From an uncultured bacterium (lineage in GTDB: Bacteria; Patescibacteriota; Minisyncoccia; Moranbacterales; GWC2-37-73): a stretch of 64,000 nt of DNA. Of this stretch, positions 1-64,000 are shown piece by piece. The stretch spans positions 17,513-81,512 of the forward strand of contig CAILTR010000050.1 of the NCBI GenBank assembly GCA_903837175.1. The letters are read 5' to 3'. The notes under the pieces are model-generated. The model made no database searches. It worked only from the letters and a program-made list of their open reading frames with translations, and was not told the DNA's origin. A program made the position numbers and the translations under genes. The stretch's first letter is position 1. The number at the start of each line of letters is the position of its first letter.

Positions 1-4
1 AAGT

Positions 5-778
5 TTATAAAGTAAAATTCTCACCCTGCTTCTTTTCCCAATCTTCAATATCATCCCGGAGTCCGAAGATTTCGGTTGTGTTCTCAAATTCTTCGTCGGT
101 CATAATTTGTTTGAGGGCAGCTTTCATGGCTTTGACATTGCCCTTGGCCCGTAGCCCGCGACAACCCTGACAACCCATCCGAGCCGTGGGACAAACTGCA
201 TCGCAACCGCCTAAAATCATCGGCCCGAAACAAGGCTTCTTTTCTAAGAGCAAGCAAGTGTTACCCCGTTTCTTACATTCAATGCAAACTGGATTATCTG
301 GAATTGTCGGAATCTGGCCAGCTAGGAGGAGTGGCAAATAATTTAAAAACTCTTCGCCGTTAATTGGACAACCTGGCAGCGTAAAATCAACTTTCACAAA
401 ATTATCTACTTCCTGGATATCTTCATTTTCAATCCCCTGGATATATTTATAAACATGTTTAACCGCAGTTTTCTTTTCGCGATAATTTTTAATTTCCGGA
501 ATTCCGCCCATCGCCGCGCAGTTGCCAATTACTACTAGCAACTTACTACGCTCTCTTAATTTTAAAAGCGTCTTTTTATTAGCCTCGGTAGCTGGGTTAC
601 CTTCGACGAAAGCGATATCCAGTAAGCGCCCATCGTCTTCCTCATCTTCTAGTAGTCGAAAGTCTACCATCTCCACCAGCTTAGCCACTTCTAAAAAGCG
701 CTCGCCCAAATCGAGTAAAGCAAACTGGCAACCTTCGCAAGAAGTCAAACTAACAATCGCTATTTTTGGTTTTTCCAT
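5..778 (-). CDS. NiFe hydrogenase small subunit, cytoplasmic group 3 (sulfhydrogenase delta / HoxY-like). No Tat signal; has the C-terminal extra Fe-S cluster domain.
   Basis: N-terminal CEGCQFA motif, GNCAAMGG, LPGCP, and the C-terminal Cys cluster CIECKK...CFGP...CDAVCP...CQGC. Stop at 5-7. Confidence 0.8.
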   Translation of the reverse strand: MEKPKIAIVSLTSCEGCQFALLDLGERFLEVAKLVEMVDFRLLEDEEDDGRLLDIAFVEGNPATEANKKTLLKLRERSKLLVVIGNCAAMGGIPEIKNYREKKTAVKHVYKYIQGIENEDIQEVDNFVKVDFTLPGCPINGEEFLNYLPLLLAGQIPTIPDNPVCIECKKRGNTCLLLEKKPCFGPMILGGCDAVCPTARMGCQGCRGLRAKGNVKAMKAALKQIMTDEEFENTTEIFGLRDDIEDWEKKQGENFTL

Positions 779-805
779 TTTTTTATTTTAAAAAATATTC
801 CAAGT

Positions 806-830
806 TCATGACTTTTTCATTATAGCATAT
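806..830 (-). promoter_or_regulatory. Candidate extended -10 promoter (TGcTATAAT) for the hydrogenase small-subunit gene.
   Basis: Minus strand reads tatgcTATAAT, about 40 nt upstream of the ATG at 778. Confidence 0.35.
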
Positions 831-840
831 TTTTTTATAA

Positions 841-873
841 CAAAAAAACGAGGATTAATAATAACCCTCGTTA
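841..873 (-). terminator. Rho-independent terminator 3' of the 871-1539 gene.
   Basis: Minus strand reads aacgagg-gttattattaat-cctcgtt followed by ttttttt. Confidence 0.55.
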
Positions 874-1539
874 TAGCATTCTTTTTATAAGCATCATAAG
901 ATACGGAAATTTAGCGTGATCAACACCCTCTGGGAAAGATTTCGCAGCACGCTTAAATTTAGTATCTTTTCTTTGAAGTGATAGCAGAATTTCTATCATC
1001 TCAGGAGAAGGCGCCGAATCAATAACCATCGGAAAGTGACACAAAACAATTCCTCCCTTTAGAATTTTTTTTCGCTCCTTTTCTAAAAAAACTAAATGTT
1101 TCACCTCAACCGAAATTCCATTATTCTCATAAACCCCCTTTATTAATGGCTTTTTTAAAGAGATACCTGTTATTTTCAATGGTATAAGCATATGTGCAAA
1201 TATCGCATACCTAAAAAAAGTGTTGTCCTCGGTGAAATTAGATTCCCTTAACTCTTCCGCCACAACACTTGTATGTGATGGTCCTCCGAAATAATTCAGA
1301 AGCACCTCAACATCAACAACTTTTTTTTCTAGAGCTTGAGCAACATCCCCAATGGCTCTCCCTCTAGTCTCCCAGTCCTTTAGTTCTGAACAAAAAACAG
1401 GAAATGACATTCCGGCTCCACTCTCTAAAATTTCTTCAATTTTTTTACGATTAAATTCACTACTATCTCTTCCTGTCATATAGCAGCTCAAGAACATCTT
1501 ATAAAAAAAATTTAAAGCATTTGCGGTTATTTCCATCAT
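871..1539 (-). CDS. Hypothetical protein (222 aa) between hypC and the hydrogenase small subunit. Possibly hydrogenase-associated.
   Basis: Intact ORF on the gene strand with a terminator hairpin directly 3' of it. No recognisable motifs. Confidence 0.5.
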   Translation of the reverse strand: MMEITANALNFFYKMFLSCYMTGRDSSEFNRKKIEEILESGAGMSFPVFCSELKDWETRGRAIGDVAQALEKKVVDVEVLLNYFGGPSHTSVVAEELRESNFTEDNTFFRYAIFAHMLIPLKITGISLKKPLIKGVYENNGISVEVKHLVFLEKERKKILKGGIVLCHFPMVIDSAPSPEMIEILLSLQRKDTKFKRAAKSFPEGVDHAKFPYLMMLIKRML

Positions 1540-1554
1540 TTAAGCCTCCTTTTC

Positions 1555-1755
1555 TTATTGTTTAATAATTTTAAAGATCTCTTTGGCGTAATGTTTGTCT
1601 ATTTTTTCAATCACAATATTTTGTTGCGACAAAACAAAATCACCAATAGCTAATTCTATCAGGGTTTTAAGGGTTTGTCTATCTCCACCGTGAGTTTCAA
1701 CCACAACCGAATTTCCATTTATTTTAACAACTTTTTTAGGAATAGTCAGGCACAT
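1555..1755 (-). CDS. hypC: Hydrogenase assembly chaperone HypC/HupF.
   Basis: Starts MCLTIPKKVV; the MC(L/A)(A/T)IP signature and the ~66-aa size are typical of HypC. Confidence 0.85.
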   Translation of the reverse strand: MCLTIPKKVVKINGNSVVVETHGGDRQTLKTLIELAIGDFVLSQQNIVIEKIDKHYAKEIFKIIKQ

Positions 1756-1888
1756 AGTCGCTTTGCTAAATGAAAAATTTAAAAATCAAAATTTAAAATT
1801 ATGGTGTCACTCCGTGACCTATTTCAAAATGGTCGTCGTGCTTGCGCGACTCCAAAATTTTCCATTTTGAGATTTACATTTTAAATTT

Positions 1889-2752
1889 TTACGCTTTCCC
1901 GCCACTACCAAAATAACCCATCTTTTTCATCACGGTATTTTTTACTTCTTCTTGAGCATCTCCTAGCAATTTCCTAATATCAAACGATAAATTATGCTGA
2001 TCTTTAAAGGCACCAGCCAAACTATTAACAAAGGCCAAGCGAGTCGCCGTATCAACGTTAAAACAACAAATCCCGCGGGCGATAACTTCTTTAACTTTAC
2101 CATTTTCCCAATCGGAGGCGCCATGTAAAATCAGAGGCAAATCGACTAATTTATGAATGGCTTCAAGCCGATCGTAATCTGGAATAGCTCGCTCCTTAAA
2201 AAATCCATGCGCATTACCAATGGCTACCGCTAAAGCGTCAATGCCAGTTTGTTTCGCAAAATCAGCAGCTTGAGCTGGGTCAGTCATATATTTATCCCAA
2301 TCAATCTCACCCATCTCAGTTTCTCCAATATAGGGTACACTCCCCAGCTCGCCCTGGACACAAATATCCTTAGGATGACAAACCCCTACCACATTCTTTG
2401 TTAGCAGTAGGTTATCAGCGTAACTCTTACGTGAACCATCATACATCACCGAAGGAAAGCCAATGTTAACACAGCGGTTAATAATTTCTAAACTCTTGCC
2501 GTGATCAAGATGAATCCCAACTGGAATTTCTGGGGCATAAAATTCAGCGATGTTTTTGACTAAATTAAAAATTGCCCTTCCACCAGCATATTCCAGCGTT
2601 TTCTCAGTCATTTGGATAATGACTGGACTTCTCATTTCCTTAGCGGCTTCAATAATAGCCCGCGTCGTTTCCATATTAGTCGTATTGAAAGCCCCTACTG
2701 CATAACCGCCCTCTTTTGCTTTATTTAGAATTTCTTTGACAGATGTTATCAT
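1889..2752 (-). CDS. fba: Class II fructose/tagatose-bisphosphate aldolase.
   Basis: Carries the GAFN...HLDHG class II ketose-bisphosphate aldolase motifs. 287 aa. Confidence 0.9.
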   Translation of the reverse strand: MITSVKEILNKAKEGGYAVGAFNTTNMETTRAIIEAAKEMRSPVIIQMTEKTLEYAGGRAIFNLVKNIAEFYAPEIPVGIHLDHGKSLEIINRCVNIGFPSVMYDGSRKSYADNLLLTKNVVGVCHPKDICVQGELGSVPYIGETEMGEIDWDKYMTDPAQAADFAKQTGIDALAVAIGNAHGFFKERAIPDYDRLEAIHKLVDLPLILHGASDWENGKVKEVIARGICCFNVDTATRLAFVNSLAGAFKDQHNLSFDIRKLLGDAQEEVKNTVMKKMGYFGSGGKA

Positions 2753-2756
2753 TTTT

Positions 2757-2847
2757 CATGGAACATAGAGCATGGAACACATAACACTAGATAATTACGC
2801 CAACTATCTAGCATTCTTGTTCCATGTTTCATGTTTTATGCTATGTG
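2757..2847. repeat. CATGGAA-type repeat cluster in inverted arrangement between fba and tpiA.
   Basis: catggaacatagagcatggaacacataac ... gttccatgtttcatgttttatgctatgtg. Confidence 0.8.
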
Positions 2848-3609
2848 ATTATTAAGAATTTCTACTATTTTCAAAAACTCACTCGGAATTAAACTCTCTC
2901 GCCCGACGAGGACCCCGTCCATTTGAGGTGCTAGGCAAACCTGGGTAACATTTTTCGAATTAACGGACCCACCATAAATAATTCTGACTTTCTCAGCCGC
3001 CGAACTTCCATATTTTTCAACCAACACTTTTTTAATTGTAATTTTAACTTCTAAAATATCGTCTCCGGTCGGAATTGAGCCACTCCCAATCGCCCAAATC
3101 GGTTCGTAGGCAAAAATAACTTCAGCTATCTTTGAAATGGGAATGTCTAAAAGACTCTGACTAACTTGCTCGGTGATAACCCTTACAGTGTCCTCAGCAA
3201 TTCTTTCCTCTTGCGATTCTCCGATGCAAACTATAGGGATTAATTTATCTTGCAAGGCTGCCTTAAGTTTAGCGTTGACGATTTCATTAGTCTCTTGAAA
3301 ATATCTTCGTCGCTCGCTATGACCAATAATAACATATTTGCAACCAAGATTTTTTATCATCAGCGATGATATCTCGCCCGTAAAGGAGCCTCTTTCTTCC
3401 CAAAAAATATTCTGCGCTCCAACCGCAACCTCCTGCGTTTTCAATTTTTCTGCAAATTTTTCCAAATGCACCGCCGGCGGACAAAGGACAATTTCAGCCT
3501 TATTTTTAGGCAAGTTTTTCAATTCTCGCTCAAAAGACTCCAAGTACCGATCTCGTTCAGCGACGGTTAAAAGGTTCATCTTTAAATTCCCAACAATTAT
3601 TTTTTTCAT
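2836..3609 (-). CDS. tpiA: Triosephosphate isomerase.
   Basis: GNLKMN at the N-terminus, IIGHSERR and the IVCIGE catalytic region. Confidence 0.92.
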   Translation of the reverse strand: MKKIIVGNLKMNLLTVAERDRYLESFERELKNLPKNKAEIVLCPPAVHLEKFAEKLKTQEVAVGAQNIFWEERGSFTGEISSLMIKNLGCKYVIIGHSERRRYFQETNEIVNAKLKAALQDKLIPIVCIGESQEERIAEDTVRVITEQVSQSLLDIPISKIAEVIFAYEPIWAIGSGSIPTGDDILEVKITIKKVLVEKYGSSAAEKVRIIYGGSVNSKNVTQVCLAPQMDGVLVGRESLIPSEFLKIVEILNNHIA

Positions 3610-3853
3610 ATATTTCTAGTTTAATTGGAAAGGTTTCAACCAAAGGTTGATCAGCCTCTGGCTGACATCTTCAAGTTTCCAACTATAATTTTTTGCATAG
3701 ATTTAAAAATTTAATCAATGAGAGCCTCAACCAAAAAATAGAGCTATAATTTGGGACGGAGCTCAGCTCCGGAATAACAAACCGCAATTAATTAATGAGT
3801 TGTACTAGTTCATATTACATTCCAAGCATACCACAAAAAACAAAAACCTGCAC

Positions 3854-3881
3854 TTTTCCCAGCAAAAACAATCTCGAAAGA
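3854..3881. terminator. Perfect 12-bp stem-loop flanked by A and T runs; a likely bidirectional rho-independent terminator.
   Basis: Sequence aaaaacaatctc-gaaa-gagattgttttt. Confidence 0.5.
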
Positions 3882-3945
3882 GATTGTTTTTGGAAAATAT
3901 TTCTTACATCGAATTAATTAAATCAATGTTGCTTTCAAAGAGGCT

Positions 3946-3977
3946 AAGCCTCCCCTTGGAGGCTTAGCCTCTAACGT
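3946..3977. repeat. Hairpin repeat gaggctaagcctc-cccttgg-gaggcttagcctc. Related copies lie at 4165-4180 and 41361-41395.
   Basis: Perfect 13-bp inverted repeat that is GC-rich relative to the surrounding sequence. Confidence 0.7.
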
Positions 3978-4260
3978 CTTATTACTGCAACGCATTAAGT
4001 TAAGTTGGTATAGGTTGGCATTATTTATGCTTCATAAAAATTCGCATTTTTTATCTAACTCTTACCCACGTCTTTTTCGTCGCAGAATTTCCAACCCCAT
4101 CATAAGCCGTCACTTTGATTTCATACGTTCCGCTTGGGGTTGTTTGCAAAACGGTAAACCTGTTGCAAGGAGGCTTAGCCTCCAAAGTCTTGCGACAATG
4201 AATTAAGTTAAATAGTTAGTATTATACGCTAAACTCTTAGCTTTATTATAACACAAAAAA

Positions 4261-5088
4261 CTATTTCCGCACTTTTTTCTTTTCACTTATTTTCTTGAAA
4301 TTATTTCCAGAAACAATCGATCTGCCTAATTCCTTTTCAAGTTCTAGTCTCGCATTTCCAGCCACTCTTCCGCCACGATTGGCATCGTTTTTCAATTTTG
4401 GCAAACCTTTTGAATCCTCTGTGCGATGAATTTCAGTGGTTGAACGTTCGCCAAGCATCGTGAAAATAAGTTCAAAGTCATTCATGTGATCTCGCAAATT
4501 TTCCCGCTCCAACTTTTTCAATTTCTTATATTCACTTGGCGTGACACCGAAAGTCGCCTTGGAAATTTCCGCCGTCAAAATTTCGTATTCCCTTTTTTCT
4601 TTGGCACCTCTTTTTTTCCATTCATCCGTGAGTTCTTCGCGAATGGCAATGCCTCGCATGCGTTTTTCGATCCAATCATCCGAATAGCCTTTCAATTTAT
4701 ACAACATTCTTGTCCGCTTGGTCGCTAGTTCCGGATCTTCGATTTCCTGCACTCGCTCATAACCGACTTTTGCCAACCAACGCTTGAATGGCTCGGCTTT
4801 CGGTGACGGAATAGACTGAATAATGCGGAAAATTCCCTCCGTATTGGCACAATCAGTTTCACGCATTTTCCCGTCTGGTGCCATCAACTTCAAACCGTGA
4901 CAAAATGTCACGACTTCACTCCCATCCTCGTTGAGCCTCTGCTTCAATTTTCTCCAGTAAGCGCCACTATCAAGACTATCTGTGAGCACTTCGCAAATAT
5001 CCACAACCGAAAACCACCATTCATTATTGTGAATGATTTTTCTGACTCCCTTTCCCTTAAAAATCGAGACCTTTGTTTCAATTTCCAT
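4261..5088 (-). CDS. Bro-N domain protein (DinD / phage antirepressor-like).
   Basis: N-terminal ...VSIFKGKGVRKIIHNNEWWFSVVDICEVL... matches the Bro-N fold. Length is similar to E. coli DinD. Confidence 0.7.
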   Translation of the reverse strand: MEIETKVSIFKGKGVRKIIHNNEWWFSVVDICEVLTDSLDSGAYWRKLKQRLNEDGSEVVTFCHGLKLMAPDGKMRETDCANTEGIFRIIQSIPSPKAEPFKRWLAKVGYERVQEIEDPELATKRTRMLYKLKGYSDDWIEKRMRGIAIREELTDEWKKRGAKEKREYEILTAEISKATFGVTPSEYKKLKKLERENLRDHMNDFELIFTMLGERSTTEIHRTEDSKGLPKLKNDANRGGRVAGNARLELEKELGRSIVSGNNFKKISEKKKVRK

Positions 5089-5164
5089 AAAATAATAACT
5101 TTTGATAAAAAATCTTTCCAGTTGAAATGTGCTTTATAATCTCAATTTCCCTAATCTTAATTTT

Positions 5165-5644
5165 CTAAAAATACAGCGTTATTCCAGTCACAATTAAGCC
5201 CGAAACAATCGTCCCAACTAGCAGCAATGGCAAAGATTTTTTCAGTGGCACGTTAAAAATAAAAGCAGCCAGGGCTCCTGTCATCCCGCCTAATAGTGGG
5301 ATTGGCGTCGCAGCCAAAATGAAAATCGCCCATTCCCCATATTTTTCCATCTTGCTACCTGCCCTTTTCCGGGTGTGTTCAAACAGCCAAGCAAAAAACT
5401 TTTTAAAAATCGGAATGTATCTTGAAAGCAGTTTTGAAATTGGTTCCAAAAGAAGCACAATAATAACCATCGAAAAAAAAGTTCCCGCTACGGAATATAG
5501 CAAGGCCACAGTCGCTGAAAGACCATAAACCTTAATCGCCAAAGGAATCGAAGCTCGCAGTTCCGTAATTGGAATTAGCGCAATTAAAAAAGTTGCCAGT
5601 TCCTTCGGAAAACCTGCGAAAAAATTGATAATTAAATCGTGCAT
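5165..5644 (-). CDS. Small multidrug export family membrane protein (COG2426-like).
   Basis: Four TM helices and the LIALIPITELRASIPLA motif. The upstream extension to 5686 runs through a taatcgg tandem repeat and is probably not translated. Confidence 0.6.
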   Translation of the reverse strand: MHDLIINFFAGFPKELATFLIALIPITELRASIPLAIKVYGLSATVALLYSVAGTFFSMVIIVLLLEPISKLLSRYIPIFKKFFAWLFEHTRKRAGSKMEKYGEWAIFILAATPIPLLGGMTGALAAFIFNVPLKKSLPLLLVGTIVSGLIVTGITLYF

Positions 5645-5716
5645 AAAATAGTAACTAGTAATCGGTAATCGGTAATCAGCGATCATTAATCAGCAACTAG
5701 TAATTAATAAAAAAAA

Positions 5717-6001
5717 TTATATCTCTTTTGAAATTTTCTTTTGCGACTGGAGTGCCAAACGAATACATTCTTCTGGGTCATAACCAAGATTTTCAGAAAA
5801 CTGTATCCCACAGACAATTAAGTTTCCTAATTCTTTTTTTAAACTATCATCAGTGTGTGAAACTTTGTCCTTAGCATAATTACGCTCCCAACGGCAAACG
5901 TCCCCAAAAACTTTTCCAATCACCACAATCATTTGAGAAAGTGAAAGTTTTTCACCTTGCCATATCTCTTGGGCTTGTTTTAAAATTTCTTTAATTTCCA
6001 T
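5717..6001 (-). CDS. MazG-like nucleotide pyrophosphohydrolase domain protein.
   Basis: About 94 aa, all-helical, with EIWQGEK...GDVCRWERN...E..E motifs like small MazG/NTP-PPase proteins. Confidence 0.55.
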   Translation of the reverse strand: MEIKEILKQAQEIWQGEKLSLSQMIVVIGKVFGDVCRWERNYAKDKVSHTDDSLKKELGNLIVCGIQFSENLGYDPEECIRLALQSQKKISKEI

Positions 6002-6135
6002 AATAATTAATTCAAAAATTAAAAATCAAAATGAAAAATGACAATAGAAAATGAAAAATATTTTTAAGAAAAATGTCGTGAAACGACTCAATGATTTTCC
6101 ATTTTGAGATTTACATTTTACGTTTAGAAAGCAAA

Positions 6136-7194
6136 CTAATCAATTTGCTTTCGCAAATATTCCGCTGCTACCTCTGGTTGGATAGTTGAGATTTCAATTC
6201 CAGTCTCTAATTCGAAACCAGCCCAAATCGAAGTGTGCGGCAGAATCTCAATATGCCAATGAAAATGGGGGTAATCCTTACCGTCGCAAGGCGAAGTATT
6301 AATATAAAAATTATACGGCGGATCATTCAGCGCTTTATAAATAGAACCCAGGCCTTTACTAAAAACCTCTGCTAATTTAATTTTTTGATGATCTGTAATG
6401 TGTTCGAAATAAGGACTGTGTTTTTTTGGCATCACCCAAACTTCGAAAGCTGCCCGACTAGCAAAAGGGCAAAAGGCAATAAACTCATCATTTTCAAAGA
6501 CAACTCTTTCTTTAAACTGACTTTCGTATTCCGTCATCACGCAGTAAACACATTGTCTATTGCTTCGATAATACATTTCAGCCCCATCAAGTTCTAGCCT
6601 TGGATATGGCGCAATCACTGGGATAGCCATTAATTGGGAATGAGGATGAGCTAGTGAGGCTCCAGCTTCTTTGCCATGATTATGAAAAATAGCAATAAAA
6701 TTTACATTCTTTTTATTCATCAAATCTAGATAACGATCTTGATAAGCGTCAAAAACTTCCGCGACCTCCAGCGTATTCATCATTCCAAGATGCTTGAAAT
6801 GATCTCTGGTTACAATAATCTCATGAAAGCCTACCCCTGGCATTGAAAAATACGGACCTTCTGCTTTTGGACCGATAGCTGCAAGTTGAGAAACCGTCGG
6901 AAATTTATTTGGAAAAACTCGGAGAGTCCACTCACCCTTTTTATCCGCATAAATAAGTACGTCTGACTCTTGTCCGCTAGCTACTGGATCTTCAAAAAGG
7001 CAACTTTCAATACCTTTATCATCCTTAACTCTTTCGAGATTCGCAAAAACATCTGGGCGCTTTGCTCTCCCAACAGCAATTACCACCCAATCGCCCGTGA
7101 CAATATCTTGTCGCAACTCCGAAGCCTGACTGCCATTTTTTGGTAATTCTTTTTCGACTTCTTTTTCGTCTATATTGTTGATATTTATCTGCAT
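6136..7194 (-). CDS. galT: Galactose-1-phosphate uridylyltransferase (HIT family).
   Basis: Zinc-site CVYC and CPFASR motifs, plus the HPHSQ active-site histidines. Confidence 0.85.
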   Translation of the reverse strand: MQININNIDEKEVEKELPKNGSQASELRQDIVTGDWVVIAVGRAKRPDVFANLERVKDDKGIESCLFEDPVASGQESDVLIYADKKGEWTLRVFPNKFPTVSQLAAIGPKAEGPYFSMPGVGFHEIIVTRDHFKHLGMMNTLEVAEVFDAYQDRYLDLMNKKNVNFIAIFHNHGKEAGASLAHPHSQLMAIPVIAPYPRLELDGAEMYYRSNRQCVYCVMTEYESQFKERVVFENDEFIAFCPFASRAAFEVWVMPKKHSPYFEHITDHQKIKLAEVFSKGLGSIYKALNDPPYNFYINTSPCDGKDYPHFHWHIEILPHTSIWAGFELETGIEISTIQPEVAAEYLRKQID

Positions 7195-7321
7195 CGCTTT
7201 AGAAAAGGTCGTAGGAATTAGGATTTAGGTTGTAGAAAGCTTCTACCCTCCATAAGCTAATCCAAATATCTATTATTGTATTTTTATATTATTTTTCTAA
7301 AAACCCTACTATAGCTAACTT

Positions 7322-8071
7322 TTATTTTATCTTATATTGTCCAGTTATCATCCGCCATTTAACCTGAAAAAGTTCCTTAAGACTTTCCAGATACCCCTTA
7401 ATACCAACCGTGCTTTGTCCAGAATCAGTCCAAACAATAGGGATTTCAATAATATTATAACCCATCTTTTTGGCCAAGGCTAAGATCTCAAAATCACCAC
7501 CCCAGCGTACAGCTTTCATTTGAGGAACTATTTTTTCTACAACCTCTTGAGAAAGAACTTTAAAGCCACATTGGGTATCCTTAATACCGTGCAAATCCAA
7601 TAAGTATTGAATTAAGAGATTTCCCATGTTACCTAAAAATTCCTTAAGCTTAGATTGATGCTTTTTAATTAGGGACTTGTCAATATCGCGAGAACCAATC
7701 ATTACGTGTTCATTTTTTTCAATATATTCCCAGAATTTGTCTAAACTATTGATTGGGGTTGCCCCATCAGCATCCGTAAAAAGACGAAATCTACCATGCG
7801 CGCCAAGTAAACCTTCTTGAACAGAATATAATTTTCCTTTATTTTCCTTACGATCAATAACAGTAAGCATTGGCAAAATGCTACGAAAACCTTCTACTAT
7901 CTCAGTAGTATTATCTTTTGAACCATCATTAACAACAATTATTTCATAGGAAACTTTTTTTTCTGCAAAATATTTAGCAATATCTTGTAGATTCTCCCTA
8001 ATTCCTACTCCTTTTCTACTTGCCTCATTATAGGCAGGCATTACGACTGACAATAAAATTTGATCGTTCAT
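7322..8071 (-). CDS. Family 2 glycosyltransferase (dolichyl-phosphate sugar synthase-like).
   Basis: LSVVMPAYNE ... VVNDGSKDNT ... DAD motifs. Paralog of 9946-10686. Confidence 0.85.
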   Translation of the reverse strand: MNDQILLSVVMPAYNEASRKGVGIRENLQDIAKYFAEKKVSYEIIVVNDGSKDNTTEIVEGFRSILPMLTVIDRKENKGKLYSVQEGLLGAHGRFRLFTDADGATPINSLDKFWEYIEKNEHVMIGSRDIDKSLIKKHQSKLKEFLGNMGNLLIQYLLDLHGIKDTQCGFKVLSQEVVEKIVPQMKAVRWGGDFEILALAKKMGYNIIEIPIVWTDSGQSTVGIKGYLESLKELFQVKWRMITGQYKIK

Positions 8072-8158
8072 TTTTTTTAAAATTAGTATAAAAAAATTTT
8101 ACCCCCATCTCTATGATTAGCTTACCACAGAATAACCATCCTTTCAATACCTAATTTT

Positions 8159-8905
8159 TTAAATATACTTTCTAGCTAAAACATTAAAGGTGCTGTCAAC
8201 TTCTTTTAGATATTTTTCATCAATCTTTTCAATATACTCATGCCAGCAAAGATGTTCCCAAAGATGTAAACTAAAAACATTCCTCAAATCATTATCAGTA
8301 TTTACGAAAATATTTCTTAGTCCATTCTTACTCCAACTATGCTTATAAAAAGAACGTTGAGACTCAATATGTATCGAGTCGGGATATTCTTTGGCTAATT
8401 TTAATGGATAAAGAATGCTATGGTTATTCCAAGAACCATTAAATTCGACCCGAATATTTTTTTCCCAAATTTTTCCAAAAAATGATTCTTTCTTTGCCAT
8501 GATTAAAGCATTCCCAAGTCCGCCGTAAGGATCGGTTAGATCTTCTAGACCCATTAAAAAATCATTTTCAAAAAAAGACTTTGGCATTTTTTTAATGAAA
8601 AGCGTGTCGATATCTGCATATATTCCACCATATTTATTCAGCATTTCTAATCTAAGAAAGTCTGCCTGATGAGCATAGCCTATCTTTTTACCATTAATAA
8701 TTTTAATTGGATCAACTTTTACCAAGCAAAGCTGATCCTTTATTGCCTCCCAATGATGCCCGCGTGGCTCATATTGGTAATAAAAAAAGATCTTATCTGG
8801 CTTATTCACCGCGAGACAGGATTTCAAGCAAACGTAGTGGACCAGATGCAATTTTTGTGGAGTTGTCTTTAACCCAAAAATAAAGTGAAAAATATTCGGA
8901 ATCAT
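8159..8905 (-). CDS. DXD-motif glycosyltransferase (GT32 / Och1-like sugar-binding region).
   Basis: IPNIFHFIFG...YADIDT motifs. Confidence 0.65.
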   Translation of the reverse strand: MIPNIFHFIFGLKTTPQKLHLVHYVCLKSCLAVNKPDKIFFYYQYEPRGHHWEAIKDQLCLVKVDPIKIINGKKIGYAHQADFLRLEMLNKYGGIYADIDTLFIKKMPKSFFENDFLMGLEDLTDPYGGLGNALIMAKKESFFGKIWEKNIRVEFNGSWNNHSILYPLKLAKEYPDSIHIESQRSFYKHSWSKNGLRNIFVNTDNDLRNVFSLHLWEHLCWHEYIEKIDEKYLKEVDSTFNVLARKYI

Positions 8906-8923
8906 ATCGATATTTTAAAAGAA

Positions 8924-9907
8924 TTATATTTTTGTACTCTCGGCAATAGACCAACGAGGAAGTTGGTTTTTTATTATAAATCTTTCAGCGTACTTTCTAT
9001 TTTTTTCATGTAAATGCATATAAATAGAATAGAGAATTATTTTTAATAATGATTTTGTTTGAAGATTAGTCCTTGATTTTTTGTTAAAAGCATAATTCCA
9101 GGAAAAATATTCTTCCAAGAATTTTCTCTCCGATCCAAAATAAGAAAATGCCCTTTCTATGCCAGCATGAATCCTGATTTGCTGCATTTTCCATTCTTTA
9201 AAAGAACTTGGCACTTTTATATAAGATATTGAATTTGCTGGCTTAATAATTGACAGCATTCTATTTTGCAGATAATCAGCTTTTCCTTTAATTGCAAAAA
9301 AATCACTCAGAAAAGCATCATCAGTGATACCGACCTCGTCAGCTGGCAATGTTGGAAAATATTTTAAATAAAGACCAAAACTTGGACCTTCGCAAAACCT
9401 TGGGCGCTCAGCTTCTAACAAATATGGCTGAATAATAATATTATGGAAGATCCAACTTAAAACAGCCCTAAAAAATGAATACTTTCGATAGAAAAAGCTA
9501 AATGAATACCCCACGGCAATGAAAGCGGAACCAATTATAAGTGGCCTTGACTTTATGTTTTCCTCTTTAATTAATTCTTCTATATTAATAAGCAATGTTC
9601 CTTTTTCGAGAATTACATCATCATCAAAAAAATGAACGATTTCAATATCATCCATTTTTTTAGCAAATTCAACTATTCTATTTATTGCATTATTTTTCCC
9701 AACTTTTTTTGTAACAATAATATGGCTAGGTATTTCATTATGATCTAAAAAAAATTTATTAACTTCTTTCTCTGTTTTATTATTTTCATCTTCACCATTT
9801 ATACATACCACCACCACAGTATTAAATTTTTTACAACAAGAAATTAATTCGGTTGAAATTATCTTCAGAGAATTATATATATATAAGCCTTGCTTGTTGT
9901 GGTACAA
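8924..9907 (-). CDS. Putative GT-A fold glycosyltransferase.
   Basis: VVVVCINGEDE ... FFDDDV acidic motifs. Confidence 0.45.
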   Translation of the reverse strand: MYHNKQGLYIYNSLKIISTELISCCKKFNTVVVVCINGEDENNKTEKEVNKFFLDHNEIPSHIIVTKKVGKNNAINRIVEFAKKMDDIEIVHFFDDDVILEKGTLLINIEELIKEENIKSRPLIIGSAFIAVGYSFSFFYRKYSFFRAVLSWIFHNIIIQPYLLEAERPRFCEGPSFGLYLKYFPTLPADEVGITDDAFLSDFFAIKGKADYLQNRMLSIIKPANSISYIKVPSSFKEWKMQQIRIHAGIERAFSYFGSERKFLEEYFSWNYAFNKKSRTNLQTKSLLKIILYSIYMHLHEKNRKYAERFIIKNQLPRWSIAESTKI

Positions 9908-9945
9908 ATTCCAATCAAGATTTTCATAACTATTATTTTTTCAAC

Positions 9946-10686
9946 CTATTTATATCCCCTTGTTATTAGGCGTATTTTTACCCTGAATAGATCTCTAAGA
10001 GTTCGAAAAAAACCATTCGGACCAACCAAGGTTACCGCTGAATTCTCCTCATTAAGCCAGCGCACGGGAATTTGTTTTACATTATACCCAAACATGCGAG
10101 CTAAAGCAATCAATTCAAAATCAAAACCAAAGCGATCCACCACCATTCTTTTCGCGACTTCATGCGCAACCTTTCCAGTCATCATCTTAAAACCACATTG
10201 CGTATCCGGAAAACTCCAGAGCCCTAAAACAATGCTAATCAACCAGCTAGCAATTTCTCCCATAATTTCACGCTGTCTTGGTTGACGAATTTGGATAAAG
10301 GCCCCTTTTATTTTTCGAGAACCAACCACAAGATCCGCACCCTTTTTAATTTCTGATAAAGCTTTCTCAACATGCGTAATGGAAGTTGAACCATCCGCAT
10401 CTAAAAAGACCACGTACTGCCCTTTTGATTCTAAGAGACCCTGCCGAACTACGTAGCCCTTGCCATAATTCTCTTTATTTTTAATCACTCGCAAGCTTCT
10501 AATTTGACTAGAATAATTTTGAGCAACTTCAGCGGTATTGTCTGGTGAACCATCCGCTACTACAATGATTTCATAAGTGAAATTTTTAGCACTTAAAAAG
10601 CTTTCGATTTCCAACAAATTACCACCGATCTGTTCTTTCTCCTTATACGCAGGCACTACAACTGATAAATAAATTTTATTTTCCAT
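9946..10686 (-). CDS. Family 2 glycosyltransferase, paralog of 7322-8071.
   Basis: LSVVVPAYKE ... VVADGSPDNT ... DADG motifs. Confidence 0.85.
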   Translation of the reverse strand: MENKIYLSVVVPAYKEKEQIGGNLLEIESFLSAKNFTYEIIVVADGSPDNTAEVAQNYSSQIRSLRVIKNKENYGKGYVVRQGLLESKGQYVVFLDADGSTSITHVEKALSEIKKGADLVVGSRKIKGAFIQIRQPRQREIMGEIASWLISIVLGLWSFPDTQCGFKMMTGKVAHEVAKRMVVDRFGFDFELIALARMFGYNVKQIPVRWLNEENSAVTLVGPNGFFRTLRDLFRVKIRLITRGYK

Positions 10687-10757
10687 CTATAATATCGAAT
10701 AAAATTTAAACCTTCCAAAGAAGATTGAAATTTATTTAAAATAAAAGGGTATTAATA

Positions 10758-10795
10758 CCCCAGGGCAAGCCTGCCTACAGGTAGGCAGGCCCTGG
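10758..10795. repeat. GC-rich quasi-palindromic REP-like element (gcctgcctacaggtaggcaggc core).
   Basis: Imperfect inverted repeat. Same family as 25207-25230, 58392-58418, 58591-58616, 41030-41052 and 42117-42139. Confidence 0.7.
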
Positions 10796-10862
10796 ACCCT
10801 TTGGGTTCATGAGGCAAGCTTCGTCGTAGGCAATCCAACCGTTTGTTATCGTCGCTCGCTCG

Positions 10863-10894
10863 GAAATGAATTCACCAGCTGGCGAATTCATTTC
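10863..10894. promoter_or_regulatory. 14-bp near-perfect inverted repeat gaaatgaattcacc-agct-ggcgaattcatttc. Possible operator site or hairpin.
   Basis: Read directly from the sequence. Contains two EcoRI sites. No T-run follows it. Confidence 0.35.
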
Positions 10895-10974
10895 TCTCAC
10901 CACGCTAGCTAATAAATTCTTACAATCTTATCTTCCCAATATTTAATCTCTTCCTAGCATAACCGGCTTGATAT

Positions 10975-11385
10975 TTAACAATTTTTAATCCTTTCTAACC
11001 AGCCTTGCAAAATAATCCGGGCGGCTTCTTGGTCGTCAAATTGGGCGAGGTTTTTTCCGCCGTGCATTTTAAGATTCTCGTGGGCCATTTTAGTCGTAAA
11101 CATTTCTTCAAAAAATTCAACCGAAACGCCCAGCTTACTTTCAAGTTCCCTGCCAAATTTTAATTTTTCCTCACTACTTTCTAAATCCTTAGCGTGTTTC
11201 GTTTTACCGATAATAATTTTAGTAATATCTTTCTCAAGAATAATTTTTTTTAATTTAGCTTGCAACTGCCGGTCATTCTTCAGGGTTCCCAGAGCAAAAG
11301 CCATTCGCGTCTCGCCATCAGCCAACGCCAAGCCAATTTTAGCTTGCCCAAAATCTAACCCCAAAAAAGAGCTTACCTGAGACAT
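10975..11385 (-). CDS. ruvX: Putative pre-16S rRNA nuclease / Holliday-junction resolvase-like protein YqgF (RuvX).
   Basis: FLGLDFGQAKIGLALAD N-terminus and an RNase H-like fold. The start is probably MSQV at 11385. Confidence 0.8.
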   Translation of the reverse strand: MSQVSSFLGLDFGQAKIGLALADGETRMAFALGTLKNDRQLQAKLKKIILEKDITKIIIGKTKHAKDLESSEEKLKFGRELESKLGVSVEFFEEMFTTKMAHENLKMHGGKNLAQFDDQEAARIILQGWLERIKNC

Positions 11386-11483
11386 ATTTTCACCTCCCAT
11401 TGACTTTTGCATAGTTTTGCTATATAATTAAAAGTTGTCATCTAAAGTATATCATAAACCCTAAAAAACAAGGAGTAACAAAC

Positions 11484-11804
11484 TTGAACAAATGTTTTAT
11501 TACCGCATTCAGCTGTCTTACTTGTTCTATTGCGGCCCACATATTAAAATCTTTCGGGGTAGAGGTAACAACCTCCTTTGATTTAATATCTTTAATACTT
11601 TTTCTTACAGGGTTCATTCTAATCCTGACTGGCTTTAAGAAAATCAGTGAAGAACAAGAACGGCAACAGCTCGCCCGCAACCTAGGTTCTTTTGAGGAAA
11701 AATACGGCAAATTGTCGATTGACACGACAATCAGGAACTCAGAATTTGAAAATAAACCATTCAATATCTCCAAACCTGGATATATTGAAATCTCTCAAAA
11801 TTAA
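11484..11804 (+). CDS. Small membrane protein.
   Basis: AAGGAG sits 8 nt upstream of a TTG start. One to two TM helices. A terminator follows. The overlapping minus-strand ORF has no such support. Confidence 0.45.
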   Translation: MNKCFITAFSCLTCSIAAHILKSFGVEVTTSFDLISLILFLTGFILILTGFKKISEEQERQQLARNLGSFEEKYGKLSIDTTIRNSEFENKPFNISKPGYIEISQN

Positions 11805-11855
11805 AAAAATTATTTATAGACTATAAAGTATTTCTACGAAAATATTTCATAGTCT

Positions 11856-11905
11856 ATAAATCCAACCCCTCTCCAATTTGGATTTATGGGGTCTTTTTTT
11901 ATCCA
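11856..11905 (+). terminator. Rho-independent terminator made of two consecutive hairpins followed by ggggtcttttttt.
   Basis: A 12-bp stem tttatagactat...atagtctataaa, then cccc...gggg followed by T7. Confidence 0.5.
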
Positions 11906-11945
11906 AGATTCTAAAATCCAAAATCTAAAATCTAGAATCTACTTT

Positions 11946-12710
11946 TTACTGCGTCAAAATTTCAACTCCATTTTTAGTAATCAAAATCGTGTTTTCATAG
12001 TGCGCGCTGAGCGAGCCATCTTTGGTTTCGAAAACCCAACCATCGCTACCCAAAACAGTTCTAAAATCTCCCGCGTTAACCATTGGCTCAAGCGCCAAAG
12101 TCATCCCGGCCTTTAATTTTAAATCGCGAAAACCTGCTTCAAAATAATTCGGAACTTGGGGCTCTTCGTGCAAATTCCGGCCAATTCCATGCCCGACTAA
12201 GTTTTTCACCACCGAAAAACCAGCCTTTTTGACAACTTTTTCAGCCGCCTTTGAATAAACGCTCAGCATCACACCTTCTCTTAAGCCCTTAATTCCTTGC
12301 CAAAAAGCTTGCTGCGTAGCCTCCCTTAATTTTTCAGCCTCAATCGAAATTTCTCCAACGGCAAAAGTTCGGGCCATATCCGAAAAAAAGCCATCTATTT
12401 CCAAACCAAGATCAATTTTAAAGATATCACCCACTTTTAAAAGACGCTCCTCGCTTGGAATACCGTGGACGACTTCACTATTGATTGAGGCGCAAATCGT
12501 AGCTGGAAAAGGATTCTTACCTCCACCGTAACCTTTAAAAGCCGGCTGGCCACCACGCTCTAAGATAAGCTTCTCTGCTAGTTGATCTATCTCTAAAGTC
12601 GAAACGCCAGGCCTAATTTCTTTTTCAAGCCGCTGCATCACCTCTGCTAGTTTTTTACCAGCCAAGCGCATAATAGCGAGTTCAGATTCAGTTTTAATGT
12701 GAATAGACAT
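11946..12710 (-). CDS. map: Methionine aminopeptidase type I.
   Basis: Pita-bread fold motifs, with H, D, D, H, E, E metal ligands in the expected order. Confidence 0.92.
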   Translation of the reverse strand: MSIHIKTESELAIMRLAGKKLAEVMQRLEKEIRPGVSTLEIDQLAEKLILERGGQPAFKGYGGGKNPFPATICASINSEVVHGIPSEERLLKVGDIFKIDLGLEIDGFFSDMARTFAVGEISIEAEKLREATQQAFWQGIKGLREGVMLSVYSKAAEKVVKKAGFSVVKNLVGHGIGRNLHEEPQVPNYFEAGFRDLKLKAGMTLALEPMVNAGDFRTVLGSDGWVFETKDGSLSAHYENTILITKNGVEILTQ

Positions 12711-12736
12711 ACACTAATAATTTTAAATTTCAAATT

Positions 12737-13381
12737 TCAAATTTCAAATTTTGAAATTATGTCTTCAAATACCTCCTCCATCCCCTTGCCTCCATCAACC
12801 TCAATTAAGAGGCCTTTTTTTCGATAGGCTTCAACGACGGGCATAGTTGTATTATAGAAAATATCTAGTCGTTTAACAATACCTTCTGGCGTATCATCAC
12901 TACGTTGAGCTATTTGGCCACCGCAAAAAGGACAAATGTCATTAGCAAGTTCGACGTGCTTGCCTAAAATAATAGGTTTAGCGCAACTCGTACAAGCAAA
13001 GCGCCTAGTTATCCTAGCTACCGACTCACCATAAGGGAGCGAGATATAAATTGCCCTATCGATCGATCGGTTTTGAGCTTTCATTATTTTTTCTACTGGC
13101 TGGATTTGCCCAAGAGTACGCGGAGCGCTATCTAAAATGACCCCCTTATCGGGTGAAATTTTTTCTAAGTGATGCACTAGGAAATCCACCGTTATTTCAT
13201 CTGGAATCAGCTCTCTACTTTCACTCAAATCTTTTATCTTAACCCCCAACGGAGAATCAAGTTTAGCGACATCACGAAAAATCTGTCCGGTTTCAATGTG
13301 GGACAGATTAAATTTCTCAGCTAATTTTTCAGCCTGCGTCCCCTTGCCAGAGCCCTGGGGACCGAAGATAATTAAATTCAT
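12737..13381 (-). CDS. adk: Adenylate kinase with a Cys4 zinc lid.
   Basis: GPQGSGKGTQ P-loop and a CTSC...CPFCGG lid. The start is MNLII at 13381; the upstream extension lies in a CATGGAA repeat. Confidence 0.92.
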   Translation of the reverse strand: MNLIIFGPQGSGKGTQAEKLAEKFNLSHIETGQIFRDVAKLDSPLGVKIKDLSESRELIPDEITVDFLVHHLEKISPDKGVILDSAPRTLGQIQPVEKIMKAQNRSIDRAIYISLPYGESVARITRRFACTSCAKPIILGKHVELANDICPFCGGQIAQRSDDTPEGIVKRLDIFYNTTMPVVEAYRKKGLLIEVDGGKGMEEVFEDIISKFEI

Positions 13382-13385
13382 TAAA

Positions 13386-13446
13386 CATGGAACATGGAAC
13401 ATGAAACATGGAACAAAAATGCTCTATGCTCTATGCTCTATGTTTT
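13386..13446. repeat. CATGGAA heptamer microsatellite plus a gctctat tandem.
   Basis: catggaacatggaacatgaaacatggaac...gctctatgctctatgctctatg. Confidence 0.85.
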
Positions 13447-13453
13447 GTGACTT

Positions 13454-14725
13454 TTAAAATCCTTCATAATCTCGCATTACCAACTGCCCTTCGATTTGTT
13501 TAATCGTTTCAATCACCACCGAAACTACAATCAAAATACTCGTGCCGCCAATTCGTAGCGTTTGAATATTTGTTAGACCTTGCACAATAAAAGGGAGTAC
13601 AGCAATCGCCCCCAGAAACAAAGCCCCTGCTAATGTAATTCGGTTCATGATTTTATAAAGATAGTCAGCTGTAGTTTTTCCTGGGCGAATGCCTGGAATA
13701 TAGCCACCTTGCTTTTGGAGATTTTCTGAAATTTTTACGGGATCAAAAACCACCGCCGTATAAAAGTAAGTAAACATCACAATTAAGACAAAGTACATAC
13801 TGCTATAAAAAACTTGATTTTGAAATAAAGTATTTACGTTAGTCGCTAGCTGAGCTACAGTTTCGTTACTGGCTTTCGTTAAAAAAGTTGCAATCATTCC
13901 TGGGAAAAGCATAATGGACATCGCGAAAATAATTGGGATCACGCCAGCTTGATTAACGCGCAGTGGTAAGTGCGAAGACGCCCCACCATAGGTATTACCC
14001 CCGTGCACGCGTTTTGCGTAAGAAACCGCAATATTGCGCTGTCCTTCGGTAATTAAAACTACCCCGGCAATCGTAACTAGCATCACCGCTAAAATAATTG
14101 CGTAAGTAAAAAACTGAGTTGAATCAAAAGTTAAAAATAGCTTTGAGGCTGAAGACGGTAGACTGCTAACAATCCCAGCAAAGATGATTAATGAAACTCC
14201 ATTTCCAATCCCCTTTTCTGTAATAAGCTCTCCGAGCCACATCAAGAAAATCGTCCCTGTTGTTGCAATTAGCACTAACACTGCCATTTCAAAGGGCGAT
14301 AGAACCCCAATAACATTCTGCGAACGCAGTAAGGTTACTAAACCAAAAGTTTGCATTATTGCCAAAGGAACCGTTAGCCAACGCGTCCACATATTAAATT
14401 TCTGCCTACCCGCCTCACCTTCTTCTTTGTAGATTTGTTCAATCCTGGGTACTATCATCGTGAGCAGTTGCATAATAATCGAAGCTGTAATGTAAGGACC
14501 CACGCCCAACATCACAATCGAAATATTCGTGAGACCCCCTCCCGAAAAAACGTTTAGCATTCCTAGTAGTTGATTACCTTCAAAAAGACGACGCAATTGT
14601 TCACTATCAACCCCCGGAAGCGGAATATTAGCCGCTACCCGGAAAACAATAAGAATCCCCAGAATGAAGAGGATCTTATTGCGAAGTTCTTTTATTTTGA
14701 AAATTTGAGTTATCTTGTCTAACAT
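13454..14725 (-). CDS. secY: Preprotein translocase SecY.
   Basis: Ten TM helices and conserved SecY motifs. Confidence 0.95.
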   Translation of the reverse strand: MLDKITQIFKIKELRNKILFILGILIVFRVAANIPLPGVDSEQLRRLFEGNQLLGMLNVFSGGGLTNISIVMLGVGPYITASIIMQLLTMIVPRIEQIYKEEGEAGRQKFNMWTRWLTVPLAIMQTFGLVTLLRSQNVIGVLSPFEMAVLVLIATTGTIFLMWLGELITEKGIGNGVSLIIFAGIVSSLPSSASKLFLTFDSTQFFTYAIILAVMLVTIAGVVLITEGQRNIAVSYAKRVHGGNTYGGASSHLPLRVNQAGVIPIIFAMSIMLFPGMIATFLTKASNETVAQLATNVNTLFQNQVFYSSMYFVLIVMFTYFYTAVVFDPVKISENLQKQGGYIPGIRPGKTTADYLYKIMNRITLAGALFLGAIAVLPFIVQGLTNIQTLRIGGTSILIVVSVVIETIKQIEGQLVMRDYEGF

Positions 14726-14730
14726 AAAAT

Positions 14731-14818
14731 AGCTTCACTAGCTTCACTAGCTTCACTAGCTTATAGCCCATTTTTAGAAAAAATTCTAAAAGCTAAAAAC
14801 TAAAAGCTAAAAGCTATT
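14731..14818. repeat. Tandem cttcactag x3 plus Family D agctaaaagcta repeats between rplO and secY.
   Basis: agcttcactagcttcactagcttcactagc ... ctaaaagctaaaaactaaaagctaaaagcta. Confidence 0.85.
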
Positions 14819-15251
14819 CTTTAATGGTTCCTCCTGCTTTCATTATAACATCTTTAGCAGTTTGTGAAAGGAGTAGCTCCTTCTCAATTGTCAGCTTCTT
14901 AGAAAGATCACCAGTGCTTAAAATTTTCACCCCATCTTTAGCATCTTTCTTGGAAATAACTTTCTTTGCAATTAAAGTTTCGATTGAAACTAGCTCGCCA
15001 TCTTTAAAGTTCTTTTCCAAATCAAAGATTTTAACAACCGTCTTTTTTGGAGTTCTAGATTTAAAACCGCGAACTTTCTTTAGACGTTCTGTCAAGGAGG
15101 ATCTTCCACCTTCAAACAAAGGATCAATCGCTGCTCCTGAGCGGGCTTTTTGACCTTTGTTTCCACGTCCAGAATATGTTCCGCGCTTTCCTCCGCGACC
15201 AACAGTTTTCTTTGGTTTTCTTTTCTTAAGTGTAAGTTGATGAATTTGCAT
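14814..15251 (-). CDS. rplO: Ribosomal protein L15.
   Basis: RGGKRGTYSGRGNKGQK motif. Start is MQIHQL at 15251. Confidence 0.9.
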   Translation of the reverse strand: MQIHQLTLKKRKPKKTVGRGGKRGTYSGRGNKGQKARSGAAIDPLFEGGRSSLTERLKKVRGFKSRTPKKTVVKIFDLEKNFKDGELVSIETLIAKKVISKKDAKDGVKILSTGDLSKKLTIEKELLLSQTAKDVIMKAGGTIKE

Positions 15252-15275
15252 ATGTTTTATATCTCTAATCAACAC

Positions 15276-15363
15276 TAATTATTTCACTAATTATCTCTAA
15301 TATCTTTCAATTTATATTCGCGAACATTCGAGAAAAATTCGTGTCGATTCGCGATTTATATCC
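15276..15363. repeat. Family A intergenic element, copy 1.
   Basis: ...ctctaatcaacactaattatttcactaattatctctaat...attcgcgaacattcgagaaaaattcgtgtcgattcgcgat... Confidence 0.85.
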
Positions 15364-15870
15364 TTAAGCTTCCTTAACCACGACCGCCTCAGCCTTAATC
15401 CTTGGCTCCTTTAGACTTCGCAAAGCTTCAATTGTTGCTCTGGCAACGTTTAATTTATTTGAAGTTCCCAGTGATTTTGAAACAATATCCCGGATTCCAG
15501 CCAAATCAACCACTGCGCGGACAGCTCCTCCAGCAATCACCCCTCGTCCTTCAGCCGCTGGCTTAAGTAAAATTTTAGCACTACCCTTTTTCATTTGAAC
15601 ATCATGCGGGATAGTATTTGCAGATAATTTTACAGTTATCATGCATTTTTTAGCATCGTTGTAAGCTTTTTGGATTGCATCAGAAACATCAGATCCTTTA
15701 GCTACCCCAACCCCAACTTGTCCCTTACGATTTCCGATTACGAGGGTTGCGCGAAAACGAAATCTTCGTCCGCCTTTAACTACGCGAGTAACTCTAGCCA
15801 AATCTAAAAGCTTTTGCTCAAATTCTGGCTTTTCTCTTCTCACTGGTTTTTTGCCTGATCTTTTATCCAT
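15364..15870 (-). CDS. rpsE: Ribosomal protein S5.
   Basis: Conserved S5 sequence. Confidence 0.95.
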   Translation of the reverse strand: MDKRSGKKPVRREKPEFEQKLLDLARVTRVVKGGRRFRFRATLVIGNRKGQVGVGVAKGSDVSDAIQKAYNDAKKCMITVKLSANTIPHDVQMKKGSAKILLKPAAEGRGVIAGGAVRAVVDLAGIRDIVSKSLGTSNKLNVARATIEALRSLKEPRIKAEAVVVKEA

Positions 15871-15983
15871 AATGTTATAAATCTCTAATTAACGCTAATC
15901 TTATCACTAATTATCTCTAATATTTTTCAAATTATATTCGCGAATATTCGAGAAAAATTCGTGTTGATTCGCGATTGATATCC
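15871..15983. repeat. Family A element, copy 2.
   Basis: Same consensus, with four phased ATTCG pentamers. Confidence 0.85.
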
Positions 15984-16334
15984 TTAAAATTTGAGTCCGC
16001 CTTCTCGAGCTCCTTCAGCTAAAGCCTTAACTCTTCCATGATATTGATAACCCGATCTATCGAAAGTCACAGTTTCTATCTTTAAAGCAAGACATTTTTC
16101 AGCAATTAATTTTCCAACTTCCTTGGCGCCTTCAATCGTATTTGAACTCTTCTTAATTTCTGAAAGTTTTGCGCTAGCCAAAGTTTTTCCAGTAGTATCA
16201 TCAATCGCTTGAGCATAAATACTTTTCAAGCTTTTAAAAACCGACAAACGCGGTCGCTCAGCGCTACCTGAAATTTTTGCGCGCACACGACGTTTTCGTT
16301 GCAAACGACTACTATTGTTACTTGGTTTTTTCAT
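15984..16334 (-). CDS. rplR: Ribosomal protein L18.
   Basis: Conserved L18 sequence. Confidence 0.93.
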
Positions 16335-16444
16335 AATGGTATAAATCTCTAATCAACACTAATTATTTCACTAATTATCTCTAATATTTTTAATTATATT
16401 CGCGAACATTCGAGAAAAATTCGTGTCGATTCGCGATTTATTTC
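16335..16444. repeat. Family A element, copy 3.
   Basis: Same consensus. Confidence 0.85.
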
Positions 16445-16981
16445 TTACTTGGATGATTTCTTGCCTTCTTTTCTGCGAACATGTTCTCCGGTGTATTTAA
16501 AGCCTTTTCCTTTATACGGTTCTACTGGCTTAAGCGCTCTGATATTGGCTGAAAATTGTCCAACTTCATGCTTATCAATCCCGGAAACGGTCATTGTATT
16601 TCCTTCAATAATGATTTCAAGCGTTTCTGGAATTTGAACTTCAACTGGGTGTGAAAAACCAAGCGCTAAATTAATTTTCTTACCTGCTACTGCCATACGG
16701 AAACCAACTCCGTTAAGTTCAAGTTGTTTTTTAAAACCAACGGTTACGCCTTCAAACATATTTTCAATAATCCTAGCAGTTGTACCCCAAATCGCTGGCG
16801 CATTTTTTCCTTTTCCTACTTTCGCAACTAAGATAGTTTCCGGTGAAATTTCAATAACGACATCTTCATGATGCTCAAATTTAAGAGTGCCCTTTGGCCC
16901 TTTAACGGAAACCAAATTCTTATCTACAGCGATAGTCACTCCCTGAGGAATAGCTACAGGTTTTTTTCCAATTCTACTCAT
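16445..16981 (-). CDS. rplF: Ribosomal protein L6.
   Basis: Conserved L6 sequence. Confidence 0.95.
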   Translation of the reverse strand: MSRIGKKPVAIPQGVTIAVDKNLVSVKGPKGTLKFEHHEDVVIEISPETILVAKVGKGKNAPAIWGTTARIIENMFEGVTVGFKKQLELNGVGFRMAVAGKKINLALGFSHPVEVQIPETLEIIIEGNTMTVSGIDKHEVGQFSANIRALKPVEPYKGKGFKYTGEHVRRKEGKKSSK

Positions 16982-17094
16982 AATGTTATAAATCTCTAAT
17001 CAACACTAATTATTTCGCTAATTATCCCTAATATTTTTTAAATTATATTCGCGAACATTCGAGAAAAATTCGTGTCGATTCGCGATTTATATAA
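16982..17094. repeat. Family A element, copy 4.
   Basis: Same consensus. Confidence 0.85.
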
Positions 17095-17499
17095 TTACCA
17101 GACTTCACAAATTATTTCACCACCTAAACCGAGTTTTCTTGCGCTATCTCCTGTCATGATTCCTTTCGAAGTGGAAACAATTGAAATCCCATAGCCATTC
17201 TTGATTCGCTTGATATCATTTTTCTTCACATAGATCCGCTGGCCCTGTCTACTTACTCGCTTTATTTCTCTAATGGCCGGATTTTTCTCAGTGTTTGAAA
17301 CAACCTCATACTTCAAAGTTATATTGAGGACTGGAAATTTTTCTCCGTCTTCTTTTTTCACAGCTTGAATAAAATTTCGTTGCTGCAAAATTTGAGCAAT
17401 TGAATATTTTAACTTCGAAAAAGGAACCGAAACTTTTGCATGTTTCGCTCGCTGTGCATTTCGAATTCTTGTAAGCATGTCTGCTATTGGATCTAACAT
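17095..17499 (-). CDS. rpsH: Ribosomal protein S8.
   Basis: MLDPIADMLTRIRNA N-terminus. Confidence 0.95.
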   Translation of the reverse strand: MLDPIADMLTRIRNAQRAKHAKVSVPFSKLKYSIAQILQQRNFIQAVKKEDGEKFPVLNITLKYEVVSNTEKNPAIREIKRVSRQGQRIYVKKNDIKRIKNGYGISIVSTSKGIMTGDSARKLGLGGEIICEVW

Positions 17500-17639
17500 A
17501 TTCTAATTCATTATCCTAATTATATTTAAATGATATAAATCGCCAATCTTCACTAATCTTTTCACTAATAATCACTAATTTTGAAATTTTATTTGCGATT
17601 ATTCGAGATACTATTTGAGTTGATTCGTGATTTATAATG
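17500..17639. repeat. Family A element, copy 5 (divergent).
   Basis: ...cactaat...attcgagatactatttgagttgattcgtgat... Confidence 0.6.
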
Positions 17640-17825
17640 CTACCAACTACTTTTCTTTACTCCGGGCAATTCACCTTTACTTGCTAATTCGCGAAAGCAA
17701 ATTCTGCAAATATCAAATGCTCGAAGATAACCATGTTTTCGACCACAACGCCAACACCTTCGCACAATCCGTGTCGAAAATTTTGGTTTCTTCTCTGCTC
17801 TAGCTTGGGTAGATGTTTTCGCCAT
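17640..17825 (-). CDS. rpsZ: Ribosomal protein S14 type Z (zinc-binding).
   Basis: 61 aa with CWRCGRKHG...CRIC. Confidence 0.93.
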
Positions 17826-17995
17826 TTTTGTCTATGAGCGGAGCGAGTAGCTACAAAAATGAGCGTCCCGCACCAATTCTTAAATTAAACTTTATCTTAT
17901 ATCAAACTGAGCCGTAGGCGAATTCCGAAAGAAAATTTCAATTCTACTTAAAAACTTCTTTCGGAATTGTTTGCGGGACAGCCATCACAATTTAT
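17826..17995. promoter_or_regulatory. Structured 170-nt spacer between rplE and rpsZ built from nested inverted repeats.
   Basis: Outer gtcccgca (17865-17872) pairs with tgcgggac (17972-17979). An inner perfect 11-bp stem ttccgaaagaa (17924-17934) pairs with ttctttcggaa (17957-17967). Confidence 0.5.
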
Positions 17996-18544
17996 TTATT
18001 CGCTTTTCAGTGGAAATCCTAATAATTTAAATAATTCCAATCCCTGCTCTTGTGAAACAGCACTAGTTGAAACTGTTACTTGCAATCCAAAAGTGTGTTT
18101 TACTCGTTCAGGTGAAATTTCAGGAAAAATTAAATGCTCTCTAATTCCAATATTAATGTTGCCACTCGTATCAACCGATTTTCTACCAATTCCCTGGAAA
18201 TCTCGCGTTCTTGGAAGGGTTGCTACAATCAATCTATCAATAAACTGCCACATTCTTGCTCCGCGCAAAGTTACTTTCACACCGACTTCCATGCCTTCTC
18301 TAGTCTTAAAGCCGGCGATTGCTTTCTTAGCTTTCGTCTTAACTGGTTTTTGACCAGTAATCGCAGTTAGTGTATTGACGATCTCTTCAATTTTATCATT
18401 TTCTTTGACAATTTTTCCAATTCCAACATTAACAACCACTTTCTGAATGCGAGGTACTGCCATAACACTCTTATAGCCAAACTTTTCTTGCATTTGCTTT
18501 GCAACTGTTTTGGAATATTTTTCTTTTGCTGGAATTATTTTCAT
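17996..18544 (-). CDS. rplE: Ribosomal protein L5.
   Basis: Conserved L5 sequence. Confidence 0.95.
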   Translation of the reverse strand: MKIIPAKEKYSKTVAKQMQEKFGYKSVMAVPRIQKVVVNVGIGKIVKENDKIEEIVNTLTAITGQKPVKTKAKKAIAGFKTREGMEVGVKVTLRGARMWQFIDRLIVATLPRTRDFQGIGRKSVDTSGNINIGIREHLIFPEISPERVKHTFGLQVTVSTSAVSQEQGLELFKLLGFPLKSE

Positions 18545-18651
18545 AATAGTATAAATCTCTAATTAATCACTAATCTATTTCACTAATTATCCCTAATGTT
18601 TTTTATTCGCGACTATTCGAGAAAAATTCGTGTCGATTCGCGATTTATTTT
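18545..18651. repeat. Family A element, copy 6.
   Basis: Same consensus. Confidence 0.85.
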
Positions 18652-18957
18652 CTACATTTCTTTCCCACATTTCTTACATACTCGGACCTTTTTCTCTTGC
18701 ACAAACGCATATGAGGTTCGGGTCGATTTACCGCAGGATGGGCAAACCAACATCGCATTTGAAGCATCGAACGGAGCAGCCATTTCAACCCGCTGGCCCT
18801 TTTCACCTTCTCGGCGAGCTTTCTTATGCTTCTTTACAATATTCATTTTTTCAACCACGATCCTTCCCTCACTTGGAATTGTTCGGAGGACTTTCCCCTG
18901 TTTACCCTTATCCTTACCGGCAATTTTTTTTACGAGGTCTCCTTTTTTAATTCTCAT
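18652..18957 (-). CDS. rplX: Ribosomal protein L24 with a C-terminal Cys4 zinc ribbon.
   Basis: KOW motif GKDKGKQGKV, then CPSCG...CKKCG at the C-terminus. Confidence 0.92.
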   Translation of the reverse strand: MRIKKGDLVKKIAGKDKGKQGKVLRTIPSEGRIVVEKMNIVKKHKKARREGEKGQRVEMAAPFDASNAMLVCPSCGKSTRTSYAFVQEKKVRVCKKCGKEM

Positions 18958-19066
18958 AATGTTATAAATCTCTAATTAACGCTAATCTTATCTCTAATTA
19001 TCTCTAATATTTTTTACTATTCGCGAAAATTCGAGAAAAATTCGTGTCGATTCGCGATTGATATCC
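18958..19066. repeat. Family A element, copy 7.
   Basis: Same consensus. Confidence 0.85.
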
Positions 19067-19432
19067 TTACAGTACTTCTGGAGCCAATGAAACAATCTTG
19101 GCAAATCCTTTTTCTCGCAATTCTCTAGCGATTGGTCCAAAAATACGAGTTCCCTTCGGTTCTTTTTCATTAACAATCACAGCGGCATTTTCATCAAAGC
19201 GAATATAGGAACCATCTTTTCTGCGATAAGCTTTTCGTTGGCGAACAATCACAGCCCGAACCTTATCTCCCTTTTTTACTAAACCTCTTGGTTCAGCTGA
19301 TTTCACAGAGCAAACAATGATATCTCCAACCGAAGCATAACGTCTGCGAGTTCCACCAAGAACCTTGAAGCATTCAATTATTTTTGCTCCAGAATTATCC
19401 GCTGCTCTTAATCTTGTTTCTGCCTGAATCAT
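19067..19432 (-). CDS. rplN: Ribosomal protein L14.
   Basis: [18 protein letters not shown]-terminus. Confidence 0.95.
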
Positions 19433-19543
19433 ATGTTTAAATAAATCTCTAATTAACGCTAATCTTATCTCTAATTATCTCTAATATTTTTTACTATTCG
19501 CGATCATTCGAGAAAAATTCGTGTCGATTCGCGATTGATATCC
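19433..19543. repeat. Family A element, copy 8.
   Basis: Same consensus. Confidence 0.85.
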
Positions 19544-19783
19544 TTATATTACGATGTGATTTTTATCCTTACTCATTGGCCGACATTCAGTAAACTCTAC
19601 CACCTCTCCAACCTTGTGCTTATTTTCGGCGTCATGAACCTTATAGTTTTTGGTCGATCGATACTTCTTTAAATATTTCGGATGCGTCTTCAAGGATTGA
19701 ACAGCCACCACAATAGTCTTATCCATTGAGTCACTCACAACTTTACCTTTTTTTGTTGCTAATTTTTTAGTAGTGTTTGTCAT
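19544..19783 (-). CDS. rpsQ: Ribosomal protein S17.
   Basis: Conserved S17 OB-fold sequence. Confidence 0.93.
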   Translation of the reverse strand: MTNTTKKLATKKGKVVSDSMDKTIVVAVQSLKTHPKYLKKYRSTKNYKVHDAENKHKVGEVVEFTECRPMSKDKNHIVI

Positions 19784-19811
19784 ATCCTAGTTTTTATCCT
19801 AATTATATATT

Positions 19812-20000
19812 TTATTGCTCTTTCTCTTTTAGAATAGTCATCGCCCGCGCTACATCCTTTTTAAGCTCGCGGTACTCTCGATGATTCTTAAGCTGACGAG
19901 CTGCAATATCAAATCTAAGCTTAACTGCTTGAGATTGCTTCTCAGCGATTAATTTCTTAATCTGCTCAATATTTAAATCTCTAATTTCCAAAATTTTCAT
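19812..20000 (-). CDS. rpmC: Ribosomal protein L29.
   Basis: 62-aa helical protein in the conserved position between S17 and L16. Confidence 0.9.
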   Translation of the reverse strand: MKILEIRDLNIEQIKKLIAEKQSQAVKLRFDIAARQLKNHREYRELKKDVARAMTILKEKEQ

Positions 20001-20113
20001 AATGTTATAAATCGCTAATTAATCACTAATCTACTTCCCTAATTATCCCTAATGTTCTTTTCTTATTCGCGACCATTCGAGAAAAATTCGTGTCGATTCG
20101 CGATTACTATCCT
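20001..20113. repeat. Family A element, copy 9.
   Basis: Same consensus. Confidence 0.85.
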
Positions 20114-20527
20114 CTATTTTTCCTTAACTACAAATTTCGTCTTAACGCATAGTTTGTGAGAAGCCAATCTCATCGCCTCTTTAGCAACTGAGATATCTAT
20201 GCCATCCATCTCAAACAAAACTCTGCCTTCCTTGGTCTTGGCTACAAAATGATCAACACTACCCTTTCCTTTACCCATCGGAGTTTCATCACCCTTCTTA
20301 GTCATCGGTTTATCCGGGAAAATTCTAATCCAAATCTTTCCACCTCTCTTAATATACCTCGTCATCGCTCTTCGAGCAGCTTCGATCTGACGAGCTGAAA
20401 TTAATCCTGAGGTTGTTGCTTTAAGACCAAAGCTACCGAAACTTACAGTATTACCTTTGGTTGCAACTCCACGGATTGCTCCTCCGCGATGAATCTTCCT
20501 GTGTTTTACTTTTTTTGGCATCAACAT
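20114..20527 (-). CDS. rplP: Ribosomal protein L16.
   Basis: [11 protein letters not shown] start at 20527. The ORF extension to 20551 lies inside a degenerate Family A remnant. Confidence 0.93.
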
Positions 20528-20595
20528 ATATTTTGGTAAATCCCTAATCAACGCTAATTATTCCCTAATTTTCTCGAATCTTTTTTCATTGGTGA

Positions 20596-21273
20596 CTATT
20601 TAAGACTAGCTTCAGCTTGATTCGCATTTTTTTCTTCAAAGACTTCTCCCTTGTAAATCCAAGTCTTAATTCCAATTGCGCCATAGGTAGTGAACGCCGT
20701 AGCTTTAGCGAAATCTATGTCAGCCCGTAGCGTATGCAATGGAACCGTTCCTCTTGAAAGCCATTCTCTTCTAGCCATTTCAGCTCCGCCCAAACGACCG
20801 CAAATCTCAATCTTGACTCCCTTAACAATTCTATTTTTTTCAACTGTATCAAGGGTTGATTTCAAAATACGTCTAAATGGCACTCGCTTTTCTAACTGTT
20901 CAGCCACGCTTTGCGCAACTAGCGAAGCATTTTCCTCAAACTGACGGACTTCCTGAGCTTCTATTTTAAGGTCAACCTTCCTACCGGCGAAAAAGTTTTT
21001 CTTAATCACTACTCCCATATCAACGATACCAGTGCCACCCCTTCCAATCAGAACTCCCGGGCGCGATGTTTTCACGATCAATTTTAGAGTATTTGCGCTA
21101 CGCTCAATTTCAACCTCTGCAATTGCCGCTGCTTTATACTTTTTCATGATAAACTCCCTAATTTGGATATCCTCCTTGAGTTTTTTAGTATAATCCTTAT
21201 CTGAAAACCACCTTGATTTCCAAGTGTTGGTAATACCTATTCTAAGTCCAGTTGGGTTAACTTTATGTCCCAT
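20596..21273 (-). CDS. rpsC: Ribosomal protein S3.
   Basis: MGHKVNPTGLRIG N-terminus and a KH domain. Confidence 0.95.
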   Translation of the reverse strand: MGHKVNPTGLRIGITNTWKSRWFSDKDYTKKLKEDIQIREFIMKKYKAAAIAEVEIERSANTLKLIVKTSRPGVLIGRGGTGIVDMGVVIKKNFFAGRKVDLKIEAQEVRQFEENASLVAQSVAEQLEKRVPFRRILKSTLDTVEKNRIVKGVKIEICGRLGGAEMARREWLSRGTVPLHTLRADIDFAKATAFTTYGAIGIKTWIYKGEVFEEKNANQAEASLK

Positions 21274-21312
21274 AAATTCTAATTTAATATCCTAATTATA
21301 TGCTAATTAAAT

Positions 21313-21873
21313 TTAAACGCCTGATTTCCGCTGAAAAACTTTATTCAAAAAATTACCATCTTGTTGTTGTCCTTTTTTAGGAACTTCCTTTTTTACAGCA
21401 GTCTTTTTCGTCGCAGTCTTTTTTTCGCCCACAACTTCAGCGTCTTGCACCTCTTCTTCTTTAACGCTTTTCTTGATAGCCTTTTCTTTCACGGCTCGTT
21501 CCTTCTCTAACTGCTCTTTCGATTTACGATTTTTACCTTCGACTCGCTCTTCCAATTCCAAATCAATCTGGGAAGTTCTCTTGAGAATCAAAGTTGCTCT
21601 TCCTTGAGCCCTTGGCAACCATCTTTTTAAACTTGGTCCCCCGCCAACTTGAATATTATTTACAAACAAATTGTCCTTATCTAAACCAAAGTTATTTTCC
21701 GCATTTGCAATCGCGCTTCGCAGAAGCTTTTCCAAAGGATTACTTGTTTTCTTAACAAGGTTTTGCAATTGGATCAATGCCACAGAGCAGTTCATCCCAA
21801 CAATGCTGCGGGTAACTAATCTAACCTTTCGGGGAGACATTCTTAAATTTTTGAGTGTTGCTGTAACTTTCAT
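21313..21873 (-). CDS. rplV: Ribosomal protein L22 with a ~70-aa Lys/Glu-rich C-terminal extension.
   Basis: L22 core at the N-terminus, then a low-complexity KEKAIKKSVKEEE... tail. Confidence 0.92.
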   Translation of the reverse strand: MKVTATLKNLRMSPRKVRLVTRSIVGMNCSVALIQLQNLVKKTSNPLEKLLRSAIANAENNFGLDKDNLFVNNIQVGGGPSLKRWLPRAQGRATLILKRTSQIDLELEERVEGKNRKSKEQLEKERAVKEKAIKKSVKEEEVQDAEVVGEKKTATKKTAVKKEVPKKGQQQDGNFLNKVFQRKSGV

Positions 21874-22021
21874 GTATTTCTCTACGAATTACTAATTTGT
21901 ACGAATGTACGAATCATGATTCATTTGTATATGACATTAAATTCTAACTTTTATTAAATTTATAATCTCTTTTGCATTTCTTTCGTATATTCGTATCTGT
22001 TCGTAATTCGTAGAGATTTAC
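21874..22021. repeat. Family B-type element with terminal inverted repeats ctctacgaattac / gtaattcgtagag.
   Basis: TIRs lie at 21880-21892 and 22003-22015. Internal tacgaat repeats. Confidence 0.7.
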
Positions 22022-22369
22022 CTATTTTTTCTTCGCTCCTCCTGCTGGTTCAGCCTTGGCTGCTTTAGCGGCATCTTGCGCTTTTTGCTTAGCTGCTGAT
22101 TCTAATTCTTTCTGCATCTTCCCTCCATGTCGGGTGAACTTACGAGTTGGAGAAAATTCTCCAAGTCTATGCCCAACTGTTTCTTCAGTAATATAAACTG
22201 GGATAAATTCTTTTCCATTATGCACTCCGAAAGTAAAACCAATCATTTCTGGGGTAATCGTGCAAGCTCGAGACCAGGTCTTAATAGTTCCTTGCGCTGG
22301 GGTTGCATTTAAAACCTTCTTTACAACGCGCTCATCAATATATGGTCCTTTTTTTAAACTTCTTGACAT
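22022..22369 (-). CDS. rpsS: Ribosomal protein S19 with a Lys/Ala-rich C-terminal tail.
   Basis: [13 protein letters not shown]-terminus; tail ...[24 protein letters not shown]. Confidence 0.93.
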
Positions 22370-22482
22370 AATGTTATAAATCTCTAATCAATGCTAATTA
22401 TTTCACTAATTATCTCTAATATTTCTCAATGCTTATTCGCGAAAATTCGAGAAAAATTCGTATCGATTCGCGACTATTATCC
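22370..22482. repeat. Family A element, copy 11.
   Basis: Same consensus. Confidence 0.85.
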
Positions 22483-23313
22483 TTATTTCTTAACTCTTCG
22501 TTTAACGATAAACTTATCGCTGTATCTCTTTTTCTTTCTGGTCTTTTTTCCAAGCGCTGGCTTACCCCAAGGTGTTTTCGGATGTTTCAACCCAATTCCT
22601 TGTCTGCCTTCTCCTCCTCCATGTGGATGATCAACTGGATTCATAGCTGAACCTCGAACTTCCGGTCTTTTTCCTTTCCATCGATTTCTTCCAGCCTTAC
22701 CAATTTTTTCAGCGCTATGTTCGAAATTACTTACTTTCCCAATCGTTGCCCAGCAATCCTTACTAACCAATCTGATTTCATTAGAGGCCATTTTAAGCTG
22801 AGCCATTTTTCCATCGATAGCCATCAAAATTGCTCCTGAGCCAGCACTGCGAGCCATCTGTCCGCCCTTCCCAACCACTAACTCCACATTTGAAATAACT
22901 GTACCGGAAGGAATATTACGAAGAACAGTTCTATTTCCCTTTTTAATCGGTGCATTTTCTCCAGAAACAATTTCAACATCTTGTTTCATCCCTTCGGAGG
23001 CAAGCACATATCGCTTATCACCATCTTTATAAGATACCAAAGCAATCAAAGCACTTCTGTTTGGATCTCTTTCGATTGCAATAATTTTTCCAGGAATATC
23101 AAATTTCTGTTGTTTAAAATCAACTAAGCGATAGCGTCGTTTGTGTCCACCACCTTGATGCCTAGTAGAGATTTTTCCGTGACTGCGTCCGGCCTTTTGG
23201 GTCATTGGAGCAAGTAAAGATTTCTCCGGTTTTTTGTCGGTAAGATCGTCAGGCTTAACAATAGACATATTGCGCCTTCCCGCTGTATTTTTTTTGTATA
23301 CTTTAATTGCCAT
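22483..23313 (-). CDS. rplB: Ribosomal protein L2.
   Basis: Conserved L2 sequence, including the GGGHKRRYR region. Confidence 0.96.
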   Translation of the reverse strand: MAIKVYKKNTAGRRNMSIVKPDDLTDKKPEKSLLAPMTQKAGRSHGKISTRHQGGGHKRRYRLVDFKQQKFDIPGKIIAIERDPNRSALIALVSYKDGDKRYVLASEGMKQDVEIVSGENAPIKKGNRTVLRNIPSGTVISNVELVVGKGGQMARSAGSGAILMAIDGKMAQLKMASNEIRLVSKDCWATIGKVSNFEHSAEKIGKAGRNRWKGKRPEVRGSAMNPVDHPHGGGEGRQGIGLKHPKTPWGKPALGKKTRKKKRYSDKFIVKRRVKK

Positions 23314-23423
23314 AATAGTATAAATCTCTAATCAACACTAATTATTTCACTAATTATCACTAATATTCTTCTTATTCGCGATTATTCGAGTTTAAATTCG
23401 AGTCGATTCGCGATTTCTATCCG
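23314..23423. repeat. Family A element, copy 12.
   Basis: Same consensus. Confidence 0.85.
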
Positions 23424-23807
23424 CTAGGCTCCCTGGAATAGTTCAATTTTATCTCCCTCTTTCAGAGTAACGATTGCTTTTTTAATCGCTGACTTCGTAC
23501 CTTCAAATCTACCATATACTCTCTTTTTCGGGATAAAATTCATTACTGCAACCTTCTCAACTTTAACTTTATAAAAACCCTCGATTGCCTTTTTAACCTC
23601 AGCTTTCGTAGCCTGCCTGGTAATCCTAAAAACATATTTATTATCGGCAAGTCCCGCGTGTGATTTTTCCGTAATCCAAGGCTCCACTAAAATTTTATAA
23701 GCAATTTCAGCATTTTCAACAGCGATAGGCAAAACCTTTTTCGCTACTTTCTTAACTGCCACTTCTTTCTTTGAAGTCTTTTCTTTTTTTTCTTCAATTA
23801 CTGCCAT
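23424..23807 (-). CDS. rplW: Ribosomal protein L23 with a Lys-rich N-terminal extension.
   Basis: L23 core (YVFRI...KVKVEKV) preceded by roughly 30 extra residues. Confidence 0.9.
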   Translation of the reverse strand: MAVIEEKKEKTSKKEVAVKKVAKKVLPIAVENAEIAYKILVEPWITEKSHAGLADNKYVFRITRQATKAEVKKAIEGFYKVKVEKVAVMNFIPKKRVYGRFEGTKSAIKKAIVTLKEGDKIELFQGA

Positions 23808-23895
23808 ATATTTTTACCGATACGAAACTACGAATTATATACGAATCTACGAAACTTTTCGAATGGGCGCTTTCGTGGTGCGCTTTTCGCATGCT
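23808..23895. repeat. Family B element, copy 1: ccgatacgaaactacgaattatatacgaatctacgaaa...gggcgctttcgtggtgcgc.
   Basis: Nearly identical to the copy at 24526-24614. Confidence 0.85.
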
Positions 23896-24525
23896 TTATT
23901 TTGCAAATTTTTCTTCCAAAAATGTAATCGAGGCCTTACTCAAAAGCACATATTTATTATTGAGTAAATCATATACATTCAAATCTTTCGTCTCAATGTT
24001 AGCTATTTTTGGAATATTTCGGCTAGCTAAAGTCAAACTCTTCTCTCCTTCTGAAAATGAAACCAAAATTTTTCCGGTTAATTTCAAATTTTTTATAATT
24101 TGAGCAAAAGCTTTAGTTTTTTTGTCTTTAAGTTCAAGTGCGTCAACGGCCACAAGGGTCCCGCTGCGAAGCTTTTCACTTAGGGCAATACGTACCGCCT
24201 TTTGCTTCATCTTCTTATTCACATCTCTTTTAAAATTACGATCACTTGTTGGTCCGAAAGCTACTCCACCACCTTTCATGACAGGATTTCGCTTCTGGCC
24301 TTGTCTAGCACTACCGGTGCCCTTTTGCTTAAAGGGTTTCTTTCCGCTTCCAGCAACTTCACTCTTATCTTTTGTATTAGCAATTGAAAATCGCTGATTA
24401 CCAGCAATCACCATAAAAACTTGATGCAAAAGTTCATCATTTGATTTCACGGCGAAAACTGCATCTGAGATATTTAAATCTTCAAGCTTTTTTCCTTCTA
24501 AGTTGTGCAGGGCAATTGTAGCCAT
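23896..24525 (-). CDS. rplD: Ribosomal protein L4.
   Basis: Conserved L4 sequence. Confidence 0.94.
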   Translation of the reverse strand: MATIALHNLEGKKLEDLNISDAVFAVKSNDELLHQVFMVIAGNQRFSIANTKDKSEVAGSGKKPFKQKGTGSARQGQKRNPVMKGGGVAFGPTSDRNFKRDVNKKMKQKAVRIALSEKLRSGTLVAVDALELKDKKTKAFAQIIKNLKLTGKILVSFSEGEKSLTLASRNIPKIANIETKDLNVYDLLNNKYVLLSKASITFLEEKFAK

Positions 24526-24614
24526 AATATTTATACCGATACGAAACTACGAATTATATACGAATCTACGAAATTTTCGAATGGGCGCTTTCGTAGTGCG
24601 CTTTTCGGATGCTT
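24526..24614. repeat. Family B element, copy 2.
   Basis: Nearly identical to the copy at 23808-23895. Confidence 0.85.
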
Positions 24615-25175
24615 CTATCCTCGAATTTCCACAATCCTTCCAACCACTCCTGGCACTCCGCCGAGGATACCAATCAGATTCTTTTCGAGATTCAAATAAA
24701 CAACCTTCATATTTTTAACTGATTTTCTTTTTCCGCCCATCCGTCCGGCCATTTTCTTTCCCTTGATAACATGCTGAGGTTGTTGAGCACCAATTGAACC
24801 AGGTGCGCGAAGATCATGCTTGTGTCCATGGGAAGCTGGAGATCCGCCGAAGCCATGACGCTTCACAACTCCTTGAAATCCTTTCGCTTTAGCAATTCCA
24901 CTAACCTTCACAATATCTCCAATTGCAAAATTTTCAACTGAAACTTTATCCCCGACTGCCAGCGTTACAGCTTCTGAACCTCTAAATTCTTTTCGATGAG
25001 TCACTCTGCGAGTTTTTTCAGTCGCAAGTTGCACAGCGCTGTAACCATCCTTTTCAATCGTTCTTACCACCGAAACGGTATTTGGCTCACATTCAATCAA
25101 GGTCACATTCAGTGCGCCTTGTTGTTGATCATACAACGTTGTCATCCCCATTTTTTTCCCTAAAATATGTTTCAT
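24615..25175 (-). CDS. rplC: Ribosomal protein L3.
   Basis: Conserved L3 sequence. Confidence 0.94.
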   Translation of the reverse strand: MKHILGKKMGMTTLYDQQQGALNVTLIECEPNTVSVVRTIEKDGYSAVQLATEKTRRVTHRKEFRGSEAVTLAVGDKVSVENFAIGDIVKVSGIAKAKGFQGVVKRHGFGGSPASHGHKHDLRAPGSIGAQQPQHVIKGKKMAGRMGGKRKSVKNMKVVYLNLEKNLIGILGGVPGVVGRIVEIRG

Positions 25176-25206
25176 ATCAGTAATTTTCTAATCTTTATCT
25201 TTAAAT

Positions 25207-25230
25207 TCGCCTGCCTGCCGGTAGGCAGGT
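25207..25230. repeat. GC-rich palindromic REP-like element cgcctgcctgccggtaggcaggta. A second hairpin ctggcttctcagccag lies at 25243-25258.
   Basis: Read directly from the sequence. Confidence 0.7.
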
Positions 25231-25390
25231 AGTTATAAAAAAACTGGCTTCTCAGCCAGCTCAATCAAAGGAATAATCCTTCGACTTAGCTAATTGAGTA
25301 TCCAACTTTTCAGTGGGACTTTAACTAGTTTTTTTCTTTTTTTCTAACTTATCTATTGTAAACCAATTCTTAAATTTATGCAAGCCTTTT

Positions 25391-25486
25391 AAGCGATTCG
25401 CGATTATTTGCATGTGTCCCCTTCCATCATTCGCATGTGCCCCATTCGTTATTCGCATGGGCGCTTTCGTAGTGCGCTTTCGCATG
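25391..25486. repeat. Family B variant with cattcgcatg x3 and a shared right arm gggcgctttcgtagtgcgctttcgcatgct.
   Basis: Right arm matches the Family B copies at 23808 and 24526. Confidence 0.7.
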
Positions 25487-25819
25487 CTACATTTTAATCT
25501 CCACGTCTACCCCAGCTGGTAAATCAAGCCCCGTGAGACTTTCAATAGTCTTAGCAGTTGGGTCCCAGATATCAACAAGTCGCTTATGAATTCGCATTTC
25601 ATATTGCTCCCGAGCATCCTTATGCACAAAAGTTGATTTATTCACAGTTACTTTGTGAATCTCTGTTGGAAGGGGTACTGGGCCAGTTACTCTAGCGCCT
25701 GTTCTTTCAGCAGTTTCAACGATTTTTCGCGCTGACTGATCGATCACTTTGCTGTCATAAGCTTTGATCTTGATTCTGATTCTTGTAGATTGTCCTGTTT
25801 CTATTTTTTTCGAAGCCAT
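25487..25819 (-). CDS. rpsJ: Ribosomal protein S10.
   Basis: Conserved S10 sequence. Confidence 0.95.
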
Positions 25820-25911
25820 CTGGGTAGATTAAGATAAAAATTACTATTTAAACGTTGTTCGAGTGAACACAAGCAGACATAATTTCTTATGTCTGCATAG
25901 TAAACTTGAAC

Positions 25912-27105
25912 TTACTTAATGATTTTAGTTGCAACACCAGCTCCAACTGTGCGTCCTCCTTCGCGAATCGCGAATCGCATTCCTTCTTCCATCGCAACTG
26001 GGGCAATCAATTTAACTATCAAGCTAATTGTATCTCCAGGCATAACCATTTCAGTTCCTTCTGGCAAAATAACTTCGCCAGTTACATCAGTTGTTCGGAT
26101 GTAGAATTGTGGTTTATATCCCTTAAAGAATGGGGTATGTCGTCCGCCTTCTTCTTTAGTTAGAATATAAATTTCTCCTTCAAATTCAGTGTGTGGGGTA
26201 ATTGAACCAGTTTTAGCCAAAACTTGTCCGCGTTCAACATCTTCTTTCTTAATTCCGCGAAGCAAAAGTCCTGCGTTATCTCCAGCTTGTCCTTTATCTA
26301 GAGATTTATTAAACATTTCAATCCCAGTTACGACAGTTTTCACCGTTGGGCGAAGACCGACAATTTCAACTTCTTCATTGATATTGATTGTTCCTCGTTC
26401 GATTCTTCCAGTTACCACTGTTCCACGACCTTCAATTGAGAAGATATCTTCAATCGGCATCAAAAGTGGTTTGTCAGTATCTCGAACTGGGTCAGGAATT
26501 TTTGAATCCAAAGCAGCCATTAAATCATAGATTGGTTTAGCCGCTGGATCTTCAATAGATGTCGCTACTAGGGCCTTGGTCGCTGAACCGCGAACAACTG
26601 CAGCGTTATCACCGTCAAATTCATATTTTGTCAAAAGTTCACGAATTTCAGCTTCAACCAAGTCAATCAATTCAGCGTCATCAACCATATCAACTTTATT
26701 GATGAAAACTACGATTGCTGGCACTCCAACTTGTTTAGCAAGCAAAATGTGCTCGCGAGTTTGAGGCATTGGGCCATCAGTCGCGCTAACCACAATAATA
26801 GAACCGTCCATTTGAGCAGCTCCCGTAATCATGTTCTTGATATAATCAGCATGTCCCGGACAATCAACATGAGCGTAGTGACGAGCTTCAGTTTCATATT
26901 CACAATGTGAAGTCGCGATAGTAATTCCACGTTCTCTTTCTTCTGGAGCATTATCAATTTCGTTTACGCCTCTTTCTTTAGCAAAACCTTTTAGAGATTG
27001 GCAATGCAAAATAGCCGCGGTCAAAGTTGTCTTGCCGTGGTCGACGTGTCCAATTGTTCCTACGTTTACATGTGGTTTTGTGCGCTCAAATTTAGCTACT
27101 GCCAT
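25912..27105 (-). CDS. tuf: Translation elongation factor Tu.
   Basis: [14 protein letters not shown] and NKVD GTPase motifs. 397 aa. Confidence 0.97.
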
Positions 27106-27251
27106 ATTGGTTGTTTTCGCCGTTGCGCAAAGCTATTTTTGCCCTGCGACTAACGGATACTTAAGATGAATTACTATTAAAGATTTTAACATAATCTTCC
27201 GAAAAAAGCAATTAAAAAAAATTCCTTTTTCGGGAAAATCGGTACTTGTTT

Positions 27252-27279
27252 ATTCTACACGATTAATAAATACTGTCAA
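27252..27279 (-). promoter_or_regulatory. Candidate sigma70-like promoter upstream of tuf and the S10 operon: TTGACA, 16 nt, TAGAAT.
   Basis: On the minus strand, cTTGACAgtatttattaatcgtgTAGAATaaac sits about 145 nt upstream of the tuf start. Confidence 0.4.
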
Positions 27280-27543
27280 GAGCCAGGAATTAGCTTTTTA
27301 GGCTTTAGCTCCTTAGCTTTTAGATTTGGCTTAAATAGGGCGTTTAAGCGTGATCGATATTTTACCTGCCTACTTATCTCCAACACTCCATATTTCCTAT
27401 CTCTTTGCCAATTCAAGAGCTCTTTGATACAAAAAATTCTCGACGAGCTTTTCGAGATAGCCGAAATTACTATCCTGATTAATATTAATTACTTTACCTT
27501 TATAAGCACCACTACTTTCAGAAAATTACCTAATGACAATCAA

Positions 27544-28311
27544 TTATTTTTTCGAAGCGTCTTCCTTAATCATCTTAAAGGCTTCTTGGACGGTACCCAT
27601 GAATTGGGCGGGGAAAATGATCGTTGAATTTTTCTCTACGCTAATTTCGGCCATCGTCTGCAAAGTTCGAAGTTGCAAAGCCACCGGATGGCTAGAAATA
27701 ATATCCGCTGCTTCGCCCAATTTAATTGCGGCCTGAAATTCTCCATCAGCAGCAATAATTTTAGCCCGCTTTTCTCTTTCTGCTTCAGCTTCTTTTGCCA
27801 TCGCCCGTTGCATGTTTTCAGGCAGGGCAATGTCTTTAATTTCAACGGCCGTCACTTGGGCGCCCCAAGGTTCCGTATGCTGATCAATTACATTTTTAAT
27901 TTGTGCGTTAATATCCACAGTCTGCGAAAGCAGTTGATCTAAACTAAATTGTCCGACGACATTCCGCACGGTTGTCTGGGAAATTTGATTGACCGCTTTA
28001 TAGATATCTTCAATAGCAACCACGGCTTTCATTGGATCAATGATATGATAATAAGCTACAGCTGCAATATCAATCGACACATTGTCTTTAGTGATAATTT
28101 TCTGAGACGGAATATCCATCGTCACGGTTCGTAAAACCGTTCTAGTCATCGTTTCAAAAATTGGAATTAAAATAATTAAACCAGGTCCACGCACGCCGGT
28201 GTATTTACCAAGAAAGAAAATAACCCCTCTTTCATATTCGTTTAAAACCTTCAGGGATTTTGCCAGCAAGAACACAATTATTAGAAAAAACGGCAGAAGC
28301 AAGACTTCCAT
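27544..28311 (-). CDS. SPFH/band-7 (stomatin/slipin-like) membrane protein.
   Basis: N-terminal TM helix followed by an SPFH domain. Confidence 0.85.
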
Positions 28312-28407
28312 ACTTTTTTAATTCAACTAAAACTTCGAACCTAGCCGATGCTTAATTGAATTTTTAATTAATTTATTAAGACTAAATATCAATCTAATTT
28401 ATCAAAC

Positions 28408-28773
28408 TTAAAAACGAGCGCCACTGTCAACGACCAGTTTCTTTTTAAGGGATAAAGCTCCGCGTTTTCGAATAGTTCGAACTTTATCTTTTTGGTGCAT
28501 AATTTGGTCTTCAAGCTCAGCTACGGTTAAATCAATTGAGGTTTCAATACTTTCCGAAGTATTTTCACTACGAAAAAGATTACGTGGAGTTTTAATCATA
28601 ACTTCGACGCGAAATTTCCCTTTTTTATCTAAATCGATTTCAACCTCAGTCAAAATAACTTCTTCCGTAAACTTCTTATCCAAACCAGTCAAACGCTTTT
28701 CAATATAATCCCGCGTCTTTTGCTCAACCGCAATCCCCTTAAATAAAAATCTCAGATTTTCTGTGGTACTCAT
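28408..28773 (-). CDS. hpf: Ribosome hibernation promoting factor / RaiA (S30EA family).
   Basis: 121 aa with the typical beta-alpha-beta-beta-beta-alpha fold sequence. Confidence 0.8.
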   Translation of the reverse strand: MSTTENLRFLFKGIAVEQKTRDYIEKRLTGLDKKFTEEVILTEVEIDLDKKGKFRVEVMIKTPRNLFRSENTSESIETSIDLTVAELEDQIMHQKDKVRTIRKRGALSLKKKLVVDSGARF

Positions 28774-28888
28774 AAGTTTATTTTTATTAAAATATTATTA
28801 TTTAAAACTCTCATTTACTTCACAATTTTCCTGCCTACCAGCAAGCAAGCATTTAATCATTGAGATTTTATTGATCATTGATTATTGT

Positions 28889-29821
28889 CTAGAAGCCTAG
28901 ATAGTTTACTTCCTCCACTAATTGAACGCCGAATTGATCCCGGACTTGTTGCTTTATAAAGCTTACTAGCATTATAACATTTTCTGCCGTACCACTGCCA
29001 GTGTTAATAATATAGTTAGTGTGATTTTCGCTGACTTGCGCTCCGCCCATTGTTTTTCCCTTCAGCCCAGCCTGCTCAATAATCCACCCAGCTGGCACCA
29101 CGCCATTGCGAGCAGTGACCCCTTTTTCCTGTTCAAAATCCTTTAATATTTTTTCGTCTTCAATTTTAGGATTCATAAAATATGACCCCGCACTTTTAGC
29201 TCCCTGCAAACCTTTTTTAGTGCGTCCCATCACAATTTCCATTACTTTGGCCTTACACTGCGCAACCTCAGCAGTTTCCAAGTTTAAAGTCGCTGAAACC
29301 ACAATTAACTTTTTATCTTTTTTAAAAATACTTAAGCGATAAGAAAAGTCACTACTTGCTTGCTTAAACTTTTCTATTTCCAAGGTTTCCACGTTAAGTG
29401 CGGTTACCTCTAAGATGTGACTACCGATTTCAGTGCCAAATGCTCCCGCATTACCCCTGACCGCGCCACCAAAAGTACCCGGCACACCAGCCAACGATTC
29501 AATTCCCGTAAAGCCATTTTCAGCTGAAAAATTTACAACTTTAATCAAAGGCGTTCCCGCGCTGGCTTCCACTAAGCCGTCCGCATTGACTTTAATTTCA
29601 CTAAATTTAATCCGAATAATTAATCCCGCAAAACCATTGTCACTTATTAAAAGATTTGTCCCTCCCGCCAAAACGTAATAATCAAGGTTCTTTTCCTTCG
29701 CATAACTCAACGCTTCTTTCAGCTCTTCCACAGATTTTACCTCCACATAAAATTTCGCCGGACCCCCGATGCGAAAAGAAGTCATTGGCGCCAGCGGCAC
29801 ATTTTCCTGAATATTTAGCAT
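28889..29821 (-). CDS. murB: UDP-N-acetylenolpyruvoylglucosamine reductase.
   Basis: FAD-binding N-terminus (TSFRIGGPA) and a MurB C-terminal domain. Confidence 0.9.
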   Translation of the reverse strand: MLNIQENVPLAPMTSFRIGGPAKFYVEVKSVEELKEALSYAKEKNLDYYVLAGGTNLLISDNGFAGLIIRIKFSEIKVNADGLVEASAGTPLIKVVNFSAENGFTGIESLAGVPGTFGGAVRGNAGAFGTEIGSHILEVTALNVETLEIEKFKQASSDFSYRLSIFKKDKKLIVVSATLNLETAEVAQCKAKVMEIVMGRTKKGLQGAKSAGSYFMNPKIEDEKILKDFEQEKGVTARNGVVPAGWIIEQAGLKGKTMGGAQVSENHTNYIINTGSGTAENVIMLVSFIKQQVRDQFGVQLVEEVNYLGF

Positions 29822-30033
29822 AGAATATTTCTTATTATTGAATTAAAGAATTACAGAAATTTTGAATTTCTAATTTTGAATTTTGAATCAATTTTTAATT
29901 TTTCAATATTTCAAACATTCAATCATTAGAATTTGATTCGAAATTCAAAATTCAGAATTCGAAATTATTTGCAGTATTTGATTACTAGTTACTAACTACC
30001 GATTACTAGTTACTGATTACTAGTTACTAGTTA
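29822..30033. repeat. Low-complexity tandem repeat region: ttactagttac units plus aattttgaatt/aattcaaaatt inverted motifs.
   Basis: Read directly from the sequence. Confidence 0.8.
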
Positions 30034-32772
30034 CTAGTTACCGTTTACTTTTTTATTCCCTTCCGACTTTCGCGCTTCTTCAAAAATAAAGACCGCCAAC
30101 GTTGTCACCGCCACCGCCACCCAATCTTGCCAACCAATTGGTGACATGTGCAGATATTTACTAATAAATGGCACGTAAATAAAGCAAAGCAAGATTCCAA
30201 TTGAGACAACAATAGCACCCAAGGCATAAAGATTTTTAAAGAAACCAATCGCAAAAACTGAAAGTCGTTCACTTCGCGCTTGGAGCAAATTAGCCATCTG
30301 CGTCATCGAAAGCACGACGTAAGTCGCCGTAGTTGATCTCAGATATAGTACGCTTGTAGGGTCAATTTTATTGCCAAAATCCCAGCCGCCTCGCTTCATT
30401 GATAAAATAAAAGCGATAACACCGCCTACTGCCATTAGGAGTCCCACCCGAATAAGCCGAAAAATACCATCTTTGTCAATAACTTTTTCTTTTGATTTAA
30501 AAGGTTTTCGCTCCATCACATCCGGCTCTGATGGCTCTAAACTAAGCGAAAAAGAGGGGAAAATATCCGTCCCAAGGTCAATCGCTAAAATTTGAACGGC
30601 GGCAATCGGCGCTGGAATTCCAAGTAAAACCCCAATTGCCACCGTGAAAAATTCGCTGACATTTGAAGTAAAGACGTAATAAACAAATTTTCTTAAATTT
30701 TGATAAATCGTGCGACCTTCTTTAATTGCCTCGACTATCGAAGCAAAATTATCATTAAGCAAAATCATGTCTGAAGCATTCTTTGCCACATCCGTGCCAA
30801 TTTTACCCATCGCGATCCCAATATCAGCGCGCTTGAGGGCTGGCGCGTCATTAACTCCATCACCAGTCATCGCAATTACATAGCCACTTTTTTTCAGGGC
30901 CGTGGCAATTCGCAATTTTTGCTCAGGCGCAATGCGCGCAAAAATAACTTCTCTTTCTTTAATTTTTTCAATCAATTGCTTGTCAGACAAAGCATTCAGG
31001 GTCTTGCCATTAATCACTTCACTGTTTGAAGAAGTAAGCAAGCCCACATTTTTCGCAATAGCTTTGGCAGTTATCTCATAATCTCCCGTAATCATAATTA
31101 CTTTAATACTACTTTCGCCACATTGCGCAATGGCTTTGTGCACATCCAGCCTTGGCGGGTCTATCATCCCCATGGTGCCGACCCAAACTAAATCCCTTTC
31201 GGCCTCATTAGCATATTGTTCCTTAGGAACTTTTGATAGATCGCGTAGCGCAAAAGCCAGCACCCGCAAAGCTTGCGCTGACATGGCGTTAAAACTGCTT
31301 CGAGCTCTTTGTTTATCTTCCTGCGTGAATGGCAAAAGTTTTTCGCCAATTTGTTTTTGGGTACATAAATCAATCAACACATCTGGCGAACCTTTCACAA
31401 AAGAAGTCACGCTTGAATTTTCCTTATTCTGATAAATCACACTCATTCTCATTCTTTCTGAAGAAAAAGGGTTTTCATCAATTTTTTCTTGATCAGCATG
31501 AAAAAAAGCCAAATTCTTTTCAAACTTTTTCGCCACCACCAACAGCGCACCTTCTGTTGGGTCGCCTGAGATAGTGCACAGCTCCTCTTTTTCACTAACA
31601 TCAGCATCATTACAAAGAACGCCAATTTGTAGAAGTTTTTTTAATTGTATATTTAAAGTTGGCTCAATTTTCCGCCCGAAAGAAAAAAAGTTACCCTTAG
31701 CTGAATAGCCCTCCCCATCAACCGTCAGCTCCTCTTCGCCACACAAAATGTTTGTCACCATCAGCTCATTACGAGTAATCGTACCGGTTTTATCCGTACA
31801 AATGATATCCACTGAAGCTAGCGTCTCGACAGAATTTAATTTTTTAGCCAAGACGTTTTTCTTCAGCAACCGCTTCATCCCCAAGGAAAGCGCCACTGAA
31901 ATTGCCGCTGGCAGTCCCTCTGGCACGACGGAAACTGAAAGGGCCAAGGCAAACAAAAAGTTATCGTACAAAGAAGTCTTTGAATAAAAACCAGCAATTA
32001 AAACTAAGGCGCCAATTGTCAGCGCTGCGATGGTTACGTCTTTACCAAGAATCCGCATCTGTTTTTGCAAGGGCGTGTCTTCCTCTTTAACCTCAGCTAC
32101 TAAATTAGCGATATTTCCTAGTTGCGTTTGCATCCCGGTCTGCGTTACAACCGCCACCGCAGTTCCTCGCGTGAGCGAGGTACCCATAAAAACCATATTA
32201 TCAATATCTACCAAAGACAGTCCCTCTTGCGCAATTGGGCCTACCATTTTTCTCCCCGGGCGCGATTCACCGGTAAAAATAAATTCATTCGCATAAACAT
32301 CGTAGCCTTCGAGAAGGTAAGCGTCTCCAGCAACCGTATCGCCAGCTGCAATAAAAATAATATCGCCGACCGCTAAAAACTTAGCGTCAATTTCTTGGCG
32401 CTGCCCATCACGCAAAACTATTGCTTTGTCGCTGGCTAGCTGACGAATATTTTCCAAGGTTTTTTCCGCTTTATACTCTTGAAAAAATCCAATTAGGGCG
32501 TTAATCCCAACAATCAACAGAATAATTGTCGTATCGCGATATTCCCCAAAAAGAAACGCCAGGCCCCCCGCCACCAATAAAATCCAAACTAAGGCGTCAT
32601 TAAACTGGCCAATTAAAATCGAAAACCAACTCCAATTTTGTTTTTTTTCGACCTCATTAAATCCAGCCTGCTTGAGCCGCTCCTCGGCCTCTTGCGTTGT
32701 CAAACCCTTGATGGTCGAATTAGTTTTTTTAAAAACTTCCTCTTTCGTTAGGCTATATGTTTGTTTTTGCAT
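30034..32772 (-). CDS. P-type cation-transporting ATPase (P2-type, Ca2+/Mg2+-like).
   Basis: DKTGTIT phosphorylation motif, TGDGVNDAPAL hinge, TGES, and 8-10 TM helices. 912 aa. Confidence 0.9.
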   Translation of the reverse strand: MQKQTYSLTKEEVFKKTNSTIKGLTTQEAEERLKQAGFNEVEKKQNWSWFSILIGQFNDALVWILLVAGGLAFLFGEYRDTTIILLIVGINALIGFFQEYKAEKTLENIRQLASDKAIVLRDGQRQEIDAKFLAVGDIIFIAAGDTVAGDAYLLEGYDVYANEFIFTGESRPGRKMVGPIAQEGLSLVDIDNMVFMGTSLTRGTAVAVVTQTGMQTQLGNIANLVAEVKEEDTPLQKQMRILGKDVTIAALTIGALVLIAGFYSKTSLYDNFLFALALSVSVVPEGLPAAISVALSLGMKRLLKKNVLAKKLNSVETLASVDIICTDKTGTITRNELMVTNILCGEEELTVDGEGYSAKGNFFSFGRKIEPTLNIQLKKLLQIGVLCNDADVSEKEELCTISGDPTEGALLVVAKKFEKNLAFFHADQEKIDENPFSSERMRMSVIYQNKENSSVTSFVKGSPDVLIDLCTQKQIGEKLLPFTQEDKQRARSSFNAMSAQALRVLAFALRDLSKVPKEQYANEAERDLVWVGTMGMIDPPRLDVHKAIAQCGESSIKVIMITGDYEITAKAIAKNVGLLTSSNSEVINGKTLNALSDKQLIEKIKEREVIFARIAPEQKLRIATALKKSGYVIAMTGDGVNDAPALKRADIGIAMGKIGTDVAKNASDMILLNDNFASIVEAIKEGRTIYQNLRKFVYYVFTSNVSEFFTVAIGVLLGIPAPIAAVQILAIDLGTDIFPSFSLSLEPSEPDVMERKPFKSKEKVIDKDGIFRLIRVGLLMAVGGVIAFILSMKRGGWDFGNKIDPTSVLYLRSTTATYVVLSMTQMANLLQARSERLSVFAIGFFKNLYALGAIVVSIGILLCFIYVPFISKYLHMSPIGWQDWVAVAVTTLAVFIFEEARKSEGNKKVNGN

Positions 32773-32792
32773 TTTTAATTTATATCATTATA

Positions 32793-34634
32793 TTAATATA
32801 CCATATTTATATATCCCATAATCTGTCCACGCTCTTTGCTTTTTTCTCCTTCTTGATTTTCTGCAAATGTTTTTTCCAAATAGTTTTCAATGACCGCCAC
32901 ACATTCAGTTTTTGTTTTGCCGATACTTTTCAAAAATTGAAATTGCTTTTCAAAAGCTTTCTGTTCCATTTCAGAATTTGCATATTCCCCAGTCTGATAA
33001 TATTTTTCCATATATTCATCAAGATTCTCACCCAATCCATTATAAAAATCAATATGCCCAATTTCATGGATAAGCCATGAAATATCTCCGTCAGTAATAT
33101 CCTGACGATCAAAAATTTCTTTTTTCAAAATTATTGTTTTTGGGTTGTGTGACGATTTTGAATCATTTGAACCATACACACTTTTCCATTTTTCTTCGTC
33201 ATCAATAACCACGATTTCCAAGCCTGCAAATTTGCTGGCAAAATCAAAATCTTTAATCCTGTCCCAACACTGCAATTGTGACATATTTTTAAATTCTATG
33301 TTTTTGAAATTCTCTTTTTCAAACTCTTCTCGCATTTCCATCCTGTCAGAAAAATTTCTCAACTTACCAATAAATCCCTGAAGAGCCTCGTGGTCATCGC
33401 CCCACTTATTTTCCGCATCATTTTGCCAACCACCATAGTCGAGCAACTTAATATCCAAATTATTAGCATCATCAAAACCCACTAGCACATTTTCGCCTAA
33501 AATATCAAGCACGAACTGATGCCTGGCGTATAAATTCTCAATCCCAGACAAAAATCTTTCGAATTTTTCCCTGTTTTCTTTTTTTTCAAAAATTTTACTG
33601 AATTCCTCATTTTCAATAAGTTCGTCAACCGTTCCATTTTTCAATAATTTTGATTTGTCAAAATCCTGCTTTTCCTGCAAAACGTAAACTTTTCCATCAG
33701 CTTGAGATTTCAAAACAGCCTGTCTTGGTAAAAATTCCTCGCCAAAAGCTTCTTTGAAAATTGAGTAACTAAAAAAAGATTGCTCTTGTTTTTTTTCATC
33801 AACTTCATCATCCATTTTCCGCATAGTTTTTAAAACGTATGAACTTTTTTCAGACACTAGCACATTTGAAAAATTTCCTTGCACTATCCTACTTTCCTGA
33901 TCAGTCAGCATATCTCTGATAATGTTCTTTATCTTCTCAACTCCCAAACCGACAAGTTCCAGATCACTGAGATCTTCAAGATCAACAGACTGACCAAGAA
34001 CATTCTTCTCTTCAGCTTTTCCGAAATCAACAGTTGAGTCAGTCAACATTTCCGCATACTGCGAATTTGCCAGTTCCATTCGAAGTAATTTTCCAAACGT
34101 AGTTTTTAAATCCTTGCCTCCTTTTTCCCATAAAATATCCCAACTTTCTTCATTAATCTCAATTTTCTGACGATTTGCATGACGATCTAAATCTAAAATA
34201 TCAGAAGAAGTTATTATTTTTTTTAATTCAGCAATATTAACCTCTAATTGCAGTTCTCTAATTTTTTCCAAAAAATCATCGACAAGTATATCTTTTTTAA
34301 GTTGCGCTCTTTCGGCTCTTAGCTCATCAAATCTCTTACGCTCACTTGCTGTACGTGCCGCTAGCTCTTCATAAATTAGATTTCTAGTGCTTTCAGTAAT
34401 CTTAATTCCAATTCTATCCATTGCCGCCAATTCTTCACTAAGCGCCGACTCTTGCCTATTAGCAATTTCTTTTAAAGTTGGATCGCCACTAACATTAAAG
34501 GTAGCTAATTGATTTTCGAGCTCCCTTAATCTATCCGCTCTTTTTTCCGCCAGACTTTTTTCAGGTGCAATAGCACCTTGAGATTTATCCGGACTATTTT
34601 CCAAGTTATTCTTTTCTAGTTGTTCTTGGCTCAT
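32793..34634 (-). CDS. Large hypothetical cytoplasmic protein (613 aa) with an N-terminal coiled coil and a C-terminal HExxH (WLIHEIGH) zincin-like motif.
   Basis: Intact long ORF on the gene strand. HEIGH followed by a downstream E-rich segment. No TM helix or signal peptide. Confidence 0.6.
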   Translation of the reverse strand: MSQEQLEKNNLENSPDKSQGAIAPEKSLAEKRADRLRELENQLATFNVSGDPTLKEIANRQESALSEELAAMDRIGIKITESTRNLIYEELAARTASERKRFDELRAERAQLKKDILVDDFLEKIRELQLEVNIAELKKIITSSDILDLDRHANRQKIEINEESWDILWEKGGKDLKTTFGKLLRMELANSQYAEMLTDSTVDFGKAEEKNVLGQSVDLEDLSDLELVGLGVEKIKNIIRDMLTDQESRIVQGNFSNVLVSEKSSYVLKTMRKMDDEVDEKKQEQSFFSYSIFKEAFGEEFLPRQAVLKSQADGKVYVLQEKQDFDKSKLLKNGTVDELIENEEFSKIFEKKENREKFERFLSGIENLYARHQFVLDILGENVLVGFDDANNLDIKLLDYGGWQNDAENKWGDDHEALQGFIGKLRNFSDRMEMREEFEKENFKNIEFKNMSQLQCWDRIKDFDFASKFAGLEIVVIDDEEKWKSVYGSNDSKSSHNPKTIILKKEIFDRQDITDGDISWLIHEIGHIDFYNGLGENLDEYMEKYYQTGEYANSEMEQKAFEKQFQFLKSIGKTKTECVAVIENYLEKTFAENQEGEKSKERGQIMGYINMVY

Positions 34635-34725
34635 TTTATTTTTTTAATAGTTGAATGCGGAACTTTATTTCGAGGCTTTTAGTGAGCAAATCCACCTTTG
34701 TCTATAGTCCACTCCAAATAAAGCT

Positions 34726-36285
34726 TTACCGTTCAAACCTATATATTAATATATTGGCGTATTGGTCAACTAGCACCAAGCCTTGGGTAGAAAAATATTG
34801 GTTATCTCGATTGAGGGCCTTATTGGAAATAATGAGCGCCTTAGGATCATTTTTAAGATCCTCATAATTTTCCGTGCGTTCCAGGCCCTGACCAATAGCA
34901 GCCCAATACGCTGGACTGTATCCAGGCCAATCGTAATTAAATAAAGTTAGGCGATCGGCCCCGAAATAATATTTCGTAATCACGTAATCAAAAGCGTTAA
35001 GAATATAAAAATGATTGTTTTTATATTTATCTAAATGCAAAACCATCTCGTTATACCCCTGCGAATTCTTCAGCGGAATTATCAAAGAAGACAGGCCGAG
35101 ATAAATTACGAAAACGATAGCCACTACAAAACCACGCAAGCGCGAAAGCCAAAGTCCAATGAAAATAAAAATGAAATACGCTGCGGGTAGCAAGTAACGC
35201 GCCACAAAATATTGCTGATCAGGTAGGGTGGCCGAAAGCACATAAATAATAAACATAAAACCCGTCGAAAAGATTAGAAGGCTAATTACCTTTTCTTTTT
35301 TTTCTTTACGCAGCAGATAGACAATCCCAATTCCAAAAAGCATCGCGATTGCCATGCGAATAGAGAGATGGGAAATTCCTCGCAGTTCGTTTGGTTGTGG
35401 CATGCCCGACGACATTTCACCCAGGGGAGTTCCAAACAAAAACATCTGAAGATTTACCACGATATCTCCGAAATTTGCAGTTTTAACCCAACTCAAATTA
35501 CTCCCCTTCATTGAAACATGATAGATAAACATCTTCAGCCATGGCAAAAAAACTAAAAAAGCCACCCCATATCCCAGTAAAATTTCTTTGGTCGGCAAAA
35601 CTTTTTTCAGCAACAGTTTTATTTTTCCCAAAACTCCGCCACCTTGCGACCAATCAATTTCGCTTACTCGCCAAGTCACAAAAACCAATGCATAAACCGC
35701 TGAAAAAATGATCCCCATATAATGCGTAAGCATTGAAAGCCCCGTAAAAAGTCCCCAGAGCAAAAAATATTTTTTCACGCCTGCTTGCAAACCTTTCACG
35801 AAAAAATAAGCACCAATCAAAATAAAGAACACCAGCATCATATACATCCTAGCTTCTTGGGAATATTGAATGGCAAAAGGCGAAATTGTCGCCACCAGCG
35901 ATGCATAAAGAGCAACTTTTTTACTAAACAATTCTTTAGCCAGCAAATACAGCGCCCAGATTGCCAGCACCCCAAAGATTGCTGAAAAAAGTCGGATCCC
36001 AAAAACGCTATAGTCAAAGAAAAATGCAAAACCCTTCAGCGCCATATAATATAGTGGCGGATGCACATCATTAATCGTCATCATAATCATATCCCAAAAT
36101 TTTTCCTTCACCGCTACCCCCGTAAAAGCCTCATCATACCAAAAGTCTCTTCGCACCAAGCCCGTAAAACGATTTGCCACAGCTAAAGCCAAAATCAACC
36201 AGATGTAATGGCGATGATATTGAGTGTGTAGTTTTATTAATTCTTCCTTAAATTGCTTAAACATAGCAATATAACAATTTAACAA
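34726..36285 (-). CDS. Membrane glycosyltransferase, GT39/GT83-like (PMT / ArnT family).
   Basis: About 12 TM helices. N-terminal DE motif (WYDEAF) typical of GT-C enzymes. Confidence 0.7.
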   Translation of the reverse strand: MLNCYIAMFKQFKEELIKLHTQYHRHYIWLILALAVANRFTGLVRRDFWYDEAFTGVAVKEKFWDMIMMTINDVHPPLYYMALKGFAFFFDYSVFGIRLFSAIFGVLAIWALYLLAKELFSKKVALYASLVATISPFAIQYSQEARMYMMLVFFILIGAYFFVKGLQAGVKKYFLLWGLFTGLSMLTHYMGIIFSAVYALVFVTWRVSEIDWSQGGGVLGKIKLLLKKVLPTKEILLGYGVAFLVFLPWLKMFIYHVSMKGSNLSWVKTANFGDIVVNLQMFLFGTPLGEMSSGMPQPNELRGISHLSIRMAIAMLFGIGIVYLLRKEKKEKVISLLIFSTGFMFIIYVLSATLPDQQYFVARYLLPAAYFIFIFIGLWLSRLRGFVVAIVFVIYLGLSSLIIPLKNSQGYNEMVLHLDKYKNNHFYILNAFDYVITKYYFGADRLTLFNYDWPGYSPAYWAAIGQGLERTENYEDLKNDPKALIISNKALNRDNQYFSTQGLVLVDQYANILIYRFER

Positions 36286-37718
36286 TTTAACAATTTTTGA
36301 GCCACCCTCCAGACATCCCCCGCGCCCATCGTGATTAACACGTCAAATTCGCCATTGTGTTGCTTAAAATATGTAACCGCCTGCTCAATCGTTGGAATAT
36401 ATTCCGCTTTGCCAAATTGATATTTATTAATTAAATCAACTAATTCCTTTGAAGAAACTCCACCCTGCGCTTCGCGCGCGCTACCATAAATATCCAACAC
36501 AACCACCCTATCCGTATCATCAAAACTTTGGGCAAAATCTTGTAGTAAGGCCTTAGTACGAGTAAAAGTATGTGGATGAAAAACTGTCCAAACTTTTTTA
36601 TCGCCATAGCGAGCTCGGGCACCACTAAGTGTCGCTTTAATCTCATCCGGATGATGCGCATAATCGTCAATCAAGATCGCTTCTTTAAATTTTCCAACTT
36701 GTTCAAAACGTCTCGCAGCTCCTTTAAACTCGCGCAAAGCCATTTTAATTTTTTCTAAATCAAGCCCCATGCTATGGCAAATGGCAATCACTGCTGTACA
36801 ATTAAGCACATTATGCTTACCCGCCAGCGGTGTTTGAAAAACTCCCAAGCTTTTCTCTTTGCAAAAGATTTCAAAAAATTGTAAATTTGTCTGTTGCTTG
36901 TTGTCTATTGTATTTTGTATATTACTGTCTTTTGTATTTTGCTCCATGTTCCATGTTCCATGTTCTATGCCTACCCGATAGTCATTATCTTTTCCGAACC
37001 CATAACTCAAAACCTGACAAGTGGCCGATTTAGTTACTGCCAAAGTATCCACGCTATCACCCCAAACCACCAGAAATCCAACTTTAGGAATTTTAGCTAC
37101 AAAGTCCTTAAACACTTTTTTATAAGCGTCAAAATCAGGGAAAAAATCTGGATGATCCCAATCCACACTCGTTAAAATAGCCGACCACGGCTGATAAAAT
37201 TTTAATTTATTTTGATACTCATCCGATTCGGCTACGAAATAGTCTCCTTGGCCAGCAAGCGCGCTGCTATTCCAATCCAGGACGCAACTACCCACAATGG
37301 CCGATGGCTCAACCCCCGCTACCAATAAAGCTTGCGCCAAAATGGCTGAGGTTGTCGTTTTCCCGTGCGTCCCACAAACTGCAATCCCAAGTTTTTCAGC
37401 AAATAGCATTCCCAATAACTCTGGATAACTGATTAGTGGTAGCTTTTTTTCTTGGGCGGTTTTTAATTCAAGATTATTTTCTAGGCTGTACGCTGTCGAA
37501 AAAATTACCGCATCAAATTCATCTTTGATATGATCAGCCTCAAAAGTTTCAAAAAAAGCAATGCCAACTTTTTTTAAAATCGCATCCGTATAAAAAACTT
37601 CCTTCGTATCTGAGCCAGAAACTAAAATCCCGCGCGCATTCAGAATCTCCGCCACCGCCGTCATTCCCGCGCCCTTAATCCCAATTAAATATACTTTTTT
37701 GAAATCTTTAATATTCAT
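36279..37718 (-). CDS. murC: UDP-N-acetylmuramate--L-alanine ligase, carrying an in-frame microsatellite-derived insertion.
   Basis: GIKGAGMT and GTHGKTTT motifs. Insertion ...NMEQNTKDSNIQNTIDNKQQTN... is encoded by CATGGAA/TTGTCT repeats at 36889-36971. AGGTG Shine-Dalgarno sits 4 nt before the ATG. Confidence 0.88.
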   Translation of the reverse strand: MNIKDFKKVYLIGIKGAGMTAVAEILNARGILVSGSDTKEVFYTDAILKKVGIAFFETFEADHIKDEFDAVIFSTAYSLENNLELKTAQEKKLPLISYPELLGMLFAEKLGIAVCGTHGKTTTSAILAQALLVAGVEPSAIVGSCVLDWNSSALAGQGDYFVAESDEYQNKLKFYQPWSAILTSVDWDHPDFFPDFDAYKKVFKDFVAKIPKVGFLVVWGDSVDTLAVTKSATCQVLSYGFGKDNDYRVGIEHGTWNMEQNTKDSNIQNTIDNKQQTNLQFFEIFCKEKSLGVFQTPLAGKHNVLNCTAVIAICHSMGLDLEKIKMALREFKGAARRFEQVGKFKEAILIDDYAHHPDEIKATLSGARARYGDKKVWTVFHPHTFTRTKALLQDFAQSFDDTDRVVVLDIYGSAREAQGGVSSKELVDLINKYQFGKAEYIPTIEQAVTYFKQHNGEFDVLITMGAGDVWRVAQKLLNC

Positions 37719-37766
37719 ACACCTACGAAATTACAAAATTATTACAAAAATACAAACGGATTTACT

Positions 37767-37797
37767 TCCTCCTTTAGTAAAGGAGGATTGAGGAGGA
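37767..37797. promoter_or_regulatory. Hairpin tcctccttt-agt-aaaggagga followed by gaggagga, in the murC 5' region.
   Basis: Perfect 9-bp stem that pairs an SD-like AGGAGG with an anti-SD-like CCTCCTTT. Confidence 0.35.
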
Positions 37798-37997
37798 TTT
37801 GAAAAACTATCTTTGCAAATAAAATCTCTCAAATTCCTCCCGTGAATACTACTCTCGCTCGCATTCACCACTTTTCTAAAGGGAGAAGTTCTCATTTTTT
37901 GTCAATTTAACATCTCCAACTTGTTTATCCGCCTTTAAATGAAATTGTGTTGCTCCTTTTAGAAAACCTAAAAAGCTAAAGCCTAATAAGCTAATTT

Positions 37998-39107
37998 CTA
38001 TCTCCTTGCAAGTTCAATCACCCCGTTAGCCAGCGTATCAGCGGCGTTGGGATGATAAAAAGTTTTAATGCGCTCAGTCATTTGCTTGCTGAGATTTTCA
38101 TCCGAGAAAATATTTTCAATTTTTTCCAAAAGCAAATGTTGGCCGAGATTAGATTCGTCTAAAACAAGGGCTGCTCCAATCTTAGCTAATTCATAAGCAT
38201 TCATGCGCTGATGATCATTAGCGCTGCTTTCCAAAGGAATTAAAATTGCTGGCTTTCCGTTGGCTGCTATCTCAGCGATGAAGGTTGCACCCGCTCTACT
38301 AACAACCAGTCCACAAAGGGCAAAAGCATCTCGCAGTTGATTAGCATTCATAAAAGGAACTGCCCAATAACCTTCCCGTCCAGATTTAATTCCCTGCCTA
38401 GCTGCAAAAGCAACCGTTTCATCAAAATTACCCGCACCAGTTTGATGGATAACTTGAAAATTATGTAAAAGCTGTGGCAAAATTCTAACAATTGCTTCAT
38501 TAATTATTTGCGAACCCTGGCTGCCACCTAAAATGAGTAGGGTTTTCTTTGCAGAAGTAAAGCCCAATTGAGTGCGCAGCATTATAGGGTCACCTTCCGT
38601 AACTTCAAATCTGACTGGATTACCCGTAAAAGCCACTTTATCTTTTGCAAAATACTCTTCAGCGGAAGGATATGCTACCGCTACCCGATTAGCCAATTTA
38701 GCCAAGAATTGATTTGCAGTCCCTGGAATTGAATCAGATTCATGAATTAAAATCGGAATTCGATAAACCCAAGCTGCCAACACAACTGGCACGGCTACAT
38801 AGCCACCTTTAGAAAAAATTGCATCTGGCATAAACCTCAAGAGAATCCAGAGCGACTGTAAAAAACCAACGGGGATTTTAAAAATATCCGTAAAATTTTC
38901 AAAAGAAAAATATCTGCGCATTTTTCCACTTAAAACAAACATTGAAGGAATCCCCGCTTCAGCCATAGCCTTTTTCTCCATTTCCTGGCCACTACCAATA
39001 TATAAAAATTCAGCTTCTGGTCCAAGCTTTTCTCTAATTCTACTTGCTACAGCAATCAAGGGAAAAAGATGCCCACCAGTTCCCCCACCCGTTAAGACGA
39101 TACGCAT
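37998..39107 (-). CDS. murG: UDP-N-acetylglucosamine--N-acetylmuramyl-(pentapeptide) pyrophosphoryl-undecaprenol N-acetylglucosamine transferase.
   Basis: GGTGGHLFP N-terminus and GT28 C-terminal motifs. Confidence 0.9.
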   Translation of the reverse strand: MRIVLTGGGTGGHLFPLIAVASRIREKLGPEAEFLYIGSGQEMEKKAMAEAGIPSMFVLSGKMRRYFSFENFTDIFKIPVGFLQSLWILLRFMPDAIFSKGGYVAVPVVLAAWVYRIPILIHESDSIPGTANQFLAKLANRVAVAYPSAEEYFAKDKVAFTGNPVRFEVTEGDPIMLRTQLGFTSAKKTLLILGGSQGSQIINEAIVRILPQLLHNFQVIHQTGAGNFDETVAFAARQGIKSGREGYWAVPFMNANQLRDAFALCGLVVSRAGATFIAEIAANGKPAILIPLESSANDHQRMNAYELAKIGAALVLDESNLGQHLLLEKIENIFSDENLSKQMTERIKTFYHPNAADTLANGVIELARR

Positions 39108-39221
39108 ATTTAATAAATTTATAATTGTTTATTAACGCATTAACGAATTAACGCATTATTGAAAAATCCTCTTTCTATAAATACATTCTAACAAAAACCC
39201 CCCTAAAAATCCAGCCTTCTC

Positions 39222-40334
39222 CTATTTTTCCTCCAAATTAGTAAATTTTGAAATATTAAGCAAAATTCCAACGGCGGCCATTAGAAAAATAATAGAAGTT
39301 CCGCCATAGCTGATAAAAGGCAGCGGAATTCCCGTTAGCGGAACTAGGGCAATATTGGCCCCAATATTAATAAAAGCTTGTAAGGTTATCCACATCGTAA
39401 TGCCAGTAGCAATTAAGCGGCCGAAAGCATCTGGGGCATTCTTGGCAATCTTAAGACCTCGCAGGGCCAACATGATAAACAAAACGATTAAAAAGATGCC
39501 GCCAATCAGACCCAGCTCCTCGCCAATCACCGCAAAAATTGAATCGCCAACTGGCTCTGGTAAATAATTAAATTTTTGCCGACTATGTCCGAGCCCAAGC
39601 CCTAAAAAGCCGCCACTACCCACTGCCAGTAAGGCTTGATTAATCTGGTAGCCAATCCCACGCGGGTCAGCTCCGGGATCCAGGAAAGTAGAAAGTCTGT
39701 CAAAACGATACGGCTCCAATTTTATTAAAATCCAAAGAGCTAAAGTTCCTGCTAGCCCCATCGAAAAAAGATGCTTGAGCCTGGCCCCAGAAACAAAAAA
39801 CATCGCAAAAGAAGTCAGGATAATAACGCCTAGCGTGCCCATATCTGGCTGCTTGATAATTAAAAAACCAATCAAGCCCATGATACCCAAAAATGGTAGC
39901 AACCCTTCAAAAACATCTTTAATTTTCTGACTACCTTTACTCTCAAACCAAGCTGCTAGATAAATAATCACGGCTAACTTTGCCATTTCCGAAGGTTGAA
40001 AAGAAAATGGCCCAAGGTAAATCCAACGACTTGCCCCATAAACCTTTGAACCAACCCCTGGCACAAAGACTAAAACTAAACAGACTATGGCCGATAAAAA
40101 GAATAGCACCGCAAATTTTTTCCAAAAATGATAATCGACTTTCTGAAAAAGGTATAAAACAAAAAATCCAGGCAAAATTCCATAGAAAAGCTGATGTTTA
40201 AAAAAATAGTAACCCTCCCCAAAACGCGTCTGCGAATAAATTACCCCCGCGCTTGAAATCATCACCAAACCAAAAGCTAGCAGCGTCAGCACTGTAAAAA
40301 ATAAAGTCTTATCGAATTGTTTTTCGTTATGCAT
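39222..40334 (-). CDS. ftsW: SEDS family peptidoglycan polymerase FtsW/RodA.
   Basis: Ten TM helices and conserved SEDS motifs. Adjacent to murG. Confidence 0.85.
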   Translation of the reverse strand: MHNEKQFDKTLFFTVLTLLAFGLVMISSAGVIYSQTRFGEGYYFFKHQLFYGILPGFFVLYLFQKVDYHFWKKFAVLFFLSAIVCLVLVFVPGVGSKVYGASRWIYLGPFSFQPSEMAKLAVIIYLAAWFESKGSQKIKDVFEGLLPFLGIMGLIGFLIIKQPDMGTLGVIILTSFAMFFVSGARLKHLFSMGLAGTLALWILIKLEPYRFDRLSTFLDPGADPRGIGYQINQALLAVGSGGFLGLGLGHSRQKFNYLPEPVGDSIFAVIGEELGLIGGIFLIVLFIMLALRGLKIAKNAPDAFGRLIATGITMWITLQAFINIGANIALVPLTGIPLPFISYGGTSIIFLMAAVGILLNISKFTNLEEK

Positions 40335-40606
40335 AAACCGATACGAAACTACGAATTAAATACGAATCTACGAAAATTATGCTAATACAAACCTACAAAT
40401 CGAATCCAAATCTACGAAATTTTATTATCAAGCGAAGCGAGAGGAACAAAAGTATTCTTTCGATTCCGAGCTCTGCCTGACGGCTTGTCTACTGGGAGGC
40501 ATGCAAACAGGGAGCGACGATAACAAAAGTATCAATGCACCTTTTTTGATTTTTTTTCGTAGATTCGTACCCTCATTCGTAGTTTCGAATCGGTAAACTC
40601 AGATAA
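40335..40606. repeat. Composite element: an inverted pair of Family B arms (40335-40376 and 40556-40592) flanking about 180 nt of higher-GC unique sequence.
   Basis: Left arm ccgatacgaaactacgaat...; right arm ...attcgtagtttcgaatcgg is its reverse complement. Confidence 0.6.
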
Positions 40607-41293
40607 TTATTTTTTACCACCCGCATTATTCTCCCGCCACTTTTCAATCTCTTTATGATTACCACCAAGCAAAACTTCGGGAACTTTCCAACCATTAAAT
40701 TCTTCTGGCTTAGAGTATTGAGCGTGTTCCAAATAGCCCTCCTGACTATGGGATTCATAAACTGCGCTCTCTTCGTTGCCAAGCACCCCAGGCAGTAGTC
40801 GTGTCACACTGTCCACTACCAGCATCGCCGGAATTTCGCCACCAGTCAGCACGAAATCTCCGACAGAAATCTCTTCATCGACGATGTTTTGAGCAACTCG
40901 CTCATCAACTCCTTCATATCGCCCGCAAATCAAAATTAACTGATCATACTTTGCCAACCTCTCCGCATCTTTTTGGGTATATCTTTTACCCTTGGCCGAA
41001 AAAAGTATCGTTCGCATGGATGACTGATTGCCTGTCTGCCGACGAGGCAGGCTGATGACTGATGACTTTTTAATTGCATTTATGCAATTAAAAATTGGTT
41101 CAACCCGCATCACCATTCCAGCGCCTCCCCCATACGGCGTGTCGTCAATATTGCGATGCTTATTCTCAGTGTAATCTCTTAAATTATGAGCCTGAATTTC
41201 AATCGTCCCACTTTCTTTGGCGCGTTTAATAATCGACTCGCCGAAATAGCTGTCGAAAATCTCTGGAAAAATTGTCAGAATATCAAAACGCAT
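40607..41293 (-). CDS. trmD: tRNA (guanine37-N1)-methyltransferase, carrying an in-frame palindromic element insertion.
   Basis: SPOUT fold motifs. Insertion ...KSSVISLPRRQTGNQSS... is encoded by the element at 41018-41068. Confidence 0.88.
   Translation of the reverse strand: MRFDILTIFPEIFDSYFGESIIKRAKESGTIEIQAHNLRDYTENKHRNIDDTPYGGGAGMVMRVEPIFNCINAIKKSSVISLPRRQTGNQSSMRTILFSAKGKRYTQKDAERLAKYDQLILICGRYEGVDERVAQNIVDEEISVGDFVLTGGEIPAMLVVDSVTRLLPGVLGNEESAVYESHSQEGYLEHAQYSKPEEFNGWKVPEVLLGGNHKEIEKWRENNAGGKK
41018..41068. repeat. GC-rich palindromic element inside the trmD coding sequence.
   Basis: gatgactgattgcctgtctgccgacgaggcaggctgatgactgatgac. Its reverse complement matches the copy in folC. 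Confidence 0.8.
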
Positions 41294-41360
41294 AAAAATT
41301 AGTTATAAAATTTAAAGTAATAAAGTTGAAAGTTATAAAGTGGAAAGTGGAAACATTTCA

Positions 41361-41395
41361 GAGGCTAAGCCTCCCCTTAGAGGCTTAGCCTCTAG
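41361..41395. repeat. Hairpin repeat gaggctaagcctcccctt-agaggcttagcctc. Same family as 3946-3977.
   Basis: Sits in the divergent trmD/folC intergenic region. Confidence 0.7.
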
Positions 41396-41431
41396 AGTAC
41401 TACCCAACAATAGTAATTTTAACACAGTATC

Positions 41432-42892
41432 TTGAAAGAAAAAAGCACTACAGAATTTGCAAATTTTAGCCACCCTCGCTATGATTACCTAACTATGCAA
41501 ATCAAGACTATGCCACAATTTGAAGCCTACCTCAAAGCCCGCATTCCAACGCGAGAGGCTTTATTTGTGGGAGACTTAGGCTTGCAAAGAGCCAAATATT
41601 TTATGCGAGTATTGGGCAACCCGCAAAACAAAATTAAAGTAATCCACATCGCCGGCACTTCAGGCAAAGGCTCGACCGCTTATTTAACCAGCCACCTTTT
41701 GCAAAGCCAAGGTTTTCGGGTTGGACTTTCAATTTCCCCCCATATTTTTGACATTCGCGAACGTTTGCAAATTAATAACAAATTACCAAGTAAAAAATTA
41801 ATTTTAAAGTATTTCAATCAAATCCTGCCGACAATTTTAAAAATGGAAAAATGCCGCTATGGCATGCCAACCTATTTCGAAATTCTGGTCGGCCTAGCTT
41901 ACTATATTTTCGCCCAAGAAAAAATCGACTACGGCATTATAGAGACTGGCCTTGGAGGTCGGCTCGATGGAACCAATACAGTCACCAATAAAAATAAAAT
42001 CTGCATCCTCACAAAAATCGGACTTGACCACACTGAAATTCTCGGCAACACCCTAGCCAAAATTGCCAGTGAAAAAGCTGGCATCATTCAGAATCAAAAT
42101 GCAGTAATCAGCCATCAGCCTGCCTCGTCGGCAGACAGGTCATCAGTAACCATTAACCAGCTAATTGTTACTAAATGCCGAGAAAAGAGTGCAACTTTAT
42201 ATTTGATAAAACCTCGAAAAAATTATCAGCTAATCACTTCGACCCAAGCAGGAACTTTTTTTGATTTCACCTATGCCGTTGACGGCTCGGAGCTTAGCTC
42301 CGAAACTATACTCAATTTTAAAAACATTAAACTAAACTTGCTAGGTTTCCACCAAGTCGAAAACTGCTCCCTAGCTTTAACTTGTCTTTCACTTTTATCA
42401 AAGCGTGATAAATTCCCAATCAACGAAAAAAAAATGCGCATCGCCCTGCAAAAAATTTCCATCCCAGGCCGGATGGAAATTCGCAAAAACGGCAAAAACT
42501 TTCTCATTATTGACGGAGCGCATAATCCCCAGAAAATGACCACCTTCATTACTAGCCTAAAACTTATCTTTCCTGACCAAAAATTTGATTTTATTTTAGC
42601 CTTCAAAAAAGGCAAAGATTTTAAGCGGATCCTAAAAAAAATTCTCCCACTCGCCAACCACGTTTTTCTCACGAGCTTCTCAACCTCTAACCAAGATGAC
42701 CATTGGAGTTCTGTTAATAACGCTGAAATTGCAAACTATTTTAAAAAAGAAAAATTCAAAAACTTTTCCATTATTAAAAATAACGAAGCAGAGGTCCTTG
42801 CCGCTATTCAAAGCTCAAAGAAATCCATCGTCCTTACTGGCTCACTTTATCTGATTGGTTCAGTTTATGCTTATCTAAATAAAGCAAATTAA
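41432..42892 (+). CDS. folC: Folylpolyglutamate synthase / dihydrofolate synthase (Mur ligase family), carrying an in-frame palindromic element insertion.
   Basis: IAGTSGKGST P-loop and Mur ligase middle and C-terminal domains. Insertion ...SHQPASSADRSSVT... is encoded by 42110-42150. Confidence 0.8.
   Translation: MKEKSTTEFANFSHPRYDYLTMQIKTMPQFEAYLKARIPTREALFVGDLGLQRAKYFMRVLGNPQNKIKVIHIAGTSGKGSTAYLTSHLLQSQGFRVGLSISPHIFDIRERLQINNKLPSKKLILKYFNQILPTILKMEKCRYGMPTYFEILVGLAYYIFAQEKIDYGIIETGLGGRLDGTNTVTNKNKICILTKIGLDHTEILGNTLAKIASEKAGIIQNQNAVISHQPASSADRSSVTINQLIVTKCREKSATLYLIKPRKNYQLITSTQAGTFFDFTYAVDGSELSSETILNFKNIKLNLLGFHQVENCSLALTCLSLLSKRDKFPINEKKMRIALQKISIPGRMEIRKNGKNFLIIDGAHNPQKMTTFITSLKLIFPDQKFDFILAFKKGKDFKRILKKILPLANHVFLTSFSTSNQDDHWSSVNNAEIANYFKKEKFKNFSIIKNNEAEVLAAIQSSKKSIVLTGSLYLIGSVYAYLNKAN
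42110..42150. repeat. GC-rich palindromic element inside the folC coding sequence.
   Basis: cagccatcagcctgcctcgtcggcagacaggtcatcagtaac. Confidence 0.8.
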
Positions 42893-42895
42893 ACT

Positions 42896-43087
42896 TTACT
42901 TTAAACTATTTTCTTTAAATTCTTTAACAGCCAATGTTTCCTCAATAACTTCACCTTTATATAATTTTTGCAAGAGAAGTGGCACGGCGCAGTTTTCACA
43001 TTTTCCCCAAGCGCAACTAGCCTTCTTTTTAAACATTTTTTGGCACAAGGAAATTTCAGTATCAAATGTTTCTTTTGAAATTAGCAT
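42896..43087 (-). CDS. Small Cys-rich hypothetical protein (63 aa).
   Basis: ORF on the gene strand with CxxxxxxxxxCAWGKCENC. Confidence 0.3.
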   Translation of the reverse strand: MLISKETFDTEISLCQKMFKKKASCAWGKCENCAVPLLLQKLYKGEVIEETLAVKEFKENSLK

Positions 43088-43091
43088 AGCA

Positions 43092-43352
43092 TTATTTAAA
43101 GGATATTATTTGATAACCATATTTTTCAACATCTTCTTCGCTCCAAAAGCTCAGATCTTTTGTTTTTAAAATATAAGAAACTTCTTTTTCTAAAACTCTT
43201 CCAGTTAGCTCTTTAGTTTCTGGATTCCACTCACTTAAGATTAAAATGTCACCCTCTTCACATTTCCAATCAGCAAGTCAAAGTTCATATTTTTTGTCGC
43301 CATCCAATAATTTCTGAAAATACTGTGGCCAAACTTTTTTCTCAATACGCAT
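43092..43352 (-). pseudogene. DUF3850/ASCH-like small protein gene interrupted by an in-frame TGA at codon 25.
   Basis: Reads MRIEKKVWPQYFQKLLDGDKKYEL*LADWKCEEGDILILSEWNPETKELTGRVLEKEVSYI.... The TGA sits where family members have a conserved Arg, consistent with CGA to TGA. Confidence 0.55.
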
Positions 43353-43361
43353 AATGATATT

Positions 43362-44267
43362 TTATATTATTTTTAATTCCTCTAACCACTCTCGCCAAAC
43401 TGGCTCAAGACCTGGACTAGTTTTCCAATCTTCGTTGGAAATTTCTCCAGCTAAATATTGCTCGCAACGCTTGGCAAGTTTTCTTAGCTCATCAACACTA
43501 ACCCATTTGAGCTGTTTCGTTTCAGAAAGACTACAATTAAGTTCGCCCTCAACCTCAACCTCAAAAATCTGCCAGAAGTGCCAGGTGCCATCAATTCTGC
43601 GACAAGGATTTTCTTTGCGACCTTTGCCTAATAATTTCAATGCCTTAACCGCAAGCCCAGTTTCCTCAAACAACTCGACCCTCGCCACTTCTTCAAAGCT
43701 CTCATTCCCATCCAAGTGCCCAGCTGGCAACGCAAAAGCAAATGGAAATTTCATTCGCTCAAGCAAAAGAATTTTCTCATCTTTTCGAACAAGCATCCCA
43801 ACACTCTTATGATCGCAAATTTTTGCCCCAATTAAATATGGTTTGAGTTTTTCAAAATCTCCCTCCAAGGATACGTCAAACATCGCCTTAATTTCATCGG
43901 CATAGGAAACTTCTTCTGGCACCGAGTTGAGCAAGAAAATCTTTTTGTTGTTCACATGGGCAAACCCTATTTCCATAAGGGTATTGCCACCAACATAGTT
44001 TTTGATGCCTTTTTTGTCAAAATTTAGAACTAAAATTCCGTCACTTGAGCAAATAGCATCATAATACCATTTGATATAACCTTGTGCCTTTTTAGCTTGA
44101 TAATGCTCACCGCCTGAAATTTGATTCCAAATTTCCTGCTTTTCACCTTTCACAAAAGCTTCATAATCAGGATGCACAATAGCTTCATGACCCATCGCAA
44201 AAATTTTATCACGATATTCTAACATTTGTTCCTTGAAAGCTGAGCTTCCACAAATTGTAATTTTCAT
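43362..44267 (-). CDS. Fusion of a nucleoside 2-deoxyribosyltransferase-like domain and a Nudix hydrolase.
   Basis: N-terminal ITICGS...ILVLNFDKKG...YVGGNTLMEIGFA, matching NDT-like D.GT..E.G. C-terminal Nudix box GHLDGNESFEEVARVELFEETG. Confidence 0.7.
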   Translation of the reverse strand: MKITICGSSAFKEQMLEYRDKIFAMGHEAIVHPDYEAFVKGEKQEIWNQISGGEHYQAKKAQGYIKWYYDAICSSDGILVLNFDKKGIKNYVGGNTLMEIGFAHVNNKKIFLLNSVPEEVSYADEIKAMFDVSLEGDFEKLKPYLIGAKICDHKSVGMLVRKDEKILLLERMKFPFAFALPAGHLDGNESFEEVARVELFEETGLAVKALKLLGKGRKENPCRRIDGTWHFWQIFEVEVEGELNCSLSETKQLKWVSVDELRKLAKRCEQYLAGEISNEDWKTSPGLEPVWREWLEELKII

Positions 44268-44367
44268 ATTATTTTTAAATGTGATGATTCATCTTTTTTA
44301 AATCCTCGCCCAAAATAATTGATTGTATTGCAATTAATTCATCCGTATATGAAAATATTCAAATAAA

Positions 44368-44775
44368 TTATCCCACGAGTTTTAGGTTTCCCCCTAAAAT
44401 AACTGGCCTTGTTATTTTTATCTCCAAAGCATAACGCAAGATATTTTCAGCTGGAATTTCATACAACAAAAAAATTTTCTTGTCCAAGTGTCTTGCCAAA
44501 CCAATTTCCATCAAAGTTGCTCCCCCGACATATCCGTCGATTCCATTTTTTGGATAATTTAAAACCACAATCGCCTCGCTAGCCGCGACCTTCTTAAAAC
44601 AACTCTTATCTATGTCAGTTAAAATGCAATGTTCAAAATCCATATTTAAATTTGGATTCTCAACACATTCATGAGTATCACATGGAATCATAACCTCGTG
44701 TCCAATTTCTGCAAGAATTTTCTGAGCTTCCAACATTTCCTTTGCAAAACCCATACTGCCACAGATCATAATCTT
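44368..44775 (-). CDS. Nucleoside 2-deoxyribosyltransferase-like protein, paralog of the 43362-44267 N-terminal domain.
   Basis: MICGSMGF...IVVLNYPKNG...YVGGATLMEIGLA. Confidence 0.65.
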   Translation of the reverse strand, partial: KIMICGSMGFAKEMLEAQKILAEIGHEVMIPCDTHECVENPNLNMDFEHCILTDIDKSCFKKVAASEAIVVLNYPKNGIDGYVGGATLMEIGLARHLDKKIFLLYEIPAENILRYALEIKITRPVILGGNLKLVG

Positions 44776-44814
44776 CATAAAAATTATTTTCAAAAAAATT
44801 ATTGCATTCTTATT

Positions 44815-44888
44815 TCCTAAAAACCTAAAAGCTAATGAAGTTTACCCCGTGGCAAATGCCACTGGGGCTATAAGCTAAAAGCTATTCC
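44815..44888. repeat. Family D repeat (cctaaaagcta) with a central hairpin ccccgtggcaaatgccactgggg, 3' of lysS.
   Basis: Read directly from the sequence. Related copies at 46334-46373, 37966-37997 and 27291-27325. Confidence 0.7.
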
Positions 44889-46333
44889 CGCTCTTTCATT
44901 GGCGGGAAAATTACACATTCACGGATTGATTTATCCATTAAAAAAGAAAAGAAGCGCTCACTAAGTCCAAAACCAAAAGCAGGTGGCATGCCATATTCCA
45001 GGGCTTCGACAAAATCTTCATCAATCATTTGCGCTTCCGCGTCACCTGCCTCTCGCAGAGCCATTTGGTCCTCGAAGCGGGCTTTTTGATCAATTGGGTC
45101 ATTTAGCTCTGCAAAGGCATTACAAAGCTCAGCTGTACCAGCTACGATTTGAAAACGCAAAACTTTCTTAGGATTGGTTGGATCCTTTTTAGCTAGGGGT
45201 GAAACTTCGAGCGGATGTCCAACTAAAAAACAAGGTTGAATCATTTTTAGGCGCACAGTTTTTTTATAGATCGTATCAATCATCCGGCCTTTACCATAGG
45301 ATTTTTCGTATTTAATTCCAAGTTCGTCGGCTTTCGCCATTAAGTTTTGAACGGAAATATCCTGCGACAAGTCCAAGCCAGTTTCTTTTTCAAACGCTTC
45401 AAAATAGTCCACAACTGGAAAAGGTTTTTCCCAATCAATCGAAGCTCCCTCATACTGCGTAACCAAACCACCAGTAACATTTTTCACAACTTCTCTGGTC
45501 ATTTTTTCCGAAAATTCCATCCCAGTTTTTAAATCCCAATAAGCTGCATAAAATTCCATGTGATCGAATTCCTGTAAGTGATGCCTATCAATGCCCTCAT
45601 TGCGAAAAACTCGTCCAATTTCAAAAACTTTCTCATAACCGCCCACCAATAACCTTTTCAAAGAAAGCTCCAGAGAGATTCGCATAAAAAAATCTCGGTC
45701 AAGCGCGTTGTGATGCGTAATGAAAGGCTCCGCGTCAGCTCCGCCAGGTGTGTGCTCAAAGACAGGATTCTGCACTTCCAAAAAACCAGTCGTAGCTAAA
45801 AAATTTCGAATCGTTTGCCAGAAAATATTTTTCTTGCGAAAAAGTTCTCTCGTATCAGGATTTATCATCAAATCCAAATACCTTTTTCGCAAAAGTTCTT
45901 CTTCATCTTTAATTCCAAAATGCTCCGTTGGAATTGGGCGAATATTTTTACTAAGCATTTTCCAATCAGTCACCTTCAATGATCTCTCTTCGGTTTTCGT
46001 CAAAAATAACTGTCCAGTCACCTGCACAAAATCTCCCAAATCAACATTCTTCACAAAAAGTTTAAACAATTCTTCCAGCATATTGCCCTTGTTCAAAAAA
46101 AGTTGCATCTTGCCAGACTCATCTTCAATGTTAGCAAAAGCGCTGCCGCCCATTGGTCGCATCGAACGCACTCGTCCAACTAAAGTAACTGCTCGTTCTC
46201 CTATTTCATCAAACTTCTCTAACGCCTCGGCATTTTTAAAATCCCGCTGAGTTTTTTCCGGATAAGCTTCCATGCCAAACTCCCTAACTTGATTTAATTT
46301 TTCAATTTTTACCTGTAAAATATCTTCTCGCAT
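44882..46333 (-). CDS. lysS: Lysyl-tRNA synthetase, class II.
   Basis: N-terminal OB anticodon-binding domain and class II motifs 1-3. Confidence 0.93.
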   Translation of the reverse strand: MREDILQVKIEKLNQVREFGMEAYPEKTQRDFKNAEALEKFDEIGERAVTLVGRVRSMRPMGGSAFANIEDESGKMQLFLNKGNMLEELFKLFVKNVDLGDFVQVTGQLFLTKTEERSLKVTDWKMLSKNIRPIPTEHFGIKDEEELLRKRYLDLMINPDTRELFRKKNIFWQTIRNFLATTGFLEVQNPVFEHTPGGADAEPFITHHNALDRDFFMRISLELSLKRLLVGGYEKVFEIGRVFRNEGIDRHHLQEFDHMEFYAAYWDLKTGMEFSEKMTREVVKNVTGGLVTQYEGASIDWEKPFPVVDYFEAFEKETGLDLSQDISVQNLMAKADELGIKYEKSYGKGRMIDTIYKKTVRLKMIQPCFLVGHPLEVSPLAKKDPTNPKKVLRFQIVAGTAELCNAFAELNDPIDQKARFEDQMALREAGDAEAQMIDEDFVEALEYGMPPAFGFGLSERFFSFLMDKSIRECVIFPPMKERE

Positions 46334-46527
46334 AAAAATAGCTTTTAGCTTATAGCTTCATTAGCTTTTAGCCTTTCGAAAATAAAAAAATTAAATTTGA
46401 TTTAATACAAGCGAAGAAATCAAAACTTATTTCTTGAGTTTAATTCGAAAAAAATAGTTTTAACTTCGCTTCAACACTTAAACCTAATATACAATCACAT
46501 CATAGCCCTTTTCAACTCTTTTGGCAA

Positions 46528-46553
46528 ACAAAAAACCCGCCAACGAGGCGGAT
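46528..46553 (-). terminator. Rho-independent terminator 3' of greA.
   Basis: cccgcc-aacga-ggcgg with T/A runs on both sides (bidirectional). Confidence 0.6.
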
Positions 46554-46571
46554 TTTTAAGAAAAAATTTCT

Positions 46572-47030
46572 TTATCGAACTTCGATAATTTTATAAGCAA
46601 TAGTCTCGCCTTTTGGAGTCAGCACGCTAACATTATCCCCGCCAGTATGTCCCATGAAGGCCTTGCCCAATGGTGATTCATTAGAAATTTTAAAACTTGC
46701 CGGGTCAGCCTCATTTGAGCCAACAATTGTAAATTCCATCTCATTTCCACCAGTCTTAACATTCACAACTGAACCAATTTGAGCACCTTTCACTTTTTCA
46801 TCTTTTTCAACCACTTGAGAATTTTTAACAATCATCTCCAACTCACTGATTCGAGATTCATTTTCGTTTTGTTGAGATTTAGCTTCAGAATATTCAGCGT
46901 TCTCGCTTAAATCTCCTTGCTCTTTAGCTTCTTTAATCGCCTGCGCAATTTCTTGCCTGAGTTTTGTTTTACGCTCCTCTAATTCTTCATTAAGTTTTCT
47001 AAGTCCATCTTTCGTAATAAGTCGTACCAT
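46572..47030 (-). CDS. greA: Transcription elongation factor GreA.
   Basis: Coiled-coil N-terminus and an FKBP-like C-terminus. Confidence 0.9.
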   Translation of the reverse strand: MVRLITKDGLRKLNEELEERKTKLRQEIAQAIKEAKEQGDLSENAEYSEAKSQQNENESRISELEMIVKNSQVVEKDEKVKGAQIGSVVNVKTGGNEMEFTIVGSNEADPASFKISNESPLGKAFMGHTGGDNVSVLTPKGETIAYKIIEVR

Positions 47031-47112
47031 ATTTTTAATTTATTTATTGATTAAAAAATATCGCACGCATTGGCGATAAGTTTATAATTATAATTATTTT
47101 GACAGCTCAGCA

Positions 47113-47141
47113 ATGATACACAAAAATCCCCACCCTGTCAA
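47113..47141 (-). promoter_or_regulatory. Candidate sigma70-like promoter for greA: TTGACA, 17 nt, TATCAT.
   Basis: Minus strand reads TTGACAgggtggggatttttgtgTATCAT, about 80 nt upstream of the greA ATG. Confidence 0.4.
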
Positions 47142-47189
47142 TAACAGCAGAAAAGCCCTATTTTCACAGGATAAATTAAAGAAAAACTA

Positions 47190-49031
47190 CTATTTTTTTT
47201 CAAGTTCAATGCTAACCCTATTAGGAAATTGGGGAATCCGCGTAATAAAAGTTGGTGAAAACAAAAGATTAGCGTTTTCTATATTTTGATATTTTTTTAA
47301 AATCATAAGCAACTCACTTTCATTCTTACCAAGTGCTTCACGCTTAAAAAGTTCCAAGTCAACTTTTGGCGTCACTTCGATTTCACCGTGTACCTTTAAA
47401 ACTAGTGCGTTGTCTTCAAAGGAGGGCTCCACGCTAACATATTCAAGACTTTTAATATTTTTTACAGCATCCTTTGGTTGCTCGCTGAATTGAGTTGTTT
47501 TTTCAATAAGTTTTTCAATATCTGTTTGAGCAAAAACTAGCGCCTGCACCTTAGCTGTAACTGTGTAATCAAAAGCTTGGGCGACATCTCCAACCTTTGC
47601 ATTAGCAGACGATTTATCTAGGGTCACCTTCTCAGCCTCCAGCAAGGCCACCTCGCCAACCTGCAGTTGCCCTTTAATTATCTCAGCTACCTTTTCCTTT
47701 AAAGCTAGCTCGGTTTTTTGTTTTGCGCTATCAAGATCATTCTGACTAATCCCAGCAGAAGCATCACCGTCAGTAGTCCCTCCGGTAAAAGCAACGCTAG
47801 ATTTAGCATAAAATTTAGTATATTTTGGGCTACCTTGAAAACCTGGAATCTTAAAATCACTTGCTTGAAGATTATAATCAGCTCCAGGCTGATCAGCAAT
47901 AACCTCCACCGAAATAGCTCCCGGTTTCGACTGCCCGCCAATAACACTTAACCCGGGAATAACAACTGTTTTTAGTAACCTAAAAATCTTACCATCTTCA
48001 GTTTGAACTCTGGTCGTCGCAACTAAGGTTTGTGGCTGATTATCAAATTCATTATACAAAACAATCACTCCCTGAGCTTTTTTGCCCGAAGTGGAACTTT
48101 TTCCAGTGGCAGCATATTGTAAGGTTAATTGCTCCTGACGGTCAATTACGCGCAATGGCAAGGCATCTTCAGTTTGCGGATTTTGTTTAAGATTGGTATC
48201 AAGGTCGACTTTTATTAATTGCACTTTTGGCTTAATAATAATAGCAACGCTTGGGATATAAAGATAACCAGCGACGCCAGCCAGCAGGAAAAGAGAGAAA
48301 ATAATAAAGACAAAAAAGAAATTTTTCGTTTTTCCGTTTGAAATTTGTTTGTTTTCAGGAGAAGGCGCTGATTGCTTTTTTGAATACATTCTTTCTAAGG
48401 TTTTTTCTTTTTCCAAGTCAAGCTTTTGAAAATTCAACTCTTTTTTACCTTGGTTTTGTCTGTCCAACTGAGCGCTACTATCTCTAACAGCTCGGGGATA
48501 AATATCCTTGGCTAAATATTCCTTTTTTTGCTGAGGAAAATCAGGCCCGGCGTGTTGTTCAAAACGCTCCTGAGCGTTAACCTTTGTGATTTTTTTATAC
48601 CCCACTGGCTCAATAGCCTGACTATCTCCAACATCCTTTGATTGCCGTACATCAAAAAAATCATTCGTGCCTACGTTACTTAACCTACCAGACTTATTAA
48701 TACTTTCTTTTTTTGGCATAGCTGGTAATTCCTTAGTCTTAACAGCTTCGAGTTCAGCATCTAAAATTTTATCTAAACCCTCAATTGAGCTTCGAACATC
48801 CACACCACTTCTAACCGCCATCGCAGCCACAACCTCCTCTTGGGTTACCAAAATTACGTGCTTTCTAGCTTTCTCAGCTTCTCGTTTCAGAAGTTTTAAA
48901 TTTACAATACTTTGCAGAAAAATTGCTCGCTTAGGCACGACAAAATAGTTATCAAGCGCCATTGATTTTTTAAGCCTATCTATGACTGAAGATATTTCTT
49001 CGTCAACCTCAATGTAAAATGTTTGGTGCAT
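47190..49031 (-). CDS. Hypothetical bitopic membrane protein (~613 aa): cytoplasmic N-terminal domain, one TM helix, large extracytoplasmic domain.
   Basis: TM helix FFFVFIIFSLFLLAGVAGYLYI. The start MHQTFYIEV at 49031 immediately follows a Family A element. Confidence 0.6.
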   Translation of the reverse strand: MHQTFYIEVDEEISSVIDRLKKSMALDNYFVVPKRAIFLQSIVNLKLLKREAEKARKHVILVTQEEVVAAMAVRSGVDVRSSIEGLDKILDAELEAVKTKELPAMPKKESINKSGRLSNVGTNDFFDVRQSKDVGDSQAIEPVGYKKITKVNAQERFEQHAGPDFPQQKKEYLAKDIYPRAVRDSSAQLDRQNQGKKELNFQKLDLEKEKTLERMYSKKQSAPSPENKQISNGKTKNFFFVFIIFSLFLLAGVAGYLYIPSVAIIIKPKVQLIKVDLDTNLKQNPQTEDALPLRVIDRQEQLTLQYAATGKSSTSGKKAQGVIVLYNEFDNQPQTLVATTRVQTEDGKIFRLLKTVVIPGLSVIGGQSKPGAISVEVIADQPGADYNLQASDFKIPGFQGSPKYTKFYAKSSVAFTGGTTDGDASAGISQNDLDSAKQKTELALKEKVAEIIKGQLQVGEVALLEAEKVTLDKSSANAKVGDVAQAFDYTVTAKVQALVFAQTDIEKLIEKTTQFSEQPKDAVKNIKSLEYVSVEPSFEDNALVLKVHGEIEVTPKVDLELFKREALGKNESELLMILKKYQNIENANLLFSPTFITRIPQFPNRVSIELEKK

Positions 49032-49058
49032 AAAATGATATAAATATCTAATCAACAC

Positions 49059-49146
49059 GAACTAGCTAGCTAATTTTCCCTAATCTCTAAAAAAATTATT
49101 CGCGATTATTCGAGCTAGAATTCGAGTGGATTTGTGAATTATATTA
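49059..49146. repeat. Family A element, copy 13 (outside the ribosomal operon).
   Basis: ctaatcaacac...attcgcgattattcgagctagaattcgagtggatttg. Confidence 0.75.
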
Positions 49147-50415
49147 TTAGTCTTGAATTGTTTGTAACACTCTTCGCAGAATTCCAGCCATAATTTTTTC
49201 TTCATCCGTAACATCTAAAATTAAATTTGCTAAACCCATTGGAGTAACATCTTGCGGATTATTTAAACTATTTGTTTTATCAACAATTCTAACAACATCG
49301 CGCGGCTGGAGGAAACTAACTACTGGCGTTCTTGCAAAAGGTAAATTTCGTACCCATTCCTTTGAAGTCAAGGCCTTTTTAATCCCGGGCAAACCAGACC
49401 CGCCCCCGCAAAGTAAAATTTTTGAAGGTAGCACATCTGAACTTGCAAATTCAGAAAGAGACAATTCCACCCCACTAAGCCAAACGGCGCAATCGCTTTG
49501 CAAAATTTGCTCCACTTTAACACTCACCTCGCTACCTAACTTACCCTGCGCATAGCTTATTTTTAGCTCTTCTGCTTCTTCAAAATTAATTCGCAGCTCT
49601 TGGGCTAATTTTTTCGTAAAAGCCCGGCCGCCAAAAGCAAACATCTTCGTGCCCTCGAGCCCACCATTTCTAACTACGGCAATGTCTGTAGTACCCCCAC
49701 CAATATCAATAAAAATAGCGTTAAAGTCTAAGGCATCATCATAATCCACGCTCCTGGCAACCGCATACGGTTCAGCAGCAATACTAAGTAAATCAATATG
49801 TAGTTCGTCGGCAATTGTTTGTAGCGCGCCAAGATGAATCATGGGAGCATAAGCATTAAAAATACTAACGGAAACATCCTTACCCTGAAAACCAATTGGA
49901 TTCGTGACCTGATAACCATCAATCCGCACGTCCACAATCGCTGCGTTAATTAATTTCACATCAATATCTTGGCCAGTTTCCCATTCAATCTGTTGGGAAA
50001 TCCGCTCATAAGCTTTCACTTGAACTTTCTGAATAATACCTTTTAACTCTTGAAAATCAATCCGAGAATCTGGAGTTAAGCGTTCATAATGAACAGTAGT
50101 AGTTGTTCCCTTAACTAATTCACCCGCAATTCCTACAATAGCTTTTTTTACATTCTTAACTTTAGCATTTGTTAACGCTTCTTTAATTGATAATTGACAA
50201 GTCTCAATCACCCCTGAGATATCCGAAACCGCCCCACTTTGCATGTTGCCTCTTTTTTGCCCTTGTTTCCCAACCCCTATAATACTAGCATTTTTTTCTT
50301 GTTTATTTATTTGAAAAACCAATGCCTTAGCAACTTCCGTTCCAATATCAAGAGCCAGGAAATATTCCTTGCTGTTTTTCGAAAATAAATTAGAAAAAAT
50401 GGACATAAAATACAA
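49147..50415 (-). CDS. ftsA: Cell division protein FtsA.
   Basis: Actin-like ATPase motifs (LALDIGTE, DIGGGTTD). Confidence 0.88.
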   Translation of the reverse strand: MYFMSIFSNLFSKNSKEYFLALDIGTEVAKALVFQINKQEKNASIIGVGKQGQKRGNMQSGAVSDISGVIETCQLSIKEALTNAKVKNVKKAIVGIAGELVKGTTTTVHYERLTPDSRIDFQELKGIIQKVQVKAYERISQQIEWETGQDIDVKLINAAIVDVRIDGYQVTNPIGFQGKDVSVSIFNAYAPMIHLGALQTIADELHIDLLSIAAEPYAVARSVDYDDALDFNAIFIDIGGGTTDIAVVRNGGLEGTKMFAFGGRAFTKKLAQELRINFEEAEELKISYAQGKLGSEVSVKVEQILQSDCAVWLSGVELSLSEFASSDVLPSKILLCGGGSGLPGIKKALTSKEWVRNLPFARTPVVSFLQPRDVVRIVDKTNSLNNPQDVTPMGLANLILDVTDEEKIMAGILRRVLQTIQD

Positions 50416-50453
50416 TAATTTTAAATTTGAAATTAATGCCTAATTAAAAAACA

Positions 50454-51461
50454 TTAGACTAATTTAACAACCGCTACCTTTCCAATAAAATCACCAATCT
50501 CGCTTTCATTTAAAAGTCCTGCCTGCCCGCCATACTGCGTTACAGAACTGCTTGAATTAGCGATTCCCCATTTAAGTGCTGTAGCCAAATCCTTTTCTTT
50601 TAAATAAGCCGCGAGAAAACCACTCACGAAAGCATCACCAGCGCCAGTAGTATCGACAGTGGCTAGCTGTAAAATTGCCTCGGCATGTAAAATTTCATTT
50701 TTCTCTCCCGCCCAAGCTCCCCGCACTCCGTCAGTCAATACTACGGTTTTTACTCCAATCTTTTGAAATTCTTTTATTAAATCTGTTTCACTTTCAGAGA
50801 TGTTTCTTTGCACCCCAGTAAGAATTTCCAGGGCCTCATCCTTATTAATAAATAAGAAATCGCAAACTGAGCTAGCTTCTATTATCCGTTGACTGTCTTC
50901 CTGAATAGCTTTCTCTCTGGGATTAAAAGCGATTGGAATTTTTTTAGCTTTCGCCACTGAAATTATTGCATCAAGATTCTTTTTCCAATCTCCACTAAGG
51001 TCGCCAACAAAAACTAAGTCGCAATCCTCAATTTGATCACTAGCAATTTCAAACTTTTCACTTGCATCGTGTCCAGAGAAAATAACCCGGTCACCACTAT
51101 CTTTATCAACCACAATTGAAGAGGCATCACTCGCGTGCCGCGCAATCACAACTAATTTTTCAATCCCGATTTTTTCACGTTGAAGTTCCGTTTTTATCCA
51201 TTTACCCGTTTCATCGTCACCAATTGGAGCGTAGCATTGAGCTTCAAAGCCAAGTTTCACCATTCCAACAGCAACATTAATTGAACAACCTCCTAGCGTT
51301 TCATGCTTATCGGAAATATGATATTTTGCGCCGAGCTCAAAAGCAATTTTTCTCTGAGACAATAAATCCTCAGGCGTTTCAATTAAAACACCTTCACTGG
51401 TAGGTAAAAAAGTATCCTTAGTTACTGAACCTATTGCAAGAATTTTAGCCATCTGAGTCAT
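50454..51461 (-). CDS. PfkB-family carbohydrate kinase (ribokinase-like).
   Basis: GG motif at the N-terminus and DTTGAGDAF at the C-terminus. Confidence 0.8.
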   Translation of the reverse strand: MTQMAKILAIGSVTKDTFLPTSEGVLIETPEDLLSQRKIAFELGAKYHISDKHETLGGCSINVAVGMVKLGFEAQCYAPIGDDETGKWIKTELQREKIGIEKLVVIARHASDASSIVVDKDSGDRVIFSGHDASEKFEIASDQIEDCDLVFVGDLSGDWKKNLDAIISVAKAKKIPIAFNPREKAIQEDSQRIIEASSVCDFLFINKDEALEILTGVQRNISESETDLIKEFQKIGVKTVVLTDGVRGAWAGEKNEILHAEAILQLATVDTTGAGDAFVSGFLAAYLKEKDLATALKWGIANSSSSVTQYGGQAGLLNESEIGDFIGKVAVVKLV

Positions 51462-51462
51462 G

Positions 51463-51551
51463 AAGCATAAAACACGAAACATGGAGCAAGCAATGCGCTG
51501 CGTGTTATGTGTTTTATGTTATGTGTTATGTGTTATGTGTTCTATGATTTA
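51463..51551. repeat. Heptamer microsatellite (gttatgt/catggaa family).
   Basis: ...gtgttatgtgttttatgttatgtgttatgtgttatgtgttctatg. Confidence 0.8.
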
Positions 51552-52840
51552 AGTTCTGCTTCTATTTTCATAAGTCTATTGTACTTACATAGTCGCTCGC
51601 CGCGAGAAAGTGAACCTGACTTTATAAATTCAGCAGCTGTCCCAACCGCCAGGTCAGCGATAAAATCATCCGTCGTTTCGCCACTGCGATGTGAAACCAT
51701 AACTTTCATTTTATTTTTCTTAGCTAGTCGAATACAATCAAAAGTTTCCGAGAGTGATCCAATTTGGTTAACTTTAATAAGTACCGCGTTACATGCCTTT
51801 TCCTTAATAGCCTTTTCCAGTCTTTTAACATTAGTAACCAATAAATCATCTCCAACTAAAATATGCTGGTCTAAAACACTTTTAGTGACCTCACTAGAAA
51901 TTGGCTTTTTTACAATTTTCTCAGTCATAACTTTCCAACCCGCCCAATCTTCTTCCGCTAAACCATCTTCAATTGAAACAAGGTGGTATTTATCAATCCA
52001 TTCTCGATAAATACTAATCAAACGTTCTTTCTCAAGACTTACACCTTCCGGTTTTAAAATATAAAGATCCTCACGCTCATCATAAAAAGAACTAGCAGCT
52101 GCGTCAATTCCAAGGTTAACTTGCTTGCCAAGTTCATACCCAGCCTGAGTAATGGCTTGACTAATAATTTCAAGTGCTTGAGTATTACTTTCTAATCTTG
52201 GCGCAAAACCACCCTCATCGCCGACCGCCGTACTTTGCTTAGCAACTTCTAGAATTTTTTTCAGCGTATGAAAAATCTCGCTTCCGGCGCGTAGTTGCTC
52301 GGAAAAAGTTTTCACGCCCGTTGGAATTATCTTAAATTCTTGGATACCTAAACCATTATCGCTATGCTGACCACCATTAAGCACGTTAAACATTGGGACT
52401 GGTAATTTTGGCTTAACTTTAATTTCACAAATATCATTAATGTATTGATAAAGCGGAATGCCTTTTTCGTTAGCAGCTGCCCGACAAACTGCCAAGGAAA
52501 CCCCCAGGATAGCATTAGCGCCTAAATTACTTTTATTTTCACTCCCATCCAATGTCAGCATAAGTTCGTCAATATGCCCCTGCCTGAAAACTTCCTCACC
52601 AACTAGTCTTTTTTTAATCAAAGTATTTACATTTTCCACCGCTTTTAAAACGCCTAGTCCTAGGTATCGCTTAGGATCATTATCCCTAAGTTCTAAAGCT
52701 TCAAATTTTCCCGTAGAAGCTCCTGAGGGAACCGAGGCTACACCTTTAACTCCACTCTCTAAACTAACTTCAACTTCAATAGTTGGATTGCCTCTTGAAT
52801 CTAAAATTTCTCGACTAATAATGTTTGTAATTTTTGACAT
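51542..52840 (-). CDS. eno: Enolase.
   Basis: ILDSRGNPTIEVEV N-terminus and SHRSGETED-like catalytic loop (SHRSGETTD). Confidence 0.96.
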   Translation of the reverse strand: MSKITNIISREILDSRGNPTIEVEVSLESGVKGVASVPSGASTGKFEALELRDNDPKRYLGLGVLKAVENVNTLIKKRLVGEEVFRQGHIDELMLTLDGSENKSNLGANAILGVSLAVCRAAANEKGIPLYQYINDICEIKVKPKLPVPMFNVLNGGQHSDNGLGIQEFKIIPTGVKTFSEQLRAGSEIFHTLKKILEVAKQSTAVGDEGGFAPRLESNTQALEIISQAITQAGYELGKQVNLGIDAAASSFYDEREDLYILKPEGVSLEKERLISIYREWIDKYHLVSIEDGLAEEDWAGWKVMTEKIVKKPISSEVTKSVLDQHILVGDDLLVTNVKRLEKAIKEKACNAVLIKVNQIGSLSETFDCIRLAKKNKMKVMVSHRSGETTDDFIADLAVGTAAEFIKSGSLSRGERLCKYNRLMKIEAELKS

Positions 52841-52883
52841 ATCTTTGCGATATTTTTTAAGTAAATTAGAAGACTAACAGAGA

Positions 52884-53498
52884 CTAAACATTCGTCCGTA
52901 TCCAAATAAACATCTGTTGCAATGGATTAAATAAAATCAGCGATGCCAGCAATAGGAAATAATAAACAGTTAGATATTTTAAACTCAAAAAATATTCCTG
53001 TTGCATCAGGAATGCCTCATTACTACTCCTTAGTAAAAGCTTCCAAGAAAGTCTTAAAAATTTATAATGCACAACTGAAATCACCATTATCGATAAAACT
53101 AAAATAATCCAAGAGAGATAGAATTTACTTCCATAAAGAAAAAAAGTTCCGAAAAAAAATGATGGCAAAATTAAGAATGTTTCTCTATCCCAACAATAAT
53201 TTTCCTTTTGAAAGTTTTTAAAACTGGAAAAATATAGGTAGGGAATCATGACAAAATTAATCGTCAGGCCTATTGAAAAGACCACCACCATCACCCAACT
53301 GAAAGCACCAAAATAGGTCCCCGGCGCAAAAATTCCAACATTATTTAGGAATACCAAAAGAAAACCAGCAATCAATAGCAATTCTGAAGTTCGAAGTCCA
53401 ATTATGGTCAGAGTATCCGTCTTTTTAGCCTCATACAAAGGAACTTCTTTATCATCTAAAGTTACATTTTTTTTACCCTTGAAGTCAGGAGTAAGCAT
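52884..53498 (-). CDS. Hypothetical membrane protein (four TM helices).
   Basis: Intact ORF on the gene strand with hydrophobic segments. Confidence 0.5.
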   Translation of the reverse strand: MLTPDFKGKKNVTLDDKEVPLYEAKKTDTLTIIGLRTSELLLIAGFLLVFLNNVGIFAPGTYFGAFSWVMVVVFSIGLTINFVMIPYLYFSSFKNFQKENYCWDRETFLILPSFFFGTFFLYGSKFYLSWIILVLSIMVISVVHYKFLRLSWKLLLRSSNEAFLMQQEYFLSLKYLTVYYFLLLASLILFNPLQQMFIWIRTNV

Positions 53499-53595
53499 AG
53501 AAGAATCTTCTTAGGAAGTTAACATTATAAATTTTCCCCTTGCTTTAATTATAACACACTTATCGCATTTTTTAAACCAACTACACCCCTACCTT

Positions 53596-54642
53596 TCATT
53601 TGATCTGCAAGGCTATTATCCCCGGCATCTCACTTCCACTAAGATATTCTAGCATTGCGCCACCGCCAGTTGAAACAAACGAAACCTTCGACATTAAATT
53701 ATTCTCTTCCAACACTTGCACCGATTCACCCCCACCAATTAACGTAAAAGCCCCACTTTCGATCACCGCGGTTAAAATTTCTCGCGTAGCTTTATCGAAA
53801 GGTGGTTGTTCAAATTTTCCCATTGGGCCATTCCAAACAATCACTTTCGACTGGGCAATAATTTCTTTAAACTGTTGGATTGTTTTTTCGCCAAGATCCA
53901 AGCGATCTTGAGCAAAGTCAATTGGCAAAATCACTTTCGCTGAAAATTTGAGCGCCTGATCAAGCGCTTCATTAGCAATTTTTCCGCCCACTAAAACGTG
54001 CGAATATTTTGCTTCGAAAATTTTAATCAAGCCTAATTTTGTTTCAATTTTAGCTCCACCAATAATCGCCGTAGCTGGAAGCTGGGGATCATTTAGGACT
54101 TTATCAAGATTTTCAAGTTCTTTTTGAAGCCAAAAACCCCCGTAACTTGGCAAATAGTTCGTAATCCCTGTGATGGAAGCTTGCTTGCGATGACAGACGC
54201 TAAAAGCATCATTTACGTAAACATCAAAATTTTCTGCTAATTGTTGGGAAAAGGTTTCCCCATTAGTTTCTTCGCCGCCGTGGAAACGCACATTTTCCAA
54301 AAGCAAAATTTCACCTTCGGCTAGTTTTTCTAAAGCTTGCGCAACTTGCTCGCCAATGCAATCAGCCATGAATACAATCTTTTTATTTAAAATTTTCTCA
54401 AGCTCGCCGACTAATTGAAGCAAGGAAAAATCAAGATTTACCTGTCCGTCAGGTCTACCCAGATGTGACGTCAGCGCAATCTTAACCCCTTTTTGACTTG
54501 CTAAAAATTCCACAGTTTCTTTGCAGGCTTCTAATTTAAACCTTTCTTGAATTTTTCCTTCCGCAATTCCCACATTAAAATCTGCCCGCACTAAAACTTT
54601 TTTACCTTCAAAATTACCGCCTTGAATTTTTTTTATTCCCAT
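53596..54642 (-). CDS. pgk: Phosphoglycerate kinase.
   Basis: VRADFNV N-terminus and GGGA...STGGGA. Start is MGIKK at 54642; the upstream ORF extension is CATGGAA repeat. Confidence 0.9.
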   Translation of the reverse strand: MGIKKIQGGNFEGKKVLVRADFNVGIAEGKIQERFKLEACKETVEFLASQKGVKIALTSHLGRPDGQVNLDFSLLQLVGELEKILNKKIVFMADCIGEQVAQALEKLAEGEILLLENVRFHGGEETNGETFSQQLAENFDVYVNDAFSVCHRKQASITGITNYLPSYGGFWLQKELENLDKVLNDPQLPATAIIGGAKIETKLGLIKIFEAKYSHVLVGGKIANEALDQALKFSAKVILPIDFAQDRLDLGEKTIQQFKEIIAQSKVIVWNGPMGKFEQPPFDKATREILTAVIESGAFTLIGGGESVQVLEENNLMSKVSFVSTGGGAMLEYLSGSEMPGIIALQIK

Positions 54643-54654
54643 AGGATTTACACA

Positions 54655-54793
54655 GCATGGACCATGGAACATGGAACATGGAACAATGCCTTATTTTAAA
54701 ATATTTTATTTTTTATTTCACCCTATCAATCCATTTATTTTGCATTTTGCTTTTTCTGTTACATGTTATATGTTACATGATCCATGATTCTCA
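54655..54793. repeat. CATGGAA heptamer microsatellite plus an inverted tgttatatgttacatg unit.
   Basis: catggaccatggaacatggaacatggaaca ... acatgttatatgttacatgatccatg. Confidence 0.8.
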
Positions 54794-55891
54794 TTTTCCC
54801 ATCCCGAAAATTGCCATAATAACCCCGATCAAAGCGGTTACCATCGTAAAAATCCAGGCTCGCATGACAATCTTACATTCTGGCCAACCAAGCGCTTCAA
54901 AATGGTGATGCAAGGGCGCAGCCAAAAAAACTTTTCGGTGAAAAAACTTTTTACTGGAAAGTTGGATAATCACACTCCCCGATTCAAGCACATAGACCAA
55001 CACAATCAGGAAAAGTACCAGCGCTGAGTTTGTCAGCATCGCCACCACCCCCAAGGTTGTTCCAAGCGACACCGCCCCAGTATCACCCATCATAAAACGA
55101 GCCGGCGCAATATTAAACCAAAGAAAGGCCAAAATCACTCCAGCCATAGCGGCACAAAAAGAAGCCAAGTCAACTTTGTTTTGGAAAAAAGCAATGATCG
55201 CAAAAGAAAAAAAGGCCACCAATAAAACTCCGCCATTAAGCCCATCTAAACCATCAGTTTCATTAGAAGAAATTGCTGAAAACAAAATTACAAAAATAAA
55301 AAGCGGAATATACCATAACCCAATATTAAAATCGCCCACAGCTGGAACATGCAAAACGTCCCAACCCAGCTTATAATAAAACCACCAACCACCTGCCGCC
55401 GCAATTGCAATCAGCCAGCCAAAACGCATTGCAAATTTAATTCCGCCACCTTTATTTTTTCCCCAACCGCGCACGCTCAAAAAGTCATCAAAAAGCCCCA
55501 GGATACCCGCCGAGACAAGCGCAAAAAGCGGAAGCCAAACCTGCTTACGACTTAAAAAATCCAGTCGCGCAATCGAACTAACATTTAAACTTTCCGCAAG
55601 CCAGGGAAAAATAAAGTGCGAAGCAAAAACTAAAATTAAAATCGAAAACCACATAATCACCCCACCCATCGTTGGGGTTCCAGCTTTATGCGCATGCAAT
55701 TTATTGACAAAAGTCAGCTTCTCACCATTGACATCGCTACTTTTAATTTTAATCCCTATCTTATATTTATATAAAATATGCGTCCAAATTGGCGTGATTG
55801 CAAAAGCCAACGCAAAAGCGATAATGCCGGTCGACAAAACCTTTAAAACATTAAATACCTCTGGGATTGTTTGAATTTGAGCAAATTGCAT
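54791..55891 (-). CDS. mraY: Phospho-N-acetylmuramoyl-pentapeptide transferase.
   Basis: GTPTMGG motif and ten TM helices. The start MQFAQIQ at 55891 directly follows a Family A element. Confidence 0.88.
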   Translation of the reverse strand: MQFAQIQTIPEVFNVLKVLSTGIIAFALAFAITPIWTHILYKYKIGIKIKSSDVNGEKLTFVNKLHAHKAGTPTMGGVIMWFSILILVFASHFIFPWLAESLNVSSIARLDFLSRKQVWLPLFALVSAGILGLFDDFLSVRGWGKNKGGGIKFAMRFGWLIAIAAAGGWWFYYKLGWDVLHVPAVGDFNIGLWYIPLFIFVILFSAISSNETDGLDGLNGGVLLVAFFSFAIIAFFQNKVDLASFCAAMAGVILAFLWFNIAPARFMMGDTGAVSLGTTLGVVAMLTNSALVLFLIVLVYVLESGSVIIQLSSKKFFHRKVFLAAPLHHHFEALGWPECKIVMRAWIFTMVTALIGVIMAIFGMGK

Positions 55892-55918
55892 AAAATTATA
55901 TAAATCGCTAATCGACAC

Positions 55919-56002
55919 TAATTAATTCACTAAGCATCGCTAATACATTCGTGTGGATTCGGGATTTTGTTTTAAAAAAATTCGTGATTATTCGCGACTA
56001 AA
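55919..56002. repeat. Family A element, copy 14 (outside the ribosomal operon).
   Basis: ctaatcgacactaat...attcgtgtggattcggg...attcgtgattattcgcgac. Confidence 0.7.
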
Positions 56003-57040
56003 CTATTCCCATTGATACGAAGCAAACGTCCAACCAAGGGCTGCTTTCATATCTACCCAGCGCGTTGGATCATCCAGCAGTACTGCTACCACTCGATGTT
56101 TCCCAGTTGGGTCAGTCGCCCCCATCAATAAAGAATAGCCCGCCAAAGGAGTAAAACCAGTTTTACCACCCAATAAATTCGGCACCTGATCGATTGCTAA
56201 ATCAGTATTTAAAATAGTGTGCGCGGTCTTACCGTCAACAGAAGTAATGACTGAATTATTTGGCAACTTAAACATTTTCCAAATCGTATCATACCGCATT
56301 GAATAAGCCGCAATGCGCGCAATATCATAAGCCGACGAAAAACACTCTGCCTCCCGCCCCTCAGGCTCTAAGCCAGATGGAGTACAAAAATGAGTATCGC
56401 TCAAACCTAACTCTTTTGCTTTTTGGTTCATTACCTCAGCGAAAGCATCTTGCGAGCCAGCAATATGCTTGCCCAACGCAATCGCTGCGTCGTTAGCACT
56501 ATTCATTAGCATTGCTTGCAAGAGACTGCGCACTGAAATTTTTTCACCAATTTTTAAACGTTGACTAATGCAATAGCCGCTTCGCGGACAACCAATTTTT
56601 GTGCCCTCCACGTAAACAGCTTCGTCATCAATCGTTACTTCTTCATCTAAATTTTTTATTTTCTCCATCACCAAAGTAGCTGTCATCAGTTTAGTCAGCG
56701 AAGCAATCTGACGTTGCTCGCGGCCTTTATCATAATGCAAAATTGTCCCAGAATCAGCATCAATCACCACTGAAGCATGCGCCCCAGGTAAAGTTAGATC
56801 AACTGCACCAATCTTGCGCATTGACTGATACTGCGAAGTAAAAATTTCTGTTTTCTTTGGTGCGACCGCCAGTTCAACTTTTTGAGTTTCGGCGCCTTCC
56901 ACACTACCCTGCTGTAAGCTTCCTTCAGTTTCCTCAGTTTTTGCCTGCGCCTGACTATCGCCAAAAACCCCATTTTGCAAAAGCAAAAAAGAGTTCAGTG
57001 GAAAAAACACAAGCATCAAAATTGTTGAAAAAATAGCCAT
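56003..57040 (-). CDS. D-alanyl-D-alanine carboxypeptidase (S11, PBP5-like) with a signal peptide.
   Basis: Active-site SLTK, SAN and KTG motifs. N-terminal signal peptide. Confidence 0.85.
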   Translation of the reverse strand: MAIFSTILMLVFFPLNSFLLLQNGVFGDSQAQAKTEETEGSLQQGSVEGAETQKVELAVAPKKTEIFTSQYQSMRKIGAVDLTLPGAHASVVIDADSGTILHYDKGREQRQIASLTKLMTATLVMEKIKNLDEEVTIDDEAVYVEGTKIGCPRSGYCISQRLKIGEKISVRSLLQAMLMNSANDAAIALGKHIAGSQDAFAEVMNQKAKELGLSDTHFCTPSGLEPEGREAECFSSAYDIARIAAYSMRYDTIWKMFKLPNNSVITSVDGKTAHTILNTDLAIDQVPNLLGGKTGFTPLAGYSLLMGATDPTGKHRVVAVLLDDPTRWVDMKAALGWTFASYQWE

Positions 57041-57065
57041 CTATCCTAAAAAATAATCAAAAAAA

Positions 57066-57617
57066 TTACAAACTCTCACTAGTGACAGAGTCAACTCGTG
57101 CATCTACTGACAGTGTAGCATAATCTGGCAATTTTTTCACGTCATCAACTCCGAGTTTTTTTAAAAATTCAAAAGAAACCCCATAAAGATAACCGCGACT
57201 ATCGCGCGGGTTATCGCTCCGCTCAATCAAACCTCGCAAGAGTAAATTTCGCAAAGTATAATTACAATTCACCCCGCGAATTGCTTCGATCTCTGATTTT
57301 GAAATCAGTCCTCGATAAGCGATAATCGAAACTACTTCTAAAGCCGCTGGTGACAGGGCATCTTGAAGTTCGCTTTTTACAAGTTGCTCCACGAACTCCG
57401 CATTCTCACTTCGGGAAGCCAACTGAAATTCATCGCCTTTGCGAATCAGCGCCAACCCACTTTGCAAATTAGCATATTTTTCCTGCAAAGCTTCCAAGCC
57501 TTTTTCAATTTCCGCTTTTTCCAAATTAAGCACCTTTACCAAACGTGCCATCTTTATTGGCTCGCCACTAACAAATAATACACTCTCCAGCGCTGACATG
57601 ATTTTTTCTTCATTCAT
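57066..57617 (-). CDS. scpB: Segregation and condensation protein B.
   Basis: Tandem winged-helix domains in the conserved position after scpA. Confidence 0.85.
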   Translation of the reverse strand: MNEEKIMSALESVLFVSGEPIKMARLVKVLNLEKAEIEKGLEALQEKYANLQSGLALIRKGDEFQLASRSENAEFVEQLVKSELQDALSPAALEVVSIIAYRGLISKSEIEAIRGVNCNYTLRNLLLRGLIERSDNPRDSRGYLYGVSFEFLKKLGVDDVKKLPDYATLSVDARVDSVTSESL

Positions 57618-57645
57618 AGTTTTAAACTTTACGACTTGATTACTT

Positions 57646-58365
57646 TTAGCTTTTAACTTTTTCGCTTTCTTTATGCCTCAACCTAATTTCCGAAAATAAT
57701 TCTCCTTGCTCAACGTGAATTAGCCGTTGCTTGACCATTTCCAACATCGCCAAAAAAGAAACTACTACCTCAACTTTATCTTTCGCATTAGCAACCAGTT
57801 CCGCAAACGAGGTTTGGACTTTCTGGCGCAAGGTTTCCTGCAGATGCACAATTCGCTCTTCTAAAGTTAAGACTTCTTTAATCATTTCTTCTTCTAACTT
57901 TTCCACTATTGGAATTTCTCCTAAAACTTTTGCAAAAGCCTTGCGTAAATCCTCACTGGCAAGGTTGGTTGGCGGATAAAAAAATACATGCTGACCTAAA
58001 AAACTTTCGCGCGAAACGCAAGCCGTTGCTGCTTGCAGAATAACCGCTAAATTTTTCGCAGCGTCTTTAAATTTTTTATACTGCGCTAGTTGCTGCTCTA
58101 AATCCTTAATCTCTTCTTCCTCTTCTGGCGAAAATTCCAGCAGTGGTAATAGCGCTTTTGATTTAATTAAAATCAGTCGCGCTGCCACGGATAAAAAATC
58201 CGCTAAATTCTGGAGCGTAATATTTTCCGCCTGACTAATATACTGTAAATATTGATCCGCAATCTGCGCGAGACTCACTCGCGTGATATCCAACTTTTCC
58301 TGCTCCGTCAGCTGGAGCAGTAAATCCAACGGCCCTTCGAATTGTTCAATTTTAATATTATACAT
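57646..58365 (-). CDS. scpA: Segregation and condensation protein A (kleisin).
   Basis: ScpA N- and C-terminal conserved regions. Confidence 0.85.
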   Translation of the reverse strand: MYNIKIEQFEGPLDLLLQLTEQEKLDITRVSLAQIADQYLQYISQAENITLQNLADFLSVAARLILIKSKALLPLLEFSPEEEEEIKDLEQQLAQYKKFKDAAKNLAVILQAATACVSRESFLGQHVFFYPPTNLASEDLRKAFAKVLGEIPIVEKLEEEMIKEVLTLEERIVHLQETLRQKVQTSFAELVANAKDKVEVVVSFLAMLEMVKQRLIHVEQGELFSEIRLRHKESEKVKS

Positions 58366-58391
58366 AAACCCACAAATCTACAAATTAGCTA

Positions 58392-58616
58392 CCTTGCCTA
58401 CCGGCAGGCAGGCAAATCTACAAAATAAAAACTTGCATCCTGCATTCCCCTCCGCGCATTGCGCAGTGTGTAGGTAAAAGACGAACGATGAGCGTTAAAA
58501 AATTTTAAAACGCAGTGAGGTCAGCAGACCGAACGGAGTGGAAATTTTAGCGAAGAGCGAAGTCTTTGCCCCAGCAACAAGCACGTGCGGGATTTCCCTG
58601 CCTGCCGGTAGGCAAG
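58392..58616. repeat. Two inverted copies of a GC-rich palindromic element (58392-58418 and 58591-58616) flanking about 170 nt of unique, higher-GC non-coding sequence. MITE-like.
   Basis: cttgcctaccggcaggcagg at both ends in opposite orientation. No credible ORF between them. Confidence 0.6.
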
Positions 58617-58706
58617 TTTTGTAACTTTTCTATTAAAAGAAAAGTTAACCCTTGTAATTCTGGATTGCTTCGGATGATTACATCCTCGCAATAAAAAATA
58701 AAAAAA

Positions 58707-59915
58707 CTATTCCTCTAATCTTAACTCCTCCTCACTCTTATTATCCTCCAATCTAAACGCAGGATAAACTCCAACTAAAACCATTCCAGCTACCAAAATA
58801 AAAATATACTTCATCGGCGCGATAACCAGAAGCATTGCTGAGAGTCCCGTAGCAAGTAGGTAAGCTACCGCCCGTGTGGTACGGAAAAAACTGATTAAAT
58901 CAACATCGCGGCCATCAATCTTTTTATAAAAATAAGAATCCCGCAAAATTTCGACACTAGCCGCCCCAATCCGAGTTACTAGCAGAATTGCCGCCCAAGC
59001 AAAAATGGATTTTGAAGTCATAAAGAAAATAGCAAAAGTAGCGATACTCATAATCAGCAGTCCGCCAATAATCATTTCTTTTTCACCAAATTTTTTGTCG
59101 GCTAAAATTCCAATTGGATATTCTAAAGCCACGAAAGGAATTAGCATAATCGTAAAAGCGATTCCGATTTGTTGCCAAGAAAAGCCTAGCCCCAATAAAT
59201 AAAGCGGGGTATACACAATCATCAAAGCAAAAAAAGCTTCTAGGGCCAGCGAAACAATATAAATATTTAAAACATTTTTATTAGTTAAAATTTTCATCCC
59301 AATATCTTGCACCGTTAGTTTTCCACGGAATTTTCCATTAACCCCCCGCAGACCAACCAAAGCCACGACCAACATCAGGCAATTCAGAACCAGGGTCGCA
59401 ATAAATAAGCCTTCGAAGCCAAAACGTGCCAGCAGCTCCGTGGATAGAAAAGGCCCAACCATGATACCAGCGCTCAAAACCATTAAATGAAAGCCTCGAA
59501 TCCGACCAGATTTTTTATCTTCTGAATATTCTTCAATAATAACATCTAAGACTGTCCAAGAAAAATAATTAATAACAATGTACAACATCATTAAAATTGC
59601 TCCCACAATTGGCTGTTTAAGGAAAACCAAGCCAAACAAAAGATAAATCTGCAAAAGAAAAAACAAAAAGAAAGCTCCAGACTTTCCCATCAGCTTTACT
59701 AATTTATGCATATTCAGCAGCCCAATTAAAGCCACCACGTAAGCGATAAAATAAAAAGAACTAACGTTACGACTTTTTAGCATCTGACTAAAATAATCAG
59801 AAGTTACGTAAAGCAGTAGCGCCTCTGAAAAGCCAAACAAAAAAGAAATAAACCCCAAGAGTTTCAATTTCTTTTCATCCGCATGTTCCACGTGTTTACT
59901 TTTTTTATTTTTCAT
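58707..59915 (-). CDS. MFS transporter.
   Basis: Twelve TM helices. 402 aa. Confidence 0.85.
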   Translation of the reverse strand: MKNKKSKHVEHADEKKLKLLGFISFLFGFSEALLLYVTSDYFSQMLKSRNVSSFYFIAYVVALIGLLNMHKLVKLMGKSGAFFLFFLLQIYLLFGLVFLKQPIVGAILMMLYIVINYFSWTVLDVIIEEYSEDKKSGRIRGFHLMVLSAGIMVGPFLSTELLARFGFEGLFIATLVLNCLMLVVALVGLRGVNGKFRGKLTVQDIGMKILTNKNVLNIYIVSLALEAFFALMIVYTPLYLLGLGFSWQQIGIAFTIMLIPFVALEYPIGILADKKFGEKEMIIGGLLIMSIATFAIFFMTSKSIFAWAAILLVTRIGAASVEILRDSYFYKKIDGRDVDLISFFRTTRAVAYLLATGLSAMLLVIAPMKYIFILVAGMVLVGVYPAFRLEDNKSEEELRLEE

Positions 59916-59932
59916 TTTATTTTAACATCATT

Positions 59933-59986
59933 GCGATCCGCCCAGGGCGGAGAAGCAATCCAGAGCCGTGCCAAGCCCTGGATCGC
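59933..59986. repeat. GC-rich multi-hairpin element in the 5' leader of the MFS gene.
   Basis: Outer gcgatcc/ggatcgc enclosing ccgcccagggcgg and atccagagc...gccctggat. Confidence 0.5.
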
Positions 59987-60060
59987 CACGAATTTTTGAT
60001 TACAAAAATCCTCGCGATGACAAAAGTAAAAACATTTTATTAAAAAATTCGATATCTTCC

Positions 60061-60405
60061 TTACTGCTCTTTACTAGCAATTTTAATCATATTCTCTATT
60101 CTGGTCCGCGCTGAAAGAATCGACAGTGTTTCTACCTCAATTTCACAAGTAAAAGCCTGGGCAATTGAGGGAGACTTTTTAACAATTCCGGAAATTTCAA
60201 TCAAATAACCGAGTTTCAGATTGCCCGCCATCGCAAAAGCTTTTTCCTTATCAGGGATAATCACCGCGCTGGCCAAGGCTGACAGGTCTTTTATTTCTAA
60301 AAATAAAATTCCGCCATGATCTTCAATTTTTTCAACAATTCCACTAATCGTAACCTGCCCTCCAATATACTGTTCTAATTTTGAGATTTCAACTTGCTCG
60401 AGCAT
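60061..60405 (-). CDS. Stand-alone OB-fold (tRNA anticodon-binding-like) protein resembling the AspRS N-terminal domain.
   Basis: VTISGIVEKIEDHGGILFLEIKD parallels aspS VILTGWVHRRRDHGGIAFIDLRD. Confidence 0.55.
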   Translation of the reverse strand: MLEQVEISKLEQYIGGQVTISGIVEKIEDHGGILFLEIKDLSALASAVIIPDKEKAFAMAGNLKLGYLIEISGIVKKSPSIAQAFTCEIEVETLSILSARTRIENMIKIASKEQ

Positions 60406-60422
60406 AAATTACGTTTAAAAAA

Positions 60423-62210
60423 TTAACTTACGCTTTTAATATTAACCTCTCTTAGTTGTTTCTCATCCACCTGGCCAGGGCTATTCATCATCAAATCTCG
60501 ACCATGACCATCTTTAGGAAAAGCGTAAATATCCCGAATAGAATCCAGGTCATGCAAAACCATTAAGATGCGATCAATCCCAGGCGCATTTCCGCCATGC
60601 GGTGGAGCGCCAAATTTAAAAGCATTAATCAAAGCGCCAAAACGAGTATCCACCGCTTCTCTAGTATACCCCGCAATTTCAAAGGCTTTATACATAATTT
60701 CAGGATTATGATTGCGAATAGCTCCACTAGAAGCTTCAAAACCATTAATGATCATATCATATTGATAAGCTAAAATTTCCAGCGGCGGTTTCTCTTCTAG
60801 CGCTTTCAGGCCTCCCTGGGGCATCGAAAAAGGGTTGTGTTCAAAATCGATTTTACCATTTTCAATCTCCGAATAACCATACATTGGGAAATCTATTACC
60901 CAACACCAAGCCGCCTGCGTATTATCTTTAAGCCCTAATCTCTTCCCGCATTCATTACGCACAGCGCCTAAACTTAAACAAACAGTTCGCCAGCCGTCAG
61001 CTCCAAAGAAAATAATATCGCCAGCCTTTCCTCCAACTTCAGTAACAATTTTTCCAGCCAACTGCTCACCTAAAAATTTCACAATCGGTGATTGGAGTTG
61101 ACCATCTTCTTTAATAATAATATAAGCTAAGCCCTTTGCCTCTTTACCTTTAGCGATTTCTGTTAGCTCATCAATCTCCTTACGCGAAAATTTAGCTCCC
61201 CCCTCCACTCGCAAAGCGTGAACTACCCCACCATTTTTCACCGTTTCAGCAAAAACTGAAAAACCGCATTCTTTAACAATTTCAGTAATTTGAGCTATTG
61301 GCATCTCAAACCGTAAATCCGGCTTATCGGAACCATATAAATTCAAAGCATCTTTCCAAGAAATTTTCCGAAACCTGCCATTTTCTTCAAGCTTAACCAC
61401 TTTTTTCTTGGAAAATTTTTCCGTCAGTTCCAACATCAACGGTTCCATGATTGCAAAAATATCTTCTTGCTCGACAAAACTCATTTCCATATCCAATTGA
61501 TAAAATTCGCCATAATGCCGATCCATTCTGGGATCTTCATCCCGAAAGCAGGGCGCGATTTGAAAATATTTATCCAGCCCACCAATCATTAAAAGTTGCT
61601 TAAATTGTTGCGGAGCTTGGGGCAAGGCATAAAATTTTCCAGGATGAAAACGCGAGGGAACTAAGAAATCGCGCGCCCCTTCGGGCGAAGAATTAGCTAA
61701 AATTGGAGTTTGAACTTCGATAAAATCAAGTCGCTGAAAATAATCCCGCATATGCTGAATATATTTAGCCTTTAATTCTAACAAAGCTTGCATCGAGGGT
61801 CGTCGCAGATCGATAAAACGATATTGCAGCCTTAAGCTCTCATTAGCCTCGGCCGCCTTCTCTTCATCCAGTTCAAAGGGTGGGGTTTTCGCTTTATTTA
61901 AAATTTCCAGTTCAATTGCTTCAATTTCGATTGCTCCCGTTTTTAACTTTGCGTTAAGCATCTCGGCTGGCCGACTAACGACATTTCCAACAACTTTAAT
62001 TACCCATTCACTGCGTAACATGCTCACGGCTTCTAAAAGTTGCTGATTTTCAGTTGGATTAAATTTGATCTGCGTAAGACCATAGCGATCGCGCAAATCA
62101 ATAAAAGCAATCCCGCCATGATCTCTGCGACGGTGAACCCAGCCGGTTAAAATAACTTGCTGCCCAATATTTTCCTGCCCCAATTGTCCACAAGTGTGCG
62201 TTCGCATCAT
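60423..62210 (-). CDS. aspS: Aspartyl-tRNA synthetase (bacterial type with insertion domain).
   Basis: MMRTHTCGQL start, class II motifs, and the GAD insertion domain. Confidence 0.93.
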   Translation of the reverse strand: MMRTHTCGQLGQENIGQQVILTGWVHRRRDHGGIAFIDLRDRYGLTQIKFNPTENQQLLEAVSMLRSEWVIKVVGNVVSRPAEMLNAKLKTGAIEIEAIELEILNKAKTPPFELDEEKAAEANESLRLQYRFIDLRRPSMQALLELKAKYIQHMRDYFQRLDFIEVQTPILANSSPEGARDFLVPSRFHPGKFYALPQAPQQFKQLLMIGGLDKYFQIAPCFRDEDPRMDRHYGEFYQLDMEMSFVEQEDIFAIMEPLMLELTEKFSKKKVVKLEENGRFRKISWKDALNLYGSDKPDLRFEMPIAQITEIVKECGFSVFAETVKNGGVVHALRVEGGAKFSRKEIDELTEIAKGKEAKGLAYIIIKEDGQLQSPIVKFLGEQLAGKIVTEVGGKAGDIIFFGADGWRTVCLSLGAVRNECGKRLGLKDNTQAAWCWVIDFPMYGYSEIENGKIDFEHNPFSMPQGGLKALEEKPPLEILAYQYDMIINGFEASSGAIRNHNPEIMYKAFEIAGYTREAVDTRFGALINAFKFGAPPHGGNAPGIDRILMVLHDLDSIRDIYAFPKDGHGRDLMMNSPGQVDEKQLREVNIKSVS

Positions 62211-62292
62211 AAATAAGCTTTTGACGTTTGATTTTGAAACAAATAACTTCACCACCAAACCCGTTTTTATTCATTATCTCAGTTAAAATTTT

Positions 62293-63093
62293 CTACTCCC
62301 CAAATAATTCTTTTACTCTTCGCGAAAGATCACTAGGTACAACTTTCGTTTTTTCATAAAAATCCGTCACACCCATATCCAAAACTAATTTAATATCTTC
62401 CTCCGCTAACGAGGCTGACAAAACAATAATCGGAATATCTTTAGTTCTTTCATCCATTTTTAACTGGCGAATAATTTCATCTCCACTAACCGCCGGCATC
62501 GACATATCCGTAATAAAAAGATCATATTCATTTTCAGCCGCCATTTTAATTCCCCAGGATCCATTTTTAGCATATTCAACTGCATAGCCCTCATCTTCAA
62601 GTTTTTTTCCAAACATTTCCAAAAAAATTTCCTCGTCTTCAATTAGCAAAATTCTTTTTTTATCCATATTAACGGGCTGACCATTTCCGTTTAAGCGCTC
62701 CTTATTCTTTCGTTGCTCTTCATATTCATTCAATAGTCTTTGAATTTCAACCACTAACTCCGATGGATTATATTGAGTCTTTCCAATAAAGGCGTCCGCA
62801 CCATTTTCCCTGGCGTCCTTTTCGTATTCGGTTTTATTTAAATTACTAAGGACAATAACTTTAAGCTTCGGATCAAACTGACCACTCTGCTTTAGCTGTT
62901 TTAAAACATCCATCCCGCTCATTTCAGGTAAAACCATGTCCAATAAAATCAAATCAAATTTATCCTCACTAGCAAATTTTAAAACCTCCTTACCTGTTAC
63001 AGCATTAATAACCTCAAACCCAGCCAGTTCAAATTTCTTTTTATATATCTCTGCAATCATCGGATCATCCTCGACAAGCATTATTTTTACCAT
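62293..63093 (-). CDS. Response regulator with two tandem receiver domains and no output domain.
   Basis: Two copies of REC with a phospho-acceptor Asp (ILLDMVLP... and LFITDMSMP...). Confidence 0.8.
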   Translation of the reverse strand: MVKIMLVEDDPMIAEIYKKKFELAGFEVINAVTGKEVLKFASEDKFDLILLDMVLPEMSGMDVLKQLKQSGQFDPKLKVIVLSNLNKTEYEKDARENGADAFIGKTQYNPSELVVEIQRLLNEYEEQRKNKERLNGNGQPVNMDKKRILLIEDEEIFLEMFGKKLEDEGYAVEYAKNGSWGIKMAAENEYDLFITDMSMPAVSGDEIIRQLKMDERTKDIPIIVLSASLAEEDIKLVLDMGVTDFYEKTKVVPSDLSRRVKELFGE

Positions 63094-63245
63094 AGGAATT
63101 CTTACCTCATTAGAAAATAAACCACAGTTAAAGTATACCCAAAACAAAGGGGAAAAGCAAGCTAAACAAGTTATAAAGTTATAAAGTTTATAAAGTTCAT
63201 AAAGTTATAAAGTTTATAAAGCTTTAAAGGATTATAAAACGTACC

Positions 63246-64000
63246 TCATGATAAGCTAATTGTCTTTATGCGGTTTAATTTAGCAATAACTTCCTTGATA
63301 ATCCATTCGGGGGTTGAGGCTCCGGCGGTGACAGCGACAGTTTTCTTGCCAGAAAACCATTCCTGCTCTAACTGCTGAGCTTTTTGGATAAAATAAGAAT
63401 TTTTGTTGCTTCGTTTGGCTATTTCAAAAAGTCGCTTGGAGTTTGAACTCGCAGGGTCACCAATTACAATTATAACCTCATTGTTTTTTGCTAATGGACT
63501 AATTTCACTTTGACGCTCATGCGTGGCCAGACAAATTGAATCCAAAATTTGAGCCTCGGGATATTTTTTCAAAATCTCCTGCTCAGCAAATTGTACAAAT
63601 TCCTGGTCTTGAGTTGTTTGAGACAAAACCGCAATTGGCAACTTAGGATTTAAATGCATTTTTTTCAAATCGGCTTTATTTTCAATAAAGACAGCTTTTC
63701 CGCCACCCCATTGCGAAATTCCCACAACCTCCTTGTGTTCTTTTTCCCCAATAAGCACTAGCTGAAAATTTTTATCAGAAAAGTTTTTCGCTAGACACTG
63801 CACCTTAATCACCCGTGGACAAGTTGCGTCCACTAAGTCAATTTCATAATTTTTCGCTAGCGTATAAATTTCTGGCCCCATCCCGTGGGCTGTAATTACC
63901 AGCGTTCCAACCTTATTTTTTATTTTCTTAAAAAATTCCACCAACTCACATTCAACCTCAATTTTTTTTATTCCCAAGCTTTCTATTTTAGTCACGACCT
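63246..64000 (-). CDS. ispH: 4-hydroxy-3-methylbut-2-enyl diphosphate reductase IspH/LytB. Partial: the N-terminus lies beyond the window edge.
   Basis: TAHG, DATCP and the SNS...S.NS motifs. The first-Cys region is missing, so the gene continues past position 64000. Confidence 0.8.
   Translation of the reverse strand, partial: VVTKIESLGIKKIEVECELVEFFKKIKNKVGTLVITAHGMGPEIYTLAKNYEIDLVDATCPRVIKVQCLAKNFSDKNFQLVLIGEKEHKEVVGISQWGGGKAVFIENKADLKKMHLNPKLPIAVLSQTTQDQEFVQFAEQEILKKYPEAQILDSICLATHERQSEISPLAKNNEVIIVIGDPASSNSKRLFEIAKRSNKNSYFIQKAQQLEQEWFSGKKTVAVTAGASTPEWIIKEVIAKLNRIKTISLS

Follow-up and report, generated by a model that had tools for sequence, protein, structure and literature searches.

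ERIC elements, also termed IRUs, are imperfect palindromes of ~110-127 nt without an ORF that occupy transcribed regions between genes, frequently within operons; orthologous sites may have or lack them, and orientation-dependent effects on the expression of flanking genes have been reported. REP sequences and BIMEs are operon-internal, intergenic palindromic repeats that bind gyrase, IHF, and Pol I and affect mRNA stability, with REP units forming stable hairpins of ~35 nt that have a GTAG end and associated RAYT transposases. Correia elements (CREE/NEMIS) and other bacterial MITEs are ~100-150 nt long, carry terminal inverted repeats, are found beside genes in either orientation, and can alter the expression of their neighbours; in MITEs, the target carries a TA duplication, recent copies are near-identical, and orientation is random. 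Iteron and tandem-operator arrays (plasmid parC/ParR, omega heptads, OmpR/PhoB-type direct repeats) are single loci at promoters or centromeres in which short sites follow head to tail, roughly one per helical turn, in some cases as two arrays around an AT-rich centre. Translational-coupling structures of ribosomal-protein operons (such as rpmI-rplT) and hairpin-bridged split ribosome-binding sites (phage T4 gene 38) are single, gene-specific, and supported by pairing. In translational coupling, sequence past a stop codon can pair with the next initiation region such that upstream translation controls downstream initiation, and the folded spacer brings stop and start together.

The repeat analyzed here, Family A, resembles ERIC/REP-type intergenic repeats and is itself apparently undescribed. 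It shares with ERIC its size, the lack of an ORF, an operon-internal intergenic position, and presence or absence at orthologous sites, and no sequence relationship is expected because the host phylum differs. Unlike ERIC, Family A consists of four plus four phased pentamer units lying flush with stop and start codons, has almost always one orientation, can fill more than half of the ribosomal-protein operon junctions, and is constrained in its motifs with no helix covariation. Like REP and BIME it is repeated, intergenic, and operon-internal, but it shows no such hairpin, GTAG end, or RAYT and folds poorly (mean z = -1.5). Terminal inverted repeats, length, proximity to genes, and occurrence in both orientations recall Correia elements and MITEs, whereas its copies are ~75% identical, show no visible duplication, are oriented 57:2, and are conserved between orthologues above the synonymous rate. 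Head-to-tail short units in two arrays flanking an AT-rich centre are likewise a property of iteron and tandem-operator arrays, but Family A occurs in dozens of copies inside operons, in fixed register to start codons. As in rpmI-rplT and T4 gene 38, its post-stop sequence is predicted to be able to pair with the next initiation region; unlike these, it is a repeated standard cassette whose pairing is weak and lacks covariation support.

Within the window, by which we mean the entire 64,000-nucleotide stretch analyzed, Pfam assigned the minus-strand gene order L3-L4-L23-L2-S19-L22-S3-L16-L29-S17-L14-L24-L5-S14-S8-L6-L18-S5-L15-SecY, with FtsA at 49147-50415 and MraY at 54791-55891. The original observation of a ~100-bp element at 12 operon junctions was borne out by 11 full copies and one partial copy in the S10/spc operon, as were two additional copies outside it, 5' of mraY (55892-56002) and 5' of the gene after ftsA (49032-49146). 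For L15, L16, mraY, and the post-ftsA gene, the ORF finder had placed the start too far upstream, and the copies therefore reach the real ATGs at 15251, 20527, 55891, and 49031, respectively. That the element always abuts a start codon holds for these true ATGs at the copy ends but not for the S8 copy, where a native leader of ~30 nt intervenes. Its occurrence in "nearly every spacer" was overstated, as 12 of ~21 operon junctions are occupied, the others being short or taken up by different repeat families. Compared with 2 of 44 junctions in the rest of the window this is an enrichment (Fisher p = 5e-6). The features, with identities to orthologues in the related genome L023 where available, are as follows.

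15252-15363, minus strand: Family A, S5 stop to L15 ATG (15251); 98 bits, 112/112 identical to L023
15871-15983, minus strand: Family A exemplar, L18 to S5; 101 bits
15936-15975 and 15885-15921, plus-strand coordinates: CGAAT and ATTAG arrays of the exemplar, respectively
16335-16444, minus strand: Family A, L6 to L18; 95% identical to L023
16982-17094, minus strand: Family A, S8 to L6; 96% identical to L023
17500-17529, minus strand: native S8 leader after the S14-S8 copy, TTTAAATATAATTAGGATAATGAATTAGAAT followed by ATG
17530-17639, minus strand: diverged Family A, S14 to S8; 73 bits, entire spacer 97% identical to L023
18545-18651, minus strand: Family A, L24 to L5
18958-19066, minus strand: Family A, L14 to L24
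19433-19543, minus strand: Family A, S17 to L14
20001-20113, minus strand: Family A, L16 to L29; 94% identical to L023, junction-specific deviations included
20528-20595, minus strand: partial Family A, S3 to L16 (ATG 20527), one degenerate TTCGA unit and three ATTAG units
21274-21312, minus strand: short L22-S3 spacer, three ATTAG units only, without a CGAAT array
22370-22482, minus strand: Family A, L2 to S19
23314-23423, minus strand: Family A, L23 to L2; junction also occupied in L011, L003, L005, and L023
25392-25486, minus strand: related stop-proximal CGAA(A/T) array after the S10 stop
49032-49146, minus strand: Family A, FtsA stop to ATG 49031 of a 613-aa protein that has no Pfam match
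55892-56002, minus strand: diverged Family A, D-Ala-D-Ala carboxypeptidase stop to MraY ATG (55891)

Family A is a ~110-nt cassette of two mirror-image arrays of short repeats inside stop-to-start spacers. Module 1, proximal to the stop codon, holds four (T/A)CNCGAAT units, and module 2, proximal to the start codon, holds four ATTAGNG units and ends in GATTTATAAC-ATT directly before the ATG. Read in the sense direction, the exemplar runs from a TAA stop through GGATATCAATC, 4x CGAAT, an AT-rich linker, 4x ATTAG, and GATTTATAACATT to the ATG. The ATTCG pentamer offsets first noted, 0/10/21/31, were correct. The plus strand carries 11 phased ATTCG arrays (10 four-unit, one three-unit) and 13 CTAAT arrays, each with three or four units, versus 0 to 0.05 phased arrays of these motifs in shuffled sequence. 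The other half, originally taken for a duplicated ctctaat/cactaatt module, proved to be a four-unit phased array and the reverse-complement homologue of the ATTCG array: its four CTAAT units are homologous, one by one and inverted, to the four ATTCG units and are likewise spaced 10-12-10, and both halves show 10-(11 or 12)-10 spacing across the copies (n=40). Both strands of every copy were matched by nhmmer. The arrays represent ancient inverted copies of one another; their arms are ~75% complementary, with regular, conserved G.A mismatches as the exceptions, and they are separated by an AT-rich linker of 0 to 26 nt. Imperfect terminal inverted repeats, TATAAATC(G/T)C(G/T)AAT, form the ends. 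The modules are separable and the cassette is modular. The start-adjacent ATTAG array is retained in partial copies at S3-L16 and L22-S3 in the window, at S3-L16 in L011, and at S19-L22 in L003 and L024/L027, and a clean 4x CGAAT half-element follows the S10 stop in L023, L011, and L024. Sister families A', B, D, and E share a CGAA core, and many neighbouring spacers have the same inverted-array layout with unrelated motifs and periods of 7-9 nt.

Comparison of 11 orthologous copies between the window and L023 revealed 1152 of 1269 aligned columns to be identical (91%), versus 902 of 1509 four-fold degenerate sites (60%) in the flanking genes (binomial p = 4e-136), which shows that selection maintains Family A. 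Identity was highest in the pentamers (98%), followed by the rest of the arms (90%) and the linker (80%), against 60% for synonymous sites, so that the constraint on the element is that of an array of short motifs. Junction-specific deviations are retained between the two genomes, for example at S14-S8 (97%) and L16-L29 (94%); an A-like array is also present at S14-S8 in L005 and L028, and orthologues of the post-ftsA copy in L004 and L010 carry the same junction-specific variants. Family A is a selectively maintained spacer cassette between cistrons, specific to the Candidatus Moranbacteria, a clade of tiny uncultured bacteria, related genomes of which hold copies at partly different junctions. 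Occupancy differs between the window and L023 at 6-7 of 21 junctions, presence/absence and replacement at orthologous junctions occur even between genomes with 90-95% identical L5 proteins, sister families replace Family A at some junctions in related genomes, and the operon of the relative L025 is compact, with spacers of 1-30 nt. This turnover, together with the terminal inverted repeats, the small size without an ORF, and the occurrence in both orientations, would suit a selfish MITE-like or ERIC-like element that invaded short spacers of essential operons and was tolerated there, its pentamers being subterminal repeats bound by a transposase. We consider this unlikely, as orthologous copies, copy-specific variants included, are conserved far above synonymous sites, and copies within one genome are only ~75% identical and thus show no recent burst. 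Neither a target-site duplication nor a transposase or longer partner element was visible at any Family A locus, and viral contigs, phages, and plasmids held no copies. Enrichment is moreover strong in operon junctions and not in longer spacers elsewhere, and the 3' end shares homology with native leaders.

We then considered stable hairpins, either the predicted UCGCGA...UCGCGA stem or an arm-arm helix, acting between cistrons as processing site, mRNA stabiliser, or terminator. The arm complementarity, the good folding of some copies, such as 16982-17094 (-27 kcal/mol, z = -3.7 to -4.6), and the strongly structured families E and C nearby (z from -4 to -8) are consistent with such a role. However, RNAalifold returned 0 consensus pairs for Family A, and covariation did not exceed that of shuffles in 40 copies (0.035 versus 0.035) or in 54 copies from ~10 genomes (0.035 versus 0.037), where pairs at variable positions are disrupted in as many as 35 of 54 copies. 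The UCGCGA stem fared no better: in 40 copies its six core pairs keep the common pair in 82-100%, with departures unpaired and no compensatory changes, and two adjoining pairs are broken in 21/40 and 3/40 copies. Most copies fold no better than shuffles, with a mean z-score of -1.5 for the 13 window copies (-1.5 and -1.4 on the two strands) and, in an eight-copy test, values of +0.2 to -2.1 for six and of -3.0 and -3.7 for the other two. The G.A mismatches between the arms are never repaired, Family A has no U-tract for intrinsic termination, and Rfam gave no match. A structured RNA is accordingly improbable, and the constraint on Family A lies in strings of sequence motifs, not in a helix.

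Every copy starts 0-6 nt past a stop codon and, the S10-L3 copies excepted, ends 3-7 nt before an ATG (S8: 30 nt). Relative to the genes, 57 copies are forward and 2 reversed (13 loci); the reversed copies are independent, at murB-hpf in L002 and S6-ssb in L006, and keep 8 and 7 pentamers, respectively. In Family A, the G of the final TTAG is 14-16 nt away from the ATG, and in relatives without Family A single TTAG motifs are over-represented in the same register (15, 15, 16, and 17 nt in L025; 15, 16, and 16 in L024; 14 and 16 in L027), with a second peak at 3 nt from the ATG. The L22-S3 spacer of L027 ends in AATTAGAGATTTATAAAATT before the ATG and the entire L4-L23 spacer of L026 is TTTAGAGATTTATAAATAT, so that the 3' end of Family A matches short native leaders. 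Shine-Dalgarno sites are almost absent from the genome, with AGGAGG upstream of 1 of 65 window genes. A TATA(A/T)C box directly precedes each ATG, and in L003 and L013 the element takes the place of a conserved internal promoter before the L3 leader, as though each element held a promoter and ribosomal-protein genes were transcribed singly, possibly as leaderless mRNAs. This is very improbable: the mere 3-4 nt between box and ATG do not allow transcription to begin at the A or ahead of it, and the element has no recurring sigma-70-like -35/-10 pair spaced 16-18 nt apart (31 promoter-like sites versus 33.4 in shuffles), whereas clear TTGACA-N16/17-TAnAAT promoters with an extended -10 are present elsewhere in the window.

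A close rival of the interpretation we favour, and a possible one, is that Family A is, as first proposed, a protein-binding array on duplex DNA, with two converging arms that each consist of four head-to-tail (T/A)CNC(G/T)AAT sites about one helical turn apart. A sequence-specific protein might then modulate transcription or supercoiling inside highly expressed operons; it could be a regulator of the winged-helix or ribbon-helix-helix type, a nucleoid protein, or an enzyme that wraps DNA, such as gyrase. The shared spacing and nearly invariant pentamers agree with this, as do inverted-homologue arms without covariation, which are expected for one site in two orientations, the intact reversed copies, the equal folding of both strands, and the CGAA core of the sister families. 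The CGAAT half-arrays in L023, L011, and L024, moreover, are followed after 8-15 nt by the -35 of a conserved promoter-like site, and the window array at 25392-25486 lies directly upstream of such a site, GGCTTGCAT-N17-TACAAT. Against a DNA array stand the orientation bias relative to transcription, the fixed distance from last unit to ATG, also found in native leaders of genomes without the element, and the retention of the start-proximal array in partial copies. The systematic CGAAT versus CTAAT difference between the arms would need two specificities, and the variable linker leaves no fixed phase between them; given the unrelated motifs in neighbouring spacers, one protein per motif would demand many binders of a very small genome, and no candidate binder was identified.

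Most likely, Family A is not junk but influences how the next gene is expressed, and our preferred, if tentative, explanation is a co-transcribed intercistronic leader or coupling cassette that is read by its sequence. Co-transcription is inferred from how the operons are organised and from the lack of promoter-like sites. The fixed TTAG-ATG distance, the 57:2 orientation, the retained start-proximal arrays, and the near-absence of Shine-Dalgarno sites argue for a role at the RNA level in expression of the downstream cistron. Several observations run counter to a leader. Masking does not require strict conservation of CGAAT x4 beside the stop codon, and no pairing has covariation support. The identical inverted 10-12-10 homology is most simply one duplex-DNA motif in two orientations, as single-stranded CGAAU and AUUAG differ as motifs, and the reversed copies retain their pentamers. 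In L003 and L013 the full copy after the S10 stop is followed by leader RNA rather than a start codon, CGAAT-only halves precede a promoter-like site, and the second TTAG peak does not fit one fixed register. In the leader model, the cassette would be part of the mRNA, and the ATTAG array with its 3' end would be the leader at which translation of the downstream cistron initiates, with either the 30S subunit or a specialised factor as its reader. The CGAAT array right after the upstream stop, being partly complementary, would mask this leader, only weakly because of the conserved G.A mismatches; such masking is plausible from the arm complementarity, the mean z of -1.5, and predicted unpaired probabilities of 0.3-0.45 in the arrays versus 0.66 in the linker. 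A terminating ribosome would open the masked leader, tying initiation to upstream termination. If this is correct, many cistrons would be provided with the same standard initiation region.

The genome from which the window derives is that of a member of the Patescibacteria (CPR) with ~38% GC, placed in Candidatus Moranbacteria by the names on its closest L5 homologues; nearly all genes of the window lie on the minus strand. The following features carry Family A, the ~110-nt repeat that lies between the stop codon of one minus-strand gene and the ATG of the next:

13454-27105: operon encoding EF-Tu, S10, L3, L4, L23, L2, S19, L22, S3, L16, L29, S17, L14, L24, L5, S14, S8, L6, L18, S5, L15 and SecY, with L30 absent
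Operon spacers (~110 nt) filled by Family A: L23-L2, L2-S19, L16-L29, S17-L14, L14-L24, L24-L5, S14-S8, S8-L6, L6-L18, L18-S5 and S5-L15; S3-L16 in part only
Extra copies: between ftsA and the gene for a 613-aa product, and between a D-Ala-D-Ala carboxypeptidase gene and mraY

Family A thus occupies 12 of ~21 junctions in the operon versus 2 of 44 elsewhere in the window (Fisher p = 5e-6), and its phased ATTCG and CTAAT arrays are absent from shuffled sequence. Because of this enrichment and the lack of such arrays in the shuffles, the repeat that the original prediction described is confirmed with small coordinate corrections, although the statement that it fills nearly every spacer of the operon was too strong.

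On the sense strand, each element runs from the stop codon through (GGA)TATAAATC, a first array of CGAAT units (TCGCGAAT - CGACACGAAT - TTTTCTCGAAT - GTTCGCGAAT), an AT-rich linker of 0-26 nt and a second array of ATTAG units (ATTAGAGATA - ATTAGTGAAATA - ATTAGTGTTG - ATTAGAGATTTATAAC) to ATT and the ATG. The second half is the unit-by-unit reverse complement of the first (TCTCTAAT is the counterpart of TCGCGAAT, CAACACTAAT that of CGACACGAAT, and so on), with CT or CA wherever the first half has CG; owing to this inverted homology, a profile built from the element detects each copy on either strand. Units are spaced 10-(11/12)-10 in each of the two arrays, and both arms therefore carry direct repeats at about one helical turn, as in a tandem operator or iteron array on DNA. 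The ends of the element, TATAAATCGCGAAT and ATTAGAGATTTATA, form an imperfect terminal inverted repeat of 12-14 nt that matches at 12 of 14 positions, flanked by the stop codon on the left and (A/C)(C/T)ATT and the ATG on the right. Every copy starts 0-6 nt past the stop codon and nearly all end 3-7 nt before the ATG; the last TTAG has its G at 14-16 nt from that ATG, and 57 copies run in the direction of the genes, 2 against it. Partial copies retain the start-adjacent ATTAG array, and halves made up of CGAAT units only are found after the S10 stop codon, where no start follows.

The operons of about ten related genomes were gathered from pattern scans and look-ups of L5 homologues.

Table. 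Family A in the operons of related genomes (L handles denote loci; percentages are L5 identity to the window)
L023 (95%): 14-15 Family A copies in operon spacers
L011, L007/L009, L003, L005/L013, L001: 1 to 10 copies, at partly different junctions
L026 (91%): no Family A; a sister family of 4x NCGAAT + 4x ATT(C/A)GGAT adjoins the ATG
L027 (82%): operon spacers almost compact
L024 (80%): Family A-like arrays at single junctions
L025 (75%): ordinary spacers of 1-30 nt
L028 (73%): Family A-like arrays at single junctions

Junction tables for the window, L011, L023, L026, L027, L024, L025 and L028 revealed presence/absence polymorphism at orthologous sites, and even between the window and L023 a different family is found at 6-7 of 21 junctions. 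Junctions that lack Family A often hold other elements of the same plan (array, centre, inverted array) built from TACGAA/TTCGTA, CATGGAA, GCTTTTAG, ACAGAA and other motifs. Two independent copies, at murB-hpf in L002 and S6-ssb in L006, are reversed and still intact; in three related loci the S6-ssb junction is occupied by other repeat families. No Family A copies were found in viral contigs or in phage and plasmid collections, where matches were chance hits or simple repeats, and in the literature searched, repeats of this kind are not described for Patescibacteria or Moranbacteria.

The other repeats and leaders of the window and its relatives form a varied set:

3939-3973, 4150-4184, 41360-41394: 35-nt near-perfect palindrome AGAGGCTAAGCCTCCCCTTGGAGGCTTAGCCTCT (family D11), two full copies and one partial
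10770-10789, 25210-25229, 28830-28849, 58393-58412, 58597-58616: 20-nt palindrome CCTGCCTACCGGCAGGCAGG
17826-17995: family C, the 170-nt L5-S14 spacer
21874-22021: family E, the S19-L22 spacer, a 148-nt inverted pair of TACGAA/TTCGTA arrays
23808-23895, 24526-24614, 40335-40385, partial 25447-25490: family B, a second spacer family
25176-25486: S10-L3 spacer, promoter-like site and structured leader
25873-25896: EF-Tu-S10 spacer, conserved hairpin GCAGACATAAGAAATTATGTCTGC
2753-2835, 13403-13453, 14726-14813, 29822-30033, 44794-44881, 46500-46571, 51483-51541, 54673-54790, 63148-63245: spacers of tandem 7-9 nt units

Family B consists of GCGAAA/ACGAAA/TCGAAA units followed by four phased TTCGTA units and ends in ...CGGTAAAAATAT before the ATG. 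It occupies the whole of the L4-L23 and L3-L4 spacers, and its right half is present again ahead of the gene at 39222-40334; the family contains a promoter-like match (TCGAAA-16/17-TATAAT) and is found at other junctions in L005, L026 and L028. Family E is strongly structured (z = -5.3 sense, -8.0 antisense), its right arm is conserved far more than its left, and it recurs at L24-L5 in L011, at L14-L24 in L003 and L028 and at SecY-adk in L028. Family C (z = -4.2; no Rfam match) is shared with L011, and homologous sequence lies at L3-L4 in L013 and S3-L16 in L001; in L023, with its L5 identity of 95%, the L5-S14 spacer is only 20 nt, and family C looks like a mobile structured insert. The tandem-unit spacers are built of units such as CATGGAA, AACACAT, GCTTTTAG/GCTAAAAG, TAACTAGTAA and CTTTATAA and are often an array followed by its inverted array; this architecture was found in all related loci and is apparently how intergenic DNA is generally organised in the clade. 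The 20-nt palindrome recurs in five intergenic regions against a chance expectation of none, and two copies of the 35-nt palindrome lie in a 651-nt non-coding stretch adjoining an ORF with a Bro-N domain (4261-5088).

Among the leaders, that of the S10-L3 spacer (CTAGTTAAAGTCC...GCTGGCTGAGAAGCCAGTTTTTTT, z = -4.5) ends in a terminator-like hairpin, has no Rfam match and is kept in all relatives covering the junction, including the compact L025, while the promoter-like site before it (GGCTTGCAT-N17-TACAAT) is present in the window, L011, L023, L024, L026 and L027 and missing in L003, L013 and L001; this leader may be an undescribed attenuator of the unit that begins with L3-L4. The EF-Tu-S10 spacer is 93% identical to that of L023 and has no strong U-tract, and its hairpin may be an attenuator or a processing signal. 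Upstream of rpsF (S6), a conserved structured leader (...AAGTCC...CCTTTCGCTCCGACGTAACGTCGGAGATAAAAGG...AATCCGCAAAGGAGGGCTTTCTTTGGCGGAT) was found in three further loci, at L029 3274-3503, L030 5783-6000 and L031 5747-6000, with no Rfam report at gathering score and a TTGAC-type promoter before it in two of the three (L029 and L031).

Selection on Family A was assessed by comparing the window with L023, in which 902 of 1509 four-fold degenerate sites are identical (40% differ). Across 11 orthologous Family A spacers, 1152 of 1269 columns, or 91%, are identical (p = 4e-136); by class of position, the identities are:

Pentamers: 98% identity
Other arm positions: 90%
Linker: 80%
Four-fold synonymous sites: 60%

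Oddities specific to single copies are kept as well (S14-S8, 97%; L16-L29, 94%; S5-L15, 112 of 112 positions), and copies inside one genome are only ~75% alike. Judged from these alignments, Family A is neither neutral nor recently amplified and each copy is maintained, so that the turnover between relatives is the exchange of whole spacer alleles and not decay.

The original prediction had also suggested that UCGCGA flanks could form an RNA stem. RNAalifold on 40 Family A copies returned no consensus pair. For a helix between the two arms, counted first in 40 and later in 54 copies from some ten genomes, 90.7-91.2% of cells were paired versus 91.0-91.5% in shuffles, and the covariation score of 0.035 showed no excess over the 0.035-0.037 of the shuffles, so that the proposed check for compensatory changes yields no RNA helix; at variable columns, pairs are broken in up to 35 of 54 copies. 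The six core pairs of the UCGCGA stem hardly vary among 40 sequences, with all departures unpaired and none compensated, and the two adjoining pairs break freely. Folded singly, the copies are scarcely more stable than shuffles (mean z -1.5 sense, -1.4 antisense), folds and z-scores over all window spacers likewise give Family A a weak structure that is equal on both strands, and accessibility profiles at start codons did not discriminate. At gathering score no Rfam family matched in the window and no relevant match was obtained in 16 loci, while at E<=1 the sole match in the window operon was a chance MIR403; none of the loci collected has an rRNA gene. Known structured RNAs in Rfam, including ribosomal-protein leaders and self-cleaving ribozymes, were rejected for want of a covariance-model match, as was a conserved RNA hairpin of any kind for want of compensatory base-pair changes. 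Given the lack of a consensus pair, covariation, good folds or an Rfam match, the constraint acts on sequence motifs rather than on pairing, and a structured hairpin that processes or stabilises the transcript is an improbable role for the element. A promoter for each gene is less probable still: the scan for promoters and terminators found nothing recurrent on the sense strand, no pair of -35 and -10 boxes 16-18 nt apart, at a workable distance from the start as in a sigma-70 promoter, recurs in the element, and 3 nt separate the TATAAC box from the ATG. No copy has an intrinsic terminator-like site (GC-rich stem and U-tract) on the sense strand, the sole recurrent match being a 5-bp stem on the antisense strand of 4 of 14 copies. 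Family A is an old, clade-specific, selectively maintained, modular intercistronic cassette that is read by its sequence.

By analogy of position and form, the closest known things are the ERIC, REP/BIME and Correia-type intergenic repeats. Like ERIC/IRU, imperfect palindromes of ~127 nt in transcribed intergenic DNA, Family A has a palindromic architecture and an operon-internal position, from which its transcription is inferred; the hosts of ERIC are enterobacteria or vibrios and that of Family A is Candidatus Moranbacteria, so the likeness is one of analogy only. REP/BIME are ~35-nt stable hairpins with a GTAG end and a RAYT transposase, whereas Family A lacks such units and folds weakly, and no RAYT-like ORF was found in the loci examined. 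A MITE-like element that is merely tolerated would account for the terminal inverted repeats and for the presence/absence polymorphism at orthologous sites. However, no direct target-site duplication is visible in 54 copies, orthologues are conserved well beyond four-fold sites instead of decaying neutrally after insertion, and no autonomous element or transposase with Family A ends was found in ~350 kb of loci or in genome, metagenome and viral pattern scans; we regard this origin as quite unlikely. With no target duplication, stable hairpin or neutral decay, Family A probably falls outside the ERIC, REP/BIME and Correia-type groups. Integron attC sites (RYYYAAC...GTTRRRY cores with conserved extrahelical bases, mobile cassettes and an adjacent intI) were rejected, as the ends resemble the cores only loosely and no integrase was seen; moreover, the S10/spc gene order is universal in all genomes, and the genes are therefore not integron cassettes. 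Resolvase res sites were dropped, as directly repeated sites within an essential operon would lead to the loss of genes; Rho utilisation sites, as the sequence has too much G; DNA uptake sequences, as the element does not occur throughout the genome; and a restriction-site role, as the rest of the window shows no avoidance of TCGCGA or TCGA.

We tentatively favour action on the mRNA: in a genome that lacks Shine-Dalgarno sites, the ATTAG array and its 3' end would provide the cistron that follows with a standard leader for initiation, while the CGAAT array after the stop codon, partly complementary to the ATTAG array, would mask it weakly until opened by termination. Consistent with a role in translation are the orientation bias relative to the genes, the near-flush fit to stop codon and ATG, the retention of the start-adjacent array in partial copies with CGAAT-only halves where no start follows, and the absence of recurrent promoter-like or terminator-like signals on the sense strand. 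AGGAGG lies upstream of just 1 of 65 window genes, so that the genome is effectively free of Shine-Dalgarno sites, a lack that also favours this reading, and start contexts are A/T-rich. In addition, the 14-16 nt register is preferred by single TTAG motifs in compact relatives, and the last 20 nt of Family A are the same as short native leaders of L027, L024 and L026. A second recurrent start context, TTAG(G/A)AT abutting the ATG (3 nt), was observed for S17, S8 and many L026 genes, among others.

A protein-binding array on duplex DNA is the closest rival and only somewhat less likely. It would explain why the two arrays are inverted-symmetric with the same spacing and no covariation, why units lie about one helical turn apart, and why the independent reversed copies at murB-hpf and S6-ssb are intact; in L023, L011 and L024, moreover, the conserved promoter-like site (GGCTTGCAT-N17-TAnnnT) that precedes the L3 leader has a clean CGAAT x4 half-array directly upstream. 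Among 50 window ORFs searched with Pfam, the only possible DNA binder was the Bro-N domain protein, and no candidate for the Family A arrays emerged. Returning to action on the mRNA, a bolder and rather unlikely form of it is that the ribosomal-protein operon of this Moranbacteria lineage has been rebuilt as a string of cistrons with the same cassette before each, the AUUAG(N)G array acting as a new ribosome-recruitment signal that replaces Shine-Dalgarno pairing and the CGAAU array providing termination-dependent unmasking. In that case the AUUAG(N)G motifs, which lie at 14-16 nt from the AUG and farther upstream, could act by pairing with the extreme 3' tail of 16S rRNA or via a dedicated factor, and the two arrays would make up a recurring, interchangeable module by which translation of the ribosomal proteins is kept equal and coupled.

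Few known gene arrays are as compact and as conserved as ribosomal-protein operons, and here more than half of the junctions hold a 110-nt element maintained by selection, which shows that one lineage can re-engineer the expression of its ribosomal-protein genes. The rapid exchange of spacer alleles between close relatives, each allele under constraint, makes Family A a useful marker. In a genome with almost no Shine-Dalgarno sites, a conserved and repeated motif at a fixed distance from the start is a concrete candidate for the means by which such bacteria initiate translation of internal cistrons. Should the arrays prove to be DNA-binding sites, they would point to a global regulator of ribosome synthesis in a phylum about whose regulation very little is known.

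Follow-up and report, generated by a model that had tools for sequence, protein, structure and literature searches.

The 64-kb window, by which we mean the whole stretch of DNA analyzed, comes from a small-genome bacterium (Patescibacteria) and carries a second repeat family in its S10 operon, designated Family B, whose copies occupy different gene junctions in nearly identical strains. It represents the local form of a TACGAA/TTCGTA module of four words, most occurrences of which are in Patescibacteria of many classes. The recurrence of this module at gene boundaries, and the different cassettes that near-identical strains carry in the same gaps, indicate a mobile or regulatory DNA signal not yet described, and no earlier description of the cassette was found in the PMC and bioRxiv literature searched. 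The explanation that fits best, though in our judgment evenly poised between right and wrong, is that Family B is a non-autonomous, REP/MITE-like junction cassette built on this superphylum-wide word module. Promoter-like and translational-coupling roles are its competing readings.

Family B copies in the S10 operon

The minus-strand S10 operon contains two complete Family B copies of 88-89 nt, each constituting an entire spacer from the stop codon to the ATG. The copy in the L3/L4 spacer (24526-24614, minus strand) was located by a repeat-family search and recurs with exactly the same sequence in the independent assemblies L121 and L124. In the mRNA sense, it reads TAG-AAGCATCCGAAAAGCGCACTACGAAAGCGCCCATTCGAAAA-TTTCGTAGATTCGTATATAATTCGTAGTTTCGTATCGG-TATAAATATT-ATG. 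Its start-side module (24536-24572, minus strand) comprises four TTCGTA words and a terminal TCGG; on the plus strand, these appear as TACGAA at 24540, 24548, 24559, and 24567, with CCGA at 24536-24539. The GC mini-hairpin, GGGCGC-TTTCGTAGT-GCGC (24583-24601, strand unassigned), has three CGAA/TTCG words at 14-nt intervals, of which the second is displayed in the loop. The second complete copy fills the L4/L23 spacer (23808-23895, minus strand), with its array at 23817-23853 and its mini-hairpin at 23865-23883. The two halves of these copies are 96% and 93% identical (repeat families D6 and D11).

The four-word array, TACGAA-nn-TACGAA-n5-TACGAA-nn-TACGAA, has three exact matches in the window (23821, 24540, and 40342), against 0.00 expected from shuffles, and there are three instances of the module GCGCAC(T/C)ACGAAAGCGC, where 0.04 would be expected. 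TACGAA itself was observed 50 times (28.9 ± 5 expected), with the surplus located in the arrays. The first-pass annotation was right that a second repeat family exists. It had also placed copies at L22/S19, L23/L4, L4/L3, and L3/S10. Complete copies are present at L4/L23 and L3/L4, while S10/L3 holds a partial copy and S19/L22 a palindrome of another kind. The partial copy (25447-25486, minus strand; mini-hairpin at 25459-25477) consists of the stop-side module only and lies immediately 3' of the S10 stop codon. It makes up the first ~40 nt of a 311-nt composite spacer that continues with the A-like TCGCGAATCGC.

Family B elements are non-coding, 84-89 nt long, and bounded by CCGA...TCGG. The start-side half has four TTCGTA words at start-to-start distances of 8, 11, and 8 nt, and not 9-12 bp as initially annotated, followed by TCGG. 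The stop-side half has three CGAA words 14 nt apart, the middle one in the mini-hairpin loop. A proper left inverted repeat is missing, and the outer words of the module read CTACGAA...TTCGTAG. Three versions of the mini-hairpin stem were seen, two of which are fully compensated and belong to other lineages: CCCCC/GGGGG (L011) and CCGGC/GCCGG (L147). Families A and B have the stop-side CGAA words in common, in the same orientation, contrary to the opposite orientation originally proposed; they differ in their start-side words, which are ATTAG in Family A and TTCGTA in Family B. The two families are not strictly mutually exclusive at junctions, a point on which the annotation had called for a check, as composites occur at S10/L3 and, in L160 and L140, at S14/S8, where Family B is followed by ATTAG words. 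Family B is one of at least eight interchangeable word-array cassette families in this lineage, and the others have the same architecture, with left words complementary to right words.

The claim that every operon junction carries a repeat did not hold, since only two have complete copies. The tuf/S10 (92 nt) and L5/S14 (170 nt) junctions contain other, structured sequence, and L22/S3 (39 nt) and L29/S17 (28 nt) contain short ATTAG-type words only. The window as a whole is crowded with idiosyncratic 7-11-nt word arrays of many kinds.

Related elements elsewhere in the window

The 148-nt S19/L22 spacer (21874-22021, strand unassigned) is a palindrome that uses the same words as Family B. Its arms lie at 21881-21913 (TACGAA words on the plus strand) and 21982-22015 (TTCGTA words on the plus strand), separated by an AT-rich loop of ~68 nt, and its ends (~21881-21892 and 22004-22015) form a perfect 12-nt inverted repeat, bearing out the terminal inverted repeats reported earlier. 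In relatives, this type of cassette is found at L14/L24, L16/L29, L24/L5, or S8/L6.

A start-side module with four TTCGTA words and TCGG lies upstream of ftsW (40335-40379, minus strand), ending 3 nt before the start codon; the orthologous junction is conserved in L061. Adjoining it is a degenerate second array (40380-40423, minus strand; a 71% copy of D6) with the words TTCGTA, TTTGGA, TTCGAT, TTTGTA, and TTTGTA. An inverted partner arm (40548-40593, plus strand) has TTCGTA words and TCGG on the plus strand, with 13 nt between its end and the stop codon of trmD. With the module at 40335-40379, it makes up a TACGAA..TTCGTA palindrome whose loop measures ~170 nt. The inverted pair annotated at 40335-40606 is real, but its unique part measures ~125 nt (40424-40547) and not 180 nt, the rest being the degenerate array. 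Allowing three mismatches to the four-word array added one window site (37724), a decayed start-side array upstream of murC (37719-37761, minus strand; a 63% copy of D6). Three of its four words have changed CG to TG (TTTGTA), and the 8-11-8 geometry is retained.

Replacement of spacers among strains

The sister-genome comparison, put forward in the annotation as a test of mobility, placed Family B at different junctions in nearly identical strains. From tuf to L22, the coding DNA of sister strain L122 is 99.5-99.8% identical to the window, yet 14 of the 19 spacers compared differ by outright replacement. Family B copies give way to other word-array cassettes over the full length between stop codon and ATG. 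Family B occupies L3/L4 and L4/L23 in the window and L2/S19 and S19/L22 in L122; other relatives carry it at L16/L29, S14/S8, L14/L24, or L22/S3. SNPs cluster in the last ~30 nt of the upstream genes. Within a single JGI population, L16/L29 holds Family B in one sample and the palindromic cassette in another. In the more distant relatives L139 and L147, the junctions are compact (0-34 nt), with single Family B insertions, and copies of the same family cluster at neighboring junctions.

Across lineages, Family B copies show greater similarity than their flanking genes do. The L4/L23 copy is identical over 88/88 nt in a JGI haplotype (L127-L131) whose flanking L4 and L23 coding DNA differs by 13% and 7%, and the L3/L4 copy is ~92% identical, by our own count, to that of L153, a genome with ~74% overall nucleotide identity to the window. 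All copies and alleles were found again in independent ENA, JGI, and Logan assemblies, and Family B is thus not an assembly duplication.

These observations suggest a cassette that would enter the gap of a few nucleotides that separates one gene's stop codon from the ATG of its co-directional downstream neighbor, and so become the whole spacer. The words may be binding or cleavage sites of a conserved trans-acting DNA enzyme, as suggested by the perfect retention of the hexamers amid drifting spacers and by the outer words, CTACGAA...TTCGTAG. The candidate enzyme might be a recombinase or, on the model of REP/RAYT, an HUH/Y1-type transposase. It would copy cassettes with a preference for neighboring junctions, after which the cassette alleles would be reshuffled by homologous recombination between strains. 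The cassette would travel as a passenger in the operon mRNA, presumably tolerated because the host genes lack Shine-Dalgarno sites and its A/U-rich end provides a start context. No target-site duplication was visible at any copy. Neither a transposase nor a recombinase turned up between the arrays or next to them (~1.1 Mb of sampled loci), nor in a scan of ten proteins of the window. Homologous recombination of old alleles could also, by itself, explain why whole spacers are replaced, with breakpoints at stop codon and ATG.

Distribution of the four-word array

The four-word array, usually as TACGAAx4-loop-TTCGTAx4, occurs at more than 120 loci among the matches listed, mostly in Patescibacteria of many classes. 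At least 79 of the listed loci are titled Patescibacteria/CPR, covering at least 12 named groups. By our own estimate, the 24 specified bases of the array would be expected ~0.02 times by chance in 596 Gb. TACGAA was still the top array word in the masked flanks. Judged from crude ORF calls made for this analysis, the arrays adjoin housekeeping genes, a short distance from their stop and start codons, and in most of 23 metagenome loci the start-side module reaches the ATG within 1-15 nt. The arms point outward, toward the flanking genes: 41 elements have the order TACGAA..TTCGTA and none the reverse. Half-elements (n = 84) adjoin the boundary at which they point in 63 cases versus 21, with a median distance of 15.5 nt ahead versus 75.5 nt behind.

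This breadth bears on whether any dedicated system need be invoked. Slippage or quasi-palindrome correction in AT-rich spacers, or metagenome assembly and strain-mixing artifacts, might suffice in a window rich in idiosyncratic word arrays, and every sequence does come from metagenome assemblies. We find this hardly credible, as hexamer, geometry, and arm order are repeated in more than 70 genomes of many classes, the words are kept while the spacers drift, the alleles are reproduced across independent samples and assemblers, and cassettes of 84-148 nt are bounded on both sides by unique coding sequence.

The same junctions also recur in distant lineages (groES/groEL five times, rarA four times, pilC three times, and L11/L1 in three loci), far above the prediction of random insertion. 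This argues against the mobile reading and would be expected if a host function were under selection or if target preference were strong. One such function would be transcriptional, with the four-word TTCGTA array acting in host cis-regulatory DNA as a compact promoter that faces outward, or as an operator that overlaps such a promoter. Word 1 would serve as a -35-like TTCGTA and the TA-nn-TT of words 3/4, 16-17 bp downstream, as the -10; transcription would start 2-4 nt past word 4, at the conserved TCGG or a G, so that mRNAs would be leaderless or have a very short leader, and the palindromes would be back-to-back divergent sites. We consider this unlikely, although several features agree with it. 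The middle spacer is 4-5 nt in 136/143 arrays, which yields the 16-17 bp hexamer spacing; the two positions that directly follow word 4 are enriched in G; and both window copies score 10/12 as TCGAAA-16/17-TATAAT. However, the TATAAT is lost in sister copies, which read TAATTAAT or CACTTAAT, the window's genome has canonical TTGACA/TAGAAT promoters, and promoter-like matches in the region show no excess (32 versus 34.9 in shuffles). The arrays lie 2-20 nt from start codons, usually without a Shine-Dalgarno sequence, and terminator-like hairpins of the upstream gene often precede them; one array ends 4 nt 5' of a tRNA-Ser-like gene. Of the half-elements, 51 face a gene start and 20 a gene end, and the absence of face-to-face arm order (0/41) is what outward promoters predict. 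Yet the stop-side arrays would have to be antisense promoters, as would the left arms in 37 tandem contexts, and the quality of the -10-like hexamer does not clearly differ between START-facing and END-facing arrays. The repeated siting upstream of groEL, rarA, pilC, nusA, L1, and cysS is regulon-like, but many sites fall within classical operons (groES/groEL, L11/L1, S6-SSB-S18-L9, and S10-spc). The cassette is dispensable, as the equivalent junctions of relatives are compact, and unrelated word families occupy the same junction in near-identical strains.

Folding of the cassettes

The palindromes also raise the possibility of an intercistronic RNA element, in which stop-side UACGAA would pair with start-side UUCGUA to form a hairpin joining the stop and start codons. 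The start region would be hidden until a terminating ribosome melts the base of the hairpin, allowing coupling or re-initiation without a Shine-Dalgarno sequence; alternatively, the hairpin would be an RNase III-type processing or stabilizing site. Full palindromes have predicted energies of -33 to -52 kcal/mol (z = -4.4 to -10), including -36.3 kcal/mol (z = -6.6) for the S19/L22 spacer. In the 37 tandem contexts, the median distances are 9 nt from the stop codon to the beginning of the left arm and 18 nt from the end of the right arm to the start codon, close enough for a terminating ribosome to reach. Classically coupled pairs host the elements (groES/groEL, L11/L1, and the S10 operon), Shine-Dalgarno sequences are nearly missing from the window's genome, and the complementary-word architecture extends to the lineage's other cassette families.

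We nevertheless regard this reading as quite improbable. Both complete Family B copies fold no better than shuffles (z = +0.4 and +1.2), the 84 half-elements of the survey are common, and the groES/groEL spacer of L058 has a right arm only and no fold (z = +1.5). The mini-hairpin module occurs in either orientation relative to transcription (L147 versus the window), and in near-identical strains hairpin and non-folding cassettes interchange at one junction. Complementarity between the spacers of the two arms showed no excess in the survey (39% versus 38% in the control), nor did wobble-compatible changes (8 versus 9). The words show neither covariation nor G-U asymmetry. What is conserved is the words, probably read by a protein, rather than the hairpin.

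Comparison with known systems

The SigX (ComX) box of streptococcal late competence promoters, TACGAATA, is single, in the sense orientation, and located after a T-tract, 7-25 nt (up to ~70 nt) upstream of the ATG (PMC6001120). It has an identical TACGAA core, TACGAATA is a frequent version of the cassette word, and the box variants TgCGAA, cACGAA, and TtCGAA match the words in Family B's stop-side half; the genes next to the arrays include pilC and ssb. In contrast to this box, the cassettes have four boxes, their ATG-side strand reads TTCGTA in the opposite orientation, and their neighbors are general housekeeping genes. The resemblance is probably a coincidence.

Intercistronic RNase III hairpins of phage T7 early mRNA and rRNA processing stems are, like the palindromes, long interrupted hairpins between cistrons of a polycistronic transcript, but lack the conserved repeated words, half-elements, and junction mobility of the cassettes. 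Ribbon-helix-helix proteins bind arrays such as the omega heptads of pSM19035, the ParG tetramer boxes (8-bp period), and the tandem 8-bp MetJ boxes. These operators and centromeres resemble the cassettes in their asymmetric 6-8 bp sub-sites with a 7-8 bp period, both direct and inverted, and in conserving the sub-sites while the spacers are free. They occur at one or a few promoters of their own system, whereas the cassettes occupy dozens of housekeeping boundaries per genome across the superphylum, and we know of no cognate protein for the cassette arrays.

Bacterial MITEs in transcribed spacers include Correia/NEMIS (Neisseria), RUP and BOX (pneumococcus), and ERIC/IRU (enterobacteria). The cassettes are similar in length (~100-150 nt), terminal inverted repeats, location in operon intergenic regions, co-transcription, hairpin formation, and strain insertion polymorphism. 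Unlike these MITEs, they lack a target-site duplication, no cognate IS element was found at the sampled loci, and their "inverted repeat" is a set of repeated sub-sites, one arm being replaced in Family B by the GC mini-hairpin module. Instead of filled and empty sites, cassette alleles replace one another in the closest strains.

REP/BIME sequences of enterobacteria and pseudomonads are extragenic palindromes associated with RAYT (Y1/HUH) transposases and carry a conserved GTAG/CTAC tetranucleotide at the palindrome end. They have one GC-rich stem and are species-specific, whereas the cassette arms are AT-rich four-hexamer arrays with a fixed 8-11-8 geometry, use words common to a whole superphylum, and extend right up to the downstream ATG. 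Both are short non-coding palindromes between co-transcribed genes, often within ~15 nt of the stop codon, with many copies per genome, lineage-specific variants, and presence or absence varying by strain. The outer cassette words, CTACGAA...TTCGTAG, recall the REP tetranucleotide, and both kinds of element are thought to be read by a protein and not merely folded.

Family B in the ribosomal-protein cluster

The window has a G+C content of 38%, and nearly all its genes lie on the minus strand. By its relatives, the genome belongs with the Moranbacteria-like Patescibacteria. Here tuf is followed by the S10-spc ribosomal-protein cluster at 13.4–27.1 kb (S10, L3, L4, L23, L2, S19, L22, S3 ... L15, SecY; Pfam labels). 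Most spacers in this cluster are 85–150 nt long, a length that is unusual for bacteria. Shine-Dalgarno sequences are almost absent upstream of the window genes; we found one clear GGAGG-type case (1540–1554), and the motif is nearly absent otherwise, tuf included.

Two full copies of Family B, the repeat built from TACGAA/TTCGTA words, occupy the L3/L4 spacer (24526–24614, minus strand) and the L4/L23 spacer (23808–23895, minus strand), each as an 88–89-nt unit running from the stop codon to the ATG. In the mRNA sense, the unit reads (A)AGCAT(C/G)CGAAAAGCGCAC(T/C)ACGAAAGCGCCCATTCGAAAA(G)-TTTCGTAGATTCGTATATAATTCGTAGTTTCGTATCGG-TA(T)AAATAT(T)-ATG, and its halves are 96% and 93% identical between the two copies. 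The start-side half, adjoining the ATG, consists of four TTCGTA words followed by TCGG, with a measured word spacing of 8-11-8 nt rather than the 9–12 bp proposed in the first-pass annotation. The stop-side half carries three CGAA words 14 nt apart, and a GC mini-hairpin (GCGC/GCGC) has the middle word in its loop. The window contains three exact four-word arrays and one degenerate array (0.00 expected), and three occurrences of the GC-hairpin module (0.04 expected).

The first-pass annotation had also assigned Family B to all the S10-operon junctions left free by the other repeat, Family A, so that every junction would carry a repeat. The repeat itself is real, but the assigned copies are heterogeneous: the S10/L3 spacer (311 nt) holds the stop-side 40 nt only (minus strand), and the S19/L22 spacer holds a different element, a palindrome of 148 nt whose arms carry TACGAA words on one side and TTCGTA words on the other and whose ends form a perfect 12-nt inverted repeat. 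The statement on every junction and the proposed relation to Family A need correction in their details. Elsewhere, a start-side module (40335–40379) ends 3 nt upstream of ftsW and has an inverted partner arm (40548–40593) adjoining the trmD stop codon, and an array decayed by CG-to-TG changes precedes murC. The 64 kb hold two full copies, three partial copies, and one palindrome; the elements are short (84–148 nt) and non-coding. A search of the window against Rfam gave no match at the gathering score and, at E ≤ 1, only a spurious mir-379 hit elsewhere in the window; the same search on six other loci returned tRNAs only, and no 16S 3' end was present in the sequences examined. A tRNA scan of the window found none.

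Cassette turnover between strains

Independent assemblies were retrieved by look-up of the window L4, S19, L3, and L14 proteins. Two of the retrieved loci (L121 and L124) reproduce the window alleles exactly, which answers the earlier doubt that the copies might be assembly duplications. Four others, from other ENA samples and Logan assemblies (L122, L123, L158, and L165), represent one haplotype, in which the coding sequences from tuf to L22 are 99.5–99.8% identical to those of the window and 14 of the 19 compared spacers are replaced outright. From the window to this L122-type haplotype, Family B gives way to TAGACAA/TGATTAC words in L3/L4 and to a short Family A element in L4/L23, Family A to AAATGTA/TTTTGA words in L23/L2 and to Family B in L2/S19, and the palindrome to Family B in S19/L22; the L22/S3 spacer changes from 39 to 141 nt, and more spacers are replaced further down the cluster. 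Comparison with sister genomes, suggested at the outset as a test of mobility, thus places Family B at different junctions in strains with nearly identical genes. The replaced tract spans the stop codon to exactly the ATG. The stop codon often switches between TAA and TAG with the replacement, and the stop codon before Family B is nearly always TAG. In the upstream gene, SNPs are concentrated in the last ~30 nt; the first codons of the downstream gene show no such cluster.

A third haplotype (JGI; coding sequences ~90% identical) carries Family B at L4/L23, L2/S19, S19/L22, L16/L29, and S14/S8. Its L4/L23 copy is identical to that of the window at 88 of 88 positions, while the flanking genes differ by 13% and 7%. 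Within the JGI population, L16/L29 holds Family B in one sample and a palindrome in another.

More distant relatives (~74–76% nucleotide identity to the window) show other combinations. Locus L153 has one Family B copy, at L3/L4, ~92% identical to that of the window by our own count, and a TAGTTA/AACTAA word family fills at least nine of its junctions. In loci L154 and L140, Family B sits at S14/S8, both L24/L5 and S8/L6 hold palindromes, and a 66-nt CGAAT family is found at other junctions; in L139 and L147 compact junctions (0–34 nt, one with AGAGG) stand beside single Family B insertions. Copies of the same family tend toward adjacent junctions. On these comparisons, the compact spacers look ancestral, and the cassettes are dispensable insertions: they change position, substitute for one another, and diverge less than the flanking sequence. 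Slippage or assembly artefact as the source of the repeats is extremely improbable and can in practice be excluded, given that the repeats are reproduced by different assemblers and show the cross-phylum regularities described below.

The contig 'fm1lXInJ' encodes the exact S19 protein of the window and slightly different L4, L23, and L2 proteins; its L3-to-S19 spacers measure 14–23 nt, its spacing from S19 onward follows the L122 pattern, and it looks like a recombinant of a compact and a cassette-laden lineage. The L22/S3 cassette of loci L127 and L160 matches that of L122 apart from nested insertions: a GC-rich hairpin of 31 nt (cccgtttcgcctaaggcgaagccgaggtgga) and a 5' extension of 35 nt. 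Small GC hairpins may accordingly be separate insertable units.

A word module across the superphylum

We scanned one genome per species (185,579 species) for TACGAA-nn-TACGAA-n4-7-TACGAA-nn-TACGAA and obtained at least 120 loci, where by our own estimate ~0.02 would be expected by chance for 24 specified bases. Among the matches listed, 79 are titled Patescibacteria/CPR in their records (Saccharibacteria, Parcubacteria, Doudna-, Uhr-, Moran-, Falkow-, Portnoy-, Nomura-, Lipton-, Yanofsky-, Buchanan-, and Peribacteria); the others listed are 22 unclassified 'bacterium' entries, 16 TPA assemblies that are Gammaproteobacteria by title only, and 3 other taxa. The array had no match in viral contigs, so nothing points to a phage origin. 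In its canonical form, the element is (C/T)TACGAA ×4, a loop of 0–66 nt, and TTCGTA ×4(G), often with several copies per genome, and the palindromic relatives end in CCGATACGAAAC...GTTTCGTATCGG. With the triggering hits masked, TACGAA was still the commonest array word in the flanks, and the next independent array word was CTAATT, the Family A word. One locus titled Bifidobacterium (L118, 4700–5100) contains a long tandem repeat of TACGAATG-type words beside a stretch of N. The repeat has probably been collapsed or misassembled, and the locus was left out of the survey statistics.

A second scan, of metagenomes, used the lineage-specific Moranbacteria form (…TTCGTATCGG) and gave 23 loci, in most of which an ATG lies 1–15 nt downstream of the module. 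The downstream genes, read from their N-termini, include ssb, obg, efp, scpA, and those for L9, L24, S8, S3, L4, and L1. The left part of these loci is a palindromic arm ending in CCGA, the GC-hairpin module (giving Family B), or an unrelated hairpin. The 19-nt GC mini-hairpin itself occurs in three stem versions (GCGC/GCGC, CCCCC/GGGGG, and CCGGC/GCCGG), two of them fully compensated; its loop word TTCGTAG is kept, and both orientations relative to transcription occur.

Words, rather than a helix, are conserved

In the survey, for which gene boundaries were our own crude ORF calls, the arms follow the order TACGAA then TTCGTA in all 41 elements and never the reverse; the arms therefore point outward. 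Half-elements, consisting of one array alone, are common and adjoin the boundary of the gene that they face (63 versus 21; median distance 15.5 nt ahead and 75.5 nt behind). They appear as TTCGTA words 2–20 nt before an ATG or as TACGAA words directly after a stop codon. In tandem gene pairs, palindromes start at a median of 9 nt past the stop codon and end at a median of 18 nt before the start.

Once transcribed, the full palindromes form highly stable hairpins (z = −4.4 to −10), the S19/L22 palindrome of the window among them at −36.3 kcal/mol (z = −6.6). An RNA hairpin acting in coupling or processing fits these palindromes and their distances to stop and start, but it misfits the half-elements and Family B itself, whose two full copies are not more stably folded than their shuffles (z = +0.4 and +1.2). 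Moreover, the inter-word spacers are no more complementary between the arms than the control (39% versus 38%), and pairing-preserving, wobble-type transitions are not favoured (8 versus 9). What is kept is the hexamers, not a helix; we rejected the hairpin as the conserved feature and regard an RNA function of this kind as quite unlikely.

The genes adjoining the arrays are housekeeping genes spanning 113 Pfam families, and a regulon with a single function was discarded on this ground. groEL adjoins arrays five times, the element forming the entire groES/groEL spacer each time. Other recurrent neighbours are an AAA ATPase read as RarA (four times), pilC (three times), nusA, cysS, scpA, and the L1 gene (three loci). 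At one further locus (L037, 2965–3212), a gap of 4 nt separates a TTCGTA array from the tRNA-Ser(CGA)-like sequence that follows it. This sequence has a T-arm insertion, receives no ARAGORN call, and lies ~120 nt upstream of a normal tRNA-Ser(CGA).

Promoter-like features of the arrays

The closeness of the arrays to start codons, a 16–17 bp geometry, the absence of the reverse arm order, and the tRNA-Ser-like case would each suit a promoter or operator. In a sigma-70 test, TCGAAA-16/17-TATAAT was present in the two window copies, but the −10-like TATAAT is not conserved in sister copies; the alternative TTCGTA-16/17-TAnnTT geometry is found in all arrays, but by construction. The middle spacer was ruled out as a conserved −10 element because the spacers are heterogeneous, and arrays facing a start and those facing a gene end showed no clear difference in −10-like quality. 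An ECF-type reading, with a −10 CGTA in word 4, was dropped since transcription would start inside genes whose ATG lies 2–5 nt after the array. Furthermore, the sites lie inside classical operons, the cassettes swap with unrelated words, and the genome has canonical TTGACA/TAGAAT promoters. Taken together, a promoter or operator function appears unlikely.

A near-consensus sigma-70 promoter (TTGACA-16-TAGAAT) is located at 27252–27279, ~150 nt upstream of tuf, and several other window spacers contain TGnTATAAT-type boxes. A scan of the minus (transcribed) strand for intrinsic terminators, with a GC-rich stem followed by a T-run, gave matches after tuf and inside S10/L3 but not within any Family B copy; the only matches that reach the flank of the mini-hairpin are weak and on the plus strand.

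The streptococcal SigX/ComX box (TACGAATA) lies in the sense orientation 7–25 nt before the ATG, with a T-tract upstream (PMC6001120), and its hexamer is identical to the word described here. The orientation is opposite, however: TTCGTA is on the ATG-side sense strand in all Family B copies and in 51 of the 71 half-elements with a gene boundary ≤60 nt ahead, and no T-tract was found at the arrays. This identification was therefore rejected.

Other elements in the window spacers

The S10/L3 spacer (25176–25486) is conserved between strains and in a relative at ~74% identity. Two hairpins lie within it, one terminator-like and bearing a T-run (25262→25241, minus strand) and one of the form GCCTGCC..GGCAGGC. 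A 54-aa ORF without a Pfam match was also called there (25321–25485), and the 3' half of the spacer folds at z = −5.4. The spacer could serve L3-L4 as a leader or attenuator that has so far escaped recognition, much as the E. coli S10 leader does under the control of L4. The L5/S14 spacer (17826–17995, 170 nt), conserved between strains and in L154 and absent from L153 and L139, forms a long stem (AAUUCCGAAAGAA.../...UUCUUUCGGAAUU; z = −3.6), has no Rfam match, and may act as a ribosomal-protein leader. The inverted TACGAA arms of the trmD/ftsW spacer enclose ~125 nt of unique sequence (40424–40547), which contains a duplicated ATACTTTTGTT and is conserved in locus L061. Its minus-strand fold has z = −2.7, it has no Rfam match, and it is a possible small RNA.

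A second hairpin family conserved in sequence, GCCTGCC(N4-6)GGCAGGC, occurs at window positions 10765, 25205, 28825, 58388, and 58592 and in other Patescibacteria loci (L011, L080, and L147); it sometimes lies inside word-array cassettes and replaces the Family B GC mini-hairpin in L147. A third, AGAGGCTAAGCCTCC..GGAGGCTTAGCCTCT, has three copies (3939–3973, 4150–4184, and 41360–41394), and related CTCCCCTTA..TAAGGGGAG hairpins are found in the TACGAA-palindrome loops of L077 and L112. Arrays of other 7–9-nt words build many spacers (for example, 2753–2835, 13403–13453, 14726–14813, 29822–30033, 51483–51541, and 63148–63245), using CATGGAAC/GTTCCATG, CTTTTAG/CTAAAAG, TAACTAG, ACACATA, ACTTTATAA, and TTTGAAT/ATTCAAA. 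Their left words are usually complementary to the right ones, the arrays reach the ATG, and in sister strains some of the families are found at S10-spc junctions.

At the Family A junctions (14814–23423), the start-side word ATTAG is one base from ATTCG. Arrays in other CPR genomes (L015, L019, and L103) have TTAGTA and TTCGTA words in alternation, and the two families have stop-side CGAA(T) words in common. These likenesses between words suggest that Family A may derive from the same system.

Interpretation and significance

The anatomy, the superphylum-wide word core, the outward arms, the conservation at the level of words, the dispensability, and the strain-level turnover of the cassettes are all observed. 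Family B is best read as a REP/MITE-like, non-autonomous junction cassette, and we give this best-supported reading about an even chance. The words, together with the CTAC/GTAG present both in the hairpin loop and at the outer ends, would be the sites for a conserved DNA enzyme that copies the cassettes. Homologous recombination would then shuffle the cassette alleles, and the cassette might be tolerated since translation here would need no Shine-Dalgarno site.

Alternatively, though less probably, the four-word array might be a Patescibacteria-wide, protein-read gene-boundary signal, an expression code that would replace the Shine-Dalgarno and operon conventions in these reduced genomes and that some lineages would package as exchangeable junction cassettes. 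The array would then act as a promoter, a short-leader start signal, and/or a stop-start coupling device, and the exchange of entire spacers would let strains re-tune the expression of single ribosomal-protein and other housekeeping genes.

As a kind, small intergenic repeat elements are familiar. The Patescibacteria (CPR) account for much of bacterial diversity, and to our knowledge almost nothing is known of their transcription and translation initiation or of change in such streamlined genomes. We also know of no operon more conserved in bacteria than S10-spc. Our full-text literature search found no description of such elements in CPR, and the GeneMarkS-2 paper does not cover CPR. The family appears undescribed, and its distinctive features are the hexamer-word arms common to Patescibacteria, the full stop-to-start occupancy, and the wholesale exchange of S10-spc cassettes between near-identical strains.

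The 24-base pattern, present across many CPR classes, provides a handle for finding its protein reader and a simple marker for CPR contigs. Strains that share 99.7% of their coding DNA sequence differ by wholesale replacement of spacers, for which the S10-spc cluster is a hotspot; this is a new kind of micro-diversity that is invisible to marker-gene and ANI analyses and can confuse strain-resolved assembly. If the cassettes affect expression, they would allow modular tuning of essential-gene dosage; if they are selfish, even ~1-Mb symbiont genomes would carry active non-coding mobile DNA inside essential operons.

Comparison with known systems

Like MITEs, the elements are short, non-coding, and multi-copy, with several copies per genome in other lineages, and their insertions are polymorphic between related genomes. 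Terminal inverted repeats are present in the palindromic relatives (ordered arms in 41 of 41); Family B has only CCGA...TCGG and degenerate left CGAA words. Against MITE membership, no repeated di- to penta-nucleotide flanks the 11 Family B and ~10 palindromic copies compared by eye, and no transposase gene flanked by the same ends was seen in ~1.1 Mb of sampled loci. The 85 array-adjacent proteins include no transposase family. A transposon with a cargo gene between distant arms was dismissed, as nothing but glycosyltransferase genes or a gene duplicated in inverted orientation lay between them. The same junctions are occupied repeatedly in distant classes, which random insertion would not predict.

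REP/BIME elements are GC-rich imperfect palindromes of 20–40 nt with a conserved GTAG/CTAC at the end; Family B has a 19-nt GC mini-hairpin, and its GTAG/CTAC is in the loop or the words, not 5' of the stem. Ribbon-helix-helix (RHH) operator arrays have tandem or inverted sub-sites with a 7–8 bp period, bound by a cognate RHH protein, and the 8-11-8 geometry, in direct and inverted arrangement, would be compatible with arrays of this type.

Follow-up and report, generated by a model that had tools for sequence, protein, structure and literature searches.

A 21-nt palindromic segment, CCTGCCTCGTCGGCAGACAGG, occurs in identical form inside two housekeeping genes of a Candidatus Moranbacteria genome, trmD and a folC-like gene, and in both it is probably a copy of a non-autonomous, selfish REP-like repeat (hereafter P) that was added to pre-existing coding sequence. 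The two copies lie about 1 kb apart and inverted to each other in the 64-kb stretch of DNA analysed here, which we call the window (Table 1). P is translated as LPRRQTG in TrmD and as PASSADR in the folC-like protein. Since the same 21-mer is read in two frames in two genes, P is a DNA-level element, not a peptide motif.

Table 1. Coordinates of genes, inserts, flanks and related repeats in the window
Feature	Position	Strand	Remarks
trmD, tRNA (m1G37) methyltransferase	40607..41293	-	228 aa, intact; PF01746 recorded for homologues
3' flank of trmD insert	41018..41030	-	heptamer words CAATCAGTCATCC; found in empty alleles
Insert P in trmD	41031..41051	-	coding-strand CCTGCCTCGTCGGCAGACAGG; contributes L82-G88 (LPRRQTG); exact match
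5' flank of trmD insert	41052..41067	-	tandem heptamer words AGTCATCAGTCATCAG; same in empty alleles L001, L002, L004
Dimer of second palindrome family (AGAGGCTAAGCCTC CCCTT AGAGGCTTAGCCTCT)	41360..41394	.	trmD-folC divergent spacer
folC-like Mur-ligase family gene (dihydrofolate / folylpolyglutamate synthase)	41495..42892	+	465 aa, intact
5' flank of folC insert	42103..42118	+	heptamer words AGTAATCAGCCATCAG
Insert P in folC-like gene	42119..42139	+	phase 0, gives P209-R215 (PASSADR); exact match
3' flank of folC insert	42140..42160	+	heptamer words TCATCAGTAACCATTAACCAG
Second, unrelated palindrome TCGGAGCTTAGCTCCGA in folC-like gene	42287..42303	+	GSELSSE, residues 264-270; hairpin scan
Intergenic 20-nt member CCTGCCTACAGGTAGGCAGG	10770..10789	.	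apex of longer inverted repeat (CCAGGG...CCCTGG)
Intergenic 20-nt member CCTGCCTGCCGGTAGGCAGG	25210..25229	.	
Degenerate intergenic copy CCTGCCTACCAGCAAGCAAG	28830..28849	.	
Intergenic 21-nt member CCTTGCCTACCGGCAGGCAGG	58392..58412	.	same 21-mer in-frame in TrmD gene of Moranbacteria contig L247
Intergenic 20-nt member CCTGCCTGCCGGTAGGCAAG	58597..58616	.	inverted relative to the 58392 copy
Stretches covering the insert			VISLPRRQTGNQ, SHQPASSADRSS

Sequence and limits of the insert

The exact match between the two genes extends to a 27-nt core, CATCAGCCTGCCTCGTCGGCAGACAGG, at 41031-41057 (- strand) and 42113-42139 (+ strand), for which 100 shuffles gave no match. A wider likeness forms a 45-nt inverted repeat (41023-41067 and 42103-42147) with 91% identity. 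A previous sequence-only reading had proposed that trmD and folC share a core in reverse complement, with the same orientation relative to each coding strand but in different frames, and that neither ORF is broken. All of this holds, and no frameshift is present in either gene. The limits it assigned to the elements, 41018-41068 and 42110-42150, do contain P but are too wide for a unit of only 21 nt, since the remainder of these 41-51-nt intervals is flank made of tandem 7-mer words (NNATCAG), which the empty trmD alleles already possess. The trmD flanks are the target that preceded insertion and not a part of the insert.

With units of 20-22 nt, P has the size of a small REP palindrome (20-40 bp). 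The 21-mer of the window folds to a stem of 5 bp only (-4.6 kcal/mol), the 20-mer to an 8-bp stem (-8.0 kcal/mol). The 21-nt sub-lineage is stop-free in all six frames and its length is divisible by three, and for these reasons it is tolerated within genes.

Host proteins and their loops

TrmD of the window matches PDB TrmD entries down to E = 1e-62 and retains the invariant residues. The folC-like ORF begins at ATG 41495, its homologues have PF08245, PF02875 and PF27239, and the AF2 model of its product reaches a mean pLDDT of 87.9. In the predicted structure of TrmD, the insert belongs to coil 82-92, where residues 83-90 have a pLDDT below 50, and it forms a gap when aligned to the solved structure 3ky7. 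In the FolC model it is part of the loop that joins strand 203-206 to helix 215-230, and residues 211-213 have a pLDDT below 50. Both inserts are thus predicted to occupy low-confidence surface loops, as the sequence-only reading had anticipated.

Filled and empty alleles in relatives

Relatives with a TrmD of 88-93% identity read KKSSVIS/NQSSMRT where the window and the homologue P0001 read KKSSVIS-LPRRQTG-NQSSMRT, and PASSADR is missing from all 30 other aligned FolC homologues. The suspected lineage-specific nature of the inserts is borne out by these 7-aa gaps and by the DNA: in L001, L002 and L004 the trmD site shows a clean gap of exactly 21 nt, with conserved flanks and no target-site duplication (TSD). 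Occurrence of the same peptides in unrelated bacteria would have meant native sequence; they are absent there. Filled and empty sites within single genomes elsewhere (L322, L354) show the same difference, 21 nt exactly and no TSD. More such pairs were sought at intergenic P sites of the window and L001; these spacers are unalignable.

We could observe three allele states, with both sites filled (window), only folC filled (L004) or neither (L001). An independent ENA contig (L375) carries the identical 21-mer at the same trmD site, and the inserts recur in independent ENA, JGI and Logan assemblies (P0001/L375, P0121, L004). Because the folC copy is common to L004, a relative with 88.5% identical folC that has no trmD copy, it appears to be the older one, and the trmD copy seems younger or more patchy. 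In a neighbour-joining tree of TrmD the filled alleles (window, P0001) are not sisters, which points to a history with recombination, repeated insertion or precise loss.

P itself is identical at 21 of 21 positions between the folC genes of the window and L004, which agree at 88.5% of positions overall and at 79.5% of third positions, and again between the trmD genes of the window and L375 (about 84% identical). Under neutrality each of these identities, in genes 84-88% identical, has a probability of about 3-8%, and they could mean constraint rather than junk. Other Moranbacteria carry independent P variants in TrmD/FolC, at the same site (L245) or nearby in the same loops (L246, L247, L376); the FolC of P0150 (L246), for example, has its variant one heptamer upstream of the site filled in the window. 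Decayed copies are also found in the same TrmD loop of Moranbacteria.

Other repeats in the window

Six copies of P and one degenerate copy are present in the 64-kb window, against none expected; two are genic and four to five intergenic. The intergenic relatives listed in the sequence-only reading do exist, but they are 20-21-nt relatives of the CCTGCCTNCCGGNAGGCAGG type, and none comes within three mismatches of the genic 21-mer. REPs in general are dispersed in many copies over a genome and are mostly extragenic, on the downstream side of genes. The copy at 58392-58412 has an upstream position, in the spacer that precedes ORF 57646-58365, and with its inverted partner at 58597 it brackets 184 nt upstream of an ORF.

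The second palindrome in the folC-like gene, TCGGAGCTTAGCTCCGA, has a DNA fold of -6.7 kcal/mol (z = -4.4) and coincides with the other FolC loop of pLDDT below 50. This palindrome has intergenic relatives at 3757, 3939-3972, 4169 and 41360-41394. Two further candidates were dropped upon inspection: the segment 8019-8038, considered as a third genic P copy, is a native GT2 motif (MPAYNEA), and ATTCCTG...CAGGAAT at 52994 appears native too. Neither Rfam families nor tRNAs were found in the window.

The P family across genomes

The family has the consensus CCTGCCT-N6-7-AGRCAGG (20-22 nt), with members in the TrmD/FolC loops of other Moranbacteria, in other groups of the Candidate Phyla Radiation (CPR), in Bacteroidota, Planctomycetota and others, and in some phage contigs. 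A pattern scan of genome contigs yielded at least 120 matches, with many phyla among the matches listed. The exact 21-mer occupies at least 112 unique sites in metagenome contigs, in at least 64 unrelated flank contexts that include unique coding sequence. Exact P sequences are common to different phyla (exact-match searches favour identical copies), and cultured-isolate genomes have family members as well. The exact 20-mer occurs in 35 viral stretches of IMG/VR, compared with 0 and 1 for arm-shuffled control palindromes; the family is specific but sparse in this collection, and cannot be called abundant in phages.

The genes that contain copies are numerous and unrelated, and the copies vary in frame and occur in either orientation; some are nested in one another or in other repeats. 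One copy, read as LSADEAG, is conserved at a single site of Bacteroidota-type histidine kinases in at least 25 contigs. Searches of the literature by sequence, encoded peptide and keyword returned nothing on the P family. It is a previously undescribed, tag-less and unusually small family, although intragenic in-frame REPs as such are already known (Rickettsia RPE-4/-6; Di Nocera 2013).

Translation, insertion sites and mobilisation

Variants of 21 nt make up 16 of the 24 copies within long ORFs versus 30 of the 128 outside (odds ratio 6.5, p = 6e-5), and frame use is skewed to PASSADR (13) and LSADEAG (5; p = 3e-7). This enrichment and the favoured benign frames indicate that the copies are translated, and the same length and frame biases speak against RNA-level removal as a mini-intron. 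Insertion in functional tRNAs was also rejected: the tRNA-like sequence next to the copies in L107 and L052 is a truncated, duplicated 5' half, and the intact tRNA follows downstream.

Hairpin loops, junctions between tandem heptamers and other P copies are moderately over-represented among the insertion sites. Host hairpins with a stem of at least 7 bp are found at 3.8% of P sites versus 0.8% of control positions (p = 2e-5), nested P copies sit at the stem/loop border, and the same 7-mer precedes and follows P (X-P-X) at 15 of 282 sites versus 0.6 expected; hairpin-loop and heptamer targets explain only about 5-7% of sites each. We considered the paired heptamers as a TSD. However, empty alleles already contain both of them, and all genic X-P-X copies are 21 nt long, where a 7-bp TSD would make +28 nt, out of frame. 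The heptamers are therefore target and not duplication.

The flank profile of 64 independent sites holds information only at -1 (R) and +1 (Y/C), with no conserved IS200/IS605-style target. No recurrent neighbour family that could be a linked mobilising gene emerged from 360 loci; clustering of 1744 neighbouring ORFs produced only host histidine kinases and phage structural clusters. A tblastn search with four RAYT sequences against the window and L001-L004 gave a best hit of E = 0.06 over 19 aa, which is not significant.

That P is mobile we infer from comparative presence and absence alone. The hairpin would be copied and pasted by way of a step that needs single-stranded DNA or the hairpin itself. 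A host or phage enzyme whose gene is not next to P may provide this step in trans, or it may come from replication template switching; recombination between similar local flanks probably helps. A copy landing in a surface loop would simply be translated as seven extra residues, and selection would then purge copies in bad places or bad frames. P presumably has no function for TrmD or FolC.

Comparison with known elements

The closest precedent for P is the single intragenic CGTC-type REP of Rickettsia conorii (Di Nocera et al. 2013, PMC3733652). CGTC-tagged REPs comprise CGTC-1 to CGTC-4, including Neisseria dRS3 and R. conorii RPE-6/RPE-4; single copies lie in-frame in R. conorii genes, encode 8-9 aa (e.g. 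VIPAKAGI, SFPRKRES) and were proposed to occupy linkers or loops, and REPs of other, mostly GTAG, families were found inserted inside other palindromes (PMC3733652). Like these, P is a small dispersed palindrome of similar sequence in several phyla, with a loop similar to their 4-5 nt and no known dedicated transposase. It differs in having neither a terminal CGTC/TGTC tag nor a CCA tail or other conserved tail; an unpaired GTAG or CGTC/TGTC/CCTC was not found at either end, and the only CGTC is the one in the loop of the 21-mer. The 8-9-bp stem of CGTC REPs begins with A-T pairs, whereas that of P is GC-rich (CCTGCCTG / CAGGCAGG). P is also shorter (20-22 nt), occurs in phage contigs too, and inhabits CPR/Patescibacteria and Bacteroidota, in contrast to the mainly alpha-proteobacterial hosts of CGTC REPs. 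It is absent from the text and supplements of PMC3733652. The CGTC-1 peptide VIPAKAGIQ is present in Moranbacteria FolC homologues.

The sequence-only reading had likened P to the Rickettsia palindromic elements (RPEs), which is apt for its behaviour, in-frame insertion at structurally permissive sites of functional genes, but not for its identity. As summarised in PMC10969869 (after Ogata et al. 2000), RPE-1 type elements are about 150 bp long, restricted to Rickettsia, grouped in ten families and marked by a conserved peptide of about 30-50 aa; going by that summary, they share with P the nature of selfish palindromic DNA in-frame in housekeeping genes, tolerated where the fold accepts extra residues. 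An RPE is a family of about 100-150 bp with a conserved peptide in Rickettsia; P has 21 nt (7 aa), an unrelated sequence, a Candidatus Moranbacteria host and a range of many phyla.

GTAG REPs and REPINs, which RAYT (Y1 HUH) transposases mobilise, are likewise short imperfect palindromes (20-40 bp), dispersed, often in inverted pairs and free of TSDs, but P has no GTAG tag and no RAYT in the window or beside its copies. In a REPtron / REPIN system the repeats flank their cognate RAYT gene. REP families are usually species-specific, whereas P is common to several phyla. Prokaryotic MITEs are also non-autonomous and occasionally in-frame in genes; they are typically shorter than 500 bp (most described families measure from tens to a few hundred bp) and have an AT-rich body, terminal inverted repeats and a TSD, unlike the GC-rich P of 20-22 nt, whose filled and empty alleles differ by exactly 21 nt with no duplication. 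IS200/IS605-derived elements (PATE) insert 3' of a conserved 4-5-nt target and carry left and right end hairpins, while P has a single hairpin and no conserved tetranucleotide on its 5' side. The GC clusters of yeast mitochondria are GC-rich hairpins that spread in an AT-rich genome, with an in-frame case in var1 and presence/absence alleles. They differ from P in being organellar, about 30-50 nt long, in some cases with a short TSD, and unrelated in sequence.

Alternative explanations

It is possible, if doubtful, that the trmD copy arose without transposition, when the two inverted and similar (NNATCAG)n arrays underwent short-patch ectopic gene conversion or replication template switching with the folC copy, 1 kb away, as the donor, and that recombination between repeated flanks is in general the main way in which P spreads. 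This explanation is about how P spreads and does not conflict with P being a selfish repeat. The two copies are identical, close and inverted, their flanks are 91% alike over 45 nt, and the seemingly older folC copy is common to L004, which is without the trmD copy. Copies often have common flanks within other genomes too (L127, L108, L161, L322), and the TrmD loop type departs from the TrmD tree, suggesting exchange of the loop segment. However, the bases just 3' of P differ (CA vs TC) and the trmD flanks are the same as in empty alleles, so that any conversion tract must have been almost exactly P. The at least 64 unrelated flank contexts in metagenomes are also not creatable by recombination alone. 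A functional role under selection seems improbable to us. P would then be an RNA hairpin (mRNA stability or translational pausing) or a DNA site with 7+6/7+7 inverted arms for a recombinase or regulator, and selection would favour, or at least constrain, its presence in genes. Its 21/21 identity in the folC of L004 and the trmD of L375, the exact sequences common to several phyla, the LSADEAG copy kept in histidine kinases and the inverted pair around 184 nt would fit such a role. Yet exact-match searches favour identical copies, and copies of P are scattered over many unrelated genes, frames and orientations and nested in each other and in other repeats; close relatives do well without them, copies in the same TrmD loop have decayed, and the hairpin is weak and matches no Rfam family.

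We consider it very unlikely that the 7-aa segments are ancestral loop sequence, precisely deleted in relatives. The filled TrmD alleles are not monophyletic in the neighbour-joining tree, and slippage deletion is conceivable in view of the CAG / CAGG microhomology at the borders of P, but trmD and folC are unrelated and read the same 21-mer in different frames, the 21-mer recurs at more than 100 other, unrelated sites, and no distant homologue or solved structure has the segment. Chance similarity, convergent peptide coding or an assembly artefact, for which only the shortness of the element speaks, is already effectively refuted: shuffles gave no match, the differing reading frames exclude peptide convergence, independent ENA, JGI and Logan assemblies have the same inserts, and members of the family are present in cultured-isolate genomes.

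Significance

As a selfish repeat, P would add the CPR, Bacteroidota and phage contigs to Rickettsia and the few proteobacteria in which selfish DNA is known inside protein-coding genes, in a form short enough for gene callers and repeat finders to ignore. It would give a tangible, datable origin for loop insertions of seven residues in conserved enzymes; in Moranbacteria one and the same TrmD loop was struck five times or more, with older copies now decayed to ordinary loop sequence. For CPR proteins, such inserts are a potential source of error in alignments, phylogenies and structure predictions. Identical 20-21-mers in unrelated phyla, with no linked transposase, sharpen the question already posed by CGTC REPs, namely which agent mobilises such hairpins. 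More speculatively, P might be a tag-less replicator of 20-22 nt that is pan-bacterial and carried by phages, and that inserts new copies of itself at repeat junctions and in single-stranded hairpin loops, with no target duplication, by means of polymerase template switching or of some host or phage activity that is widely shared. New protein loops would then arise repeatedly from its 21-nt lineages, and in the CPR P would be linked to the arrays of tandem heptamer 'words' that occupy intergenic spacers and some loops of proteins. If this is true, P would be the smallest mobile DNA described.

A 21-nt palindrome shared by trmD and the folC-like gene

The divergent trmD and folC-like genes each contain one copy of an exact 27-mer, CATCAGCCTGCCTCGTCGGCAGACAGG, to which shuffled sequence gave zero matches; similarity between the two repeats reaches 45 nt at 91%. 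The shared DNA is translated as LPRRQTG in TrmD and as PASSADR in FolC. The two copies are thus read in different frames, and their similarity is at the DNA level, not the peptide level. This agrees with the sequence-only reading, which had placed a common core inside both genes without disruption of either ORF. The 41–51-nt elements proposed there are a real repeat, but the inserted unit is shorter: nucleotide alignments with relatives show a clean 21-nt gap, CCTGCCTCGTCGGCAGACAGG, hereafter P (family CCTGCCT-N6-7-AGRCAGG, 20–22 nt). The trmD allele with P reads GTCATCAG-P-CAATCAG, and alleles lacking it have GTCATCA-GTAATCAG or GTCATCA-ACAATCAG, with conserved flanks and no target-site duplication in these alignments. 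Since the empty alleles keep the flanks and lack exactly 21 nt, the rest of the longer elements is older flank, made of tandem heptamer words (NNATCAG).

Judged by its TrmD and FolC homologues, the source is a Candidatus Moranbacteria (CPR/Parcubacteria) genome. The window has a G+C content of ~38% and a negative GC skew throughout; the minus strand carries 64 of its 65 long ORFs, the folC-like gene being the only plus-strand gene.

Coordinates of genes and repeats (in the window unless a contig is named)
Feature	Position	Strand	Remark
trmD	40607-41293	-	ORF intact
folC-like Mur-ligase gene	41495-42892	+	ORF intact
27-mer in trmD	41031-41057	-	
27-mer in folC-like gene	42113-42139	+	
P relatives	10770, 25210, 58392, 58597		intergenic, clear, 20-21 nt
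P relative	28830		intergenic, degenerate
Inverted P pair	58392-58616		directly upstream of ORF 57646-58365
Second palindrome TCGGAGCTTAGCTCCGA	42287-42303		inside folC-like gene, in-frame, GSELSSE
Relatives of second palindrome	3757-3771, 3939-3972, 4169-4183, 41360-41394		intergenic; dimers at 3939 and in trmD-folC spacer (41360-41394)
Word-array spacers	13386-13416, 23808-23858, 29979-30048, 36937-36969, 40329-40423, 54656-54686		
D1-D4 modules	15224-23431, 49034-49143, 55874-55964		
71-nt imperfect palindrome	29841-29983		in spacer upstream of P-type ATPase gene
L165, muramidase-like phage gene	2955-3974	-	4-5 P copies
L107, truncated tRNA duplicate	3617-3682		contains P
L052, truncated tRNA duplicate	4021-4080		contains P

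Presence and absence in relatives

TrmD homologues at 88–93% identity read KKSSVIS/NQSSMRT in the alignment, while the window and P0001 have seven more residues at this point. Among the aligned FolC homologues, PASSADR is confined to the window (P0121 is a 100% identical database copy) and P0122, and is absent from the 30 others. The 7-aa and 21-nt gaps bear out the expectation that the inserts are lineage-specific. The identical 21-mer occupies the same trmD site in L375, an independent assembly that encodes P0001. The window has both inserts, the ENA contig L004 only that in folC, and the JGI contig L001, with the same gene order, neither; by this distribution, the folC copy is the older.

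The TrmD insert (L82–G88) lies in a coil between helix 64–81 and strand 93–104 of the AlphaFold model, with pLDDT <50 at residues 83–90, and falls in a gap of the alignment with the solved structure of S. aureus TrmD (3ky7). The FolC insert (P209–R215) lies in a loop between strand 203–206 and helix 215–230 (mean pLDDT of the model 87.9), with pLDDT <50 at 211–213. Both thus fall in loops, as had been anticipated. The one further FolC stretch with pLDDT <50, 264–270, is the site of a second, unrelated palindrome, whose family follows GGAG(G)CTNAG(C)CTCC.

Most spacers in the window consist of short tandem words of ~7–10 nt that change from spacer to spacer (for example CATGGAA x4, TACGAAn, GATTACTAGTTAC and AAATTGTT). 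Orthologous L001 spacers have other words and cannot be aligned with the window. The TrmD and FolC loops hosting P are similar heptamer arrays. The 71-nt palindrome, with 73% complementary arms 1 nt apart, adjoins the GATTACTAGTTAC array. A conserved module of 71–143 nt (families D1–D4; CTAAT words, then ATTCGCGA...TTCGTGTCGATTCGCGA) occurs 9–11 times before small ORFs (115–180 aa) and looks like a promoter/operator module common to a paralogous gene cluster.

Distribution of the P family

Within the 64 kb window, to which the source-genome survey refers, the four related intergenic copies reported earlier were recovered, together with a fifth. The inverted pair flanks a GC-richer segment of 184 nt, for which neither Rfam nor a sigma-70-like promoter search gave a match; the pair may form a REPIN-like doublet or bound an invertible segment.

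Independent members are found in TrmD and FolC of other Moranbacteria too, and all genic copies, those of the window included, are 21 nt long. L245 has CCTGCCTGCCGGCAAGACAGG at exactly the window's TrmD site, L246 has CCTGCCTGCCGGACAGGCAGG in FolC, displaced upstream by one heptamer from the window's site, and L247 has CCTTGCCTACCGGCAGGCAGG, identical to the window's 21-mer at 58392, between TTTCCAA words in TrmD. Decayed copies (PASVADG, PASPADG) occupy the same TrmD loop in other clades. Different palindromic inserts also occur in FolC homologues: VIPAKAGIQ, the CGTC-1 REP peptide already described in Rickettsia conorii (P0143, P0157, P0165), HPELVSGS (P0141, P0161, P0164) and additional GC-rich inserts (P0154, P0157, P0162).

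Copy numbers and taxonomic proportions from the collection scans are lower bounds from uneven sampling: CCTGCCTN{2,3}CGGN{1,2}AGRCAGG had at least 120 matches in one-genome-per-species contigs. Those listed come from Bacteroidota (including cultured isolates), several CPR groups, Omnitrophota, Planctomycetota, Chloroflexota, Nitrospirota and proteobacteria, and among them the perfect palindrome CCTGCCTGCCGGCAGGCAGG and the form CCTGCCTGTCGGCAGACAGG dominate. Exact searches, which favour undiverged copies, found the window's 21-mer at no fewer than 112 distinct sites in metagenome contigs and the 20-mer in 35 IMG/VR stretches, versus 0 and 1 for two arm-shuffled control palindromes; the family is therefore specific but sparse there.

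A few phage contigs are rich in copies, some nested. L165 (IMGVR_UViG_3300038551_000082) has at least 12 in 28.8 kb; those in the N-terminal linker of its muramidase-like protein, two of them nested, read LPVGRQG, LPTGQAGRTGRQ and LPTGQAG (twice). Bacteroidota-type histidine kinases (L315, L319, L350, L304 and ~20 more metagenome loci) carry the exact 21-mer at one common site in the HATPase_c region, read on the opposite strand (...TDFDxS/LSADEAG/IGKINIIP) between diverged flanks; L315 has an additional LPAGQAG copy near the C-terminus. The truncated tRNA 5'-half duplicates in L107 and L052 lie directly upstream of intact tRNA-Val and tRNA-Met genes.

Translation of genic copies

At loci with G+C <50%, 16 of the 24 copies within long ORFs are 21-nt variants, compared with 30 of the 128 copies lying elsewhere (odds ratio 6.5, p = 6e-5). 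Across 20 independent ORF sites (stop-to-stop heuristic calls in foreign loci), the exact 21-mer is read as PASSADR in 13, LSADEAG in 5, and LPRRQTG and CLPTRQA in one each; the remaining two frames are not used (0/20; skew p = 3e-7). Such filtering by length and frame is expected solely under translation and peptide selection, which argues that P copies in genes are translated.

Insertion sites and possible mode of spread

Two intragenomic pairs of filled and empty sites, GCCGATAAA-P-TCGGC in L322 and AGATTCCTG-P-CTTTCGCAGGAATGAC in L354, differ by exactly 21 nt, with no duplication. Each of these P copies lies where stem meets loop in a host hairpin, which in L354 is a CGTC-type REP; nested P copies take the same position in other P copies. 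A host hairpin (stem of at least 7 bp) spans the junction at 3.8% of 417 sites versus 0.8% of control positions (p = 2e-5). Direct 7-mer repeats surround 15 of 282 copies where 0.6 would be expected, an effect specific to k = 7. As empty alleles already carry both heptamers and 28 added nt would break the frame, we regard these as targets and rejected them as target-site duplications. Flank information is otherwise limited to -1 (purine) and +1 (mostly C). No gene family recurs beside P in 360 loci except its hosts, and the window has no RAYT-like ORF.

Target-site duplications and a conserved target are both lacking, and hairpin loops are moderately preferred; this points to a route dependent on single strands or hairpins, by which P might be copied through an enzyme supplied in trans or through polymerase template switching. 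The trmD copy might instead stem from local gene conversion between the two inverted ATCAG arrays, a rival route to be taken seriously. Genes only 84–88% identical share P at 21/21 positions, and filled TrmD alleles do not group in the TrmD NJ tree. Together these facts hint at homogenisation, repeated insertion or some form of constraint. The TrmD loop type (KKSSVIS... vs KAKSQK...) is also discordant with the NJ tree of the remaining protein (alignment A1), which suggests that a short segment was exchanged between lineages.

Relation to known repeats

The sequence-only reading had likened the inserts to Rickettsia palindromic elements (RPEs), for which in-frame insertion in genes is established (PMC10969869). 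That likeness holds for the behaviour of P, but RPEs are ~150 bp long and tagged REPs are more pertinent. Single GTAG- and CGTC-tagged REPs occur in-frame in genes of several phyla, R. conorii genes have 8–9-aa REP inserts such as VIPAKAGI, REPs have been noted inside other palindromes, and no dedicated transposase was found for CGTC REPs (Di Nocera et al., PMC3733652). P behaves like these repeats, and the CGTC peptide VIPAKAGIQ shares its FolC host family in Moranbacteria; however, P does not show the defining features of the two tagged superfamilies, having neither a terminal tag nor an A-T-initiated stem nor a tail, and is shorter than described REP families. We found no mention of the P family in the searchable literature, and file it as a new, tag-less REP variant and not as an RPE, a MITE or an IS200/IS605 derivative. 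The behaviour of P is that of a selfish, non-autonomous repeat of the REP-like kind: being a stop-free unit of 21 nt, it keeps the frame automatically, and copies survive where seven added residues do no harm.
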